Source: Planctomycetota bacterium (lineage in GTDB: Bacteria > Planctomycetota > B15-G4 > JADJEK01). From it: DNA of 47,714 nucleotides. Numbering within the stretch: position 1 is the stretch's first letter; every line of letters starts with the position of its first letter. Below are positions 1 through 47,714 of this stretch, piece after piece. The stretch covers positions 1 to 47,714 of the forward strand of contig JAZDLC010000196.1 in assembly GCA_043802345.1 (NCBI GenBank). Direction: 5' to 3'. Both the position numbers and the translations under genes were made by a program. Below the pieces are notes generated by a model. The model had not been told where the DNA came from, did not search any database, and saw only the letters and a program-made list of their open reading frames with translations.

Positions 1-137
1 CCGAGTTGCCGCCGGCAGGCTGAAGAGATGATAGATCCCTTGACCACATCGGAATCAGAGGCCAGCAGCTTGAGCGGAACCAGCGGTTCCTCGGTACGAT
101 TTCGTCCAATCGGCCTGGCATCGGAGGAGATGACCTG

Positions 138-2636
138 ATGGAAATCACGACAACCGTACGCACTCTGTTCGCCGCAACTCTTCTCGGCTTGACCGCAATC
201 GCTCAGAATCAGCCGTTCGAGGAGGCCGAACGGAATGCCGCTCGCAGCCAGCAGGCGATCCAGTTCTGCCGGCGGTACTCCCAGGGCTGGCTCGCGCACG
301 CCGATCCGGCTTCCGGCCTGCTGCCGCGCACGACGAGCGGCGACCGCTACTGGAACGCGAAGGACTGCGCCGCGGACAACTTCCCCTTCCTGCTCCTCAC
401 CGCACATGTCACCGGCGACCATCATCTCGCGCGCGCCGCGGAGCAGATCTTCGATCAGGAGCGCCGGTTGACGCTCCGGCTCGACGCGCTCCCCGACGAC
501 TTCTTCTTCGACATCCAGGGTCTGAAGGACGGCCCCTATGACCTGGAGGCGCTGATCTTCGGCGCCTCCGAATACGCCAAGGACGGCCTGATGCCGGTCG
601 TGGAACTGCTCGGGGAAGGCCCCTGGCTCGCGCGGATGGAGGAGCTGATTCAGGACATCTGGAAGCACGCCGCCTATGAGACCCCGGTCGGTCTGCTCCC
701 TTCGCTCGACGTCGAGGTCGGGGGCGAGTTGCTGCAGACCATGAGTCGTCTCTATTGGCTTTCGGCCAAGCCGGAGTACAAGGAGTGGGCCCTGCGTCTT
801 GCCGACTACTACTTCTTCCACGCCAACCTCCTGTCCGGAAAGGTCGTGCGGCTGCGCGACCACGGCTGCGAGATTCTCGGCGGCCTGTCCGAGGCGTACG
901 TCATCGCGGCGCGGGAGGACCCGGAGCGGCATGAGCAGTACCGCAGGGCGCTCTCCGCGATCCTCGACCGCATCCTCGAGATCGGCCTGAACGAGCACGG
1001 AATGATGGTCAACGCCGTCGACCCGCGGAGCGGCGAGGTCACGGCCGGCGGCCTGAGCGACGGCTGGGGGTATGTGTACAACGCCTACCTGACGGTCGCC
1101 GAACTGGATGATCTCCCGCGCTATCGGGCCGCGGTCCAGAAGGCGCTCGAGAACATCCACCAGTACGCCGCCTACTCCTGGGAGGGGGACCACGGCGCCG
1201 ACGGGTACGCGGATTCGATCGAGGGTGCAATCAACCTCCTGAACCGCATCCCGGTCGACTCGGCGAGGGAGTGGGTGCACGCGGAGATCCAGCACATCTT
1301 CGAGAAGCAGCGCCCGGACGGGATCATCGAAGGGTGGTACGGCGACGGCAACTCCGCCCGCACCGCCCTGATGTACGCCCTGATGTGCACAGAGGGGTGC
1401 GCCGCGACGCCGTGGCGCGACGACCTGGCGCTCGGCGCCGAGCGCGGACCGGAAGGCGCCGTCCGGATCTCCCTCCGCAGCGAGTGGCCCTGGCGCGGAC
1501 GGCTCAGGTGCGATCGCCCGCGTCACCGTGAGGTTCTCCACATGGAGAACGACTACCCGCGCATCAACCAGTTCCCCGAGTGGTTCACCGTAGAGAGCGA
1601 TCGCGGCTACGTTCTCGAGCGCGAGGGGAAGGAGCCGCGGCCCTTTCGCGGAGCCGAACTCTCGAGCCTGGAACTGCGAGTGCCGGCGAATCAGACGGTG
1701 CACCTCATCATCCGCCCCCTCCGCGAAGGCGAGAAGATCGCGTGGCGCGACCGGCGCTACACTCCTGGCTCCGCCGGGGACGCCGCCCGCTGGCAGCAGG
1801 AGTTGCGCGCGGACCTGGGTAAGCTGCTGCGCCTCGAGGGCAAGAGCGCCCGGGAGCTCCCGCTCGACATCGAGCAGGTTTCCAGTTCAGAGGGGCCGGG
1901 CTACGAGCTGAGGGAGATCGAGCTGCAGGCCACGCCCGGACGGCGGATCCGCGCGCTGGTGACCTCTCCGCGCGCTGTGGAGTTTCCCGTGCCGGCCGTG
2001 GTGTGCATCCACGGGCACGGCGGCAACCGCGGCGTCGTCCATTCGGATGAGCGCTCGTACCGGCGGTTTGCCGCGAAGCTGGCGGAAAAGGGCCTGGTGA
2101 CCATCGCCGTGGATGTCGGCCAGCACGAGGTGTACGAGGAGGGGCGCACGCTGCTGGGAGAACGCCTGGGCGATCTCATGCGCTGCGTCGACTATCTGAC
2201 CTCGCTCGAGCAGGTCGACGAATCGCGGATCGGCTGCGCCGGGCTCTCCCTGGGCGGTGAGATGGTGATGTGGCTCGCCGCCATGGACACGCGGATCGCC
2301 GCCGCCGTGAGCTCGGGCTTCCTCACCACCATGGACCAGATGGAGCAGAACCACTGCATGTGCTGGAAGTTCGACGGGCTGCGCGAGCTGGTCGACTACG
2401 CCGACATCTACTCCCTCGTCGCTCCGCGCTTCCTGGAGTGCCAGAACGGCATCCTGGAGGGGCCGAACGACTTCTTCGTCCCGATCGCCCGTGAGGTCCT
2501 ATCGGAGATCAAGACCATCTACCGCGACTTCGGCCAGCAAGAGAACACCGAACTCCTCGTCCACAAGGGCGGCCACCAGATCGATCTTCCCTCGCTGCTC
2601 GAGTTCTTCGAGCGTCATCTCGGCCGGGCGAAGTGA
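138..2636 (+). CDS. Secreted two-domain protein: N-terminal probable (alpha/alpha)-barrel glycosidase-like domain fused to C-terminal alpha/beta-hydrolase (esterase/dienelactone hydrolase-like)
   Basis: 832 aa ORF with RBS ggagga and a signal peptide. C-terminal ~290 aa has HGHGG, nucleophile elbow GLSLGG, a later D and GGH. N-terminal helical region is rich in W/Y/D/E motifs (DNFPF, SEYAKDG, DHGCE, DGYADSIEG). Confidence 0.7.
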   Translation: MEITTTVRTLFAATLLGLTAIAQNQPFEEAERNAARSQQAIQFCRRYSQGWLAHADPASGLLPRTTSGDRYWNAKDCAADNFPFLLLTAHVTGDHHLARAAEQIFDQERRLTLRLDALPDDFFFDIQGLKDGPYDLEALIFGASEYAKDGLMPVVELLGEGPWLARMEELIQDIWKHAAYETPVGLLPSLDVEVGGELLQTMSRLYWLSAKPEYKEWALRLADYYFFHANLLSGKVVRLRDHGCEILGGLSEAYVIAAREDPERHEQYRRALSAILDRILEIGLNEHGMMVNAVDPRSGEVTAGGLSDGWGYVYNAYLTVAELDDLPRYRAAVQKALENIHQYAAYSWEGDHGADGYADSIEGAINLLNRIPVDSAREWVHAEIQHIFEKQRPDGIIEGWYGDGNSARTALMYALMCTEGCAATPWRDDLALGAERGPEGAVRISLRSEWPWRGRLRCDRPRHREVLHMENDYPRINQFPEWFTVESDRGYVLEREGKEPRPFRGAELSSLELRVPANQTVHLIIRPLREGEKIAWRDRRYTPGSAGDAARWQQELRADLGKLLRLEGKSARELPLDIEQVSSSEGPGYELREIELQATPGRRIRALVTSPRAVEFPVPAVVCIHGHGGNRGVVHSDERSYRRFAAKLAEKGLVTIAVDVGQHEVYEEGRTLLGERLGDLMRCVDYLTSLEQVDESRIGCAGLSLGGEMVMWLAAMDTRIAAAVSSGFLTTMDQMEQNHCMCWKFDGLRELVDYADIYSLVAPRFLECQNGILEGPNDFFVPIAREVLSEIKTIYRDFGQQENTELLVHKGGHQIDLPSLLEFFERHLGRAK

Positions 2637-2663
2637 GCCGACCGGTTCAAGACACGGCGCCGG

Positions 2664-3830
2664 TCAGTCGTAGAAGCCGTGCTCGAACGCCGCGTCGTAC
2701 ATGGCCACGACGTTCTCGGGGGGAACGCCGGCCTGGATGTTGTGGACGTTGTTGAAGACATAGCCGCCGCCCGGCTTCCAGATCTCCAGATGGCGGCGCA
2801 CATCGTCGCGGACCTTTTCCGGGGACGCCGACGGCAGCACGTGCTGGGAATCGATCGCGCCGCCCCAGAAGGCGAGCTGCTTCCCGTATTGCCGCTTCAG
2901 CGCCGCCGGATCCATGCCGGTGGCGCTGATCTGGACCGGGTTCAGCACCTGGATGCCGTTATCGAGCAGGTCGGGGATGAACGCGGCGCACCCGCCGCAG
3001 GTGTGGTACCAGACCCGGGCGCGAGTCCGTGAACGGATGTATTGGACCAGCCGCGCGTGACGGGGTTGGATCACGCGGCGGTAGAAGGCGGGGTTGAACA
3101 GCGGGCCGGTCTGGCCGGCGAGATCATCGCCGATCATGATCACGTCGACCACGTCGCCGACCTCGTCGAGGAAGAGGCGAAACCAGTCGAGCCAGAAGCG
3201 GAGCGTCTGGTCGAGGATCTTCTCGCACAGTTCGGGCTGGAGGACGGTGTCGCAGAGCCACTGCTCCAGGCCGCGCAGATACCAGCAGATCTCGTAGACC
3301 ACCCCGGAAATCCCGCTGACCACGGCGTAGGGGGTGTGATTGCGGATTTCCAGGGCGCGGTCGCGCAAGCCAAAGAAGCGTCCGGGGTCGTCCCCCTGCG
3401 GAAACGGATAGTCGTCGATCTCCCCGATCTCTGCGAGCGCCAGAGGGTGGTGGCTGATGTCCATGAAGTACGGCATGTCGTCGGGCATCGACCAGGTCAC
3501 GCCGAACTCGTCGGTCAGGTCATGCCACAGCCGGCCGCCGCGCTCGTTCAGTTCGATGCCCCCTTTCCAGTCCGAAGCGGCGCCGGCGGCGATGTACCGG
3601 GTGTCGACCCGGAGGCGCTCGAGCACCGCCTCGCTGGGCCGGGCGAGCTGCTGGACGGCGTCCATGATCTCGATCTTCTCCTCGAAGCCGAGATGATCGA
3701 GCAGCGCCTGGTAGGCGAAGCGATGGATGCCGGTCTGGTTTCCGCCGAGGTCGATCGGGACGCGATCCGGCTCCTCGTGGCGAAGAGCCCGGAGCAACCG
3801 CTCCCTCGAGGTCATCGTCTCTTGCGGCAT
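2664..3830 (-). CDS. Uroporphyrinogen decarboxylase (URO-D/MtaA-CmuA) family protein
   Basis: MTSRER..EPDRVPID, DEFGVTW, GDDLAGQ, YHTCG, LNPVQ, FWGGAIDSQ and GGYVFNNVHNIQ..VPPEN motifs. Confidence 0.9.
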   Translation of the reverse strand: MPQETMTSRERLLRALRHEEPDRVPIDLGGNQTGIHRFAYQALLDHLGFEEKIEIMDAVQQLARPSEAVLERLRVDTRYIAAGAASDWKGGIELNERGGRLWHDLTDEFGVTWSMPDDMPYFMDISHHPLALAEIGEIDDYPFPQGDDPGRFFGLRDRALEIRNHTPYAVVSGISGVVYEICWYLRGLEQWLCDTVLQPELCEKILDQTLRFWLDWFRLFLDEVGDVVDVIMIGDDLAGQTGPLFNPAFYRRVIQPRHARLVQYIRSRTRARVWYHTCGGCAAFIPDLLDNGIQVLNPVQISATGMDPAALKRQYGKQLAFWGGAIDSQHVLPSASPEKVRDDVRRHLEIWKPGGGYVFNNVHNIQAGVPPENVVAMYDAAFEHGFYD

Positions 3831-3851
3831 GGTCTTCGCTCCGACCTCCTG

Positions 3852-4913
3852 CTACCCCGCTCCGATCTTGTTCCCGTACCCGATCACCACCGTGGAGAGG
3901 ACCAGCGCAAGGAGCCCCAGCGCGATCCACAGGCGGGTCGCCCGGCTGGTTCCGCGCCACTCCTTCAGCGCGATTCCCCAGATGGTGCTGAAGATGATGA
4001 TGCTGGCCATGTGCAGCGTCCAGCTGGAGAAGCCGTAGGCGCCCATCTTGGTGGTGCCCATCCCGTAGAAGAAGAACTGCAGGTACCAGGTGAGGCCGGC
4101 CAGGGCGCAGAGAAGGTAGTTCGCGGCGAGCGGAACGCGCTCGCCGGCGATCATCGGGCGGACGTAGTCAGCGAGCCTGCGCTCCTTCAGGATCAAGAAC
4201 AGGCACCAGGCGAAGTTCGTGGTGAAGCCACCGAACAGGACCACCACGAGGACGGGGAGATTCTGCCACAGCTCCGGCGTGCCCCTCTCAACGGCCAGCT
4301 CCCCGATCGGCCCTCCGGCGGCGAAGCCGTACGCCATTGCCGCGCTCATCACCCCGGCGAAGATCGCCACCATGACTCCCTTGCCGAAGTTGAACTCCGC
4401 CACCGACTCCCGCTTCTCCTTCTCGGGCAGCTCCTTCTCCTTCTGCATCCCTGCCTTGCCGCTGAGCGCGATGCCGGCCAGGCAGATCAGGACGCCCAGC
4501 AGGATCGTCTTGCCGGAGGCCGAGGCGATGATTTGCGCCAACTCCCCCTTGAACAGCGGCGGAACGAGTGTTCCGAACGCCGCGCACAGCCCGAGGGCGA
4601 TGGCATAGCCGAGCGCGATCCCGAGATAGCGCATGGTCAGTCCGAACGTCAGCCCCCCGATTCCCCACAAGACGCCGAAGAACCAGGTCCAGAAGAGCGT
4701 CCGCGCGGGCGTCGCCGCCAGGATGGCGGGGGTCTCCGGAACGATGATCAGCGCCAGCACCCAGGGCGCGACGATCCAACTGAAGAAGCCGCCGGCCAGC
4801 CAGAAGCTCTCCCAGCGCCAGCCGCGGACCCGCTTGTACGGAAGATAGAAGCTCGCCGCGGCCAGGCCGCCGATGGCGTGGAGCAACAGGCCGAGGAAGG
4901 GATCGGGCTGCAA
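3852..4913 (-). CDS. rhaT: L-rhamnose/proton symporter family transporter
   Basis: About 10 TM helices; SFYLPYKRV.GW.WE, WGIGGLTFGL.MRYLG, GG..TN..WC, WYLQFFFYGMG, SW.LHM and LKEW motifs. TTG start. Confidence 0.92.
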   Translation of the reverse strand: MQPDPFLGLLLHAIGGLAAASFYLPYKRVRGWRWESFWLAGGFFSWIVAPWVLALIIVPETPAILAATPARTLFWTWFFGVLWGIGGLTFGLTMRYLGIALGYAIALGLCAAFGTLVPPLFKGELAQIIASASGKTILLGVLICLAGIALSGKAGMQKEKELPEKEKRESVAEFNFGKGVMVAIFAGVMSAAMAYGFAAGGPIGELAVERGTPELWQNLPVLVVVLFGGFTTNFAWCLFLILKERRLADYVRPMIAGERVPLAANYLLCALAGLTWYLQFFFYGMGTTKMGAYGFSSWTLHMASIIIFSTIWGIALKEWRGTSRATRLWIALGLLALVLSTVVIGYGNKIGAG

Positions 4914-4988
4914 CCGGAACCGACTTTCGCACGAGGGAAACGGGAACGGACCATGTTACGAACAATCACGCCCGGTGAAAAGTTCGGG

Positions 4989-7082
4989 TTACCCGCCGGT
5001 CTCCTTGACGTCGAGCCACCAGCCGCGTTCGGACTCGAGCAGGCCGTGCGGGTCGTGCAGCACCCAGGGGAGCTTCTCGCCCTTCATCCTGGTGGTGTCC
5101 TTGACCCTGCAGATCACCCGGTAGCGTCCCCGCTCGAGCCTGGTGGTGTCCAGGGTGAAGATGTGGACGCCCTTGCGGTTGGGCTTCGTTTGCGCCATCG
5201 GTTCGCTCTCGATGGGGGAGAGGGGCCCGCGGTCCTTGCGGTCGCCGAAGAAGTAGCCGTCGCCGGGGCCGTCCGGGAAAGCGGGCACGGACTGTTCGGG
5301 GAGCACCCACCAGCGGACCTCCAGGGCGTGGCTCTTCGGCTTCAGCACCTCGACCTTGAAGGTCATCTGCGGCTCGGCCGCGAGCGGCGGGAGCAGTTCG
5401 GCGTAGCGGTCCTCCGCCTGCGTCACGTGGTGGGGCGGATCGCAGGAGTCGATCGGGTCGACCACGGTGTAGATCCGCAGCACGATCTGTTCCCGGCAGA
5501 CGGGGCAGAACGTGGTCCCGCCTTCCATGGCGCAGCCGCCGGGATTCGATTTCCAGGCGCCCTCGGTGCGGCCGGCCGCCCCCTCGTAGACGCCGATATG
5601 CTTCGGGTCGGCCTCGAGCCAGTGGCGCCAGGGCACCTGCTCCGGGTCGGGGGTGTTGCTGACGTTCGGCCCCGATTCCACCTCGCCGGTATAGCCCACG
5701 TCGGTGGTGTACTCGTCCATCAGCCCGGCAAAGGCGTGCCCCCATTCATGAATCAGGGTGGCGTACGAGGTTCCGCCCACGGTCGCCACTCCCGCTCCTC
5801 CGGTCCCGCCGGTGCCGTTCTTGGCGAACACGGCCGCGTACCGGTCATGATCCGGGATCTCCTCCAACTGGCGCATGACCAGATCGTGGTCCACGGCGAC
5901 CTGGCCTTGTTTGGCCCCCGAGTCCCGGCCGCCGAGGATCGTGCTGAAAGTGTCCTCCCCCAGCTTGTCCACCCCGTCTTCCTCGCTGCGGAGCGAGGTT
6001 CGCAGGATGTTGTGATACGAGTAGTACTCGCCGAAGATCTTGTGCTGCTCGAAGAACAGCGGCACGCCGTTCACGATCTTGTCGAACTGCGGCATGTCCT
6101 TCAGCGTGTACCCCTCGCCCATCAGGACCACGTCGATGCGGTTCCGGCTCGGCCCGTTCAGGACGACCGGCTCCCAGCAGAGGAAGGCGTTCGGCAGGGT
6201 CCGCGTGGCCGCCTTCATGCCGGTGGGAGTCTTCGGGTACTTCTTGGAGACGGCCTCGTACTGCTTGATCGCCTGCGGGTAGCGCCCCTTGAGGGCGTCG
6301 CCGTGCGCCTTCTGGAACAGCTTCTCCGCGGCGAGCTGGTCCTTGGGCTGCGAATACAGTTCGGCGCTGAACATGGTGTGGCGGAACGCTTCGATGGTCA
6401 GGGGGTGCACCCCGGCCTTCGCGGTCAGCCAGCCGGCCAGCCCGCCCTCCTGGGCGTCCCAGATGTCGAACACCGCTTCCAGACCGAACTGGGGCGGCGT
6501 GCGCCGGTCGCAGATCACGAAGTCGTCCAGGATCGCTTCCCTGGGCACCTCCGCCAGTTCCAGCAGCGCGGCCACCAGGATGCCGACGCGGTCGACGCCG
6601 ATCTGTCCTTGCAGGATCAGGGGTTGATTGGCAGGGTCGGCCACCATCTGGACCAGCGCACGAATGACGTGCGGGTTCTCGTTCCAGAGGCGGGGATAGA
6701 GTTCCGAGGCGTTGCGGGTGTATTCCTGGACGTCCATCCGCATGCGCACCAGGTACGGCTTGCGGCCGAATGGCTTGGGCGCCACGCCGTCCTTTTCGAT
6801 CTCATCAAAGGTGCGGACGTCGACGACCTTCTTCAGGCCGTAGGCATGCAAGGCGTCAATGGCGTCGGGGCCCGCCTCGGCGAGGGTTCCGCTGCGAACC
6901 AGCACCCCCGGCCGGACCGCCTGGCCGTGCCGATTCAGCATGCCGCTCACCTCACGGACGTTTGCCACTCCGCTCAGCTCGCCCGGCCAGGGACGGCGCT
7001 CCTCGTCCCTTGGGAACGCGGTCGCCGCCCCCAGTGCCAGCGTCAGGCAGATCAGTCCCAGTCGTGCGCGCGAGTCTCTCAT
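4989..7082 (-). CDS. Secreted fusion: degenerate tyrosine-phosphatase-like domain + TPR-like helix pair + M64 (IgA peptidase-like) metallopeptidase
   Basis: Signal peptide. NVRE..G/LVRSG/VVDVRT..E and G.DR.G phosphatase-like motifs. RIDVVLMGEGY, HEWGHAFAGLMDEY, PN, YEGA, C.M and FCPVC are M64 motifs. Confidence 0.8.
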   Translation of the reverse strand: MRDSRARLGLICLTLALGAATAFPRDEERRPWPGELSGVANVREVSGMLNRHGQAVRPGVLVRSGTLAEAGPDAIDALHAYGLKKVVDVRTFDEIEKDGVAPKPFGRKPYLVRMRMDVQEYTRNASELYPRLWNENPHVIRALVQMVADPANQPLILQGQIGVDRVGILVAALLELAEVPREAILDDFVICDRRTPPQFGLEAVFDIWDAQEGGLAGWLTAKAGVHPLTIEAFRHTMFSAELYSQPKDQLAAEKLFQKAHGDALKGRYPQAIKQYEAVSKKYPKTPTGMKAATRTLPNAFLCWEPVVLNGPSRNRIDVVLMGEGYTLKDMPQFDKIVNGVPLFFEQHKIFGEYYSYHNILRTSLRSEEDGVDKLGEDTFSTILGGRDSGAKQGQVAVDHDLVMRQLEEIPDHDRYAAVFAKNGTGGTGGAGVATVGGTSYATLIHEWGHAFAGLMDEYTTDVGYTGEVESGPNVSNTPDPEQVPWRHWLEADPKHIGVYEGAAGRTEGAWKSNPGGCAMEGGTTFCPVCREQIVLRIYTVVDPIDSCDPPHHVTQAEDRYAELLPPLAAEPQMTFKVEVLKPKSHALEVRWWVLPEQSVPAFPDGPGDGYFFGDRKDRGPLSPIESEPMAQTKPNRKGVHIFTLDTTRLERGRYRVICRVKDTTRMKGEKLPWVLHDPHGLLESERGWWLDVKETGG

Positions 7083-7272
7083 GTCGGCTGTCCTGGTTTC
7101 CGTTGGTTCGCGGTCGGTCCAGGCTAGCAGAGTTCGCGCGCGAGCGCTCCTGGAGCCTGCCCCTTGGGGGGCCCTCCTTGCGAATCCGGTGGTTCTTGTC
7201 CCGGCACGGTACCTCCACGACGGTCTTGAACCGCATCCCGCGGTTCATGGAGACTGGTTGGTAACAGTCCGG

Positions 7273-7839
7273 TCACGGCCTTGCCGGGTGGAGCGCACGA
7301 CCGAACTCCGCCCGCCGCCGATGCACCATGAAGACGAACAACCAGAAGCCGAGCAGCGTCCCCACGGCGACCAGTTTCGCGAGTCCCTCCAGAAAACCGG
7401 GACCGAGCAGCTTCTCGAGTTGACTTGCGAACGGGTTGCTCACGTCCGCCTGTTGGGCCGCGTCGTCGAACAGGTAGAGCAGCTTGTCGGCCGTGTAGAC
7501 GGCGGACCCCGCGAGGACGGCCCGATACCCCCAGCGATAGGCGCGCCAGAGTCCGACGCCGATGACCAGGAAGGTGGCGACGAACAGGCCGTGATAGAGC
7601 AGCGCAAGGAACCCCTCGCGCATCGCGCCCAGCAAGGGGACCGGATCGGTGATTGAGATCAGCTCGAAGGCCGCGGAAAAAACGAAGAGCAGTCCCGAGG
7701 ACCGGAAGAAGAAGCTGCCCTTCGAGCCGGTCCCGGCCGGCTCGGGCCGCACCCACGATCCAGAGACCTTCTCCGCCCCGCAGAAGCGGCACACGATTGC
7801 CTCATCCTGGATCTGTTCAGCGCAAAAGGCGCACTTCAT
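7273..7839 (-). CDS. Zinc-ribbon domain membrane protein
   Basis: Start reassigned to MKCAFCAEQIQDEAIVCRFCG (CxxC..CxxC, UPF0547-like) with RBS gggagga; about 4 TM segments follow. Confidence 0.75.
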   Translation of the reverse strand: MKCAFCAEQIQDEAIVCRFCGAEKVSGSWVRPEPAGTGSKGSFFFRSSGLLFVFSAAFELISITDPVPLLGAMREGFLALLYHGLFVATFLVIGVGLWRAYRWGYRAVLAGSAVYTADKLLYLFDDAAQQADVSNPFASQLEKLLGPGFLEGLAKLVAVGTLLGFWLFVFMVHRRRAEFGRALHPARP

Positions 7840-8031
7840 GGCATCCTCCCGGTCCCGGGCATGTTGCCAAGGTTGTAGTCGATAGATCGACGTGGATACC
7901 GCACGAACTTGGGTCGGCACCCTGAAAATCAACAGCTCTTGCGGAGAAAGAGGGATCTCGGCCGGCGGTGACTATGATCACCTGTGATGCCGCGCCCTTT
8001 CCGTCCAAGAACGGAGTCGGTTCCTGGTGTG

Positions 8032-9726
8032 ATGAGACTTCAAGCCAGACTGGCGCTTCTCTTTGCCCTCGCTCTCCTGGCCCCGGCCGGCAGCGCGACC
8101 GCTCAGGGGGTCCGGACGGGCCGGACGTCCGGCCACCCGCTCGGTGGGGACCAGACCTGCTACGACGTTCTTCACTACGCCCTCGACCTCACGGTCGACC
8201 CGAAGAAGAAGGCGATCTCCGGCACGCTCGCGATGCGGGCGAAGATCACCCAGGCGACCGCGCGGCTCGGGCTCGATCTGGACGGGGATCTGGAGGTCTC
8301 ACGGGTCTGTCTCGGAGACGCGACGCTCCAGTTCGAGCAGGCGGACGGCAAGGTCATGTTCGATCTCCAGGAGCCCGGCTGCCAGCCGGGCCAGGAGGTC
8401 GAGGTCGTCGTCACCTACGGCGGAGTCCCGCGCGTCGCGGCGAACCCGCCGTGGCAGGGCGGATTCACCTGGGCAGAAACGAAACAGGGGCGACCCTGGA
8501 TCGCCACCTCATGCCAGCTCGAGGGGGCGGATCTGTGGTGGCCCTGCAAGGACCATCCCTCGGACGAGCCGGACTCGATGGACATCCGGGTCACCGTGCC
8601 GAAGCCGCTGATCGTGGCCAGCAACGGCAAACTGGTCTCGGTCGAGCCGGCCGCCCGGAAGGGCTGGCACACCTACCACTGGCATGTGTCGACGCCGATC
8701 AACACCTACGGAGTCGCGCTCAACATCGCGCCGTACCGGACGATCAGCAAGAAGATCAAGAGCGTCGCCGGCGACACCTTCGAGGTCACCTACTGGGTGC
8801 TCCCGGAGAACTACAAGAAGGGGAAGGAGCTCTTCAAGGAGATCCTCGAGCACATGGAGTTCTGCGAGAAGGTCTTCGGCCCGTATCCGTTCCGCGCGGA
8901 CAAGTATGGCGTGGCCGAGACGCCTCACCTGGGGATGGAGCATCAGACCATCGTCGCCTACGGCAACAAGTACCGGGGCAACCCCTGGGGCAAGCAACAG
9001 GGGTTCGACTTCCTGCATCACCACGAGTTTTCCCATGAATGGTGGGGGAACCTGGTCACGGCCGCGTACTGGAACGACTTCTGGATCCACGAAGGTTTCG
9101 GGACCTACGCCCAGGCGCTCTACGTCGAGGAGCTGCACGGGATCGAGGAGTATCACGTGGAGATGGCGAGTACGCGCCGGAAGATCCAGAACAGCGCGGT
9201 GCTCGCTCCGCGCGAGCCGCGAAGCTCGGGTGAGATGGAGTCGGGCGGAGGCGGTCCGGGTCAGGATGTCTATTCCAGGGGCTCCTGGGTGCTGCACTCC
9301 CTGCGCTGGCTGGTCGGCGACGAGAAGTTCTTCCTCGCTCTGCGCCGCATGGCGTATCCCGACCCCGAACTGGAGAAGACCACCGACGGCAGCGCCTGCC
9401 GCCTGGCCACGACCGACGAGATCCGGCAGATCGCCGAACAGCACACCGGTTTCGACCTGCAGTGGTTCTTCGAGGTCTACCTGCGCCAGCCAGGACTGCC
9501 CAGGCTCGAGCATGAGGTGAAGGGAAGTGAACTCCACCTGCGCTGGGTCGTCCCCGGCGAGCGGGAGTTCCCGATGCCCGTGCCGGTCAAGGTCGGCAAG
9601 AGCGTGGTGCGCGTCGAGATGCCCGAAGGCCGGGGTGTCCTGCGCCTGAAGTCGATGCAATTCGAGCTCGACCCGGACAACTGGATTCTGAAGGAGGAGC
9701 CTGACCTCCGCGGAGACCGCAAGTGA
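8032..9726 (+). CDS. M1 family aminopeptidase, secreted
   Basis: Signal peptide; YDVLHY.LDL, WWPCKD.PSD, GMEHQT, HEFSHEWWGN...WIHEGF and VYSRG.WVLH.LR motifs. Confidence 0.93.
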   Translation: MRLQARLALLFALALLAPAGSATAQGVRTGRTSGHPLGGDQTCYDVLHYALDLTVDPKKKAISGTLAMRAKITQATARLGLDLDGDLEVSRVCLGDATLQFEQADGKVMFDLQEPGCQPGQEVEVVVTYGGVPRVAANPPWQGGFTWAETKQGRPWIATSCQLEGADLWWPCKDHPSDEPDSMDIRVTVPKPLIVASNGKLVSVEPAARKGWHTYHWHVSTPINTYGVALNIAPYRTISKKIKSVAGDTFEVTYWVLPENYKKGKELFKEILEHMEFCEKVFGPYPFRADKYGVAETPHLGMEHQTIVAYGNKYRGNPWGKQQGFDFLHHHEFSHEWWGNLVTAAYWNDFWIHEGFGTYAQALYVEELHGIEEYHVEMASTRRKIQNSAVLAPREPRSSGEMESGGGGPGQDVYSRGSWVLHSLRWLVGDEKFFLALRRMAYPDPELEKTTDGSACRLATTDEIRQIAEQHTGFDLQWFFEVYLRQPGLPRLEHEVKGSELHLRWVVPGEREFPMPVPVKVGKSVVRVEMPEGRGVLRLKSMQFELDPDNWILKEEPDLRGDRK

Positions 9727-9753
9727 GTCCCCGCGGCTGGCCCTCCAGGGTGG

Positions 9754-11367
9754 TCAGGGAGTCGTGACCGTCACCGCGTTCGAGGCCGCGAAACCCCAGG
9801 GGCCGGCGGGGTCGACGATCCAGTACTGGAAGTAGAGCGGGACGCCGGCGGCCATGGCCGCCGGGACCTGGGCCGTGAGCGGCAGCTCTCCGGCGGATCC
9901 GGTCGGGAGGCCGAAAACCACCACGTCGGTCGCGGGGACCAGCGTTCCGCCCTTGAACGGCGTGCCGGCGTTGCTCAGGCCGAGCACCAGCGCGGAGACC
10001 GAGTTCGGCAGCGCGTTCTTCAGCTTCAGCCTGGCGACCTGCTGCGCCTTCAACTCTCCCTGGCCCAGGAGAACCGGCTCGCCCGTCGCGCCGGCCAGGG
10101 CGGAGCCGAGGTCGGTCCAGGTCGAGCGGTAGGCGTAGACGCCGCTGCGGTCGGCCACGAGCATCGTGCCGTCGTTGCCGATGGCCGGCCCGCCGGAGTT
10201 CTGGCGGTCGAGGTTCAGCGTGAACAGGTTGACCGACAGGCCGGCATTGAAGGCCCACAGGCGGCCGTCGCTGGCCGGCGTGCTGGCCCAGCCGTTCGAG
10301 ACGTAGACGTTGCCGTTGATGTCCACCGCCGTCTTCGGGCTGAGGTTGGAGGTGCCGATCGGACTCAGCACGCCGGCGGTATCCAGGACGTTGCCGTTCG
10401 CCGGGTCGAGCCGCACGAACTCGTTGGTCGGCAGGAAGGTGTAGATGCTGCCGTCCGCGGCGATGGCGTGCTCGTGGCTGGTCGTCCAGCGAACCGGCCG
10501 GTTCCAGAGCGGGATGAACTGGGCACCGTCGTCCGTGAACGCGAAGAGGTTGTCGTAGGGCGGGTTGTTCTGGCTGCGCGAGAAGTAGACCGTGCCGCCG
10601 TCCGCGGACACGAAGGGCGAGTTCTGGTTGGTGAAGCCGGCCATCAGCGGGCTGGAGTAGAGCCGGGCGCCCGTCGCCATGTCGAGCCGGGTGAGGATGT
10701 TTCCCCCGGGCGCGGCCTCGTCGATGTAGACCGCCGTGGCGGTGGCCGCGGCGCCGCAGTTGCCGCTGACCGAGCCGGTGCGCGGCGTGTTCCAGACCGT
10801 GGTGCCGTCGTTGTGATTGATGCGCGTGACATACCGGAACTCGCCCACGATCAGGTCGCCGTTGGGAGCGAAGACGATGCCGTCATGTGCCCAGGCCTCG
10901 GTCTGCCAGACCGACGTCCAGAGATACGTGCCGGTGGCGGCGTCGAACGCCTTGATCGGCTGGGGCTGCTGGTTGCTGGAGCGGGAGGCGTAGACCTTGC
11001 CATCCCGCGCGCCGCCGCACCAGGCGATCCACTCGGTGCCGGTATCACCTCCGAACGAGAGCGTGGTACGCCACAGTTCCGTCCCGGTCTCCAGGTCGTA
11101 GGCGATCAGCGCGTCGTTGGCGCTCCCCCCGCTCGTCGGAAACCCGGCCTCGCGAATCGTGAAGACCCGGTCGCCGAGGATGAACGGATGCCATGAAATG
11201 ATCGAGTAGTCGGCGGTGTTGCTCCACAGAAGATCTGCCGCGTAGGGGCCGATCTCCGGCGACTGCCCGTTGCGCGCGTTGTTGCCGCCGTTGTTCATCC
11301 AGTCGGCCGCCGCCGCCGAGACCGAGAGCGCGATGGCGATGCCAAGAGACACGAGTGTCCTTCTCAT
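9754..11367 (-). CDS. Secreted PQQ-like beta-propeller protein with conserved C-terminal domain
   Basis: Start MRRTLVSLG with RBS and signal peptide; repeated A.D..TG..LW propeller motifs; C-terminal ~120 aa resembles that of 12734-14374. Confidence 0.8.
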   Translation of the reverse strand: MRRTLVSLGIAIALSVSAAAADWMNNGGNNARNGQSPEIGPYAADLLWSNTADYSIISWHPFILGDRVFTIREAGFPTSGGSANDALIAYDLETGTELWRTTLSFGGDTGTEWIAWCGGARDGKVYASRSSNQQPQPIKAFDAATGTYLWTSVWQTEAWAHDGIVFAPNGDLIVGEFRYVTRINHNDGTTVWNTPRTGSVSGNCGAAATATAVYIDEAAPGGNILTRLDMATGARLYSSPLMAGFTNQNSPFVSADGGTVYFSRSQNNPPYDNLFAFTDDGAQFIPLWNRPVRWTTSHEHAIAADGSIYTFLPTNEFVRLDPANGNVLDTAGVLSPIGTSNLSPKTAVDINGNVYVSNGWASTPASDGRLWAFNAGLSVNLFTLNLDRQNSGGPAIGNDGTMLVADRSGVYAYRSTWTDLGSALAGATGEPVLLGQGELKAQQVARLKLKNALPNSVSALVLGLSNAGTPFKGGTLVPATDVVVFGLPTGSAGELPLTAQVPAAMAAGVPLYFQYWIVDPAGPWGFAASNAVTVTTP

Positions 11368-11471
11368 GAGTCGATCCTTCCTGGCTGCGAGATCCTGAGG
11401 CTCCCCATGATACCACCGAAGGGCGGGGCGAAAGCTGGAGGGGACATTCATTTAATGTCACCATCCTCGAT

Positions 11472-12557
11472 ATGCATGGTGTGCGGACGGTGTCCGCCAC
11501 GCCCGCATCCGTGTCCAGGAAGCGGAGCGGGAGCAGGCTGAGCGCCGTGAAGGTCGAGAATGTTGAGATAGAACGGATGTCCCCTCTGCCGCTCGCCGTC
11601 AACGTGACCGTCGACGAATCCGAGATCGCGGACACCGGCATCTTCGTGCTCGGTCTCGAGTTCACGCCGCAAGAGGACATCCGCGAGCCGTACCTCGTCC
11701 GCCTGGTCGTCTCCTCCGGCGACCGCGAGGTGATCCGGCGTAACCACAGTCCCGACCCTCCCACGACGCGCTGGCGCAAAGGACGCCCGGTCCGGTACGA
11801 CCTGCCTACCGCGTTTCCCCTGAACCACGGACTGACAAGCCGCTGGCCGCTCGAGGTCCAGCTCGCGTTCCTCGATCCGGAGACAGGGGTCGTGCACCCG
11901 CCGAGCGACCGGGCGATCTACGGTACCGGACTGGCGTCGGTGGCCGAGATGCAGGTGCCGGTCTTCGCGAAGGTCTCCGAACTGGAGCAGGCCGAGCGGC
12001 TCATCGCGAGGGCAAGGGAGTTCCGCGGCGCCGACCGCCAGGCCGACGCCTGGGATGTGCTCGAGCTCGGCGTCCGCATGGCCGAGGAGGACCCGCTCAA
12101 GTACCGCCTGCGCGACGAGCTCCTGAAGCTACAGAACCTGCCGCCGCGCCCGCTGACGATGGAGGAGGAGCAGATCGTCCGGCAGCGCATCGACGAGGAG
12201 AAGGCGCGCTACTTCCGGCTGGTGGCGGGAGGCATGTACGACCGCGAGGAGTTCCATGGGGCCCTCGCCCTGCTGGAGAAGGTCGGCGGCAGCCTGGCGG
12301 AACAGACTGATCAGGCCGTCATTGGGGCGCTCGCGGAAGCGGAGCGCCTGGAGCGTGACCTGGAGGATGTCCGCCAGAAGTTGCTCAACCACGTGCCGGC
12401 GCAGGAGCTGGCCGAGGTCGAGGTACGGTGCCGCGGCATACTCCTCCGGATTCGCGAAACGGCGCGTGATCATGCCGGAGGTCATTCAAGATTGGGAGCG
12501 GCCCGAATCGGGAGGAAAGTGTCGCGGCACCGTACTCCCGCGCTCGATCGACCATGA
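11472..12557 (+). pseudogene. Hypothetical protein (beta-sandwich + helical/TPR-like region), 3'-interrupted by a MITE
   Basis: Typical GC3-rich codons up to ~12420. The reading frame then runs into the MITE at 12421 and stops 20 nt after it. Start uncertain. Confidence 0.55.
12421..12537. mobile_element. MITE copy 1 (~117 bp), ISAzo13-related ends
   Basis: Ends ggtacggtgccgcggca...tgtcgcggcaccgtac form an inverted repeat; inner IR tcctccggattc/gaatcgggagga; homologous to 34579-34696. Confidence 0.85.
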
Positions 12558-12733
12558 TGCGATGCCCTTTCTCGCTGGCGATTCCGGCCTTGGGCGAGAG
12601 CCGAGTCCTCGTCACGCACCTCGATCTCTCGCTCAGTAGTCAGGAGCTCACCACGACACGTGTTAAACTGGCCGGCATCTCCGGCGGGCATGGCCTGCAC
12701 GGCACAGGATCTTTGGTCATAGGAAGGACGAAC

Positions 12734-14374
12734 ATGAAACGCTCTCATCTATTGCAAGCCCTCCTCGGCGCGGCGCTCCTCCCGGCGTTCATCACCGCGA
12801 CGGCCTTCGCCACCGATCCCGCCGTCAAGGTCAGCGTAATCGCCATGGAGGGCCAGGCGGTGGCCGGCGTCGGCAACATCACGTCGATCGACAACGTGGC
12901 CGTCAACAACCTCGGTGAGACCCTGGTCGAGGTGGACACGGACAACCCCCTCACCGACGTCGACGGCGCGATGCTCAGAAACGGCACGCTCTACATCCAG
13001 GAAGGACAGGGCCTCACCCTGCCCGCCGGTGCCTCGGTCGGCTCGTTCGACACCGTCAATCTCAACAACCTCGGCAACAGCGGCTGGAACTTTTTCCTCG
13101 ACGGAACGGCCGGCACGAACGACGATTCCGGCATCTTTCTCAACACCTCCCTGCTCGTTCAGGAAGGCAGCATCGCCACGGCGCCCCAGTTCGCTCCCGG
13201 CACGCCGTTCCTCGGCTTTTTCGAATGCAAGATCAACGACGCGGACCAGATCCTGGTGCTCGGTACGGTAGACGATCCGGCCATCGCCACCACCGTCGAC
13301 CAGTTTCTGATGACACTGGACACGTTCGGCAACCAGAGCGTCTACCTGAAGGAGGGCGACCAGGTCCCCGGCGCTCCCGGCGTGTTCGTGTCCGCGTTCG
13401 GCACCACTCCGCACAACTTCGACTACAGCAACGCGGGCGACGTGCTCTGTTTCATCGACAGCGACGCCGCCACCACGGTGGACGGCTTCATCGTCAAGAA
13501 CGGCACCATCATTGCCCGGGAGGGCGATCCGGCCCCCGTCATCGGACGGAACTGGTCGTCACTCGCCAGCCCCGAGCTGAGCCTGAACGACCAGGGCGGG
13601 TATGTCTTCTCCGGGAGCCTCGACGGCGACGCCGCCACCAACCTGATCATCGTGCGCAATGGCGAGAAGTTCCGGCAGGAGGGGGACACCCTGCCGGCGT
13701 TCGCTCCGTTCCTGATCACCAGCTTCGGCACCGCTCCGATCCTCGCCGCCAACGCCACCCCCGCCGAGTCGTTCTTCGACGTCTTCTGGTACGCCGCCTG
13801 GGACGACCCCGACACGACGAAAGACACCGGGCTGTTCCTGGACGAGAAGCTCCTGCTGCAGGAAGGCGTCGACAAGTTGGGCGGCATCGAGATCGAGGAC
13901 CTTCGCGGCATCCAGGACGGGTACGCGATCAGCGACGACGGACGGTACCTCGTCGTCCGGGTGAGCCTGGTGGGCAGCATCGACGCCGCGGCGCTCCTGG
14001 ACATGGGACCGTGGGAGAATCTCGGCCACTCCCTGGCCGGTACCACCACCCCCAAACTGCGCTGCTTCGGCCAGCTCGCTCCCAGCGAGCCGGTGACGCT
14101 GCGTCTCTCCAACGCGCTCCCCGGTGCGTTTTCGGCCCTTTTCTTCGGACTCACGCAGGCCAATCAGCCCTTCCGGGGCGGAATCCTCGTTCCCACCCCG
14201 CAGATCCTGGTGTACCCCCTGCCCGTCAACGCGGACGGCGTCCTGGAGCTGACCGCCAACTGGCCGCCCGCGGCGCCAGCGGGCGTCGCTATCTATCTGC
14301 AGTACTGGGTCGCCGACCCCGGCGCCCCCGCCGGCTACGCCGCGTCCAACGCGGTGGTCGGCGTGTCGCAGTAG
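12734..14374 (+). CDS. Secreted repeat (NxxG-type beta-propeller-like) protein with conserved C-terminal domain
   Basis: Start MKRSHLL with RBS aggaagga and signal peptide; repeats VNNLG/LNNLG/INDAD/YSNAG/LNDQG/ISDDG and xxEGD; C-terminal domain shared with 9754-11367. Confidence 0.8.
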   Translation: MKRSHLLQALLGAALLPAFITATAFATDPAVKVSVIAMEGQAVAGVGNITSIDNVAVNNLGETLVEVDTDNPLTDVDGAMLRNGTLYIQEGQGLTLPAGASVGSFDTVNLNNLGNSGWNFFLDGTAGTNDDSGIFLNTSLLVQEGSIATAPQFAPGTPFLGFFECKINDADQILVLGTVDDPAIATTVDQFLMTLDTFGNQSVYLKEGDQVPGAPGVFVSAFGTTPHNFDYSNAGDVLCFIDSDAATTVDGFIVKNGTIIAREGDPAPVIGRNWSSLASPELSLNDQGGYVFSGSLDGDAATNLIIVRNGEKFRQEGDTLPAFAPFLITSFGTAPILAANATPAESFFDVFWYAAWDDPDTTKDTGLFLDEKLLLQEGVDKLGGIEIEDLRGIQDGYAISDDGRYLVVRVSLVGSIDAAALLDMGPWENLGHSLAGTTTPKLRCFGQLAPSEPVTLRLSNALPGAFSALFFGLTQANQPFRGGILVPTPQILVYPLPVNADGVLELTANWPPAAPAGVAIYLQYWVADPGAPAGYAASNAVVGVSQ

Positions 14375-14380
14375 GCGAGG

Positions 14381-15508
14381 GGTACGGTGCCGCGGCAAAG
14401 GGCCCGCGCAGAAATAACTGTTACAGTTTAATCTTGCGTTCCGAAACGGGGTCAGGGACGATGCGGCTGTGGCGGACGTCAAGCTGGTCGCGCGAATCCA
14501 ACGCAAGTTCAAGGCCTTGCGGCCGGGGATGGACGAGCGCATGCGTCGGCAGTGGGCCGCTGCAGAAGCGCGCGACTTGGGGTGGGGCGGCGTAACAACC
14601 GTGGCCAACGCAACCGGGCTGTCGCGGCCGACAATCTATGCTGGCATGCGTGAACTCGACCTGCCGGAGAAGGATCGGGTCGAGGCGGAGACCCGGGTCC
14701 GGCGCCCTGGCGGCGGACGCCGGCCGCTGAAGGAGACCGACCCGGACCTTCTCGCTGCGTTGGACGCATTGGTTGATCCACAGACTCGAGGTGATCCGGA
14801 GTCGCCGCTCCGTTGGACGTGCAAGAGCACGAGCAAGCTGGCTGAGGAGCTATCCCGCCAGGACCATCCGGTGAGTGCGCGCACCGTTGCAGCGCTCTTG
14901 CAGGAAGCGGGCTACAGCCTGCAGGCCAACCGAAAGACGCGAGAAGGTAGTGCCCATCCCGATCGGAACGCTCAGTTCGAGTTCATCAGTCGCTCGGTGC
15001 GACGGTTTCAGAAGCGTGGTCAGCCTGTCATCTCTGTAGACACCAAGAAAAAGGAGCTTGTGGGCGATTTCCGCAATGCCGGTCGAGAGTGGCAGCCCCT
15101 CGGAGAGCCCGAAGAGGTACGAGTCCACGACTTCAAGGACCCAGCCCTGGGTAAAGCCATTCCATATGGCGTGTACGACATCATCAATGATCAGGGATGG
15201 GTGAGCGTCGGGATTGATCACGATACTGCGCAGTTCGCGGCCAACACCATCCACCGGTGGTGGACGCACATGGGACAGGACCGTTTCCCACGGGCAAACG
15301 AGCTACTGATCACCGCCGATGGCGGTGGGAGCAACAGCTCCAGATCACGACTCTGGAAGGTCGCCCTGCAGCTCCTCGCAGACGACCTGGACATGAGGCT
15401 CGTGGTATGCCACTTCCCGCCAGGCACAAGCAAGTGGAACAAGATCGAGCACCGCCTATTCAGTTTCATCACGCAGAACTGGCGAGGTCGCCCGCTCGTC
15501 ACGCATCA
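14381..15508 (+). mobile_element. ISAzo13-family insertion sequence, 3'-truncated (left IR present, right end missing)
   Basis: Left IR ggtacggtgccgcggca at 14381-14397 lies 88 bp upstream of the transposase start. No inverted copy was found downstream. Transposase similarity stops at RPLVTHQ. Confidence 0.8.
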
Positions 15509-15665
15509 GGCACGAATCTCCGACGTCGGACTCGCGGCAGGGGATTCGAGTACGAGTACCGTCCCTTCGGGACTGAGTACGAGTACGAGTACGAAACGCG
15601 CGTTCCGTTGCTTCTGTCAGCGAGACGAAGGAATGCTGATAGCAGGCACGCCAGAGATGGATTAA
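14469..15665 (+). pseudogene. ISAzo13 (Rhodopirellula-type DDE) transposase with replaced C-terminus
   Basis: RRPGGGR, TRGDPESPLRWT.KS, GYSLQAN.K..EG..HPDRNAQF, ISVDTKKKELVG, ITADGGGSN and PPGTSKWNKIEHRLFS motifs. The last ~52 aa are read-through of a GAGTAC repeat region. Confidence 0.9.
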
Positions 15666-15741
15666 TGGCAGACACGCGACGCGATTCGTACTCGAATCGT
15701 GGAAGGCCGACCTGCGTGGGTGGGCTCGAGTACGAGTACGA
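15547..15741. repeat. GAGTAC hexamer tandem repeats with small hairpins (REP-like element)
   Basis: (GAGTAC)2-c-gtccc ttc gggac-t-(GAGTAC)3 at 15547-15594; hairpin cgattcg-tact-cgaatcg at 15682-15699; (GAGTAC)2 at 15728-15739. Confidence 0.8.
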
Positions 15742-15764
15742 TTCGGCTAGAGTTTCAAGAACTC

Positions 15765-16661
15765 CTACTTCGGCAAAGTCTGCATGATCCGGCTGCCCGG
15801 AGGGACATCCTTCGTGAGCCACACATTCCCCCCGATCACCGAACCCTTCCCAATCGTCACCCGCCCGAGAATCGTGGCCCCGGAGTAGACGATCACGTCG
15901 TCCTCCAGGATCGGATGGCGGTCGATCCCCTTGATCGGGCGGCCCTTGTCGTCGAGCGGGAAGCTCTTTGCGCCCAGCGTCACCCCCTGATACAGACGCA
16001 CATTCTCGCCAAGCACCGCGGTCTCGCCGACCACGACGCCGGTGCCATGATCGATGAAGAAGCACGGCCCGATGCGCGCGCCCGGGTGGATGTCGATGCC
16101 GGTGGAGCTGTGGGCGTACTCGGTGAGCATCCGCGGCAAGAAAGGCACTTTCAACTCGTACAGCGCATGCGCGATCCGCTGGCAGAGGACGGCCTCGACC
16201 CCCGGGTAGCAGAAGATCGCCTCATCGGGCGAGAGGCAGGCCGGATCACCCTCGTACGCCGCCTCGATGTCACCCAGGAGCAGGCGTTGGATTTCGGGGA
16301 GCTTCTTCAAGAACGCTCCTGCGAGTTCGTCCGCTCGCCGCGTGCAATCCGGATCGCTCGTCTCCGTGACGCAGGCGAAGCAGAGTCCACGATGGATCTG
16401 CTGCTCGAGGATTCTCGACACATGGTCCAAGGTGGCGCCGACATGGAAACTGATCGATTCCTGGTCGACCTCCGAGTTGCCGAAGTAGCCGGGCAGGAGC
16501 ACCTGGCGCAGCCCCTCGAACACCTCGATCATCTCCCGCTGCGACGGGAGGGGCGAGGCGCAGGCAAGCCGTTTGCCGAACCGGGCCTTGAGGTGCGCCG
16601 AGTTGCAGAGCGCCTGCACCACGGCCGAGAGCCTTCCATCCGCGACCGATTGATCAGACAT
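15765..16661 (-). CDS. cysE: Serine O-acetyltransferase (EpsC-type long form)
   Basis: [45 protein letters not shown] and RHP hexapeptide motifs. Start overlaps the cysK stop. Confidence 0.93.
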
Positions 16662-17604
16662 CGTGTGCCTCCGTTTCCAGATCCTCGAACAACCACGTGC
16701 TGAGATAACGCTCGCCACAAGACGGGATGATCACGACGATCCGCTTCCCGTCATTCTCCTCGCGCCGCGCCACCTGCAGGGCGGCCCAGATCGCGGCTCC
16801 GGAGGAGATCCCGACCAGCAGGCCTTCCTCCCGCGCGGCCCTGCGCGCCATGACGCCCGCGTCTTCCTGCGTGACCTGGATGACCTCGTCGATCAGGGCC
16901 ACATCCAGGATCTCAGGGACGAAGCCGGCGCCGATCCCCTGGAGCTTGTGCGGTCCCGGCGCGCCTCCCGAGAGGACCGGAGAGTCCTTCGGTTCGACCG
17001 CGACCACCTGGAAGCCCGGCCTGCGCTCCTTCAGCACGCTGCCCACTCCGGTAAGGGTCCCGCCGGTGCCGACTCCGGAGATCAGGATGTCGACCTGGCC
17101 ATCGGTGTCGGCCCAGATCTCCTCGGCCGTCGTCCTGCGATGAACCTCCGGGTTGGCCGGATTAGAGAACTGCTGCAGCATGATGTGGCCGGGTGACTTC
17201 GCGACCAACTCCTCGGCCTTGCTGATGGCGCCCTTCATCCCTTCCGCGCCTTTGGTCAGGACCAGTTCCGCGCCGAGGGCGCGGAGCAGCTTGCGCCGCT
17301 CGATGCTCATGGTATCGGGCATGGTGAGAAGGAGCCGGTACCCCTTGCTCGCGCAGACGAAGGCCAGGCCGATGCCCGTGTTGCCGCTCGTCGGCTCGAC
17401 CAGGACGGTCTCGTCCTTGATGAGGCCCTGGTCCTCGGCCGCCTCGATCATGCTCAGGCCGATCCGATCCTTGACGCTGCTGAGCGGGTTGAACATCTCG
17501 AGTTTCAGCAGGATCTCCCCAAGGCACCCTTCGGCGAGCTTGCCGAGCCGGACGAGCGGGGTGTTGCCAATGAGCTCCGTGATGTTGTTCGCGATCCGTG
17601 ACAT
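16654..17604 (-). CDS. cysK: Cysteine synthase A
   Basis: [21 protein letters not shown] (PLP Lys), [29 protein letters not shown] and GERYLST motifs. Confidence 0.97.
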
Positions 17605-17809
17605 CGTTCAAACCTCTCAAACGGACGCTGAGATCGACCCCACCGGTCATGATATGCCGGATCTGGTCCAGCGTGGCCTATTAGCTCGGTTTGCGAAGCG
17701 ACACCGGGAATAATGTCCCGCGAGACTACAGGGGGGTGCGACGCCAGGACGCCCTCGAAGTTTCTCAGGCAGACCGAACCGGCTGCCAAGGAGGCGCGTT
17801 GAATCAGCC

Positions 17810-19639
17810 ATGAATCGGCCAGTCCTCACCATGGCACTTCTCACCACGATTCTCGGGTCGTACAGCGCCTCGCCGCAGCACGCAATCGTGAGGAAGCTGG
17901 CGGACCCGTTGGGCGTAATCGTTGAGGTCGTCGATGCCGACCTGAAGCCGATACCGGGCGTGGAAGTCCATATTGTGGGAGGAGCGGACGAGATCTACGG
18001 CCGGCAGTATTCCAGCGATGCCATGCGTCCGATGTGGACTCTCGAGCAAGGCCGGCCAGTGGTTGCGGACAGCGAGGCGCGGCTGTCCATCCCGCCGGCC
18101 GACAGCCCGATCTGGCTCGCCGTTCGCCGCGAAGACCAACTTGGGTTCCTCGTAGTCCGACCCCACCACCGCGGAGTGCATCATCTTGTGCTTCGCAAGA
18201 CTCTGATCCAGCGCATCCGCACCGTCGATCGAAGCGGAAAGCCCCGCCCGGGGACGCCGGTCGCGATCTTCTCCTACGTTCCCACATCTTGCGGTAACGC
18301 ATCTGGCCAGGTCAACGCGGTGTGGCGAGGCAAGACGGCCGGGCCGGATGCTGAGGTGGAGGTGATTGGAATCGAGGAGGTGATCGCGCGGCACTGCCTG
18401 GATTTCGGCGAGGGTATCATCTGCGCGCTCGACCTGCCGATTCGCCAGGAGAAGCGGTTCGTCGACACGATCCAGCCCGAGACAACCACGCTCGTCGTGC
18501 CCCCACTCGGGAGCCTCGAGGTGCGAATCCTGGACCCGGAGGGCCGGTCGATCGAGGACAGGGTCGAGGTGAGCGTAACCGCGGAGAATGAACCGGCCTG
18601 GCGGATGTTTGATCCGCCCTTTCGATTTGCCGTCAGCGATGGAGCGGCAAGGATCCCATCGGTTCCATTGGACCGGCCGCTGATTGTCTCGGCTGAGCAC
18701 CCCCTGTTCGAGCGCGCCGAGACCGAACTCCCGCCGACCGAAAGGAAGCGAATTCGGACTTCGATCCGATTCCCTTCGAAACACCCCTCCGTCGCCGGGA
18801 GACTCCTGAAACCTGATGGCGAACCACTCGCTTTCGCGCGCGTCTTTGTGCAGTTCGGTGACTCGCCGAATTCGTTCTGCCCAACGTACGGAGTGACGGG
18901 CAGCGACGGTTCCTTCGAGGTTCGGGCGTCGCCCTCGAGTTGGACCGAGGTCAAGATCCGATGCGTGCCGTCGCAGGGGCCGCGATGGCAGGCGGATTTC
19001 CGAGCGGCCGACCTCCAGGAACTGAGTCACCTGGGAGATATCTGCCTCAGGCCCGAGGTGAATCGGCTGACGCGAGGCGCGTCGGACGATCCGCGAATGG
19101 CCGCGGTCGAGGGGATGATCCTGGCGCCCGACACGGTCTCACCGATCTCGCTCTGCGCCTCTTTGGTCGGTGAAGGAGGTCGATACCGCGCCCGAGTCGA
19201 CTCCGACGGGTCGTTTCGCCTCGCCGCGCCACCCGCGGTCTACTCGCTGCAGATCCGGCCGTGGAGCAGGGAGATCAACCTCGATCCGCCTCTCGTCGCC
19301 ATGTCGATCGAGGGGGTGGAGGTCGGGCCGGATCATCGCGGTGCCGCGCTGCAACTGGGCATCATCGACGCGCGCTGCTCGGTGCGAGTCGTGAGTCTTC
19401 GCATCCACAACGCCGGAGACTGCGCGGTCCTGCTCGAGTGGTCGGATCGAAGCGGTTGGAAGAAGAGGACCGTTCTCGTGGGCCGGAGCACGGACCGCCG
19501 GATCACTTCGAAACCGATCCTCGACGTGAAGATCTGGACCGACGAAAGGGAGCCGGTGCAGCTTCGCGAAGTCGACGGGGTCTGCGACGTGACGCTGAAA
19601 CCACTCAGCACGGAGCTGCACCGTTCGAATCGGCAGTAG
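17810..19639 (+). CDS. Hypothetical secreted protein with carboxypeptidase-regulatory-like (transthyretin-like) beta-sandwich repeats
   Basis: Signal-like N-terminus; repeated motifs VVDAD.KPIPGV.V, ILDPEGR, GRLLKPDGEPLA.ARV, T.SDGSF and VDSDGSF. Confidence 0.6.
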   Translation: MNRPVLTMALLTTILGSYSASPQHAIVRKLADPLGVIVEVVDADLKPIPGVEVHIVGGADEIYGRQYSSDAMRPMWTLEQGRPVVADSEARLSIPPADSPIWLAVRREDQLGFLVVRPHHRGVHHLVLRKTLIQRIRTVDRSGKPRPGTPVAIFSYVPTSCGNASGQVNAVWRGKTAGPDAEVEVIGIEEVIARHCLDFGEGIICALDLPIRQEKRFVDTIQPETTTLVVPPLGSLEVRILDPEGRSIEDRVEVSVTAENEPAWRMFDPPFRFAVSDGAARIPSVPLDRPLIVSAEHPLFERAETELPPTERKRIRTSIRFPSKHPSVAGRLLKPDGEPLAFARVFVQFGDSPNSFCPTYGVTGSDGSFEVRASPSSWTEVKIRCVPSQGPRWQADFRAADLQELSHLGDICLRPEVNRLTRGASDDPRMAAVEGMILAPDTVSPISLCASLVGEGGRYRARVDSDGSFRLAAPPAVYSLQIRPWSREINLDPPLVAMSIEGVEVGPDHRGAALQLGIIDARCSVRVVSLRIHNAGDCAVLLEWSDRSGWKKRTVLVGRSTDRRITSKPILDVKIWTDEREPVQLREVDGVCDVTLKPLSTELHRSNRQ

Positions 19640-19690
19640 TCCGCCTTCACGGAGACAGAACCGGCCCGCCCTTCAATTCGCAGCGCGGTC

Positions 19691-21181
19691 TCAGAGGGAG
19701 GGGCCGTCCGCCAGGTAGAACGCGGTCAGGAAGGTGAGCCGCGTCATGTCCGCCAGCATGTCGGGGTTGATGCGGTAGATCGTGTCGCGCGTCTCGTGAT
19801 AATGGACGTGCGGACCGTTCGACGAGAAGGTCAGGCACGGGAGGCCGGCCAGGTAGAAAGGTGCGTAGTCGCTGCCGCGCACGCCGGGCGGGCCGCTGAA
19901 TTCATGCAGGCTCCTGACCGTGCCGACGGTTCGGTCCGCGCTCTCGACTGCCTCCTTCAGCGCCGGGTAGCCGGGCCGGATGGCCGCGCCGGAGCCGTCC
20001 CCCTCGCCCACCATGTCGAGGTTCAGCATGACCATCATTCTTCCTGCCGCCGCGGGCGGCTTTTCCACGAACAGGTTCGAGCCCTCGAGCCCGCGTTCTT
20101 CGCCGCCGAACAGGACGAACACCACGGAGCGGCGCGGGCGCTGCTTCAGCCGGGAGAAGGCGCGGGCCGCCTGCAGCACGCAGGCGCTGCCGCTGGCGTT
20201 GTCGTTGGCGCCGGGGAACAGCAGTCCGAGATGCCGGCCGCAGTGATCGAGGTGCGCTCCGACCACCACGCTCTCGTGGCGAAGCGCCGGGTCGGAGCCC
20301 CTGACGATGCCGATGACGTTGTACGCCACGGCGTCCGCCACATATCTTGCCTTGACGGCGATCTGGACGCGGGCACCGGTCACGAACGACCGCGGCTGCT
20401 TGGTCTCGAGGAGCTCGGCCCGCAGCTTCGCGGCGTCCGTGCCGTTCCCGGCCAGGATGCGGCCGGCCTGGCGGTCGGAGATCATCGCCGGAAAGAACCG
20501 CTCGAGCCGCTCGCCGTTCGGGTTGGCGATCGGCGTCTCGTAGATGTAGATCAGGCCGAGCGCACCCCTCTCGCGGGCTGCCCGCATGCGCGTCCGGTGC
20601 TCGTCGTGGTCCTGAAACGCCCGGTTCGAATCGTCGGGCGTACCGCGGAAGCAGAGCGCGAACCGGCCCTTGACGTCCATGCCGCCATAGTCGTCATATC
20701 CCAGTTCGGGCGCCGAGATCCCAAACCCCACGAAGACCACGCCACCCTCGGCCACGCCGCTGTCGGAGTAGAGGAGGGGGAGGAAGTCGACGCCCGGCTC
20801 GAGGTCGACCGGTTCCTCGGCCGTGCCTTCTGCGGCCGGCAGGATCAGCTTCAGCGATGCGTCCTCCACGGTCGTGCAGGGGGAGGAATACGGCTGGAGA
20901 AAGCTCCCCTCGGCGCCCGGTTCGAGCCGATGCGCCTCGAGCGTCGTCGCGATCAGCTCGCACAGCTCCCGGTACTCGGGGGTGCCGGGGAAGCGGCCCG
21001 CGAAGCGCGGGAGACAGAGTTGCCGGCACGTCTGGTAGACGTCCGCCGGCCGGATCGACGCATAGGCCGACGCCAGGTCGGGCGGCAGGTCGGAGGGGGC
21101 CGCGGCCGCGGGCAGGCCTAGCGCGAACAGGGCGAGAAGCAGCGGTCGTGCCAGGGAAGAGGGCAGGGACTGAGTCAGCAT
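19691..21181 (-). CDS. M28 family peptidase with PA domain, secreted
   Basis: VFVGFGISAPELGYDDY.G.DVKG (PA domain); GAHLDH, GANDNASG, GEERGL.GS, NLDMVG, SDY and YH..D motifs. Confidence 0.93.
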   Translation of the reverse strand: MLTQSLPSSLARPLLLALFALGLPAAAAPSDLPPDLASAYASIRPADVYQTCRQLCLPRFAGRFPGTPEYRELCELIATTLEAHRLEPGAEGSFLQPYSSPCTTVEDASLKLILPAAEGTAEEPVDLEPGVDFLPLLYSDSGVAEGGVVFVGFGISAPELGYDDYGGMDVKGRFALCFRGTPDDSNRAFQDHDEHRTRMRAARERGALGLIYIYETPIANPNGERLERFFPAMISDRQAGRILAGNGTDAAKLRAELLETKQPRSFVTGARVQIAVKARYVADAVAYNVIGIVRGSDPALRHESVVVGAHLDHCGRHLGLLFPGANDNASGSACVLQAARAFSRLKQRPRRSVVFVLFGGEERGLEGSNLFVEKPPAAAGRMMVMLNLDMVGEGDGSGAAIRPGYPALKEAVESADRTVGTVRSLHEFSGPPGVRGSDYAPFYLAGLPCLTFSSNGPHVHYHETRDTIYRINPDMLADMTRLTFLTAFYLADGPSL

Positions 21182-21277
21182 GGCCCGGGTGTCTCCCGCG
21201 TGTCGTGAGAATCGAAGCCCGCACGATACGGCAGGCGAGGCGGCAAGGCCAGACCGCCCCCGACGAGCCTCAGGGCG

Positions 21278-22012
21278 TCAGAGTTTCTCGATCCAGTCCT
21301 CGATGCGCCCCGGTTGCCCGTCGGCATTCAACACCACGGCGAGACGCGGCACGAAGGCGTCGTCCTCGCCAAGCGGCGTATTGATGAGCAGGCCGCCGAG
21401 AAGAACCGTCGGTTCGGAGGGCGCCATCCTGCGAATGATGTCTCCGAGCACGCCATCGATCACCTCGAAGAGGCGTTCCGTCGCCGCCAGGACCGGATCC
21501 TCATGCCCGAGGATCGCCTCCTTCGAGTAGGTGAGGGCGCTCTCGAGCAGATACTGCTCGGCATCGAGCGGCTCGAACCGGGGTTCGTACCCGGCATCCT
21601 GCTGGATCTTCCCGAGGTACCCCATCAGCTCCCCGCAGTCGGGGCTCTCGTCCTGCTGCCCTTCGCGCTCGACCTGCCCCCACGTCCCGTCCCGACCGAG
21701 TCCCACGTGCGGGCCGAAGAGGATGAAGAGACGCCCGTCATCCTCCGGGACATGGTGGTGGCAGGCGGAGAAACCGGTGATGCCCGCCGACGGGTACCCT
21801 CCCAGACCGGCGAGGTCGAAGTTCTCGCCCCAAAACTTGACGAACTCGCTTACCGACCTCTGGTTGACTTCATCGCGGCAGAGGGCGTTCGCGAACAAGG
21901 TGTTCTCGGGAGTGAAGCCCCGCCCCAGCAGGTAGCTCTGCGACCGCTCGACCAGCTCCGGCCAGCTCAGCGCGCTTGGGTACTTCTCTCGCAGTTCCTC
22001 GGCCCAATTCAT
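21278..22012 (-). CDS. LCIB/LCIC-like (theta-type) carbonic anhydrase family protein
   Basis: GF..ENTL, CRDE, F.LAGLGGYP..G.TG, HHVP..G, FGPHVG, G.V.R.GQ, CG, D.EQ and LLGG..IN match the LCIB family pattern, including putative Cys/His/Cys Zn ligands. Confidence 0.8.
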   Translation of the reverse strand: MNWAEELREKYPSALSWPELVERSQSYLLGRGFTPENTLFANALCRDEVNQRSVSEFVKFWGENFDLAGLGGYPSAGITGFSACHHHVPEDDGRLFILFGPHVGLGRDGTWGQVEREGQQDESPDCGELMGYLGKIQQDAGYEPRFEPLDAEQYLLESALTYSKEAILGHEDPVLAATERLFEVIDGVLGDIIRRMAPSEPTVLLGGLLINTPLGEDDAFVPRLAVVLNADGQPGRIEDWIEKL

Positions 22013-22275
22013 CTTGGAGTCCTCAGCTCGGCAAGGTCACCTGAAACGCCCGCGCTCCACACCGGAGCGGTGCGATGATTCTACGGGTTTCCTGAGGCTC
22101 CGACAGCGAGTCGCCAGGTTTCCGCCCGGGACTCTCCCCTTCGCGGGTCCGAGGCGGGGGTAGAGGACCGGGGTGCAAGCGACTACGATTCGGGGCGTTC
22201 GAGCTTCCGGACGGTTCGGGGCGACCGCCTGAAGCGCTCGCCGACACGTTTCCGGCACCCAGGAAAGGTCGCACG

Positions 22276-24321
22276 ATGGCAATGGAAACCGAGGGGCACT
22301 TCTACTCGGAGGATCCGTCGGAAGGTCCGCCGGACGCGCGCACGGACCTCCGTGGCGTGGACTACTTCTTCCTTGGCAACGGCCTCGTCCAGGGCGCCGT
22401 CCAGGTCGATCCGTCCGGAGCCGGGACCCCGCTCGGCCTGCTCCTGCTGCACCCGGAATGGTTCGGGCCGAAGCGCACCGCGCTGACCTTCGATCCCGAG
22501 ACGGGCCTCGCCGGAACGGTGGTTCGGATCGAGCATCCCGAGGGGACGGCGGAACCTCTGAGTGGCGAGGTTGACGCGAGATGGACTGACGTCGACGGCA
22601 TTCCGGCTGTCCGCGCAGGATGGCGGAGCGGCGACCTCTCGGTGACCGAGACGTTCTACTGCCCGGACCGCACAAGGGCCCGTCTGGTGCGCGAGGTGTC
22701 GCTCCGCTCAAAGAGCGCGTTGGAGGGAGTCCTCGCGACCGGGCAGGGGGAGCGGCGCCTGGAGCGGACGGTCGTTCTCCGGCCGGAAGAGCCGGTGGTG
22801 GTGCTGTTGCGGTACGACCTGGAGGAACGGGGGCAGGACGTGACCTGGAGCCTGGACTGGCACGAGGAGGAAGGTCCCGATCCGGAGGCGGTTCGCTACT
22901 GGACGGAGCTGGCGGCCCTTTCCTTCGATTCCGGCGCGCGGGCGGAGCTGCTCGACCGCCTGTACTCGTCCGCCAGGCGCCAACTCCCGGCGGTCCTTTC
23001 CGCCGCGGGCGCCATGGACGGCAGCATCTGGCAGTACAACCTGGAGTGGGTCCGTGACCAGGCGAACGTCGTCGTCTCCCTCTGTCAGATCGGAGCTGTC
23101 GAGACCGCGCGGAAGATGCTCGCCAGGCTGCTCGGGAAGTTCGTCACCGAGGCTGGCGACACGGTCGATTCCAGCAGGTGGCGACCTCCCGCAGAAGTAG
23201 AGCTGGACCAGAACGGCATTCTTCTCATGACGGCGAAGGCATACGTCGACTGGACCGGCGATCTCGCGCTCGTTGCAGCGCACTGGCCGAAGATCCGCGC
23301 GCTGGCCGAATACCCTCTCCGGGACGTCTTCCGGCACGGGGAGTCGGGTCTCCTGAAGAACCAGCGCGAGTACTGGGAGCGGCATGCGGCGTACGGCATC
23401 GAGGAGGGGATGGAGCTGACCTACCAGCTCTTCGTGTCGCTCGGTCTCCTTGACGCGGCGGAACTGGCCGGCCTCCTCGGTCACCCCGAGGACGCCTCGC
23501 GCTGGCGAGCCGAGGCGGACCGCCTGAAACAGGCGATGCTCTTTGACCCGAAATTTTCCCTGGTGGAGCGCGGGATCTTCATCAAGCGCCGGCGTCCGGA
23601 CGGAACGGTCCAGGAGACGGTCACGCCGACCGCGGTGCTCCCGGTCGGGTTGGGGATCGACCATGCCGGCCCGCACTACCTGAATCCGGACACGGCGTCC
23701 GTCCTGCCGATCGTGACGGAGTTCATCGACCCCCGGGGCGACCTGGCGCGCCGGACGCTGGAGGATGTGGAGAGGCTCTGGAACCAGACCTGGGACGGCG
23801 GCGGCTACTGCCGCTACAACGTGACCTCCGAGGCCGATTCGCCCGGCCCCTGGCCGTTCGCCACCCTGTTCGTGGCCCGCGCGTATCTCGAGGCCGGCGA
23901 CGACCGCAAGGTCTGGCGTATCCTGGAATGGCTTGGCTCGGTCCCCTCCGGCGGCAAGGCATGCACCTGGTTCGAGTTCTACGGCGAGAAGAAGGTGCCC
24001 CCCTGTCCGCCGATCGGCATCACCCCGTGGACCTGGGCCGAGGTCCTGACCTTTTTCATCCACCATCTTCTCGGCGTACGGCCCGGCCCGGACATGCTCG
24101 AGCTCCGGCCGCGCCTCCTGGAGGGCTTGGACCGGGTCGAGGCGTCGCTTGCCGTGCGCGGCCATCGCCTCCACCTCACCCTGCGCCGCGCGGAAGAAAA
24201 CGAGGCAGAGGGCGCGTACCTCGACGGGGCCGCGCAGCCCCTGCGGGAGGGGCGGTTCCGGACCCCGATACCAGAGAAGGACCTGCGGGTGGAGCTCGTC
24301 TTGGAGAGGAAGAACCGATGA
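22276..24321 (+). CDS. GH15-like (alpha/alpha)6 glycoside hydrolase
   Basis: Y..EWVRD, ELDQNG, EYWE, GGY.RY and GPWP.ATL motifs resemble glucoamylase/trehalase GH15. No signal peptide. Confidence 0.65.
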   Translation: MAMETEGHFYSEDPSEGPPDARTDLRGVDYFFLGNGLVQGAVQVDPSGAGTPLGLLLLHPEWFGPKRTALTFDPETGLAGTVVRIEHPEGTAEPLSGEVDARWTDVDGIPAVRAGWRSGDLSVTETFYCPDRTRARLVREVSLRSKSALEGVLATGQGERRLERTVVLRPEEPVVVLLRYDLEERGQDVTWSLDWHEEEGPDPEAVRYWTELAALSFDSGARAELLDRLYSSARRQLPAVLSAAGAMDGSIWQYNLEWVRDQANVVVSLCQIGAVETARKMLARLLGKFVTEAGDTVDSSRWRPPAEVELDQNGILLMTAKAYVDWTGDLALVAAHWPKIRALAEYPLRDVFRHGESGLLKNQREYWERHAAYGIEEGMELTYQLFVSLGLLDAAELAGLLGHPEDASRWRAEADRLKQAMLFDPKFSLVERGIFIKRRRPDGTVQETVTPTAVLPVGLGIDHAGPHYLNPDTASVLPIVTEFIDPRGDLARRTLEDVERLWNQTWDGGGYCRYNVTSEADSPGPWPFATLFVARAYLEAGDDRKVWRILEWLGSVPSGGKACTWFEFYGEKKVPPCPPIGITPWTWAEVLTFFIHHLLGVRPGPDMLELRPRLLEGLDRVEASLAVRGHRLHLTLRRAEENEAEGAYLDGAAQPLREGRFRTPIPEKDLRVELVLERKNR

Positions 24322-26846
24322 CACAGCAAGCTTCTCGCGGGACGATCCACCTGGTCTGCAATTCCCACATCGATCCGGTCTGGCTCTGGGAGTGGGAAGA
24401 GGGCGCCGCCGAGGCGCTGTCGACCTTCCGTGCCGCGGCCGATCTGTGCGAGGAGTTCGAGGGGTTCATCTTCAACCACAACGAGGCGATCCTCTACGAA
24501 TGGGTCGAGCGGTACGAGCCCGCCCTGTTCGAGCGGATCCAGCGGCTTGTCCGGGAGGGGCGGTGGCACATCATGGGCGGGTGGTATGTGCAGCCCGACT
24601 GCAACATGCCGTCGGGGGAGTCATTCGTGCGCCAGATTCTCCTGGGCAAGCGGTACTTCCGGGACCGCTTCTCTGTCGACGTGACCACGGCGATCAACTT
24701 CGATCCGTTCGGACACACCCGCGGTCTGGTGCAGATCCTGAAGCGGAGCGGCTTCGATTCGTACATCTTCTGCCGTCCTTCCGTGAAGGAGAGCGCCGTG
24801 CCGGCGCCGGAGTTCACCTGGCTCGGGTATGACGGCTCCGAGATCTTCGCCACGCTGGCCGTCCTGCACTACAACTCGGCGCCGGGAGAGGCGCGGGCGA
24901 AGCTCGAGCAGTGGCTGGACGCACGTCCGGAGAAGGGCGTCAGCCTGCTCCTCTGGGGAGTCGGCAACCACGGCGGCGGGCCGTCGCGGCAGGATCTTCG
25001 CGACCTGGCCGCCGCGATCGGCGGGACGCAGGAGTTCGAGATCCGCCACTCCACTCCCGAGGAGTATGTGGCGGACTTTCGGGCGAAGGAACCCGATCCG
25101 CCGCTTCATGCGGGCGACCTCAATCCCTGGGCCGTCGGCTGCTATACCTCGATGAGCCTGGTCAAGCAGAGGCACCGGCGGCTGGAGAATGAACTGTTCA
25201 CCACCGAGAAGATGGCCGCCACGGCGGCAGTTCAGGGCCTGCTCCCTTATCCAGCGGACGGACTCAGGAGCGGAGCGCGCGACCTGGCGTCCTGCCAGTT
25301 CCACGACAGCCTCCCCGGATCGTCGATCCAGGCGGTCGAGGGGACGGTCCTCCGCACCCTCGACCACGGCCTGGAAACGCTCGCGCGGATCAAGGCGCGC
25401 GCCTTCTTCGCCCTGGCCTCGGGACAGCGCGCGGCCCGCGACGGGGACTTCCCCCTTCTCATCATGAACCCCCATCCGTTTCGGGTGGAGACGCTCATCG
25501 AGTGCGAACTGCAACCGCAGTGGCCGCACAAGACGAGCGGCTTCCTGCGGCCGGTGCTGTTTCAGGGCAGAAAGGAGATCCCGGTCCAGGCGGAGAAGGA
25601 GCGGTGCAACATCGACGAGGACCACCGGAAGCGCGTTGCCTTCCGCGCCACCCTCGAGCCGGGTCGAATGAACCGTTTCGACTGCAAGCTGGTGATGCAG
25701 AGGCAGAGGCCGGCCCGGCTCCTGCGGGAGAGGCACGGGCGCATTCGCTTCCATTCCGGTGAGTTGCACGTGGAGATCAACTGCAGGACCGGGCTGGTCG
25801 ACCGCCTCTCGGTCCTTGGGGTCGACCTCCTGGCGAAGAGCGCCTTCTCGCCGCTCGTGATGATGGATGACCCCGATCCCTGGGGGATGAGGGTCGACTC
25901 GTTCCGGCGGCGGGCCGGCGCCTTCCGGCTGCTCGGGAGGAAGGCCGGCGCGCGCTTCTCCGGCATCCCGGCCGTGGACCTCCCCTCGGTGCGGGTGATC
26001 GAGGATGGCCCCGTCCGCGGCGTGGTCGAGGCGGTCTTTGGGTTTGGCGACTCCTGCCTTTGCCAGCAGTACAAGCTTCCCAGGGAGGGGACCGAGTTCG
26101 AGGTGGAGACCCGCGTCTACTGGAACGAGAAGGACCGGATGCTGAAGCTGTCCGTCCCCACGCGTTTCAAGGACGCGAGGCTGCTCGGGCAGGTGGCGTA
26201 CGGCGTGGCCGACCTTCCTCGAGGAGGGAAGGAAGGGGTGGCCCAGCAGTGGGTCGGGCTGGTCTCGGAGGAAGCCGGCCTGGCGTTGACCTGCATCAAT
26301 GACGGCACCCACGGCGCCGATATGGCCCGTGGGGAGCTGCGCCTCTCGCTCTTGCGCTCGCCGGCCTACGCCGGCCACCCCACGAGCCCTGACTGCGGGA
26401 TCGTCCAGAAGGACCGGTTCACGCCCCGCATGGACCAGGGAGAGCGGTGCTTCCGCTTCTGGTTCAACGCCGGACCGGCGGGCGACCGGCTGCAGAGGAT
26501 CGACCGCGAGGCGCTGGCGCGGAACGCGCCGCCGATGGCGCTCTGCTTCTTCCCGCCGGGAGCTGGAAAGAAGCCGGTCGCCGGCGCCGTCCTCAGTGAT
26601 CCGGTCGTCCAGCTCGCGGCGCTGAAACAGGGGGAAGACGGCGACGGCCTGATCATCCGCCTCTTCGAGCCGACCGGGAAGCCGAGAAGCACCACCCTGT
26701 CGCTCCCCTTCGCCCGTGCGAGGACCAGGGTGCGCCTGAAGGCCTTCGAGATCCGGACCCTCCGTTTCGACCTGAAGACCGGCCGTTTCAGCGAGACCGA
26801 TCTCCTCGAGCGGCCGATCGAGTCGATGCTATCTCCTGATCTTTAA
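24318..26846 (+). CDS. Alpha-mannosidase, glycoside hydrolase family 38
   Basis: Start at ATG 24318 (ATGA overlap); HLVCNSHIDPVWLW, GGWYVQPDCNMPSGESFVRQ, DPFGH, GVGNHGGGP, QFHD.LPGS and RLSLLRSP motifs. Confidence 0.93.
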   Translation: MTQQASRGTIHLVCNSHIDPVWLWEWEEGAAEALSTFRAAADLCEEFEGFIFNHNEAILYEWVERYEPALFERIQRLVREGRWHIMGGWYVQPDCNMPSGESFVRQILLGKRYFRDRFSVDVTTAINFDPFGHTRGLVQILKRSGFDSYIFCRPSVKESAVPAPEFTWLGYDGSEIFATLAVLHYNSAPGEARAKLEQWLDARPEKGVSLLLWGVGNHGGGPSRQDLRDLAAAIGGTQEFEIRHSTPEEYVADFRAKEPDPPLHAGDLNPWAVGCYTSMSLVKQRHRRLENELFTTEKMAATAAVQGLLPYPADGLRSGARDLASCQFHDSLPGSSIQAVEGTVLRTLDHGLETLARIKARAFFALASGQRAARDGDFPLLIMNPHPFRVETLIECELQPQWPHKTSGFLRPVLFQGRKEIPVQAEKERCNIDEDHRKRVAFRATLEPGRMNRFDCKLVMQRQRPARLLRERHGRIRFHSGELHVEINCRTGLVDRLSVLGVDLLAKSAFSPLVMMDDPDPWGMRVDSFRRRAGAFRLLGRKAGARFSGIPAVDLPSVRVIEDGPVRGVVEAVFGFGDSCLCQQYKLPREGTEFEVETRVYWNEKDRMLKLSVPTRFKDARLLGQVAYGVADLPRGGKEGVAQQWVGLVSEEAGLALTCINDGTHGADMARGELRLSLLRSPAYAGHPTSPDCGIVQKDRFTPRMDQGERCFRFWFNAGPAGDRLQRIDREALARNAPPMALCFFPPGAGKKPVAGAVLSDPVVQLAALKQGEDGDGLIIRLFEPTGKPRSTTLSLPFARARTRVRLKAFEIRTLRFDLKTGRFSETDLLERPIESMLSPDL

Positions 26847-27063
26847 GAGCCGCCGAACGTCCTGAATCAAGGAACCGGGCCGCGCAGGCCTCCACCATTC
26901 GGGAGATTCGAGATCCTGGACCGTATTGGGTGCAGGAGTTGACCGTGATGCCTTTTCCTTCCTTGGCGCAAACGGATCGACAGCGGCGACGGTGAACGGG
27001 TAGTCTCGGTGCTGCTCGACTGCTGCGGAAGACAAACCAGAACAACCAGAACGAGGAACCAAG

Positions 27064-27612
27064 ATGTTGAAGTTCGCCTTTATCGTGCTTTCCCTGGGTC
27101 TTTTCGCCCTCCCGGCGACGGCCCAGAAGATGGGGATGATCAACCGCAACGCCCCGGCCATCGAACAGAAGATGGACCTGGGGTCGACCGGGACGGTCTC
27201 GCTGAAGTACACCGGCATTACCTGGGGAGCAGGCGCCTGGGCCAAGGCTCTCGAAGACGAGGGAAAGCGCGACCAGGCGCGGCAGCGGATCAACCAGACG
27301 GCCGACAAGAGCCCGCTCGGCTCGTTCGAGTGCTCAAAGGACGTGCAGATCGACGACGTCCTCGTTCCGGCCGGAAAGTACGACCTGGCCTTCAAGCTGG
27401 ACGACGACTTCGCCTGGCAGATCGCCCTCGCCAAGGAGGGCAGCTCGATCAGCATTCCCCTGACCCTCACGCAGGCGGAGGAGGCGAGCAAGCGGCTGGT
27501 CGTGAGCGTGTACGCCGGTGATGAGGACTTCACCGGCGGCCTGTACGTCGCCTTCGGCATGGATTCCGGCATGCTGAGCATCACCCCGGCGCCCGAGGAA
27601 GACCAGCGCTGA
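27064..27612 (+). CDS. Secreted DUF2911-like protein
   Basis: Signal peptide; P..EQK..., SLKY, and F..SKDV.I....VPAGKY.L pattern typical of DUF2911. Confidence 0.6.
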   Translation: MLKFAFIVLSLGLFALPATAQKMGMINRNAPAIEQKMDLGSTGTVSLKYTGITWGAGAWAKALEDEGKRDQARQRINQTADKSPLGSFECSKDVQIDDVLVPAGKYDLAFKLDDDFAWQIALAKEGSSISIPLTLTQAEEASKRLVVSVYAGDEDFTGGLYVAFGMDSGMLSITPAPEEDQR

Positions 27613-27769
27613 GAAGACCCTGCCGCCGGCGCTCCGCCAGGGCACAGGGCATTCGTGAATCTCGGCTGGACCGGCCGCGTCGTGCCCGCGCTGGAGGCGG
27701 CCGGCGGCGGTCCTCAGACCCGCGGGGCGCTGCGCTGGCCGGACAGGAGGAAGTCGGGGGACCACCAGT

Positions 27770-27793
27770 CCGCCCGGCGGCGGTTCTTTTTTT
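27770..27793 (+). terminator. Possible intrinsic terminator
   Basis: Short stem ccgcc-(cggc)-ggcgg followed by ttcttttttt, between the DUF2911 gene and kamA. Confidence 0.4.
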
Positions 27794-27933
27794 GTCTATA
27801 TGCCCTTGTTGTTTGCGAAAGAGCTAGTTTACTTACCGCGCTTAAATCGGGCGGTGGGCGTTCATGATCATTCGGTCCTGTTCAGGCCGGGGTGTGCGTT
27901 GTACCGACCGACATTCGGGAACAGTGAAGCACA

Positions 27934-29274
27934 ATGATCTCATCCCAATCATCGGACGATTCCGAAGCCTCACCAGACGAACCTGAACCTCCGGGGCCCC
28001 CCAGCCCCCGAACTACCCCCCACCCCTCAACCAGGCTTCACCCACGAATCAGCGCACCGGCGCTGTTACCTGCGTCCAGCGCGGAGCAGTTCCGCCGGAC
28101 ATTCTTTCCCGAGGCAACCGCCGAGGATTGGAGCGACTGGCGGTGGCAGCTCCGCAAGCGGCTCCGGAGCCCGGAGGAGTTCCAGAGGGTCTTCGACCTC
28201 TCCACCGAGGAACTCGCTGCGTTGCAGGGGATGCGCGGCAAGTTTCCGGCCGCCGTCACGCCTTTTTACGCCTCGCTCCTCAATCGCACGGATCCCGGGC
28301 AGCCGCTGCGCCGCTCGGTGATTCCTACGCTGAGTGAATTCGAGACACACTACGGGGAAGCGGACGATCCGCTCGCCGAGGACGCGTGCAGTCCGGTCGA
28401 GGGATTGGTGCACCGCTACCCCGACCGGGCGCTGTTCCTGGTCTCGGACCACTGCGCTGTCTACTGCCGTTACTGCACCCGCGCGCGGGTGGTGGGAAGC
28501 GGCGCGATGTCGCCCAACGTGAAGCGCTGGGAAGGCGCCTTCCGGTATCTGGAAGCGCATCAGGAGGTCCGCGACGTCCTGATCTCGGGCGGCGATCCGC
28601 TGACCCTCTCGGACGACAAGCTGGACTACCTGCTGTCAAGGCTGAGGGCCATTCCACACCTGGAGTTCATCCGGATCGGCACCAAGGTCCCCGCGGTCCT
28701 TCCGCAGAGGGTCACTCCCGAGCTGACCCAGGTCCTCAGCCGCTATCACCCGCTGTGGATGAGCCTGCACTTCACCCACGGCGACGAGTTGGTGCCGGAG
28801 GTGGTCGCCGCCTGCGAGCGGCTGGCGAACGCCGGCATCCCCCTCGGCAGCCAGACGGTGCTGCTGCGCGGCATCAACGACAACGTGCCGACGCTGAAAC
28901 GCCTGTTCCACGGGCTTCTGCGGGCGCGCGTGCGGCCCTACTACCTGTACCAGTGCGACCCGATCAGCGGTTCGGCCCATCTCCGGACGCCGGTGGAGAC
29001 CGGACTGGAACTGATCGCGGGGCTGCGCGGCCACACGACCGGCTATGCCGTGCCGCAGTTCGTCATCGACGCGCCCGGTGGCGGCGGCAAGATACCCCTC
29101 ATGGCCGACGCCGTGCTCGGCCGGGATGGCGATGACCTCCTGCTCCGCAACTGGGCAGGCGGGACCTTCCGCTATCCCGACCCGCTGCCGGAGCCGGTCC
29201 TGGCCGTCACAAGGCGGGGGCGGAACGGGAGCGGCCGGCGCGGCACGCCGCGGAACGGCGGAGTCCGGCGATGA
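27934..29274 (+). CDS. kamA: KamA family radical SAM protein (lysine 2,3-aminomutase type)
   Basis: W.DW.WQ, DPLAED, HRYPDR, CAVYCRYCTR (CxxxCxxC), ISGGDPL, RIGTK.P..LPQR, QTVLL.GIND, YYLYQCD and VIDAPGGGGK (PLP Lys) motifs. Confidence 0.93.
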   Translation: MISSQSSDDSEASPDEPEPPGPPSPRTTPHPSTRLHPRISAPALLPASSAEQFRRTFFPEATAEDWSDWRWQLRKRLRSPEEFQRVFDLSTEELAALQGMRGKFPAAVTPFYASLLNRTDPGQPLRRSVIPTLSEFETHYGEADDPLAEDACSPVEGLVHRYPDRALFLVSDHCAVYCRYCTRARVVGSGAMSPNVKRWEGAFRYLEAHQEVRDVLISGGDPLTLSDDKLDYLLSRLRAIPHLEFIRIGTKVPAVLPQRVTPELTQVLSRYHPLWMSLHFTHGDELVPEVVAACERLANAGIPLGSQTVLLRGINDNVPTLKRLFHGLLRARVRPYYLYQCDPISGSAHLRTPVETGLELIAGLRGHTTGYAVPQFVIDAPGGGGKIPLMADAVLGRDGDDLLLRNWAGGTFRYPDPLPEPVLAVTRRGRNGSGRRGTPRNGGVRR

Positions 29275-29786
29275 GCGAGGAATCTGGCGATCCGGAGCCG
29301 TTTTGTGCGCGGTGCGCGCGGCACCAGGCGACCTGTTGCCAGAATACGGACATCTACGTCACGCGCGGCGACGTCCGGCGCATCGAGGCCGGCACCGGCC
29401 GCACGGACTTTTGCGACTACCGGCTGGCGCGCAATCCTGCCTACCTCGGCCAGGACGACGACCCCCTCTGGAGGCGGCTCGTCTTTCGGGCTGACGGCAC
29501 GCGTCGCGTGTTGCGGCAGACGAGCGGCGGCGATTGCACCTTCTTGTCCAGCTCGGGCTGCACTCTGCCGAGCGACATCCGTCCGGTGATTTGCCGGCTC
29601 TGTCCCTTCGAATACACCGCGGCCGGTGTCACCGGCCTTGCCCCCGGCTGCCCGACCCAGTTGCTACGTCCCGGCGAGGACCTGATCGGCATTCTCGGCA
29701 TGAGCCGGGAGCGGGCCGAGGAACTGCTCAGGGCGCTCTATGTCGAACTTCTCGAGGAGGAGGCACTACAGTGCGCATCGGTCTGA
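29271..29786 (+). CDS. YkgJ family cysteine-cluster protein
   Basis: CARC..HQATCC, GDCTFL...GC and RPVICRL.PF motifs. ATGA overlap with kamA. Confidence 0.85.
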   Translation: MSEESGDPEPFCARCARHQATCCQNTDIYVTRGDVRRIEAGTGRTDFCDYRLARNPAYLGQDDDPLWRRLVFRADGTRRVLRQTSGGDCTFLSSSGCTLPSDIRPVICRLCPFEYTAAGVTGLAPGCPTQLLRPGEDLIGILGMSRERAEELLRALYVELLEEEALQCASV

Positions 29787-30772
29787 CCTACGACCTCCGG
29801 GACGCCTATCTGGCCGAAGGCCTGGGCGAGGAGGAGACCGCCGAGTTTGATCGCGCCGACACCATCGAAGCGATCGAGGACGCCCTGAAGCGCCTCGGTT
29901 TCGAGGTGGATCGGATCGGCCGCGCCAAGGAGTTGATGGCGCGGCTCCTGAAGGGCGACCGTTTCGACCTGGTCTTCAACATCGCCGAGGGACTGTACGG
30001 CAGCAGCCGCGAATCGCAGGTGCCGGCGATCCTCGACGCCTTCCGCATTCCATACACATTCTCCGACGCAACCGTGCTGGGACTGTCCCTGGACAAGGCC
30101 TTCACCAAGCATGTGCTCCGCGACGCCGGCCTTCCCACCGCCGATTTCCGGGTGGTGGAGGACCTGCACGACCTGGAGCAGGTGGACCTGCCGTTCCCCC
30201 TGTTCCTGAAGCCGGTAGGCGAAGGCACGGGCAAGGGGGTCACCTCCGAGTCGAAGGTCACTTCCAGGGCCGGGCTGATCGCGCTGGGCACGTCGCTGCT
30301 GCGGCACTTCTCGCAGCCTGTCCTGGTCGAGGAGTTCCTGCCGGGACGCGAATTCACGGTGGGCATCGTGGGGACCGGCGCGGCCACCGAAGCGGTCGGC
30401 ACCGCCGAGATCGTGCTGAAAGCCGGCGCCGAGAAGGACGTCTACTCCTACGTCAACAAGGAGCGTTGCGAGGAGCTGGTCGAGTACCGGCTGGTCACCG
30501 ACAGCATGGCCCAGGAGGCAGCCCGCCTGGCGGTGCTCGCCTGGCGCGCCATGCGCTGCCGCGACGGTGGCCGCATCGACCTCAGAGCCGACGTCGACGG
30601 CAACCTGAAGCTTCTCGAGCTGAACCCGCTGGCCGGTCTGCACCCCGAGCACTCCGACCTGCCGATCATCTGCACCATGGTGGGGATGACGTATATCGAA
30701 CTGATCGACCGCATCACCAGGTCGGCCCTCGCGCGCATCGGGCGCGAGCCGCCGGCGCAGCGCGGCAAGTAG
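29771..30772 (+). CDS. D-Ala-D-Ala ligase-like ATP-grasp protein (1)
   Basis: GTG start after RBS gaggagg; DLVFNIAEG, IPYTFSD, LDK, FPLFLKP..EGTGKG, VLVEEFLPGREFTVG, RIDLR and ELNPLAGL motifs. Lacks the Ddl GG.S.E motif. Confidence 0.88.
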   Translation: MRIGLTYDLRDAYLAEGLGEEETAEFDRADTIEAIEDALKRLGFEVDRIGRAKELMARLLKGDRFDLVFNIAEGLYGSSRESQVPAILDAFRIPYTFSDATVLGLSLDKAFTKHVLRDAGLPTADFRVVEDLHDLEQVDLPFPLFLKPVGEGTGKGVTSESKVTSRAGLIALGTSLLRHFSQPVLVEEFLPGREFTVGIVGTGAATEAVGTAEIVLKAGAEKDVYSYVNKERCEELVEYRLVTDSMAQEAARLAVLAWRAMRCRDGGRIDLRADVDGNLKLLELNPLAGLHPEHSDLPIICTMVGMTYIELIDRITRSALARIGREPPAQRGK

Positions 30773-30778
30773 TCCAGC

Positions 30779-31771
30779 TTGAAGATTGCGATTCTGTTCA
30801 ACGAAGTGGACCGGGACGCCCCGGCCGACGAACGCGACGTGCTCGACCAGATGGAGGTGATCAGCGACGCCGTCTGCGAGCTTCGCCACCTTTCTGTCAC
30901 CATTCCAGTGGGTCTCGACCTGTACGCCCTCCGTTCGAGGCTTCTGCTGGAGCGCCCGGACGCCGTGTTCAACCTGGTCGAGTCCCTGGCCGGTTCGGAC
31001 CGGTTGATCCTGACCGTGCCGGCCCTGCTCGAAACGCTTCAGCTGCCTTTTTCCGGGGCTCCCCTGGAGGCGCTCCTGAAGAGCACCAACAAGGTGCTGG
31101 CCAAGATCCTCATGCGAGCGCTGGGACTCCCCACCGCCGACTGGTCGGAGGGGGAAGACCTGGAGCGGGTGTTCCGCCCCGGGGCCCGCGTCATCGCCAA
31201 ATCGAGGTGGAGCCACGGCTCGCTGGGGCTGGAGGAGGATGCGGTCCTGAAGGCAGCCGAGCCCGACAAGATCCGCGCCCGGCTGCGCCGGGACGAGGGG
31301 GACTGCTTCGTCGAGGAGTACATCGAAGGGAGGGAATTCAACCTCTCCGTACTGGGTGGCGCAGCGGGGCCGGAGGTGCTGCCCCTGGCGGAGATCCGCT
31401 TCGACGAGTTCGCGCCGGGGCGGCCGCGCATCGTCGGGTACCGCGCGAAGTGGGATCCCGATTCACTCGAGTCCCACGGGACGCCGCGGACCTTCACGTT
31501 CGGGGGGCGGGACAGCGAGCTGCTCGACAGGTTGCGGCATGCGGCCCTGGCGTGCTGGCGGGGCTTCGGCCTGCGCGGCTACGCGCGGGTCGACTTCCGG
31601 GTCGATGAGGCCGGCAATCCCTACATCCTGGAAGTGAACGCCAACCCATGCCTGTCCCGGGACGCCGGCTTCCTGGCCGCGGCGGCTGAAGCCGGGCTCG
31701 ATTCCACCGCTGTGGTCGCGCGTATCCTGGCCGATGCGCCCGGCGCGGGCGGCCGTTTGAAAGGCAACTGA
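30779..31771 (+). CDS. D-Ala-D-Ala ligase-like ATP-grasp protein (2)
   Basis: TTG start; PDAVFNLVES, LPFSG, K...HGSLG, FVEEYIEGREF, Y.AKW, GYARVDFR and LEVNANP motifs. Confidence 0.88.
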   Translation: MKIAILFNEVDRDAPADERDVLDQMEVISDAVCELRHLSVTIPVGLDLYALRSRLLLERPDAVFNLVESLAGSDRLILTVPALLETLQLPFSGAPLEALLKSTNKVLAKILMRALGLPTADWSEGEDLERVFRPGARVIAKSRWSHGSLGLEEDAVLKAAEPDKIRARLRRDEGDCFVEEYIEGREFNLSVLGGAAGPEVLPLAEIRFDEFAPGRPRIVGYRAKWDPDSLESHGTPRTFTFGGRDSELLDRLRHAALACWRGFGLRGYARVDFRVDEAGNPYILEVNANPCLSRDAGFLAAAAEAGLDSTAVVARILADAPGAGGRLKGN

Positions 31772-31773
31772 AA

Positions 31774-33519
31774 ATGTTCCGGGTCCGACGAGTTTTTGAC
31801 GACCTGCTGCCGGAGGACGCCGATGCCGTCCGCCAGGTTACGCAGATCCTGAAAGAGCAGTTCCCGGATCTCCGTCCCAGGGAGATCCAGGCGATTCCGA
31901 AGAAGCTCAAGGATCCGGTCGGCGCCGGGTGGCGCACCATCCTGTTCGTGGCGGAGAAGCAGCGCGAGGTCCGCGGCTTCGCCCTGGTGCTGCACGCTCC
32001 GGACGAGAGCTTCTGCTACCTCGACTACATTGCCGCGGGGATGACCCGCACCGGCTCGGGAGTCGGTGGCGCCCTCTACCAGCGAGTGCGGGAGGAAGTG
32101 CGCCTGCTCGGCGCCGTCGGACTGTTCCTCGAGTGCCTTCCGGACGACCTCGAGCACTGTCCCGAGCCGGAACTGCGCAAGGAGAACGCCCGGCGACTGC
32201 GTTTCTACGAGAACTACGGGGCACGTCCGCTCGACGGCAACGCCTACCAGACTCCGATCGATCCAGGCGATACCCACATGCCGGTGCTGGTGTACGACGG
32301 GCTCGATCCCGACCGGCCCCTGGCCAGGACGCGGGCGCGGCGCGTGGTGCGGGCGATCCTGGAGCGGAAGTACGGTGACCTGTGCCCGGCCCTGTACGTC
32401 GACAAGGTGGTGGCGTCCTTCAAGGACGATCCGGTGAAGCTGCGCCCCTACCTTTACGTGAAGGAACCCGCCGCCGCCCTGCCGGGGACCGGCCCACTCC
32501 CTGTCGAGCATCAGATCGCGCTCACCATCAACAAGGACCATGAGATCCACCATGTACGTGAGCGCGGCTACGTCGAATCGCCGGTACGGATCGCGACCAT
32601 CCAGCGCGAGGTCGACAAGCTGCCGTTCATGACCACTCTGCCGGTCCGGAGCTTCCCGGACAGGCACGTGGAGGCGGTCCATGACCGCGCCTTCCTCAGC
32701 TACTTGAAGACGGTGTGCGACAACACGCCGGAGGGGGAGTCGGTCTACCCGTACGTCTTCCCGATCCGCAACGCGGCCCGGCCGCCGAAGGAACTCGCCG
32801 TACGTGCCGGTTACTTCTGCATCGACACCTTAACGCCGCTGCACCGGAACGTCTGGCGCGCGGCCAGAGGCGCGGTGAACTGCGCGCTGACCGTCGCGGA
32901 CGCCCTGCTCCAGGGCCACCGGCTGGCGTATGCGCTGGTCCGCCCGCCGGGGCATCACGCCGAGACCCGGACGTTCGGCGGCTTCTGCTACCTGAATTCC
33001 ACCGCCATTGCCGCGCAGTATCTCGCGGGCCGCGGACGGGTGGCGATCCTCGACATCGACTACCATCACGGCAACGGGCAGCAGGAGATCTTCTACCGGC
33101 GCAGAGATGTGCTCACCATCTCCATCCACGGCCACCCGCGGTTCGCCTACCCGTACTTCAGCGGCTTCGAGGACGAACGCGGCGAGGGGGAGGGCACGGA
33201 ATTCAACCGCAACTATCCGCTGGCCGAGGCCACCACGCCGGAGCAGTACGCGGCCACGCTGCACCGCGCGCTGGGGCGAATCCACTCCTTCAAGCCGACA
33301 GCGCTGGTGGTGGCGCTGGGACTCGACACCGCGCAGGGAGACCCGACCGGAACCTGGTCGCTGCGTCCCAAGAACTTCGAGGAGAACGGCCGGCAGATCG
33401 GTCTGCTGCGCCTGCCCACGCTGGTGGTGCAGGAGGGGGGATACCGCACGCGAACCCTGGGAATCAACCTGCGCAACTTCCTGTTGGGACTGCGTCAGGG
33501 AATGCTGGAGGCCGGATGA
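31774..33519 (+). CDS. GNAT acetyltransferase domain fused to histone deacetylase-family (acetylpolyamine amidohydrolase-like) domain
   Basis: N-terminal V.GFA, YLDYIA, G.GVGGALY and RFYE.YGA (GNAT). C-terminal ESP.RI, RPPGHHA, GGFCYLN, DIDYHHGNG, SIHG, LG.D and QEGGY (HDAC). Confidence 0.9.
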   Translation: MFRVRRVFDDLLPEDADAVRQVTQILKEQFPDLRPREIQAIPKKLKDPVGAGWRTILFVAEKQREVRGFALVLHAPDESFCYLDYIAAGMTRTGSGVGGALYQRVREEVRLLGAVGLFLECLPDDLEHCPEPELRKENARRLRFYENYGARPLDGNAYQTPIDPGDTHMPVLVYDGLDPDRPLARTRARRVVRAILERKYGDLCPALYVDKVVASFKDDPVKLRPYLYVKEPAAALPGTGPLPVEHQIALTINKDHEIHHVRERGYVESPVRIATIQREVDKLPFMTTLPVRSFPDRHVEAVHDRAFLSYLKTVCDNTPEGESVYPYVFPIRNAARPPKELAVRAGYFCIDTLTPLHRNVWRAARGAVNCALTVADALLQGHRLAYALVRPPGHHAETRTFGGFCYLNSTAIAAQYLAGRGRVAILDIDYHHGNGQQEIFYRRRDVLTISIHGHPRFAYPYFSGFEDERGEGEGTEFNRNYPLAEATTPEQYAATLHRALGRIHSFKPTALVVALGLDTAQGDPTGTWSLRPKNFEENGRQIGLLRLPTLVVQEGGYRTRTLGINLRNFLLGLRQGMLEAG

Positions 33520-34016
33520 TGAACGATGGAAACCTGCGCTTTCGCGCCGAGCCGGGAGCCGACGGCTGCGAGATCGTGCGTGAGATCACGATGAGCAGCG
33601 GCTACTTCAACGAGGAGGAGGTGGAGGTCGCCGTCTCCCTGGTCGCCGAACGCCTGGAGAAGGGGGAAGCGAGCGGGTACTACTTCCGCTTCGCCGAACG
33701 GGACGGGCGCGCGGTCGGCTACACCACCTTCGGCCCGATCGCCGGCACCGACCAGCGGTACGACCTGTACTGGATCGCTGTTGCCGAAGAGGAGCGGGGG
33801 ACGGGCATCGGCAAGGTACTGCTCAAGGAAACCGAGCAGGCGATCCTCGCCGCCGGCGGCGCGCGGATCTTCGTGGAGACCAGTTCGCGTCCCGACTACG
33901 TCTCGACCCGGCGCTTCTACGAGGCGACCGGCTACTCTCACGTCGTCACGATCGAGGGCTTCTACCGCAAGGGGGACGGGAAGGCGCTCTACGTGAAGAT
34001 CCTGCGAGAGGACTAA
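33516..34016 (+). CDS. GNAT family N-acetyltransferase
   Basis: ATGA overlap with the previous stop; YDLYWIAV....RG.GIG..LL, VETSS...Y..TRRFYE..GY motifs. Confidence 0.9.
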   Translation: MMNDGNLRFRAEPGADGCEIVREITMSSGYFNEEEVEVAVSLVAERLEKGEASGYYFRFAERDGRAVGYTTFGPIAGTDQRYDLYWIAVAEEERGTGIGKVLLKETEQAILAAGGARIFVETSSRPDYVSTRRFYEATGYSHVVTIEGFYRKGDGKALYVKILRED

Positions 34017-34301
34017 AGAGCGAGCCGCCGGCACCCTTGATCGGGTAACGCCCATCCTGGAAGTCAGCAACAGATCGTCCTCCAGGGAAACCAGGAAACC
34101 AGGAAGTGGATTGCTGCTGTTGGCCGGGAACCTCCAACATGCCAGCGCGTTCGACTTCTCGGACCACACAGCGGCAACCGAACCGCCCCGAAAAAGCAGA
34201 AGAAAAAGTACTGACTTCTCTGCCGGACTGCGATTCCCCCTGTGACGGGCGCTGTGTGCCGCCCTCGCAATGAGAAGCCTCGGTCCAGAAGGAGTTCAGC
34301 C

Positions 34302-34535
34302 ATGAATCAGCGAAACGGCCTCCTGTGTCTGACTGATACAGCAGCAATTACGGCGTTGTCTGTGCGCCGGCGACCAGCCTGCTGGATCTGGGCGGCTGTG
34401 CTGCTTTGGCTCGCGCCGGCCGTCATGGCCGGTGAGACCACCTGCGCGTCGGTCGACCCGACCGGGGCGCAGGCGAACGGCCGCCTGGTAACCTTCGAGT
34501 CGTTTGCGACGAATCTCGTGTCCGAGTTGGAGTAG
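34302..34535 (+). pseudogene. Remnant of a secreted TolB/PD40-like repeat protein
   Basis: RBS aaggag and signal peptide, then T..SVD.TGAQANG and R.V.FES.ATNLV, two pieces of the repeat unit joined directly, then a stop. Confidence 0.5.
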
Positions 34536-34578
34536 GGGACATCCCTGATATTCGTACTTGCGCTCGCGCAAGCGACGG

Positions 34579-34696
34579 AGGTACGGTGCCGCGACAGATT
34601 CCTCCGGATTCATGAGACAGCGCGGCGGATTGCCGGGAGCCTGTCAACTACGAGGAGCCGATCGAATCCGGTGGAAAGTGTCGCGGCACCGTACCC
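34579..34696. mobile_element. MITE copy 2 (~118 bp), ISAzo13-related ends
   Basis: Perfect 17 bp IR ggtacggtgccgcgaca/tgtcgcggcaccgtacc plus inner IR ttcctccggattc/gaatccggtggaa; colinear with 12421-12537. Confidence 0.85.
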
Positions 34697-35128
34697 TCAG
34701 GGCACGACGGTGATTGGCACGGGGCTCATCTGCACCAGCGAGCCCGACACGCTGCCGAAGAGGAGCAAGGCCACGAGCGAGCGTCCGCGGCGGCCGGTGA
34801 ACATCTGATCGACGTCTCGCTCCTTGGCCAGCGCGCACAGGCATTCGCTCGTGTGGCCATGTCTGACCACCAGTTCGATCCCGAGATCGCCGCCGCCCAG
34901 CTCGTCGGCGAGTGGCTGCAAGATGCCGGACGTGGCATCTGCGATCTCCTTGCGGTGTTCGACGGGCCGTTCCGAGAGCTCCTCCGGCGTGAGGAGCTCG
35001 TAGGGGGACCAGTCCACGATGTGGGCCAGGATCAGCCGTGCGCCCTCGGCCCGGGCCCTTCTTGCGGCGTACTGAGCGGCGCGCCGCGCGCCCTCGCTCC
35101 CATCGGCTCCCACCAGAAAGACTGCCAT
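34697..35128 (-). CDS. Universal stress protein (UspA family)
   Basis: LVGADGSEGA.RA, L.LAHI, G.RGRS....LLFGSVS..LV..SP.PITVVP motifs. Confidence 0.93.
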   Translation of the reverse strand: MAVFLVGADGSEGARRAAQYAARRARAEGARLILAHIVDWSPYELLTPEELSERPVEHRKEIADATSGILQPLADELGGGDLGIELVVRHGHTSECLCALAKERDVDQMFTGRRGRSLVALLLFGSVSGSLVQMSPVPITVVP

Positions 35129-35330
35129 CAAATCACCTCGCGCGTTCTCTTGGTTCGGATCCGGATCCTGGAGGCACAATAGTCGGCCCGCCGCCTTGCG
35201 GCAAGGTCGTTGCGCGGCGGGTCACAGGCCGGGATTCCTCGGGGCGCAAGCCAGGGCCGTCGGATTCGACGCACAGGAACATTGAGTTTGGGGCGCCGCA
35301 GATGACCGCCGTGAGCCGATAAGGGAGTCC

Positions 35331-35549
35331 ATGGATTTTGGAGCCAATGCGCTGTACGCCTCGGTGTTCCTGAGCGCCGTCGGCGTCGGTTTCTTCGTCT
35401 ACGGCAAGAAGCAGCGCCGCGCGCCGCAACTGGTGGGGGGGCTCCTGTTGATGGTCTTCCCCTACTTCGTGACCGGAGCGGGGTGGATGCTGCTGACCGG
35501 TGGCGCCGTGGTCCTGGGAATCGTGCTCGCGGTCCGGTACGGGCTCTAG
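35331..35549 (+). CDS. Small membrane protein (GxxxFxYGKKQ...LMxFPYF family)
   Basis: 72 aa, RBS agggag, three hydrophobic segments, conserved-looking YGKKQ and FPYF. Confidence 0.75.
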   Translation: MDFGANALYASVFLSAVGVGFFVYGKKQRRAPQLVGGLLLMVFPYFVTGAGWMLLTGGAVVLGIVLAVRYGL

Positions 35550-35554
35550 AGTCT

Positions 35555-36109
35555 CTACCGCGAGTACAAGCCCGTCACGGTGCCTGAACCGAGAATGTGT
35601 CCCGCCATCTTGTTCCGCAATTCCTCCACGGTGGCGCCTGGCTCCAGGTCGAGCGCCGCGTCGAGGGCGTAGAGGGTGAAGATATAGTGGTGGTCTCCCG
35701 AACCGGGTGGCGGCGCGGGTCCACGCCACCCCAGGTTCTTGCCTCCGGGCCAGGAGTTTCGCCCGTCACGCGCAGGGGTTTCCCCGGCCGCGAACCCCTC
35801 GGGCAGGCTCCCTGTGGCAGGGCCGATCCCGTACAGCACCCAGTGCACCCAGGGCGTCGCGGTCGGCGCGTCGGGGTCCTCGCAGATGAGCGCCAGTTCC
35901 TTCGCGCCGGCGGGGATCTCCGCGAAATCCAGCGGCGGCGAGAGATCCTCTCCATCCGCCGTGTGCTTTTTCGGCATCCGCCCGCCGTCAGCGAACGCGG
36001 AACTCTTGAGGGTCGGCATGGACGACGTCTCCTCGGTCGCCGGCCGCCCGCCGCAGCAGGCGAGAAGGCCGGTGAGCAAAGCCAGAAGCAATACCTGTGC
36101 GAGTTTCAT
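35555..36109 (-). CDS. YbhB/YbcL (PEBP/Raf kinase inhibitor-like) lipoprotein
   Basis: Lipobox LLA-C; S.AF..G..MP, DG.D.SP.L, EDPDAP...WVHW, GP.PP.G..HHY.F.LYALD motifs. Confidence 0.92.
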   Translation of the reverse strand: MKLAQVLLLALLTGLLACCGGRPATEETSSMPTLKSSAFADGGRMPKKHTADGEDLSPPLDFAEIPAGAKELALICEDPDAPTATPWVHWVLYGIGPATGSLPEGFAAGETPARDGRNSWPGGKNLGWRGPAPPPGSGDHHYIFTLYALDAALDLEPGATVEELRNKMAGHILGSGTVTGLYSR

Positions 36110-36274
36110 GCCCCTCATTCTGCCGGAAGGCCCGCGGGGATGGCAAGCGCGGCCGGCGTGATCTCCTTGAGGTCCTGATACAATGCCGGCGCCAGGAAGG
36201 CCCAGGAGTCGCTCGTCAACCAGACACCCATTGCGGGCTCGCGCGGGCATCCGCCCGACGAATGGATCGATGCC

Positions 36275-38172
36275 ATGTCACTCCAACAGATCTCGCGCCT
36301 GACCCTGCTCGCCTGGTGCGCCCTGTGGAGTGCGTCGACAGCCGGAGCGGCCGTGCCTCCTCCGTCCGAAACCCCGGTCGACATCGTTGTGTCCGGGCGG
36401 ACCTCGACACTTTTGGGCATCACGATCGTCAACGTCGGACAGGAAGTTCCCAGGACGTATGCGGGCGACCAAATCAAGAGCGTGCCGGGCACCACGTGGT
36501 ACGTCAGCCGCCACTACGCGCTGCGTTCGGAGATGTCCGAAAGCGAATCGCGAGAGTATCTGACCCTGTCCGAACTCGCCTACCCCCACCTGGTGTGGGT
36601 GATCGGCAAGGAACCTCCGGACATCGACACGACGCGCATCGCGCTGTCGTACTCGAAGAGCCTGGAGCGGCTGAAGGAGGCGAGCGACATCGATCTTGGC
36701 GGCGTGGGGTGGCGCGGCGGCGGCGGGGGGTGACGTTGACGGCGAACCGGGTCGCGTACAACTACCCGAGCGGCACTTTGCGGTATCACCGGCGCGACCT
36801 GGTGATCCACGAGAATCTGCATGCGTTCCAGTGGATCGCCACCGGCAGCACCGACAACATGCCGCTCAGGTTCAACGAGGGGATCACCTACGCGCTTGCC
36901 AACCACGTCTTCGACCCGAAGAACAACCGGCTCACCGTCATGGTGCTGGACAAGGCGACGACCAACAACCCGTTCGACTCGGGCCTGCGCCGGCTGGAGC
37001 ACGACTTCGTGCCGGCGGGCGACTTCTACGGCTCCAGCGGCGGGGACCGCGGTTACATCCCTGATGTCTGGGCCATCTGGATGCAGTTCCTCTGGTCGGA
37101 CCCCGAGCGGTGCATGAAGCAGAAGATCTGGCGCGACGGGATGTTCCGTGCGAACCTCGGGGGCGAGGCGCAGCAGGAACTCGACCGGCGGCTCATGGAG
37201 GAGATCTTCGGCCCGGCCGACGCGCTGAACGAGGAGTGGAAGGCGTGGCTCTCGAAACGGCGCAGCTCCTTCCACTACGTCGACTGGGGATGGGAGCAGG
37301 AGGGGGACACGTTCTGGTCGTACGGCTGGCCGAATCGCCTCGGATTCTCGGAGACCGACCTCCAGTATGCGCCCGCGGAGAGGGTCGAGTACGATCCATT
37401 GCGCATGGACTGGCCCGCCGAGTCGAAGTCGCACCTCGTCGGCGAGGTGAGGAGAGGCGTGGCCGAGCCGAGCGTCGGCTGCGTGGTCGATTTCTCGAGG
37501 TACCGCCGGCAGGGGCTCATCGGCATGGGGCTGGGGCTGATGCCCGATCCGGCGCCGAGCCTGGTCGCCGTGCTCGTCGACTCCGAACGCCAACTGCTGG
37601 TCGACGGTTCCGGCATCGGCATCCCGTCGCAGACGTTCCCCTTCTCGAGGGAGTTCCAGGACGCGATGGAGGCGGGCGCCCACCGCGTCGGTCTGACGCT
37701 GCGAATCGAGCAGGAGGCGCTCTCGATCGTCGCCCGTGCGGGCAAGGAGGACGCGGTCTGTGAGCTGACCGCCTCGATGCCCCTCACGCCGGAGCTGCGC
37801 GGCAGGCTCCTGAACCGGCACCTGGCCGTCCTCGCGAAGGACGGACGGCTGGGCATCACCCCGTACGTGGACGACGCCCGCCTGCCGCCGCCCGACCTTT
37901 CAAGGCCCGCGCCCCCGAACCGCTGGCGCTTCGCGGGTGAGGAGGAGCTCTACCGGCTCTACCGCGCCGCCTGGCGGCTGGGGGACGACACGCCCAGCTC
38001 GTTGATGCTCCTCAAGGACCGGTTGACCGGGGCCGCCGGCGCCGGGGCGGAGGAGCAACAACGCGGCATGGTCGAATACCGCGAGCGGATCGGCGCTGTC
38101 CTGCGGGACGTGAAGCACGTTCCAGAGGGAGAGAAGGCGAACCTGGCGCTCAGGGAGCTTCTGGGAGCTTAA
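36275..38172 (+). pseudogene. Secreted gluzincin-type metallopeptidase-like protein split by a 1-nt frameshift in a G6 tract
   Basis: 5' part (36275-36733) has a signal peptide and stops at ggggggTGA. The adjacent frame continues GTG ACG... with HENLH..FNEG to 38172. Adding one G fuses the two parts. Confidence 0.75.
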
Positions 38173-40436
38173 TCCAGGGTCACCTCGTCTTCCCAGTACC
38201 GCCACTTCATCGGGCCGTAGCCGGTTCCGAGGTCGTCGGGCTCCAGGGCGTAGGTGTTGGTCCGGGCCGCGAACAGGGTGCGCCCGTCATGGAGCAGCTT
38301 GACCAGGTTGGCGGCGGACCAGGAGAGGGTCTTGCCGTTTCTTCTTGCGTGGAGAAAGCCGGCGTCGGTGCAGAAAGGGCCGTACTGCACCTTCCCTGAC
38401 TCGAAGGTGTAGCGGGGCCGGACGTTCTCGGTGAGGACGTCCTGGTCCAAGTCGGTCTTGATGCCGATGGTGTGCGTGGCTCCGCCGGCCTCGAGGCGGA
38501 CGCCGACGCCCTGCCGCGGTCCCTCCACGGCCAGGAGTTCCGCCGCGCCGGTCCATGGTTCGCCGGCCGTCGCGCGCTCTGTCGGCACGAGGAGCGTGAC
38601 GAAGGTCTCGACCTGCCCCGCCTGGTAATGGCTCGAGATGGTCTGGTAGACGGCGGTCTCCTGCTGCCTGGTGCGCATCAGCAGGAACGTGCCGTCACGG
38701 CGAATCCCCTGCTGGAGGAACCGGATCCGGAGCGCCCGGTTTCTGGGCGGCTCGTAGATGTGGCCGCCAGAGCAGGGAATCGTATCGGTCGCAATGACGT
38801 AGTTCCCCTCTTCCTGCTCGAGGACGGTCGTACCGTGCCAGAGGGTGGTGAAGGTGTAGTACCCGGTCTCCAGGATCTTGGCGATGTCGACGACCAGGAA
38901 GACGTCTTCCTCCTCGAGGTAGACGATCACCCGGTCCGACTCGTAGCCGCGCTGCTCGTCGCGGACACGGGTCCGGCTCATGGCGACATGCCGCAGGTCG
39001 AGGAAGTCGATCTTCTCGGTGACGACCTTGTGGTACGCGCCCGAGTTGCGCAGGAATTCGAAGAGCGGTTGCTGCCGGTCCCGCTTCCCGTTCCGTCCGA
39101 CGAAGGTGTTGTGGAAGAGGTCGGCGCGGAACGCCCCGTATTCGCCCGACGGGATGGCGTCGCGGTATCCGGGGTTCTTCAGCAGCACCGACCCCCCGCT
39201 CATCAGCAGGCAGATGGCGTTTTCATCGGCATGGCCGTGGTGCATCTTCTCCTCTTCCACCGGGATCGTCCGGCGGAGGAAGTCGCGCGCCGTGCGCGCG
39301 AATGGCCCCTCATCGCGGTAGTTCAGCAGCAGGAAGGTGTCCTCGTCGCCAAAGCCGTCGCGGAAGACGATCTTCTTGCCGACCAGGTCTTCCAGGACCT
39401 CCTCGCTCCTCGCCTCCGGAGGGACGGGTTCGATCCCGTCATCCGCCCACCTGTAGGCGTCGAGGAGCAGGAGCGCGGAGCGGCTGTCGAGCTCCTCTCC
39501 GTGCCGCGCGGTCATCGCGGAAAAGACGCGCCGGGCCGCCCATTTCAGATCGACGCGGCCGTATTCGGCAGCGCCCCGTTCGAAGCAGGCCAGGTAGCTG
39601 GGCCAGCTCTCATCAAAGCGGGAGTCGCCGAACTCCGGCACCATGCCGGTGGGGGACATCAGGTGCAGGAAGTAGTCGAAGTAGTACCGCACCGTGACGA
39701 GGTCGAAGAGCGCGGCATCCGCTCGCAGGTCGGCGTCGTGGATCAGGGAGAGGAGCCAGACCGGGTGGTAGATCGAGGTGTCCTCCTCCTCCCACTTCCC
39801 CCGGCTGTCCTCGGCGAGGATCTTCGCCAGGCGTCTCCAGGACGCCGCCTGTGCGTGGTCCGGCAGCGCCTTTGCCGCAAGCTCCAGCCCCTCGGCCCGC
39901 AGGATCGCGCGGTTCATCGGACCCCATTCCGGGTTGACCAGCGCGTAGTCGGCGCTCTCCGCGATGCTCCGCTCGATCAGTTCCTGCTGTTCCAGGGTCA
40001 CGGAGGCGCTTTCTCGCACGCGCAGCCAGGCCTGGCAGTAGGTTCCCAGGTGGAAGAAGTCGGTGAGCGTCGGCAGCCCGCCGGCGTAGTCGGGGCGGCT
40101 CAAAAGGAGCGACTCGGGGCAGTACTGCTTGAACCGGGGCATCTCGGCCATCCAGCGGAGAGCCTCCTGTGCGTATCGCTCCTCACCGGTCAGCTCATGG
40201 AGCGACGCGGCAAGCCCGGAGAGCCAGATGGGCGCTGCGGGCGGACCGAACCCCCAGATCGCGACCGGCTCGTACTCTTCGATCCATCGTTCCACTTCGC
40301 CCGGAACCGCCTTCGCGTTCTTCTCGAACGCCGCCTTGGCCAGGGCGAGGTAGGCATCCCTCTCCTCCGCGGGAGCAGCTTCGGCGTTGCCGCAAGCGAG
40401 GAACAGAAGGGCTGCCAGAAGGCCTTGCAGTTTCAT
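38169..40436 (-). CDS. Secreted heparinase II/III-like or alginate-lyase-like protein
   Basis: Signal peptide; helical N-terminal domain (N....RA, EE....YH, P.G..PEFGD); beta C-terminal domain with H.HAD and HNT motifs. Confidence 0.65.
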   Translation of the reverse strand: MKLQGLLAALLFLACGNAEAAPAEERDAYLALAKAAFEKNAKAVPGEVERWIEEYEPVAIWGFGPPAAPIWLSGLAASLHELTGEERYAQEALRWMAEMPRFKQYCPESLLLSRPDYAGGLPTLTDFFHLGTYCQAWLRVRESASVTLEQQELIERSIAESADYALVNPEWGPMNRAILRAEGLELAAKALPDHAQAASWRRLAKILAEDSRGKWEEEDTSIYHPVWLLSLIHDADLRADAALFDLVTVRYYFDYFLHLMSPTGMVPEFGDSRFDESWPSYLACFERGAAEYGRVDLKWAARRVFSAMTARHGEELDSRSALLLLDAYRWADDGIEPVPPEARSEEVLEDLVGKKIVFRDGFGDEDTFLLLNYRDEGPFARTARDFLRRTIPVEEEKMHHGHADENAICLLMSGGSVLLKNPGYRDAIPSGEYGAFRADLFHNTFVGRNGKRDRQQPLFEFLRNSGAYHKVVTEKIDFLDLRHVAMSRTRVRDEQRGYESDRVIVYLEEEDVFLVVDIAKILETGYYTFTTLWHGTTVLEQEEGNYVIATDTIPCSGGHIYEPPRNRALRIRFLQQGIRRDGTFLLMRTRQQETAVYQTISSHYQAGQVETFVTLLVPTERATAGEPWTGAAELLAVEGPRQGVGVRLEAGGATHTIGIKTDLDQDVLTENVRPRYTFESGKVQYGPFCTDAGFLHARRNGKTLSWSAANLVKLLHDGRTLFAARTNTYALEPDDLGTGYGPMKWRYWEDEVTLD

Positions 40437-40473
40437 GAGTCCTCCAGAGTTCTCCTCGTGCGACGAGGCGGCC

Positions 40474-42582
40474 TCAGGCTCCGATGTTGACCAGCAGCCA
40501 CAGGCAGAAGACGACGATGCCGACGAGCACCCAGCAGCCGCCGAATCCCAGGTAGTCCAATCGGCCGGGCTTCAGGATCTCCCAGTTCGTTCCGGGAAGC
40601 AGCTTCCGCTGCTCGAACATCTCCGGGTGCATCGCGGCCTCCTCCAGCGCAGCCTGCTCTTGCGCCTTCGTCGGTTGGACGGGGGTGTGGATCTTGCCGA
40701 AGAACCGGTCCATGTGCTGCTTCCCAACCGGTCGCGTGAAAGCGCTCAGGAAGAACAGCAGCACGAACGGGAAGAGGGCGTCGAAGAAGAAGCGGATCGC
40801 GACCAGGGTCGCCTTGGGGTAGGTGGTGAAGTCGATCCCGAGCCAGCTCAGGATCCAGAGTTCGGCGTGAAACCGTCCCTGGCCCTGCCTCGCTGACTGA
40901 GGATCCTCCGGGTCGACGCGCACCACCTTGTCGAAGAAGATCCCGGTCGGCTCGATCACATGTCGCTTGCGGATGGTCTGGCCGATCTTGAACGCGCGGC
41001 CCGCTTCCACGTCGTCAAGAAGGGCGCCGGTGGCGATGACCGTCACCTGCGGCGTGGTCTCGAGCAGGAACCATTCGCGGTTGCGCGTGCTCTCCAGGGT
41101 CTGGAAGAGGTTCGGGATGATGGCGTAGACGGTGAAGCAGATCACGACCTGCAGGATCACCGCCCACCGCGTCAGCCGCCGCCAGATGAAACCAAGCCAG
41201 ATGGCCGCCCCGAACACGGCCGGCAGCGAGATGAAGTACCTGAACAGCTCCAGCAGGCTGTCCACGGCCATCGCGATCGCGACCCCTCCCCCCAGGACCA
41301 CGACCACGACCACCCGTCCGACAGCCAGGTAGTGCCCCTCCGACCGGCCCGGTTTCAGCGGCTGGTAGAGGTTCCTGATGAAGAGCGCCGAGTTGGTCAC
41401 CGAGCCCGCGTCCAGCGACGACATGTTCGCCGCCAGGATTCCCGCCAGCATCAGGCCGATGGCGCCGGGGAAGAGCAGGTCGTAGGTCATGTGCCCCCAG
41501 ATGAGATCCGGGTCGTGCAACTGGCCTCCGTACAGCCCGATCGCCAGCAGCCCGGCCAGCGCCCAAAAAAGCATGATGAAGCGCTTGAGGAACATGCCGC
41601 CGATCATCCCGACGCGCGCGGCCGACTCATTCGTCGCCGATCCCGCCGTCGCCATCATCGGCGCCGCCGCGACGATCGAGACGAGATTGGCCAGGGCCAT
41701 GGCCAGGATCGTGTACCAGGCATATTCGCTGGTGGAGGCGGACCCGAACAGCTCGAACATGAAGTCCGGCACCGCGGCGTGCAGTCCGGAGAATCCGCCG
41801 ATGCGGCTGAGGCCGATCGGGATCAGGAGGAGCGAGAAAGTGACGATGAGGACGCCCTGGACGGCATCGGTGATCGCCGCGGCGGCGAAGCCGCCGAGGA
41901 CCGTGTACCCCGCCACGATCAGCGCGTACAGGATCATGAACAGCAACGGATCGGTGTAGGAGACGAACGAGCGCAGCTCGCCCCGTTTCTGGCGTTCGTT
42001 CAATTCCTCGTAGCGGGCCCGCCTTTCCTGGTCGAGGCCGGCGTGCAGGTCGCTCTTCAACTCCTGGTACTCGCGAAACTGCAGCACGCTCTCCCGCTCG
42101 CTGTCGGAGTAGTCGCTCTCGGCCTTGGGAGTCAGCGCCATCATCGTCTTGGCGGCCACCGTGTAGCTGACGGCGCCGCCGATGAGGGCCATCGCCAGCG
42201 TGAAGACCGCGAACGCGCCGCCGAGGAAGGGGCTCCGGAAGCGCTCCGTGAAGTAGTCGCCGATGGTGATCAGCCGCGAGCGGCGGTAGAGCATCGTGGT
42301 GAACCAGTAGAACGGCGTGAGGAACAGCACGAGGTACTGGATCCACATGCCGCCGATGCCCTGCCGGTAGATCTCGCGCGAGACCGCGACCGCCTGATCG
42401 GCGTTGGTCGAGTTCCCGAAGTTCAGGAAGAACTGGTAGAACTTGCCCAGCCTGCGGCCGGCGATGTAGAAATCCTCGGTGTCTTTCGTCCGCTTCCCCA
42501 CGCGATGTCCCAGCCACAGGATGACGAGCACGTAGAGCAGGATGATCCCGAAGTCCAGCGGATGCAGGCCGAAGATCTCCAA
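40474..42582 (-). CDS. Sodium:solute symporter (SSS) family transporter
   Basis: TTG start after RBS gggag; LD..II..Y, EDFYIAGR.LG, T.GDYF.ERF, YT.LGG..AA..TD..QG and GL..AGILAA.MSS motifs. Confidence 0.9.
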   Translation of the reverse strand: MEIFGLHPLDFGIILLYVLVILWLGHRVGKRTKDTEDFYIAGRRLGKFYQFFLNFGNSTNADQAVAVSREIYRQGIGGMWIQYLVLFLTPFYWFTTMLYRRSRLITIGDYFTERFRSPFLGGAFAVFTLAMALIGGAVSYTVAAKTMMALTPKAESDYSDSERESVLQFREYQELKSDLHAGLDQERRARYEELNERQKRGELRSFVSYTDPLLFMILYALIVAGYTVLGGFAAAAITDAVQGVLIVTFSLLLIPIGLSRIGGFSGLHAAVPDFMFELFGSASTSEYAWYTILAMALANLVSIVAAAPMMATAGSATNESAARVGMIGGMFLKRFIMLFWALAGLLAIGLYGGQLHDPDLIWGHMTYDLLFPGAIGLMLAGILAANMSSLDAGSVTNSALFIRNLYQPLKPGRSEGHYLAVGRVVVVVVLGGGVAIAMAVDSLLELFRYFISLPAVFGAAIWLGFIWRRLTRWAVILQVVICFTVYAIIPNLFQTLESTRNREWFLLETTPQVTVIATGALLDDVEAGRAFKIGQTIRKRHVIEPTGIFFDKVVRVDPEDPQSARQGQGRFHAELWILSWLGIDFTTYPKATLVAIRFFFDALFPFVLLFFLSAFTRPVGKQHMDRFFGKIHTPVQPTKAQEQAALEEAAMHPEMFEQRKLLPGTNWEILKPGRLDYLGFGGCWVLVGIVVFCLWLLVNIGA

Positions 42583-42611
42583 GTGGCGCTCCCGTATGAG
42601 TGAGGCAGGAC

Positions 42612-43613
42612 CTAGCCGCCCACAAAAGCCTCGAAAAAGGTGCGGACGTTCTCGGGCCGGGCGCTCGGGCCGAACTCGCACTGCGCGATCAGCCCGCCGC
42701 CCCGGTCGAAGGCCCGCTTCATCCGGCCGGCCGCCGCGAAAACCTCCTCGCGCGACGCCGAGGGGAGGATCTGCTGGCGGTCCAGCTCGCCCCAGAAGGT
42801 GATCCGGCCGCCGAACCGCTCGCCGAGACGCGCGACGTCCATGCAGAAGACCTGGCAGTTGATGGCGTCCAGGCCGAGTTCCACGAGGTCCTCGAGGATG
42901 TCGGCGATGTACCCGTCCGAATGCATGAACATCGGCTTGCCATGGGCGTGGGCGATCTCGATGTACTCGCGGTAGAGCGGCTTGAACATCCGCCGCCAGA
43001 GGTCGGGCGAGATCAGCATCGAATACTGGCTGCCCCAGTCGTCCATGATCGTCAGGCCGTCCACCGCAGTCTTCGCCCACAGGTCCAGCTCTTCCAGGTA
43101 GAACCGGTGCATCCGCTCCAGCAGGACCGGGAGTTCGGCAGGCTGGTCCATCAGGTCATAGAAGGTGTTCTCGGTTCCGCGGAGGAACTGCAGGCGTTCG
43201 AACGGCCGGGGGCACGCACCGGCGAGGACGAACTGCTCGGTGCCGCGGCAGAACCGGTCGACCCGCGCCGTGTCCACGGAGAGCCTTTCCTTCGGGATTC
43301 GCACCAAGTCGACTTGCGACCAGTCCAGAAGCTGCGGCGACCTCACCTCGCCGATGACGCCGCGCTGCAAGTTCTCGAAGACACACCCCCACTCGTCGGT
43401 GAAGGTGCCGACCTCGTGGCAATCTCCCTTGGTCGGCAGCTCCTCCTTCAGGAACGCGGGAGAGGAGACGATGTCGTCCGGATAGAGGCGGCGGATCTCC
43501 TGCAGCGGTCCGGGGTAGTGGTGCTCGGCCCAGGGGAGCACCCAGAGCTGGCGCGGAACGCGGCAGGGCGCGTCAAAGGCGAGGGTCCGGCGCACCAGTT
43601 CCCGCGACGTCAT
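42612..43613 (-). CDS. Uroporphyrinogen decarboxylase (URO-D/MtaA-CmuA) family protein
   Basis: MTSRE, DEWGC, LRG.EN...DL, DDWGSQ...ISP..WR..FKP, HSDG, FWGE.D.Q..LP and PEN motifs. Confidence 0.88.
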   Translation of the reverse strand: MTSRELVRRTLAFDAPCRVPRQLWVLPWAEHHYPGPLQEIRRLYPDDIVSSPAFLKEELPTKGDCHEVGTFTDEWGCVFENLQRGVIGEVRSPQLLDWSQVDLVRIPKERLSVDTARVDRFCRGTEQFVLAGACPRPFERLQFLRGTENTFYDLMDQPAELPVLLERMHRFYLEELDLWAKTAVDGLTIMDDWGSQYSMLISPDLWRRMFKPLYREYIEIAHAHGKPMFMHSDGYIADILEDLVELGLDAINCQVFCMDVARLGERFGGRITFWGELDRQQILPSASREEVFAAAGRMKRAFDRGGGLIAQCEFGPSARPENVRTFFEAFVGG

Positions 43614-43774
43614 GACGTCGTCCGTGAGGTCTCCGAATTCGGCCATTTCCGCATCCTATCAACGCGCCGGCGTGGGAATCGAGCCGCATCCCGGGCGGGC
43701 GCGCTTTGCTATGATCCTGGTTTGTGCGGCCTCACGATGGGCGAGTAGCGGCTCGCGCTGGGAGGGTGGGCGAG

Positions 43775-44605
43775 ATGACCGAAAAGATCAGCATCGTCAC
43801 GGACGAGATCTCGCGGGATCTCGCCGACTGCGAGACGTTCCTCGAAGAGCATGGGCTTCACGCGGTGGAGCTGCGCTGCATCTCAGGGAAGCGTGTGCCG
43901 GAGGTTGAGCCGAGGGATCGTGAACGGCTCCTCGACTGGTCGCGCCGCGGCGATCCGGTCATCGTCGCCGTGAGTCCGGGGCTGTTCAAATGCCGGGTCG
44001 ATGATCACGCGGAGATCAAACGCCACCTGGAAGAGGTGTTGCCGGATACGCTCGACCTGGCCCTCGAGCTGAACGCCGAGAACCTCATCTCCTTCACGCT
44101 TCAGGCCTCGAGGGAGGGCGGCTTCCCAAAGCACGCGCTCGAAGCCCTGAACCGGGCGGCGGAGGCATGCGCCGAGGCGAACATCTCCCTCCTCCTGGAG
44201 AACGAACCGGGATACCTCGGAGAGACCGCGGCCGGTACCGTGGAGCTGATCCGGCGCGTCGGCCACCAGAACCTCTTCCTGAACTGGGATCCGACCAACG
44301 GCAACGAATTCAAGACGCCCGCACTCGACGTTGCCGCCGGCGTGATCGCCCCCTATCTCCGCAACGTCCACGTCAAGAACGGGATTCTCGCGCCGGGAGA
44401 GATCTTTGCGCGCTGCTGTTCGCTGAAGGCGGGCGCGATCGACTGGACGGCTCATCTCGAGAGCCTGAAAGCGCTCGGGTACGAAGGGTATTTCGCGCTG
44501 GAAACGCATTACCTTCCGGCGCGGGAGGGTTCGGTGGAGATCCTCGGCGAGCTGCGCCAGATGCTCGCCGAGGTTTCGTACTCGTGGCCGGAACAGGAGG
44601 ACTGA
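43775..44605 (+). CDS. Sugar phosphate isomerase/epimerase (AP endonuclease 2 TIM-barrel)
   Basis: TDEIS.D, VELR, LLENE, NWDP.N, HVK, G.IDW and LETH metal-binding pattern. Confidence 0.88.
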   Translation: MTEKISIVTDEISRDLADCETFLEEHGLHAVELRCISGKRVPEVEPRDRERLLDWSRRGDPVIVAVSPGLFKCRVDDHAEIKRHLEEVLPDTLDLALELNAENLISFTLQASREGGFPKHALEALNRAAEACAEANISLLLENEPGYLGETAAGTVELIRRVGHQNLFLNWDPTNGNEFKTPALDVAAGVIAPYLRNVHVKNGILAPGEIFARCCSLKAGAIDWTAHLESLKALGYEGYFALETHYLPAREGSVEILGELRQMLAEVSYSWPEQED

Positions 44606-45657
44606 TGGGCAAGGGCCGGAAGACGAGACGGCTCCGCGCCGCGCTGGCGGCCTGCGGTGGGATCAGCGACCTGACCCTGCAGGCGGCCGAACGAAGTCCG
44701 GACTTCCAGGTCGTTGCCCTCCAGGATCCGCGCAAGGAAGCTCTCCAGCAGGTGGGCGACCGGTACGGGATCCGGGCGAGGCACCTCCGCTTCGAGGATC
44801 TCCTGGCCGAAGAGGTCGACTTCGTGATCGTGAACTCCCCGAATCACGTTCACCGTCCCCAGGTCGAACAGGTCCTGAAAGCGGGCAAGCCGTGTCTAGT
44901 CCAGAAGCCGATGGCCCCGAATCTCGACGACGCCCGGGCGATGGTCCTGGCGGCAAGAGAGGCGGGCCTCCCGCTGGGCGTCACGATGTTCGAACACAGC
45001 CGGCCGGAAAACCACCAGGTGAAGGAGATGGTGAGGAGCGGCTGGCTGGGCGAGCCGACCCTGCTCCAGGCCCTCTCGGCGCACGACATCTACCTGAAGA
45101 ATCCGCCGCCGGAGGAGGATTGGCGCCGCGACCCGAGGAAGGTCGGAGGAGGCGCGTTCATCCAGCTGGCCGTTCATCACATCAACCTGGCGCGCTGGTT
45201 TCTCGACCGGGAGATCGTCCGGGTCTGCATGTTCGGCGCGCGCGGACACACCGTGTTCAAGGACGAGACGGATGTGGCCTCGATGCTGTTCGAGAACGGC
45301 CCGGCGGCGCAGTTCGCGGCCAGCTACGCGGCGCGCGCGTCCCACTTCCTGATCGCGGGCACGCGGGGCACGATCCAGCTCCAGGAGGGGTCCGTCACGG
45401 TGCGTGGCGATGACCCGTACCCGGGTCCGGTCTTCAACTACGAAGAAGCCGGGCAGGAGAGCGTCTTCAAGCTCTCCGCGCGCGCCACGGGCGAAGACGC
45501 AGAGGGGGACCGCTACGAGGTCCACGGTCGGTTCGCGCGCTTCATCCGCGATGGTTCGGAGTTCCCCTGCACGGCCGAATCGGCGCTCCGTGACATGGAG
45601 GCCGTGGCTGCCGCCTACCGCTCGCGCGACGAGGGCCGGCCGGTATCGCTACCCTGA
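44605..45657 (+). CDS. Gfo/Idh/MocA family oxidoreductase
   Basis: Rossmann fold CGGI, SPNHVH, AGK..LVQKPMA, WR......GGG and H.I.L motifs. TGATG overlap with the upstream gene. Confidence 0.88.
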   Translation: MGKGRKTRRLRAALAACGGISDLTLQAAERSPDFQVVALQDPRKEALQQVGDRYGIRARHLRFEDLLAEEVDFVIVNSPNHVHRPQVEQVLKAGKPCLVQKPMAPNLDDARAMVLAAREAGLPLGVTMFEHSRPENHQVKEMVRSGWLGEPTLLQALSAHDIYLKNPPPEEDWRRDPRKVGGGAFIQLAVHHINLARWFLDREIVRVCMFGARGHTVFKDETDVASMLFENGPAAQFAASYAARASHFLIAGTRGTIQLQEGSVTVRGDDPYPGPVFNYEEAGQESVFKLSARATGEDAEGDRYEVHGRFARFIRDGSEFPCTAESALRDMEAVAAAYRSRDEGRPVSLP

Positions 45658-45907
45658 GGATGCCGGGCCAGGCTTCTTAACCCGACCTTTTCACCACAAT
45701 CGCGCGACTGTGGTGAACAATCCGGGTTGAGGAGCTGAGAAGACCGGGTTAGGACCCGCGCAGGAATAACTCCCGGTTTTGGCCGCCCCTCGCCGCCCCT
45801 GGCTGTGTTGCTCCTCCTCGGCGTATCTCGAATACGCGGTCGTCGTCGCGTCTTGCCAGGAACGACGATTGCTCGCCCAAAACAGGAAGCTATTTCTGCG
45901 CGGGCCC

Positions 45908-47242
45908 TTAGAGCGACCACCCTTCTCTATAGGGTCGGTTGACCCAGTCATTGGCCTCGGGCAGATTGGTGACCGCCATGGCGTCGCCGTCCCAGAGGAT
46001 CTTCCTGTTGGGAAATCGGGTGAGGAGGTTCCCCATGACAATGCTCTCGGTAAACGGACCGGCATAGTCGAAGGTCGACGACGGAGTTTCGCCACTCCTG
46101 CAACACTCGACCCAATGCATCTCGTGACTTGTCGTGATCCTGGGAATGCTCTTCTCAGGCTGCTTGTAATCCTGCATCCTGTCGCTTGGGATCAACTGTG
46201 GATCAAGACCGTAGCAACCGCACATCAGCTTGCCCTCGTCACCAACGAACAGCACGCCGCCGTTGCCATCGCCCATCCCACGACCCTCTTCCAGTTCATC
46301 CGGACGCCTGGGCATCAAACCACCGTCATACCAGGTGAGCTTGACCGCCGGCATATCGCCGCGTTCCGGGAATTGGTAGTGGATCATCGAGGCGTCAGGG
46401 TAGGTCTCAGTACTCATCGTCGGCCTCCACATCTCTTTGCACCGCATGGCCACGCTGCCTTCCACACTGACCGGATACTTGAGCTTCAGTGCCTTGAACA
46501 CAGGGTCCAGTATGTGACAGGCCATGTCGCCCAGCGCACCGGTGCCGAAGTCCTGCCAGGCACGCCAGCTAAAGGGGAGATACATGGGATGATACGGACG
46601 ATACGGAGACGGACCAAGCCACAGGTCCCAATCCAGGCTCTCGGGAACCTCATGGGTATCTTCAGGCCGATCAATGCCTTGGGGCCAGACCGGACGGTTC
46701 GTCCAGGCATGAACCTCCCTGACCTTGCCAATGGCGCCATCCCAGAGCCACTCGCAGACGCTGCGAACCCCTTCACCGGAGGATCCCTGATTACCCATCT
46801 GAGAGACGACGCCATACTTACGCGCTGCCTCGGTCAGCATTCGGGCCTCGTATACAGTGCGTGTGAGAGGCTTCTGCACATATACATGCTTGCGGCGCTT
46901 GATGGCAGCCATGGCAGCCACCGCGTGGGTGTGGTCCGGCGTGGCCACAAGCACGGCGTCAATCTGCTTGTCCATCTTGTCCAGCATGATTCGGAAATCA
47001 CGGAACTTGGGCACGTCGGGGAATTTCCTGTAGGTACCTGCCGCCTGATTGTCGTCGACATCGCACAGTGCGACAATGTTCTGGCTGGACAGCGCGGCAA
47101 TATTGGCGCCACCCATCCCGCCGGAACCGATTGCCGCAATATTCAGCTTGTCATTCGCACCGAAGACCCGACTCGGCACGAACGTGAAGGCCATGGCACC
47201 GACTGCCGACCGACTCAGAAACTGACGTCTTGAGAGAGTCAT
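45908..47242 (-). CDS. Tat-exported Gfo/Idh/MocA family oxidoreductase
   Basis: SRRQFL twin-arginine signal; IGSGGMG, ALCDVD, ATPDHTH, HVYVQKPL, QMGNQG, LDWDLWLGP, GALGDMACH and YREGWSL motifs. Confidence 0.93.
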   Translation of the reverse strand: MTLSRRQFLSRSAVGAMAFTFVPSRVFGANDKLNIAAIGSGGMGGANIAALSSQNIVALCDVDDNQAAGTYRKFPDVPKFRDFRIMLDKMDKQIDAVLVATPDHTHAVAAMAAIKRRKHVYVQKPLTRTVYEARMLTEAARKYGVVSQMGNQGSSGEGVRSVCEWLWDGAIGKVREVHAWTNRPVWPQGIDRPEDTHEVPESLDWDLWLGPSPYRPYHPMYLPFSWRAWQDFGTGALGDMACHILDPVFKALKLKYPVSVEGSVAMRCKEMWRPTMSTETYPDASMIHYQFPERGDMPAVKLTWYDGGLMPRRPDELEEGRGMGDGNGGVLFVGDEGKLMCGCYGLDPQLIPSDRMQDYKQPEKSIPRITTSHEMHWVECCRSGETPSSTFDYAGPFTESIVMGNLLTRFPNRKILWDGDAMAVTNLPEANDWVNRPYREGWSL

Positions 47243-47714
47243 CGTGAATCTCCAGTTCTGGTATTCGAGTTTCATGATAATCGCGCCGGGCGGGAAGTGA
47301 TAGAGAGAAGAAAGGGGGATGAGCGCAGTTGAGGAGTGTGCGCCTGTCCCTTCTTCTTCGCCTCGGATCGGCCAGGAAGACGAAGACGTCGCCTTCCTGG
47401 GTCTTCGGAGCGAGTACGGTGCCCTGGCGCCCAACCATCGGTACCTGAAGGGTCATCGCCCGCAAACCACGCCCCCGGAGAAGACGTACCGGCTCCGCCG
47501 CCAGCGGACCCCGCCTCTCGCAGAAAGGATGCTCTGCTCCGCGTTGACGGTTTCCTCTACCGAAGGTGCGATCACTGCGGCGGGTTGGAAGCGCTTCCTG
47601 GCCGTCAAGGTCGTCGATGACGGCGGCGTCCGGTGCTTCGACCTCGTGGTCGCGCGTCGCTGACCAACATCCATGATGGGAAGCAGGCCAGTTGTTGAGG
47701 TAAACGGTTCGGCG

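Follow-up and report, generated by a model that had tools for sequence, protein, structure and literature searches.

A widely conserved six-gene operon proposed to make, ligate and reversibly acetylate beta-lysine in a Planctomycetota bacterium

What is made by a row of genes in which a KamA-family aminomutase is followed by a cysteine-cluster protein, two ATP-grasp ligases, a GNAT-deacetylase fusion and a further GNAT? The question was raised by a 47,714-nucleotide stretch of Planctomycetota DNA (the window), in which six ORFs, all on the + strand, form one tightly packed gene row at 27934-34016 (Table 1). The answer favoured here, with a probability of roughly 0.55, is that the operon would convert lysine to beta-lysine, carry out two ATP-dependent amide ligations and N-acetylate the product, with the deacetylase serving as an acetyl switch. 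A full-text literature search found no paper assigning this cluster a product, in agreement with an earlier note, which knew of no characterised product for the gene combination.

Table 1. Features of the operon and its upstream boundary, in window coordinates.
Feature	Coordinates	Strand	Basis
Terminator-like hairpin + T-run	27770..27800	+	stem 27770-27783, tail TTCTTTTTTT; pattern match only
KamA-family radical-SAM/PLP 2,3-aminomutase, 446 aa	27934..29274	+	LAM_C + Radical_SAM; TIGR00238 337.9 bits vs cut-off 199.2
YkgJ-type cysteine-cluster protein, 171 aa	29271..29786	+	PF03692 24.4 bits vs cut-off 23
ATP-grasp ligase AG1, 333 aa, Ddl-like	29771..30772	+	start GTG; Dala_Dala_lig_C PF07478 87.9 bits
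ATP-grasp ligase AG2, 330 aa, Ddl-like	30779..31771	+	start TTG; Dala_Dala_lig_C PF07478 65.3 bits
GNAT/HDAC fusion protein, 581 aa	31774..33519	+	PF00850 (Hist_deacetyl) 240 bits, residues 267-567; PF00583 weak, 22.6 bits
Small GNAT acetyltransferase, 166 aa	33516..34016	+	PF00583 48.4 bits; PDB 2R7H E 3.1e-35

Successive junctions along the operon were -4, -16, +6, +2 and -4 nt, comprising ATGA overlaps at 29271 (KamA/YkgJ) and 33516 (fusion/small GNAT), a 16-nt overlap between YkgJ and AG1 (AG1 GTG at 29771, YkgJ TGA at 29784-86, AGGAGGAGG just before), and gaps of 6 nt between AG1 and AG2 and 2 nt between AG2 and the fusion gene. The six co-oriented genes and every junction were as the earlier note had written them, and its domain calls for all six products were borne out by profile matches. 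The preceding gene ends at 27612, and the hairpin, which is separated from the KamA start by an AT-richer stretch, probably delimits the operon on its 5' side; the downstream neighbour is a convergent Usp gene. The GC3 filter was passed by five of the six frames (0.78-0.86), while that of the small GNAT, whose stop-to-stop frame shares sequence with the HDAC gene, failed for this reason and is supported instead by homology (2R7H, E 3e-35).

KamA is a predicted lysine 2,3-aminomutase. Clostridium LAM (2A5H) matches it at E 3e-124, with equivalents of D293, D330 and K337 present, and the YQCD and VIDAPGGGGK motifs, whose aspartates had been picked out previously, do align to these positions. The CxxxCxxC, D342, D379 and K386 of KamA (Fe-S motif, both aspartates and PLP lysine) are kept in 45/45 cassette orthologues. 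Downstream of the preceding stop, the ATG at 27934 is the earliest start codon, and the protein begins with a Pro/Ser-rich N-terminal extension of ~50 residues, homologues aligning from residue ~52. KamA scored under every equivalog cut-off (AblA 441.4 vs 525.4; Glu 396/650; Arg 380/600), and the EpmB model gave 263.8 bits vs a cut-off of 369.3; it may therefore use a basic amino acid other than lysine.

The best PDB matches of both ligases are Ddl enzymes (AG1 only 1.6e-24; AG2 9.4e-17), with which they share the fold and, as aligned, the full set of ATP, Mg and catalytic residues, at positions whose roles we take from Ddl numbering. In AG1, K109, K147, E187, E194, K230, R268, D270, E283 and N285 are invariant in 54/54 sequences, and in AG2, K105, K141, E179, E186, K224, R270, D272 and N287 are kept in 48/48 and E285 in 45/48. 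They differ from Ddl and Van ligases in scoring at most ~60% of the family cut-offs (149.6 and 91.5 bits vs 243, far under every Ddl cut-off), in their substrate-side residues (AEG..RE and S-D-L-P in AG1; A-K-W and N-x-N-P-C in AG2) and in being a paralogous pair, often fused head-to-tail (78/120). The source genome also has a separate Ddl that scores better (166.7 bits on PF07478), and ordinary D-Ala-D-Ala ligation, raised in the earlier note as an objection to its own reading, is thus not what these scores point to. Elsewhere in the same genome lie a separate EpmA (302 vs a cut-off of 286.9 bits), EF-P and a second KamA paralogue; the claimed absence of efp, epmA and kamDE held for the window, but efp and epmA are present elsewhere. 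AblB was not found in the source genome (81% complete), nor was KamD, in a search whose controls were also silent. Given its own EpmA, EF-P, second KamA and better Ddl, EF-P modification and cell-wall synthesis by the operon are unlikely.

The fusion protein consists of an N-terminal GNAT (~31774-32490) and a C-terminal HDAC-fold deacetylase (~32572-33474), the latter predicted to be of the acetylpolyamine-amidohydrolase (APAH) type. The best PDB matches of the HDAC domain are APAHs (6phr at 1.4e-68, 9gkz and 3q9b), and its RPPGHH (390-395), D427/D429/H431, D518 and EGGY (554-557) are invariant in 18/18 sequences, together with G96 and G98 in the glycine loop of the GNAT domain. According to Graf et al. 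(2024, PMC11532494), the RPPGHH and EGGY motifs are linked to acetyl-specific polyamine deacetylases, and the APAH active site is negatively charged and suited to polycations. The domain aligns end to end with bacterial APAHs of their cluster 4 (3Q9B, 6PHR, 9GKZ; E 1e-64 to 1e-68) and retains their zinc ligands and both motifs, but it carries an N-terminal GNAT, plus a C-terminal GNAT in some genomes, has 'PTG' for the bacterial-APAH 'PIS' motif and sits in a putative beta-lysine operon. A cluster-4 enzyme is described in the same paper as also deacetylating peptides and one protein, so the fusion's deacetylase could have a protein substrate. The best NCBIfam match of the small GNAT was RimI (45 bits vs a cut-off of 86.4), while 2R7H is a structural-genomics 'putative D-alanine N-acetyltransferase'; neither cassette GNAT matched the AblB model (TIGR03827) in a search to E <= 1.

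The YkgJ-type protein is predicted to be a cassette-specific accessory subunit. Generic PF03692, found in 8/8 orthologues, was its sole family match, with no DUF3109 or PHROG match; its AF2 model has a pLDDT of 84.9, and no significant fold match was found in BFVD. Seven of its eight conserved cysteines (C12, C15, C22, C23, C89, C97, C108 and C127) are invariant among the 8 orthologues and C15 is kept in 7/8. A homologue occurs in only 3/41 genomes of the order sample, exactly those with the six-gene form. The flagellin lysine N-methylase FliB is said to share a PF03692-type domain. DpdM, a YkgJ homologue, N-methylates the preQ1 aminomethyl group of phage DNA in vivo (bioRxiv 10.1101/2023.04.13.536721); the eight conserved cysteines can be split 4+4, the pattern proposed for DpdM, and the substrates described for YkgJ/CxxCxxCC proteins are R-CH2-NH2 amines, resembling the beta-lysine epsilon-amine. 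The cassette protein differs in being tied by fusions to the aminomutase and ligases, and would be a cysteine-cluster metalloprotein attached to a KamA/ligase complex, where it could act as a redox or structural partner or as an amine N-methylase.

Natural gene fusions link all six products (KamA-AG1, KamA-YkgJ, YkgJ-AG1, YkgJ-AG2, AG1-AG2, AG2-GNAT and GNAT-HDAC-GNAT). Besides the 78 AG1-AG2 fusions, the 120 long AG1 homologues comprised 19 KamA-AG1 and 19 double-AG1-like proteins and, more rarely, 2 AG1-AG2-GNAT, 1 YkgJ-AG1-AG2 and 1 YkgJ-AG1. Among 36 long GNAT homologues there were 6 GNAT-HDAC-GNAT and 30 ATP-grasp-GNAT fusions, 26/30 of the latter having AG2 as their best match; the small GNAT is elsewhere joined to AG2 or to the GNAT-HDAC C-terminus. 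The best 150 YkgJ-subfamily representatives included one KamA-YkgJ, two YkgJ-AG1 and one YkgJ-AG2. AG1 appears to be the ligase coupled to KamA, and AG2 that coupled to the small GNAT. Fusions of adjacent genes can come from stop-codon loss, and they prove a shared pathway, not a reaction order.

The six genes are one real, widely conserved operon, and the set is more than chance, as the same set recurs in other genomes. The full six-gene order was found in 2/40 relatives; across the taxonomic order, 15/42 genomes have an AG1-like gene and 3/41-42 the six-gene form. The core (KamA, two ligases and GNAT) adjoins the fusion gene in 41/80 loci from many phyla, and in 25/37 of those flanked by 5 kb or more on each side; the conserved synteny on which the earlier note depended was thus observed. 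The fusion gene stood solo in 9/37 of these well-flanked loci (AG1 was elsewhere in the genome in 5/5 such genomes examined, with AG2 beside it in four), and it is missing from core-only cassettes, e.g. that of genome G006. Carriers, Dehalococcoidales MAGs among them, fall in many phyla, the cassette showing 50-65% identity and little variation, and no other neighbour (transporter, regulator or carrier) is conserved around the loci. The more widespread unit is the four-gene core, to which YkgJ and the GNAT-HDAC fusion are added as accessories, and the role of the fusion may be looser than that of a pathway step, given its solo loci and its absence from core-only cassettes.

We infer that beta-lysine is made, ligated and reversibly acetylated. 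The overall interpretation of the earlier note was supported on each of the three points that could have overturned it, namely synteny, ligase type and the published record; of the acceptors proposed in that reading, cell-wall and protein amines are the less likely. The six proteins would form a self-contained cytoplasmic pathway, probably as a multi-enzyme complex. KamA would convert L-lysine to beta-lysine (3,6-diaminohexanoate), as its conserved active-site residues suggest; AG1 would receive this directly and form the first ATP-dependent amide bond, a step to which the KamA-AG1 fusions point; AG2, in view of the AG1-AG2 fusions and its intact catalytic residues, would form the second; and the AG2-coupled small GNAT would N-acetylate the product or the substrate of AG2. 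The end product would be a small amide or peptide that contains beta-lysine and is N-acetylated. The GNAT-deacetylase fusion would switch acetylation of the beta-lysine moiety on and off at its terminal (epsilon) amine. This moiety is chemically an N-acetylputrescine analogue, and the switch could shield the amine while the carboxyl is being activated, or could serve product recycling or regulation.

It is unlikely that the ligases instead elongate a homo- or hetero-polymer, such as an oligo- or poly-beta-lysine or a cyanophycin-like nitrogen reserve, capped by the GNAT and with its amines unmasked by the deacetylase. Beta-lysine has a carboxylate and two amines and hence could be both donor and acceptor, nothing in the cassette encodes a second building block, and the APAHs, the deacetylase's nearest solved relatives, have the polycation-suited active site described above (PMC11532494). 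AG1 also weakly matches the ATP-grasp portion of cyanophycin synthetase (NF010623 5.4e-11; 7lg5 1.4e-4), but the similarity is of a general ATP-grasp kind and falls far short of that to Ddl; the cassette loci have no gene for a primer, depolymerase or granule protein nearby, and two distinct, separately conserved ligases better fit two different bonds than repeated elongation. Protein modification, by EF-P-like beta-lysylation or RimK-type tailing with the GNAT and HDAC switching the acetylation of protein lysines, seems distinctly unlikely. In the EpmB/EpmA system a KamA paralogue likewise makes beta-lysine for ligation to an amine, and the EpmB model does reach 263.8 bits on the cassette KamA; however, this is under its cut-off, EpmA is a LysRS paralogue whereas the cassette ligases are ATP-grasp enzymes, and the genome has its own EpmA (above cut-off), EF-P and second KamA paralogue. 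RimK/TTL-type ATP-grasp enzymes act on proteins (AG2 has a weak TTL match, E 0.0035), RimI is the best match of the small GNAT in NCBIfam, and peptides and a protein were among the substrates of a cluster-4 APAH (PMC11532494). Nevertheless, the solved structures closest to the HDAC domain belong to enzymes acting on small molecules, the cassette loci share no neighbouring gene that could encode a target, and the patchy distribution within the order better suits an accessory trait than modification of a translation factor.

Streptothricin-type antibiotics contain beta-lysine and are inactivated by acetylation of its beta-amine, and ATP-grasp dipeptide antibiotics exist; these are precedents for a bioactive beta-lysine peptide, with acetylation as self-protection and the deacetylase as the activating step. 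We consider this improbable, as the very weak STAT match of the small GNAT (E 0.0068, 15.9 bits) is at noise level, the cassette loci share no neighbouring gene for export, immunity or regulation, and the breadth of phyla and little variation are unlike typical specialised-metabolite clusters. Least probable by far are alternative D-Ala-D-Ala-type ligases remodelling the cell wall, or a lysine catabolic route, even though AG1 and AG2 have named relatives only among the Ddl and Van ligases and KamA opens lysine fermentation in clostridia. Apart from the low Ddl scores and the better Ddl elsewhere, no Mur, Van or peptidase partners surround the cassette, and its carriers include Dehalococcoidales, which are reported to lack peptidoglycan; two ATP-consuming ligations are not catabolic, and KamD was not found, a weak result given the silent controls.

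The pathway that we prefer, from lysine to an acetylated beta-lysine amide, can be compared with known routes to small acetylated molecules. NAGGN (N-acetylglutaminylglutamine amide) is made by Ngg/AsnO and NAAG by NAT8L with RIMKLA/B, in each case by pairing GNAT acetylation with peptide ligation by an ATP-grasp enzyme, at times within a single polypeptide, to give a small capped peptide. AG2-GNAT fusions in the cassette family follow the same logic, whereas the cassette's building block would be beta-lysine produced by its own radical-SAM enzyme, and it has two separate Ddl-like ligases and no amidotransferase. AblA/AblB makes N-epsilon-acetyl-beta-lysine in methanogens and some bacteria (Pflueger et al. 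2003, cited in PMC3543383), likewise as a self-contained cytoplasmic cassette without a transporter, in which a KamA-type lysine 2,3-aminomutase is followed by GNAT acetylation. The present cassette differs in its two ligases, deacetylase and YkgJ protein, in a KamA under the AblA cut-off and GNATs without an AblB match, and in a product that would have to bear extra amide bonds. KamA, AG1, AG2 and the small GNAT would form the widespread core of the proposed pathway, and our guess, by analogy, is that the most likely role of its product is that of an intracellular, compatible-solute-type solute like N-epsilon-acetyl-beta-lysine and NAGGN.

The six genes of the cassette encode a KamA-type aminomutase, a YkgJ-family protein, two Ddl-like ATP-grasp ligases (AG1 and AG2), a fusion of a GNAT to an HDAC-type deacetylase (GNAT-HDAC) and a small GNAT. 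ATGA junctions were found between KamA and YkgJ (at 29271) and between the fusion and the small GNAT (at 33516), the GTG start of AG1 lies 16 nt ahead of the YkgJ stop and is directly preceded by AGGAGGAGG, and gaps of 6 nt and 2 nt separate AG1 from AG2 and AG2 from the fusion gene; these overlaps and gaps, as listed for a six-gene operon in the earlier note, were matched exactly on re-reading the sequence. Five of the six frames passed the GC3 filter (0.78-0.86, in a window of 65-68% GC), while that of the small GNAT failed on account of an overlap between its stop-to-stop frame and the HDAC gene; this ORF is supported by homology instead.

Features of the cassette and of its upstream flank (window coordinates)
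Feature	Position	Strand	Remark
Upstream gene	ends 27612		previous gene before the cassette
Terminator-like hairpin and T-run	27770-27800		upstream of KamA; pattern match
KamA ORF	27934-29274	+	ATG start
YkgJ ORF	29271-29786	+	PF03692
AG1 ORF	29771-30772	+	GTG start; Ddl-fold ATP-grasp
AG2 ORF	30779-31771	+	TTG start; Ddl-fold ATP-grasp
GNAT-HDAC fusion ORF	31774-33519	+	ATG start
Small GNAT ORF	33516-34016	+	homology to 2R7H

A sigma-70 scan of positions 26800-35300 returned 0 sites, and no GG-N10-GC sigma-54 pattern was seen by eye upstream of KamA. On the 3' side, a convergent universal-stress-protein gene lies 680 nt beyond the last stop, and the gap between holds a small plus-strand ORF with a hydrophobic, signal-like N-terminus and no Pfam match (34303-34535), which is noted as a candidate only. 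The other neighbours in the window are unrelated and encode a GH38 mannosidase, a GH65C/MGH1-like hydrolase, an M28 peptidase, an LCIB-type carbonic anhydrase and a PEBP protein. The carbonic anhydrase gene (21278-22036, minus strand) carries an LCIB/LCIC-type beta-carbonic anhydrase domain (PF18599, E 1.5e-47), a family best known from the CO2-concentrating mechanisms of algae. The GH65C/MGH1-like hydrolase (a weak match, 22 bits vs a cut-off of 27) and the GH38 alpha-mannosidase span 22276-26846, directly upstream of the gene adjoining the cassette. Mannosylglycerate-type solutes are known in planctomycetes; a second solute-related function for this pair near the cassette would be pure speculation.

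Synteny in other genomes, which the earlier note had named as a check on its proposal, was recovered both among relatives and in genomes of many phyla. Among 40 relatives, a full-length GNAT-HDAC was found in genomes G001 and G039 only, and in each of them the six genes stand in the order of the window, with 47-58% identity. A search with the fusion protein gave 7879 of 8000 scored candidates at E <= 1e-20; the best 120 relatives listed had 99-100% query coverage, and 118 of them (without the query and one 92% relative) were 58-69% identical, with Geoalkalibacter, Desulfuromonas, Vulgatibacter, Desulfococcaceae, Calditrichia and KSB1 among the named sources; cultured carriers include Geoalkalibacter, Desulfuromonas versatilis and Vulgatibacter incomptus. 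In a collection of species-representative genomes, 596 stretches contained a fusion relative at E <= 1e-3. The best 80 of these (loci L015-L094) are 52-60% identical over nearly the entire fusion protein and include, by record title, Pirellulaceae, Thermoguttaceae, Phycisphaeraceae, several orders of Desulfobacterota, Dehalococcoidales, Bacteroidales, Woeseia, alpha-proteobacteria, Synergistaceae, Lentisphaeria and Chitinispirillaceae. In 41 of the 80 loci, genes for KamA, AG1, AG2 and the small GNAT all lie at most 8 kb from the fusion gene; 13 had a partial core (mostly at contig ends) and 26 had none. When each flank had to extend for 5 kb or more (37 loci), the core was full, partial or absent in 25, 3 and 9, respectively. 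Many of the L015-L094 carriers give the impression of marine, saline or soda-lake names (Woeseia, Desulfonatronovibrio, Desulfohalobiaceae, Nitrococcus, 'saline' biofilms, salar soil); MAGs from freshwater and reactors are also among them.

Eight gene orders were observed (K, KamA; A1, AG1; A2, AG2; GH, GNAT-HDAC; G, small GNAT), the commonest being K-A1-A2-GH-G (18 loci), K-A1-A2-G-GH (11) and the order of the window with YkgJ (5). Three Bacteroidales MAGs (L042, L043 and L060) have the order K-GH-A1-A2-G, with the GNAT-HDAC where the window has YkgJ. An AG1 orthologue was located elsewhere in all five of the 'solo' GNAT-HDAC genomes tested, with AG2 beside it in four. All-against-all clustering of ORFs from 83 loci yielded no further conserved cassette neighbour: genes for ABC ATPase, HlyD-like, SDR and CBS/CorC-like proteins each occurred in at most 11 of these loci at varying positions, and no conserved exporter, carrier or target gene was found beside the cassette. 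Within the order to which the window belongs, AG1-like genes (E <= 1e-40) were present in 15 of 42 genomes. In G006 the four-gene core is close and accompanied by neither YkgJ nor GNAT-HDAC; in G002 and G017 it is more divergent. YkgJ homologues were detected in 3 of 41 genomes, precisely the three having the six-gene form, a count that is no statistical test because the genomes are kin. On this comparison, the cassette of the window consists of a widespread four-gene core to which two accessories, YkgJ and GNAT-HDAC, are added.

The main new result is a natural chain of protein fusions, KamA-(YkgJ)-AG1-AG2-GNAT-(GNAT-HDAC), in which each gene of the operon is fused to a neighbour somewhere. 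The 120 long AG1 homologues listed comprised 78 AG1-AG2, 19 KamA-AG1, 2 AG1-AG2-GNAT, 1 YkgJ-AG1-AG2 and 1 YkgJ-AG1 proteins, together with 19 double ligases in which the second half is closer to AG1. Thirty-six long homologues of the small GNAT were found, 6 of them GNAT-HDAC-GNAT and 30 ATP-grasp-GNAT proteins (best score to AG2 in 26, slightly better to AG1 in 4). A profile search with the YkgJ subfamily gave 83 representative clusters at E <= 1e-30, and four of the best 150 representatives were fused (KamA-YkgJ, two YkgJ-AG1, one of them truncated, and YkgJ-AG2). As read from these sequences, the chain shows all six genes to share one predicted pathway; it also suggests that the cassette proteins form a physical complex and act in the order KamA, AG1, AG2 and GNAT, the reaction order being the weaker evidence because loss of a stop codon can fuse adjacent genes. 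Complex prediction for KamA (residues 52-430) and YkgJ scored 0.02, under the mark of 0.32, and speaks neither for nor against their contact.

KamA scored 337.9 bits on TIGR00238 (KamA family radical SAM; cut-off 199.2) and is thus a member of this subfamily. Its best-scoring aminomutase model was the AblA equivalog TIGR03820 (441.4 bits, below the cut-off of 525.4), and it was also below the cut-offs of the glutamate (395.9/650), arginine (380.5/600) and EpmB (263.8/369.3) equivalogs. Alignment with the lysine 2,3-aminomutase (LAM) of Clostridium (PDB 2A5H) extended over 363 residues (E 3e-124), and the YQCD and VIDAPGGGGK motifs, counted along it, place KamA D342, D379 and K386 at D293, D330 and K337. 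In LAM structures, D293 and D330 hold the epsilon-ammonium group of lysine. Each of 45 cassette KamA orthologues keeps the CxxxCxxC cysteines (C174, C178 and C181), D342, D379 and the PLP-binding K386, which bears out the earlier claim that both lysine-specificity aspartates are present. A Pro/Ser/Glu-rich N-terminal extension of about 50 residues (27934-28090) has no counterpart in 2A5H, and the ATG at 27934 is the sole start codon upstream of the conserved part; at 442 and 470 aa, the KamA-orthologous ORFs of G001 and G039 are long as well.

An active ATP-grasp enzyme needs ATP-binding lysines, Mg-binding acidic residues with an Asn, and a catalytic Arg. The equivalent positions, which we take to be K97, K144, E180, K215, R255, D257, E270 and N272 in Ddl numbering, were invariant in 54 of 54 AG1 and 48 of 48 AG2 sequences, save E285 of AG2 (45 of 48), and because of this conservation both ligases look catalytically competent. 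On the substrate side, the two ligases carry different conserved signatures. The HDAC part of the fusion (residues 267-567) has acetylpolyamine amidohydrolases (APAHs) as its nearest solved structures (6phr, 1.4e-68; 9gkz, 3men and 3q9b), and R390-H395 (RPPGHH), E554-Y557 (EGGY), the zinc ligands D427/D429/H431 and D518, and the glycine loop of the N-terminal GNAT were invariant in 18 of 18 homologues. In Graf et al. 2024 (PMC11532494), RPPGHH and EGGY are tied to acetyl-specific polyamine deacetylases of cluster 4, which also have a PIS motif after the third zinc ligand and form a head-to-head dimer via the L1/L2 loops. The fusion shares the zinc ligands, RPPGHH and EGGY with cluster 4 but lacks PIS, having P524-T525-G526 (PTG) when aligned by eye from the zinc-ligand Asp. 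The small GNAT is close to PDB 2R7H (E 3.1e-35), deposited as a 'putative D-alanine N-acetyltransferase'.

Known pathways using related enzymes were weighed against the genome from which the window derives (G000, 81% complete). EF-P beta-lysylation by EpmB and EpmA is an unlikely function of the cassette, with KamA below the EpmB cut-off and EpmA (302 bits, above the cut-off of 286.9) and efp on other contigs; the genes for EpmA, EF-P and a second KamA together account for G000:C167:7450-8391 (L111), C165:857-1819 (L110) and C48:354-905. The second KamA matches the subfamily model only (261 bits on TIGR00238; EpmB model 233 vs 369) and could be an EpmB that has diverged; C488 holds a third KamA-like match, weaker still. 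AG1 and AG2 have only Ddl/Van enzymes as PDB relatives (E 1.6e-24 and 9.4e-17). A role as D-alanine--D-alanine ligases is very unlikely, as AG1 (149.6 / 116.6 bits) and AG2 (91.5 / 84.3 bits) stay far below the Ddl cut-offs of NF002378 / TIGR01205 (243 / 245.65) and a better Ddl is encoded on contig C436 (166.7 bits on PF07478). Separate genes thus serve EF-P beta-lysylation and D-Ala-D-Ala synthesis in this genome. Another Ddl-like ATP-grasp gene, the third in kind, lies outside the cassette at G000:C177:28477-29064 (L112:6079-7098; PF07478 score 89.6 bits, short of the Ddl cut-offs), its only family-matched neighbours being XAC2610-related and SBBP-repeat proteins.

The AblAB route to N-epsilon-acetyl-beta-lysine pairs the aminomutase with an AblB-type GNAT, whereas neither cassette GNAT matched the AblB model TIGR03827 at E <= 1, and AblB was not found in the 81% complete genome. 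KamD (PF09043), part of the beta-lysine 5,6-aminomutase of lysine fermentation, had no match there, nor in any of 14 control genomes, so that its absence carries little weight. The AG2-GNAT fusions resemble the Ngg-type bifunctional GNAT/ATP-grasp protein of NAGGN synthesis in architecture. A link of the cassette to the LysX regulon was sought in Rodionov et al. 2004 and dropped, the text of that paper containing neither 'aminomutase' nor 'deacetylase'; the available portion of the Pelobacter genome paper (PMC3543383) describes ablAB only. The earlier note knew of no characterised product for this gene combination, and a full-text search over the main texts of openly readable papers found none that describes this gene set.

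YkgJ scored 24.4 bits on PF03692 (gathering cut-off 23), and the model matched 8 of 8 orthologues (best E 2.6e-6), with seven cysteines invariant and an eighth in 7 of 8. Its AF2 model was confident (pLDDT 84.9); no BFVD structure matched it at E <= 0.001 in a Foldseek search, in which the best of the weaker matches were other CxxCxxCC proteins, and there was no match in PHROGs. The lysine N-methylase FliB shares the YkgJ domain. DpdM, a YkgJ homologue for which two four-Cys metal sites are proposed, methylates the preQ1 aminomethyl group in vivo (bioRxiv 10.1101/2023.04.13.536721). YkgJ may be a metal/redox partner or scaffold of a KamA/ligase complex or, alternatively, an N-methylase.

Operon structure, conserved synteny, intact catalytic residues, fusions and the lack of an exporter, carrier or target gene, all directly observed, point to a real, conserved and apparently undescribed pathway of beta-lysine ligation and acetylation, in which known enzyme families are combined in a way that corresponds to no characterised pathway. 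KamA would convert lysine to beta-lysine, AG1 would form a first ATP-dependent amide bond on the newly formed beta-lysine and AG2 a second, the small GNAT would acetylate, and the GNAT/APAH fusion would both put an acetyl group on a terminal alkyl-amine and take it off. Chemically, beta-lysine is putrescine plus a carboxymethyl group; N-epsilon-acetyl-beta-lysine would thus be an analogue of N-acetylputrescine and so should fit an APAH-type pocket. The acetyl group could transiently protect the epsilon-amine during acyl-phosphate activation of the carboxylate, averting lactam formation, or could serve product turnover or regulation. As to physiology, our guess, by analogy with N-epsilon-acetyl-beta-lysine and NAGGN, is an intracellular solute. 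A more specific form of this pathway, to which we give roughly three chances in ten, is a 'mini assembly line' that would need neither ribosome nor NRPS, in which a radical-SAM aminomutase physically coupled to two ligases and an acetyltransferase would make a new class of beta-lysine metabolite, with a GNAT/APAH acetyl switch on the terminal amine and YkgJ as metallo-partner or DpdM/FliB-like N-methylase of R-CH2-NH2. Its product would be a metabolite of many anaerobic/sediment bacteria, for example a compatible solute or a masked polycation.

If the proposed pathway is true, current metabolite maps lack a beta-lysine-derived compound of many bacterial species in many phyla (by record title Planctomycetota, sulfate and metal reducers, Dehalococcoidales, Bacteroidales, Woeseia and others). 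The fusion chain provides a concrete order for reconstituting the pathway in vitro. Were YkgJ an N-methylase of R-CH2-NH2, this would be the first small-molecule substrate for its family. The identity of the compound would open a new branch of beta-amino-acid metabolism, give functions to two large, misleadingly named 'D-Ala-D-Ala ligase family' groups, explain a widespread acetyltransferase-deacetylase fusion and perhaps place the enigmatic YkgJ family in a biochemical setting.
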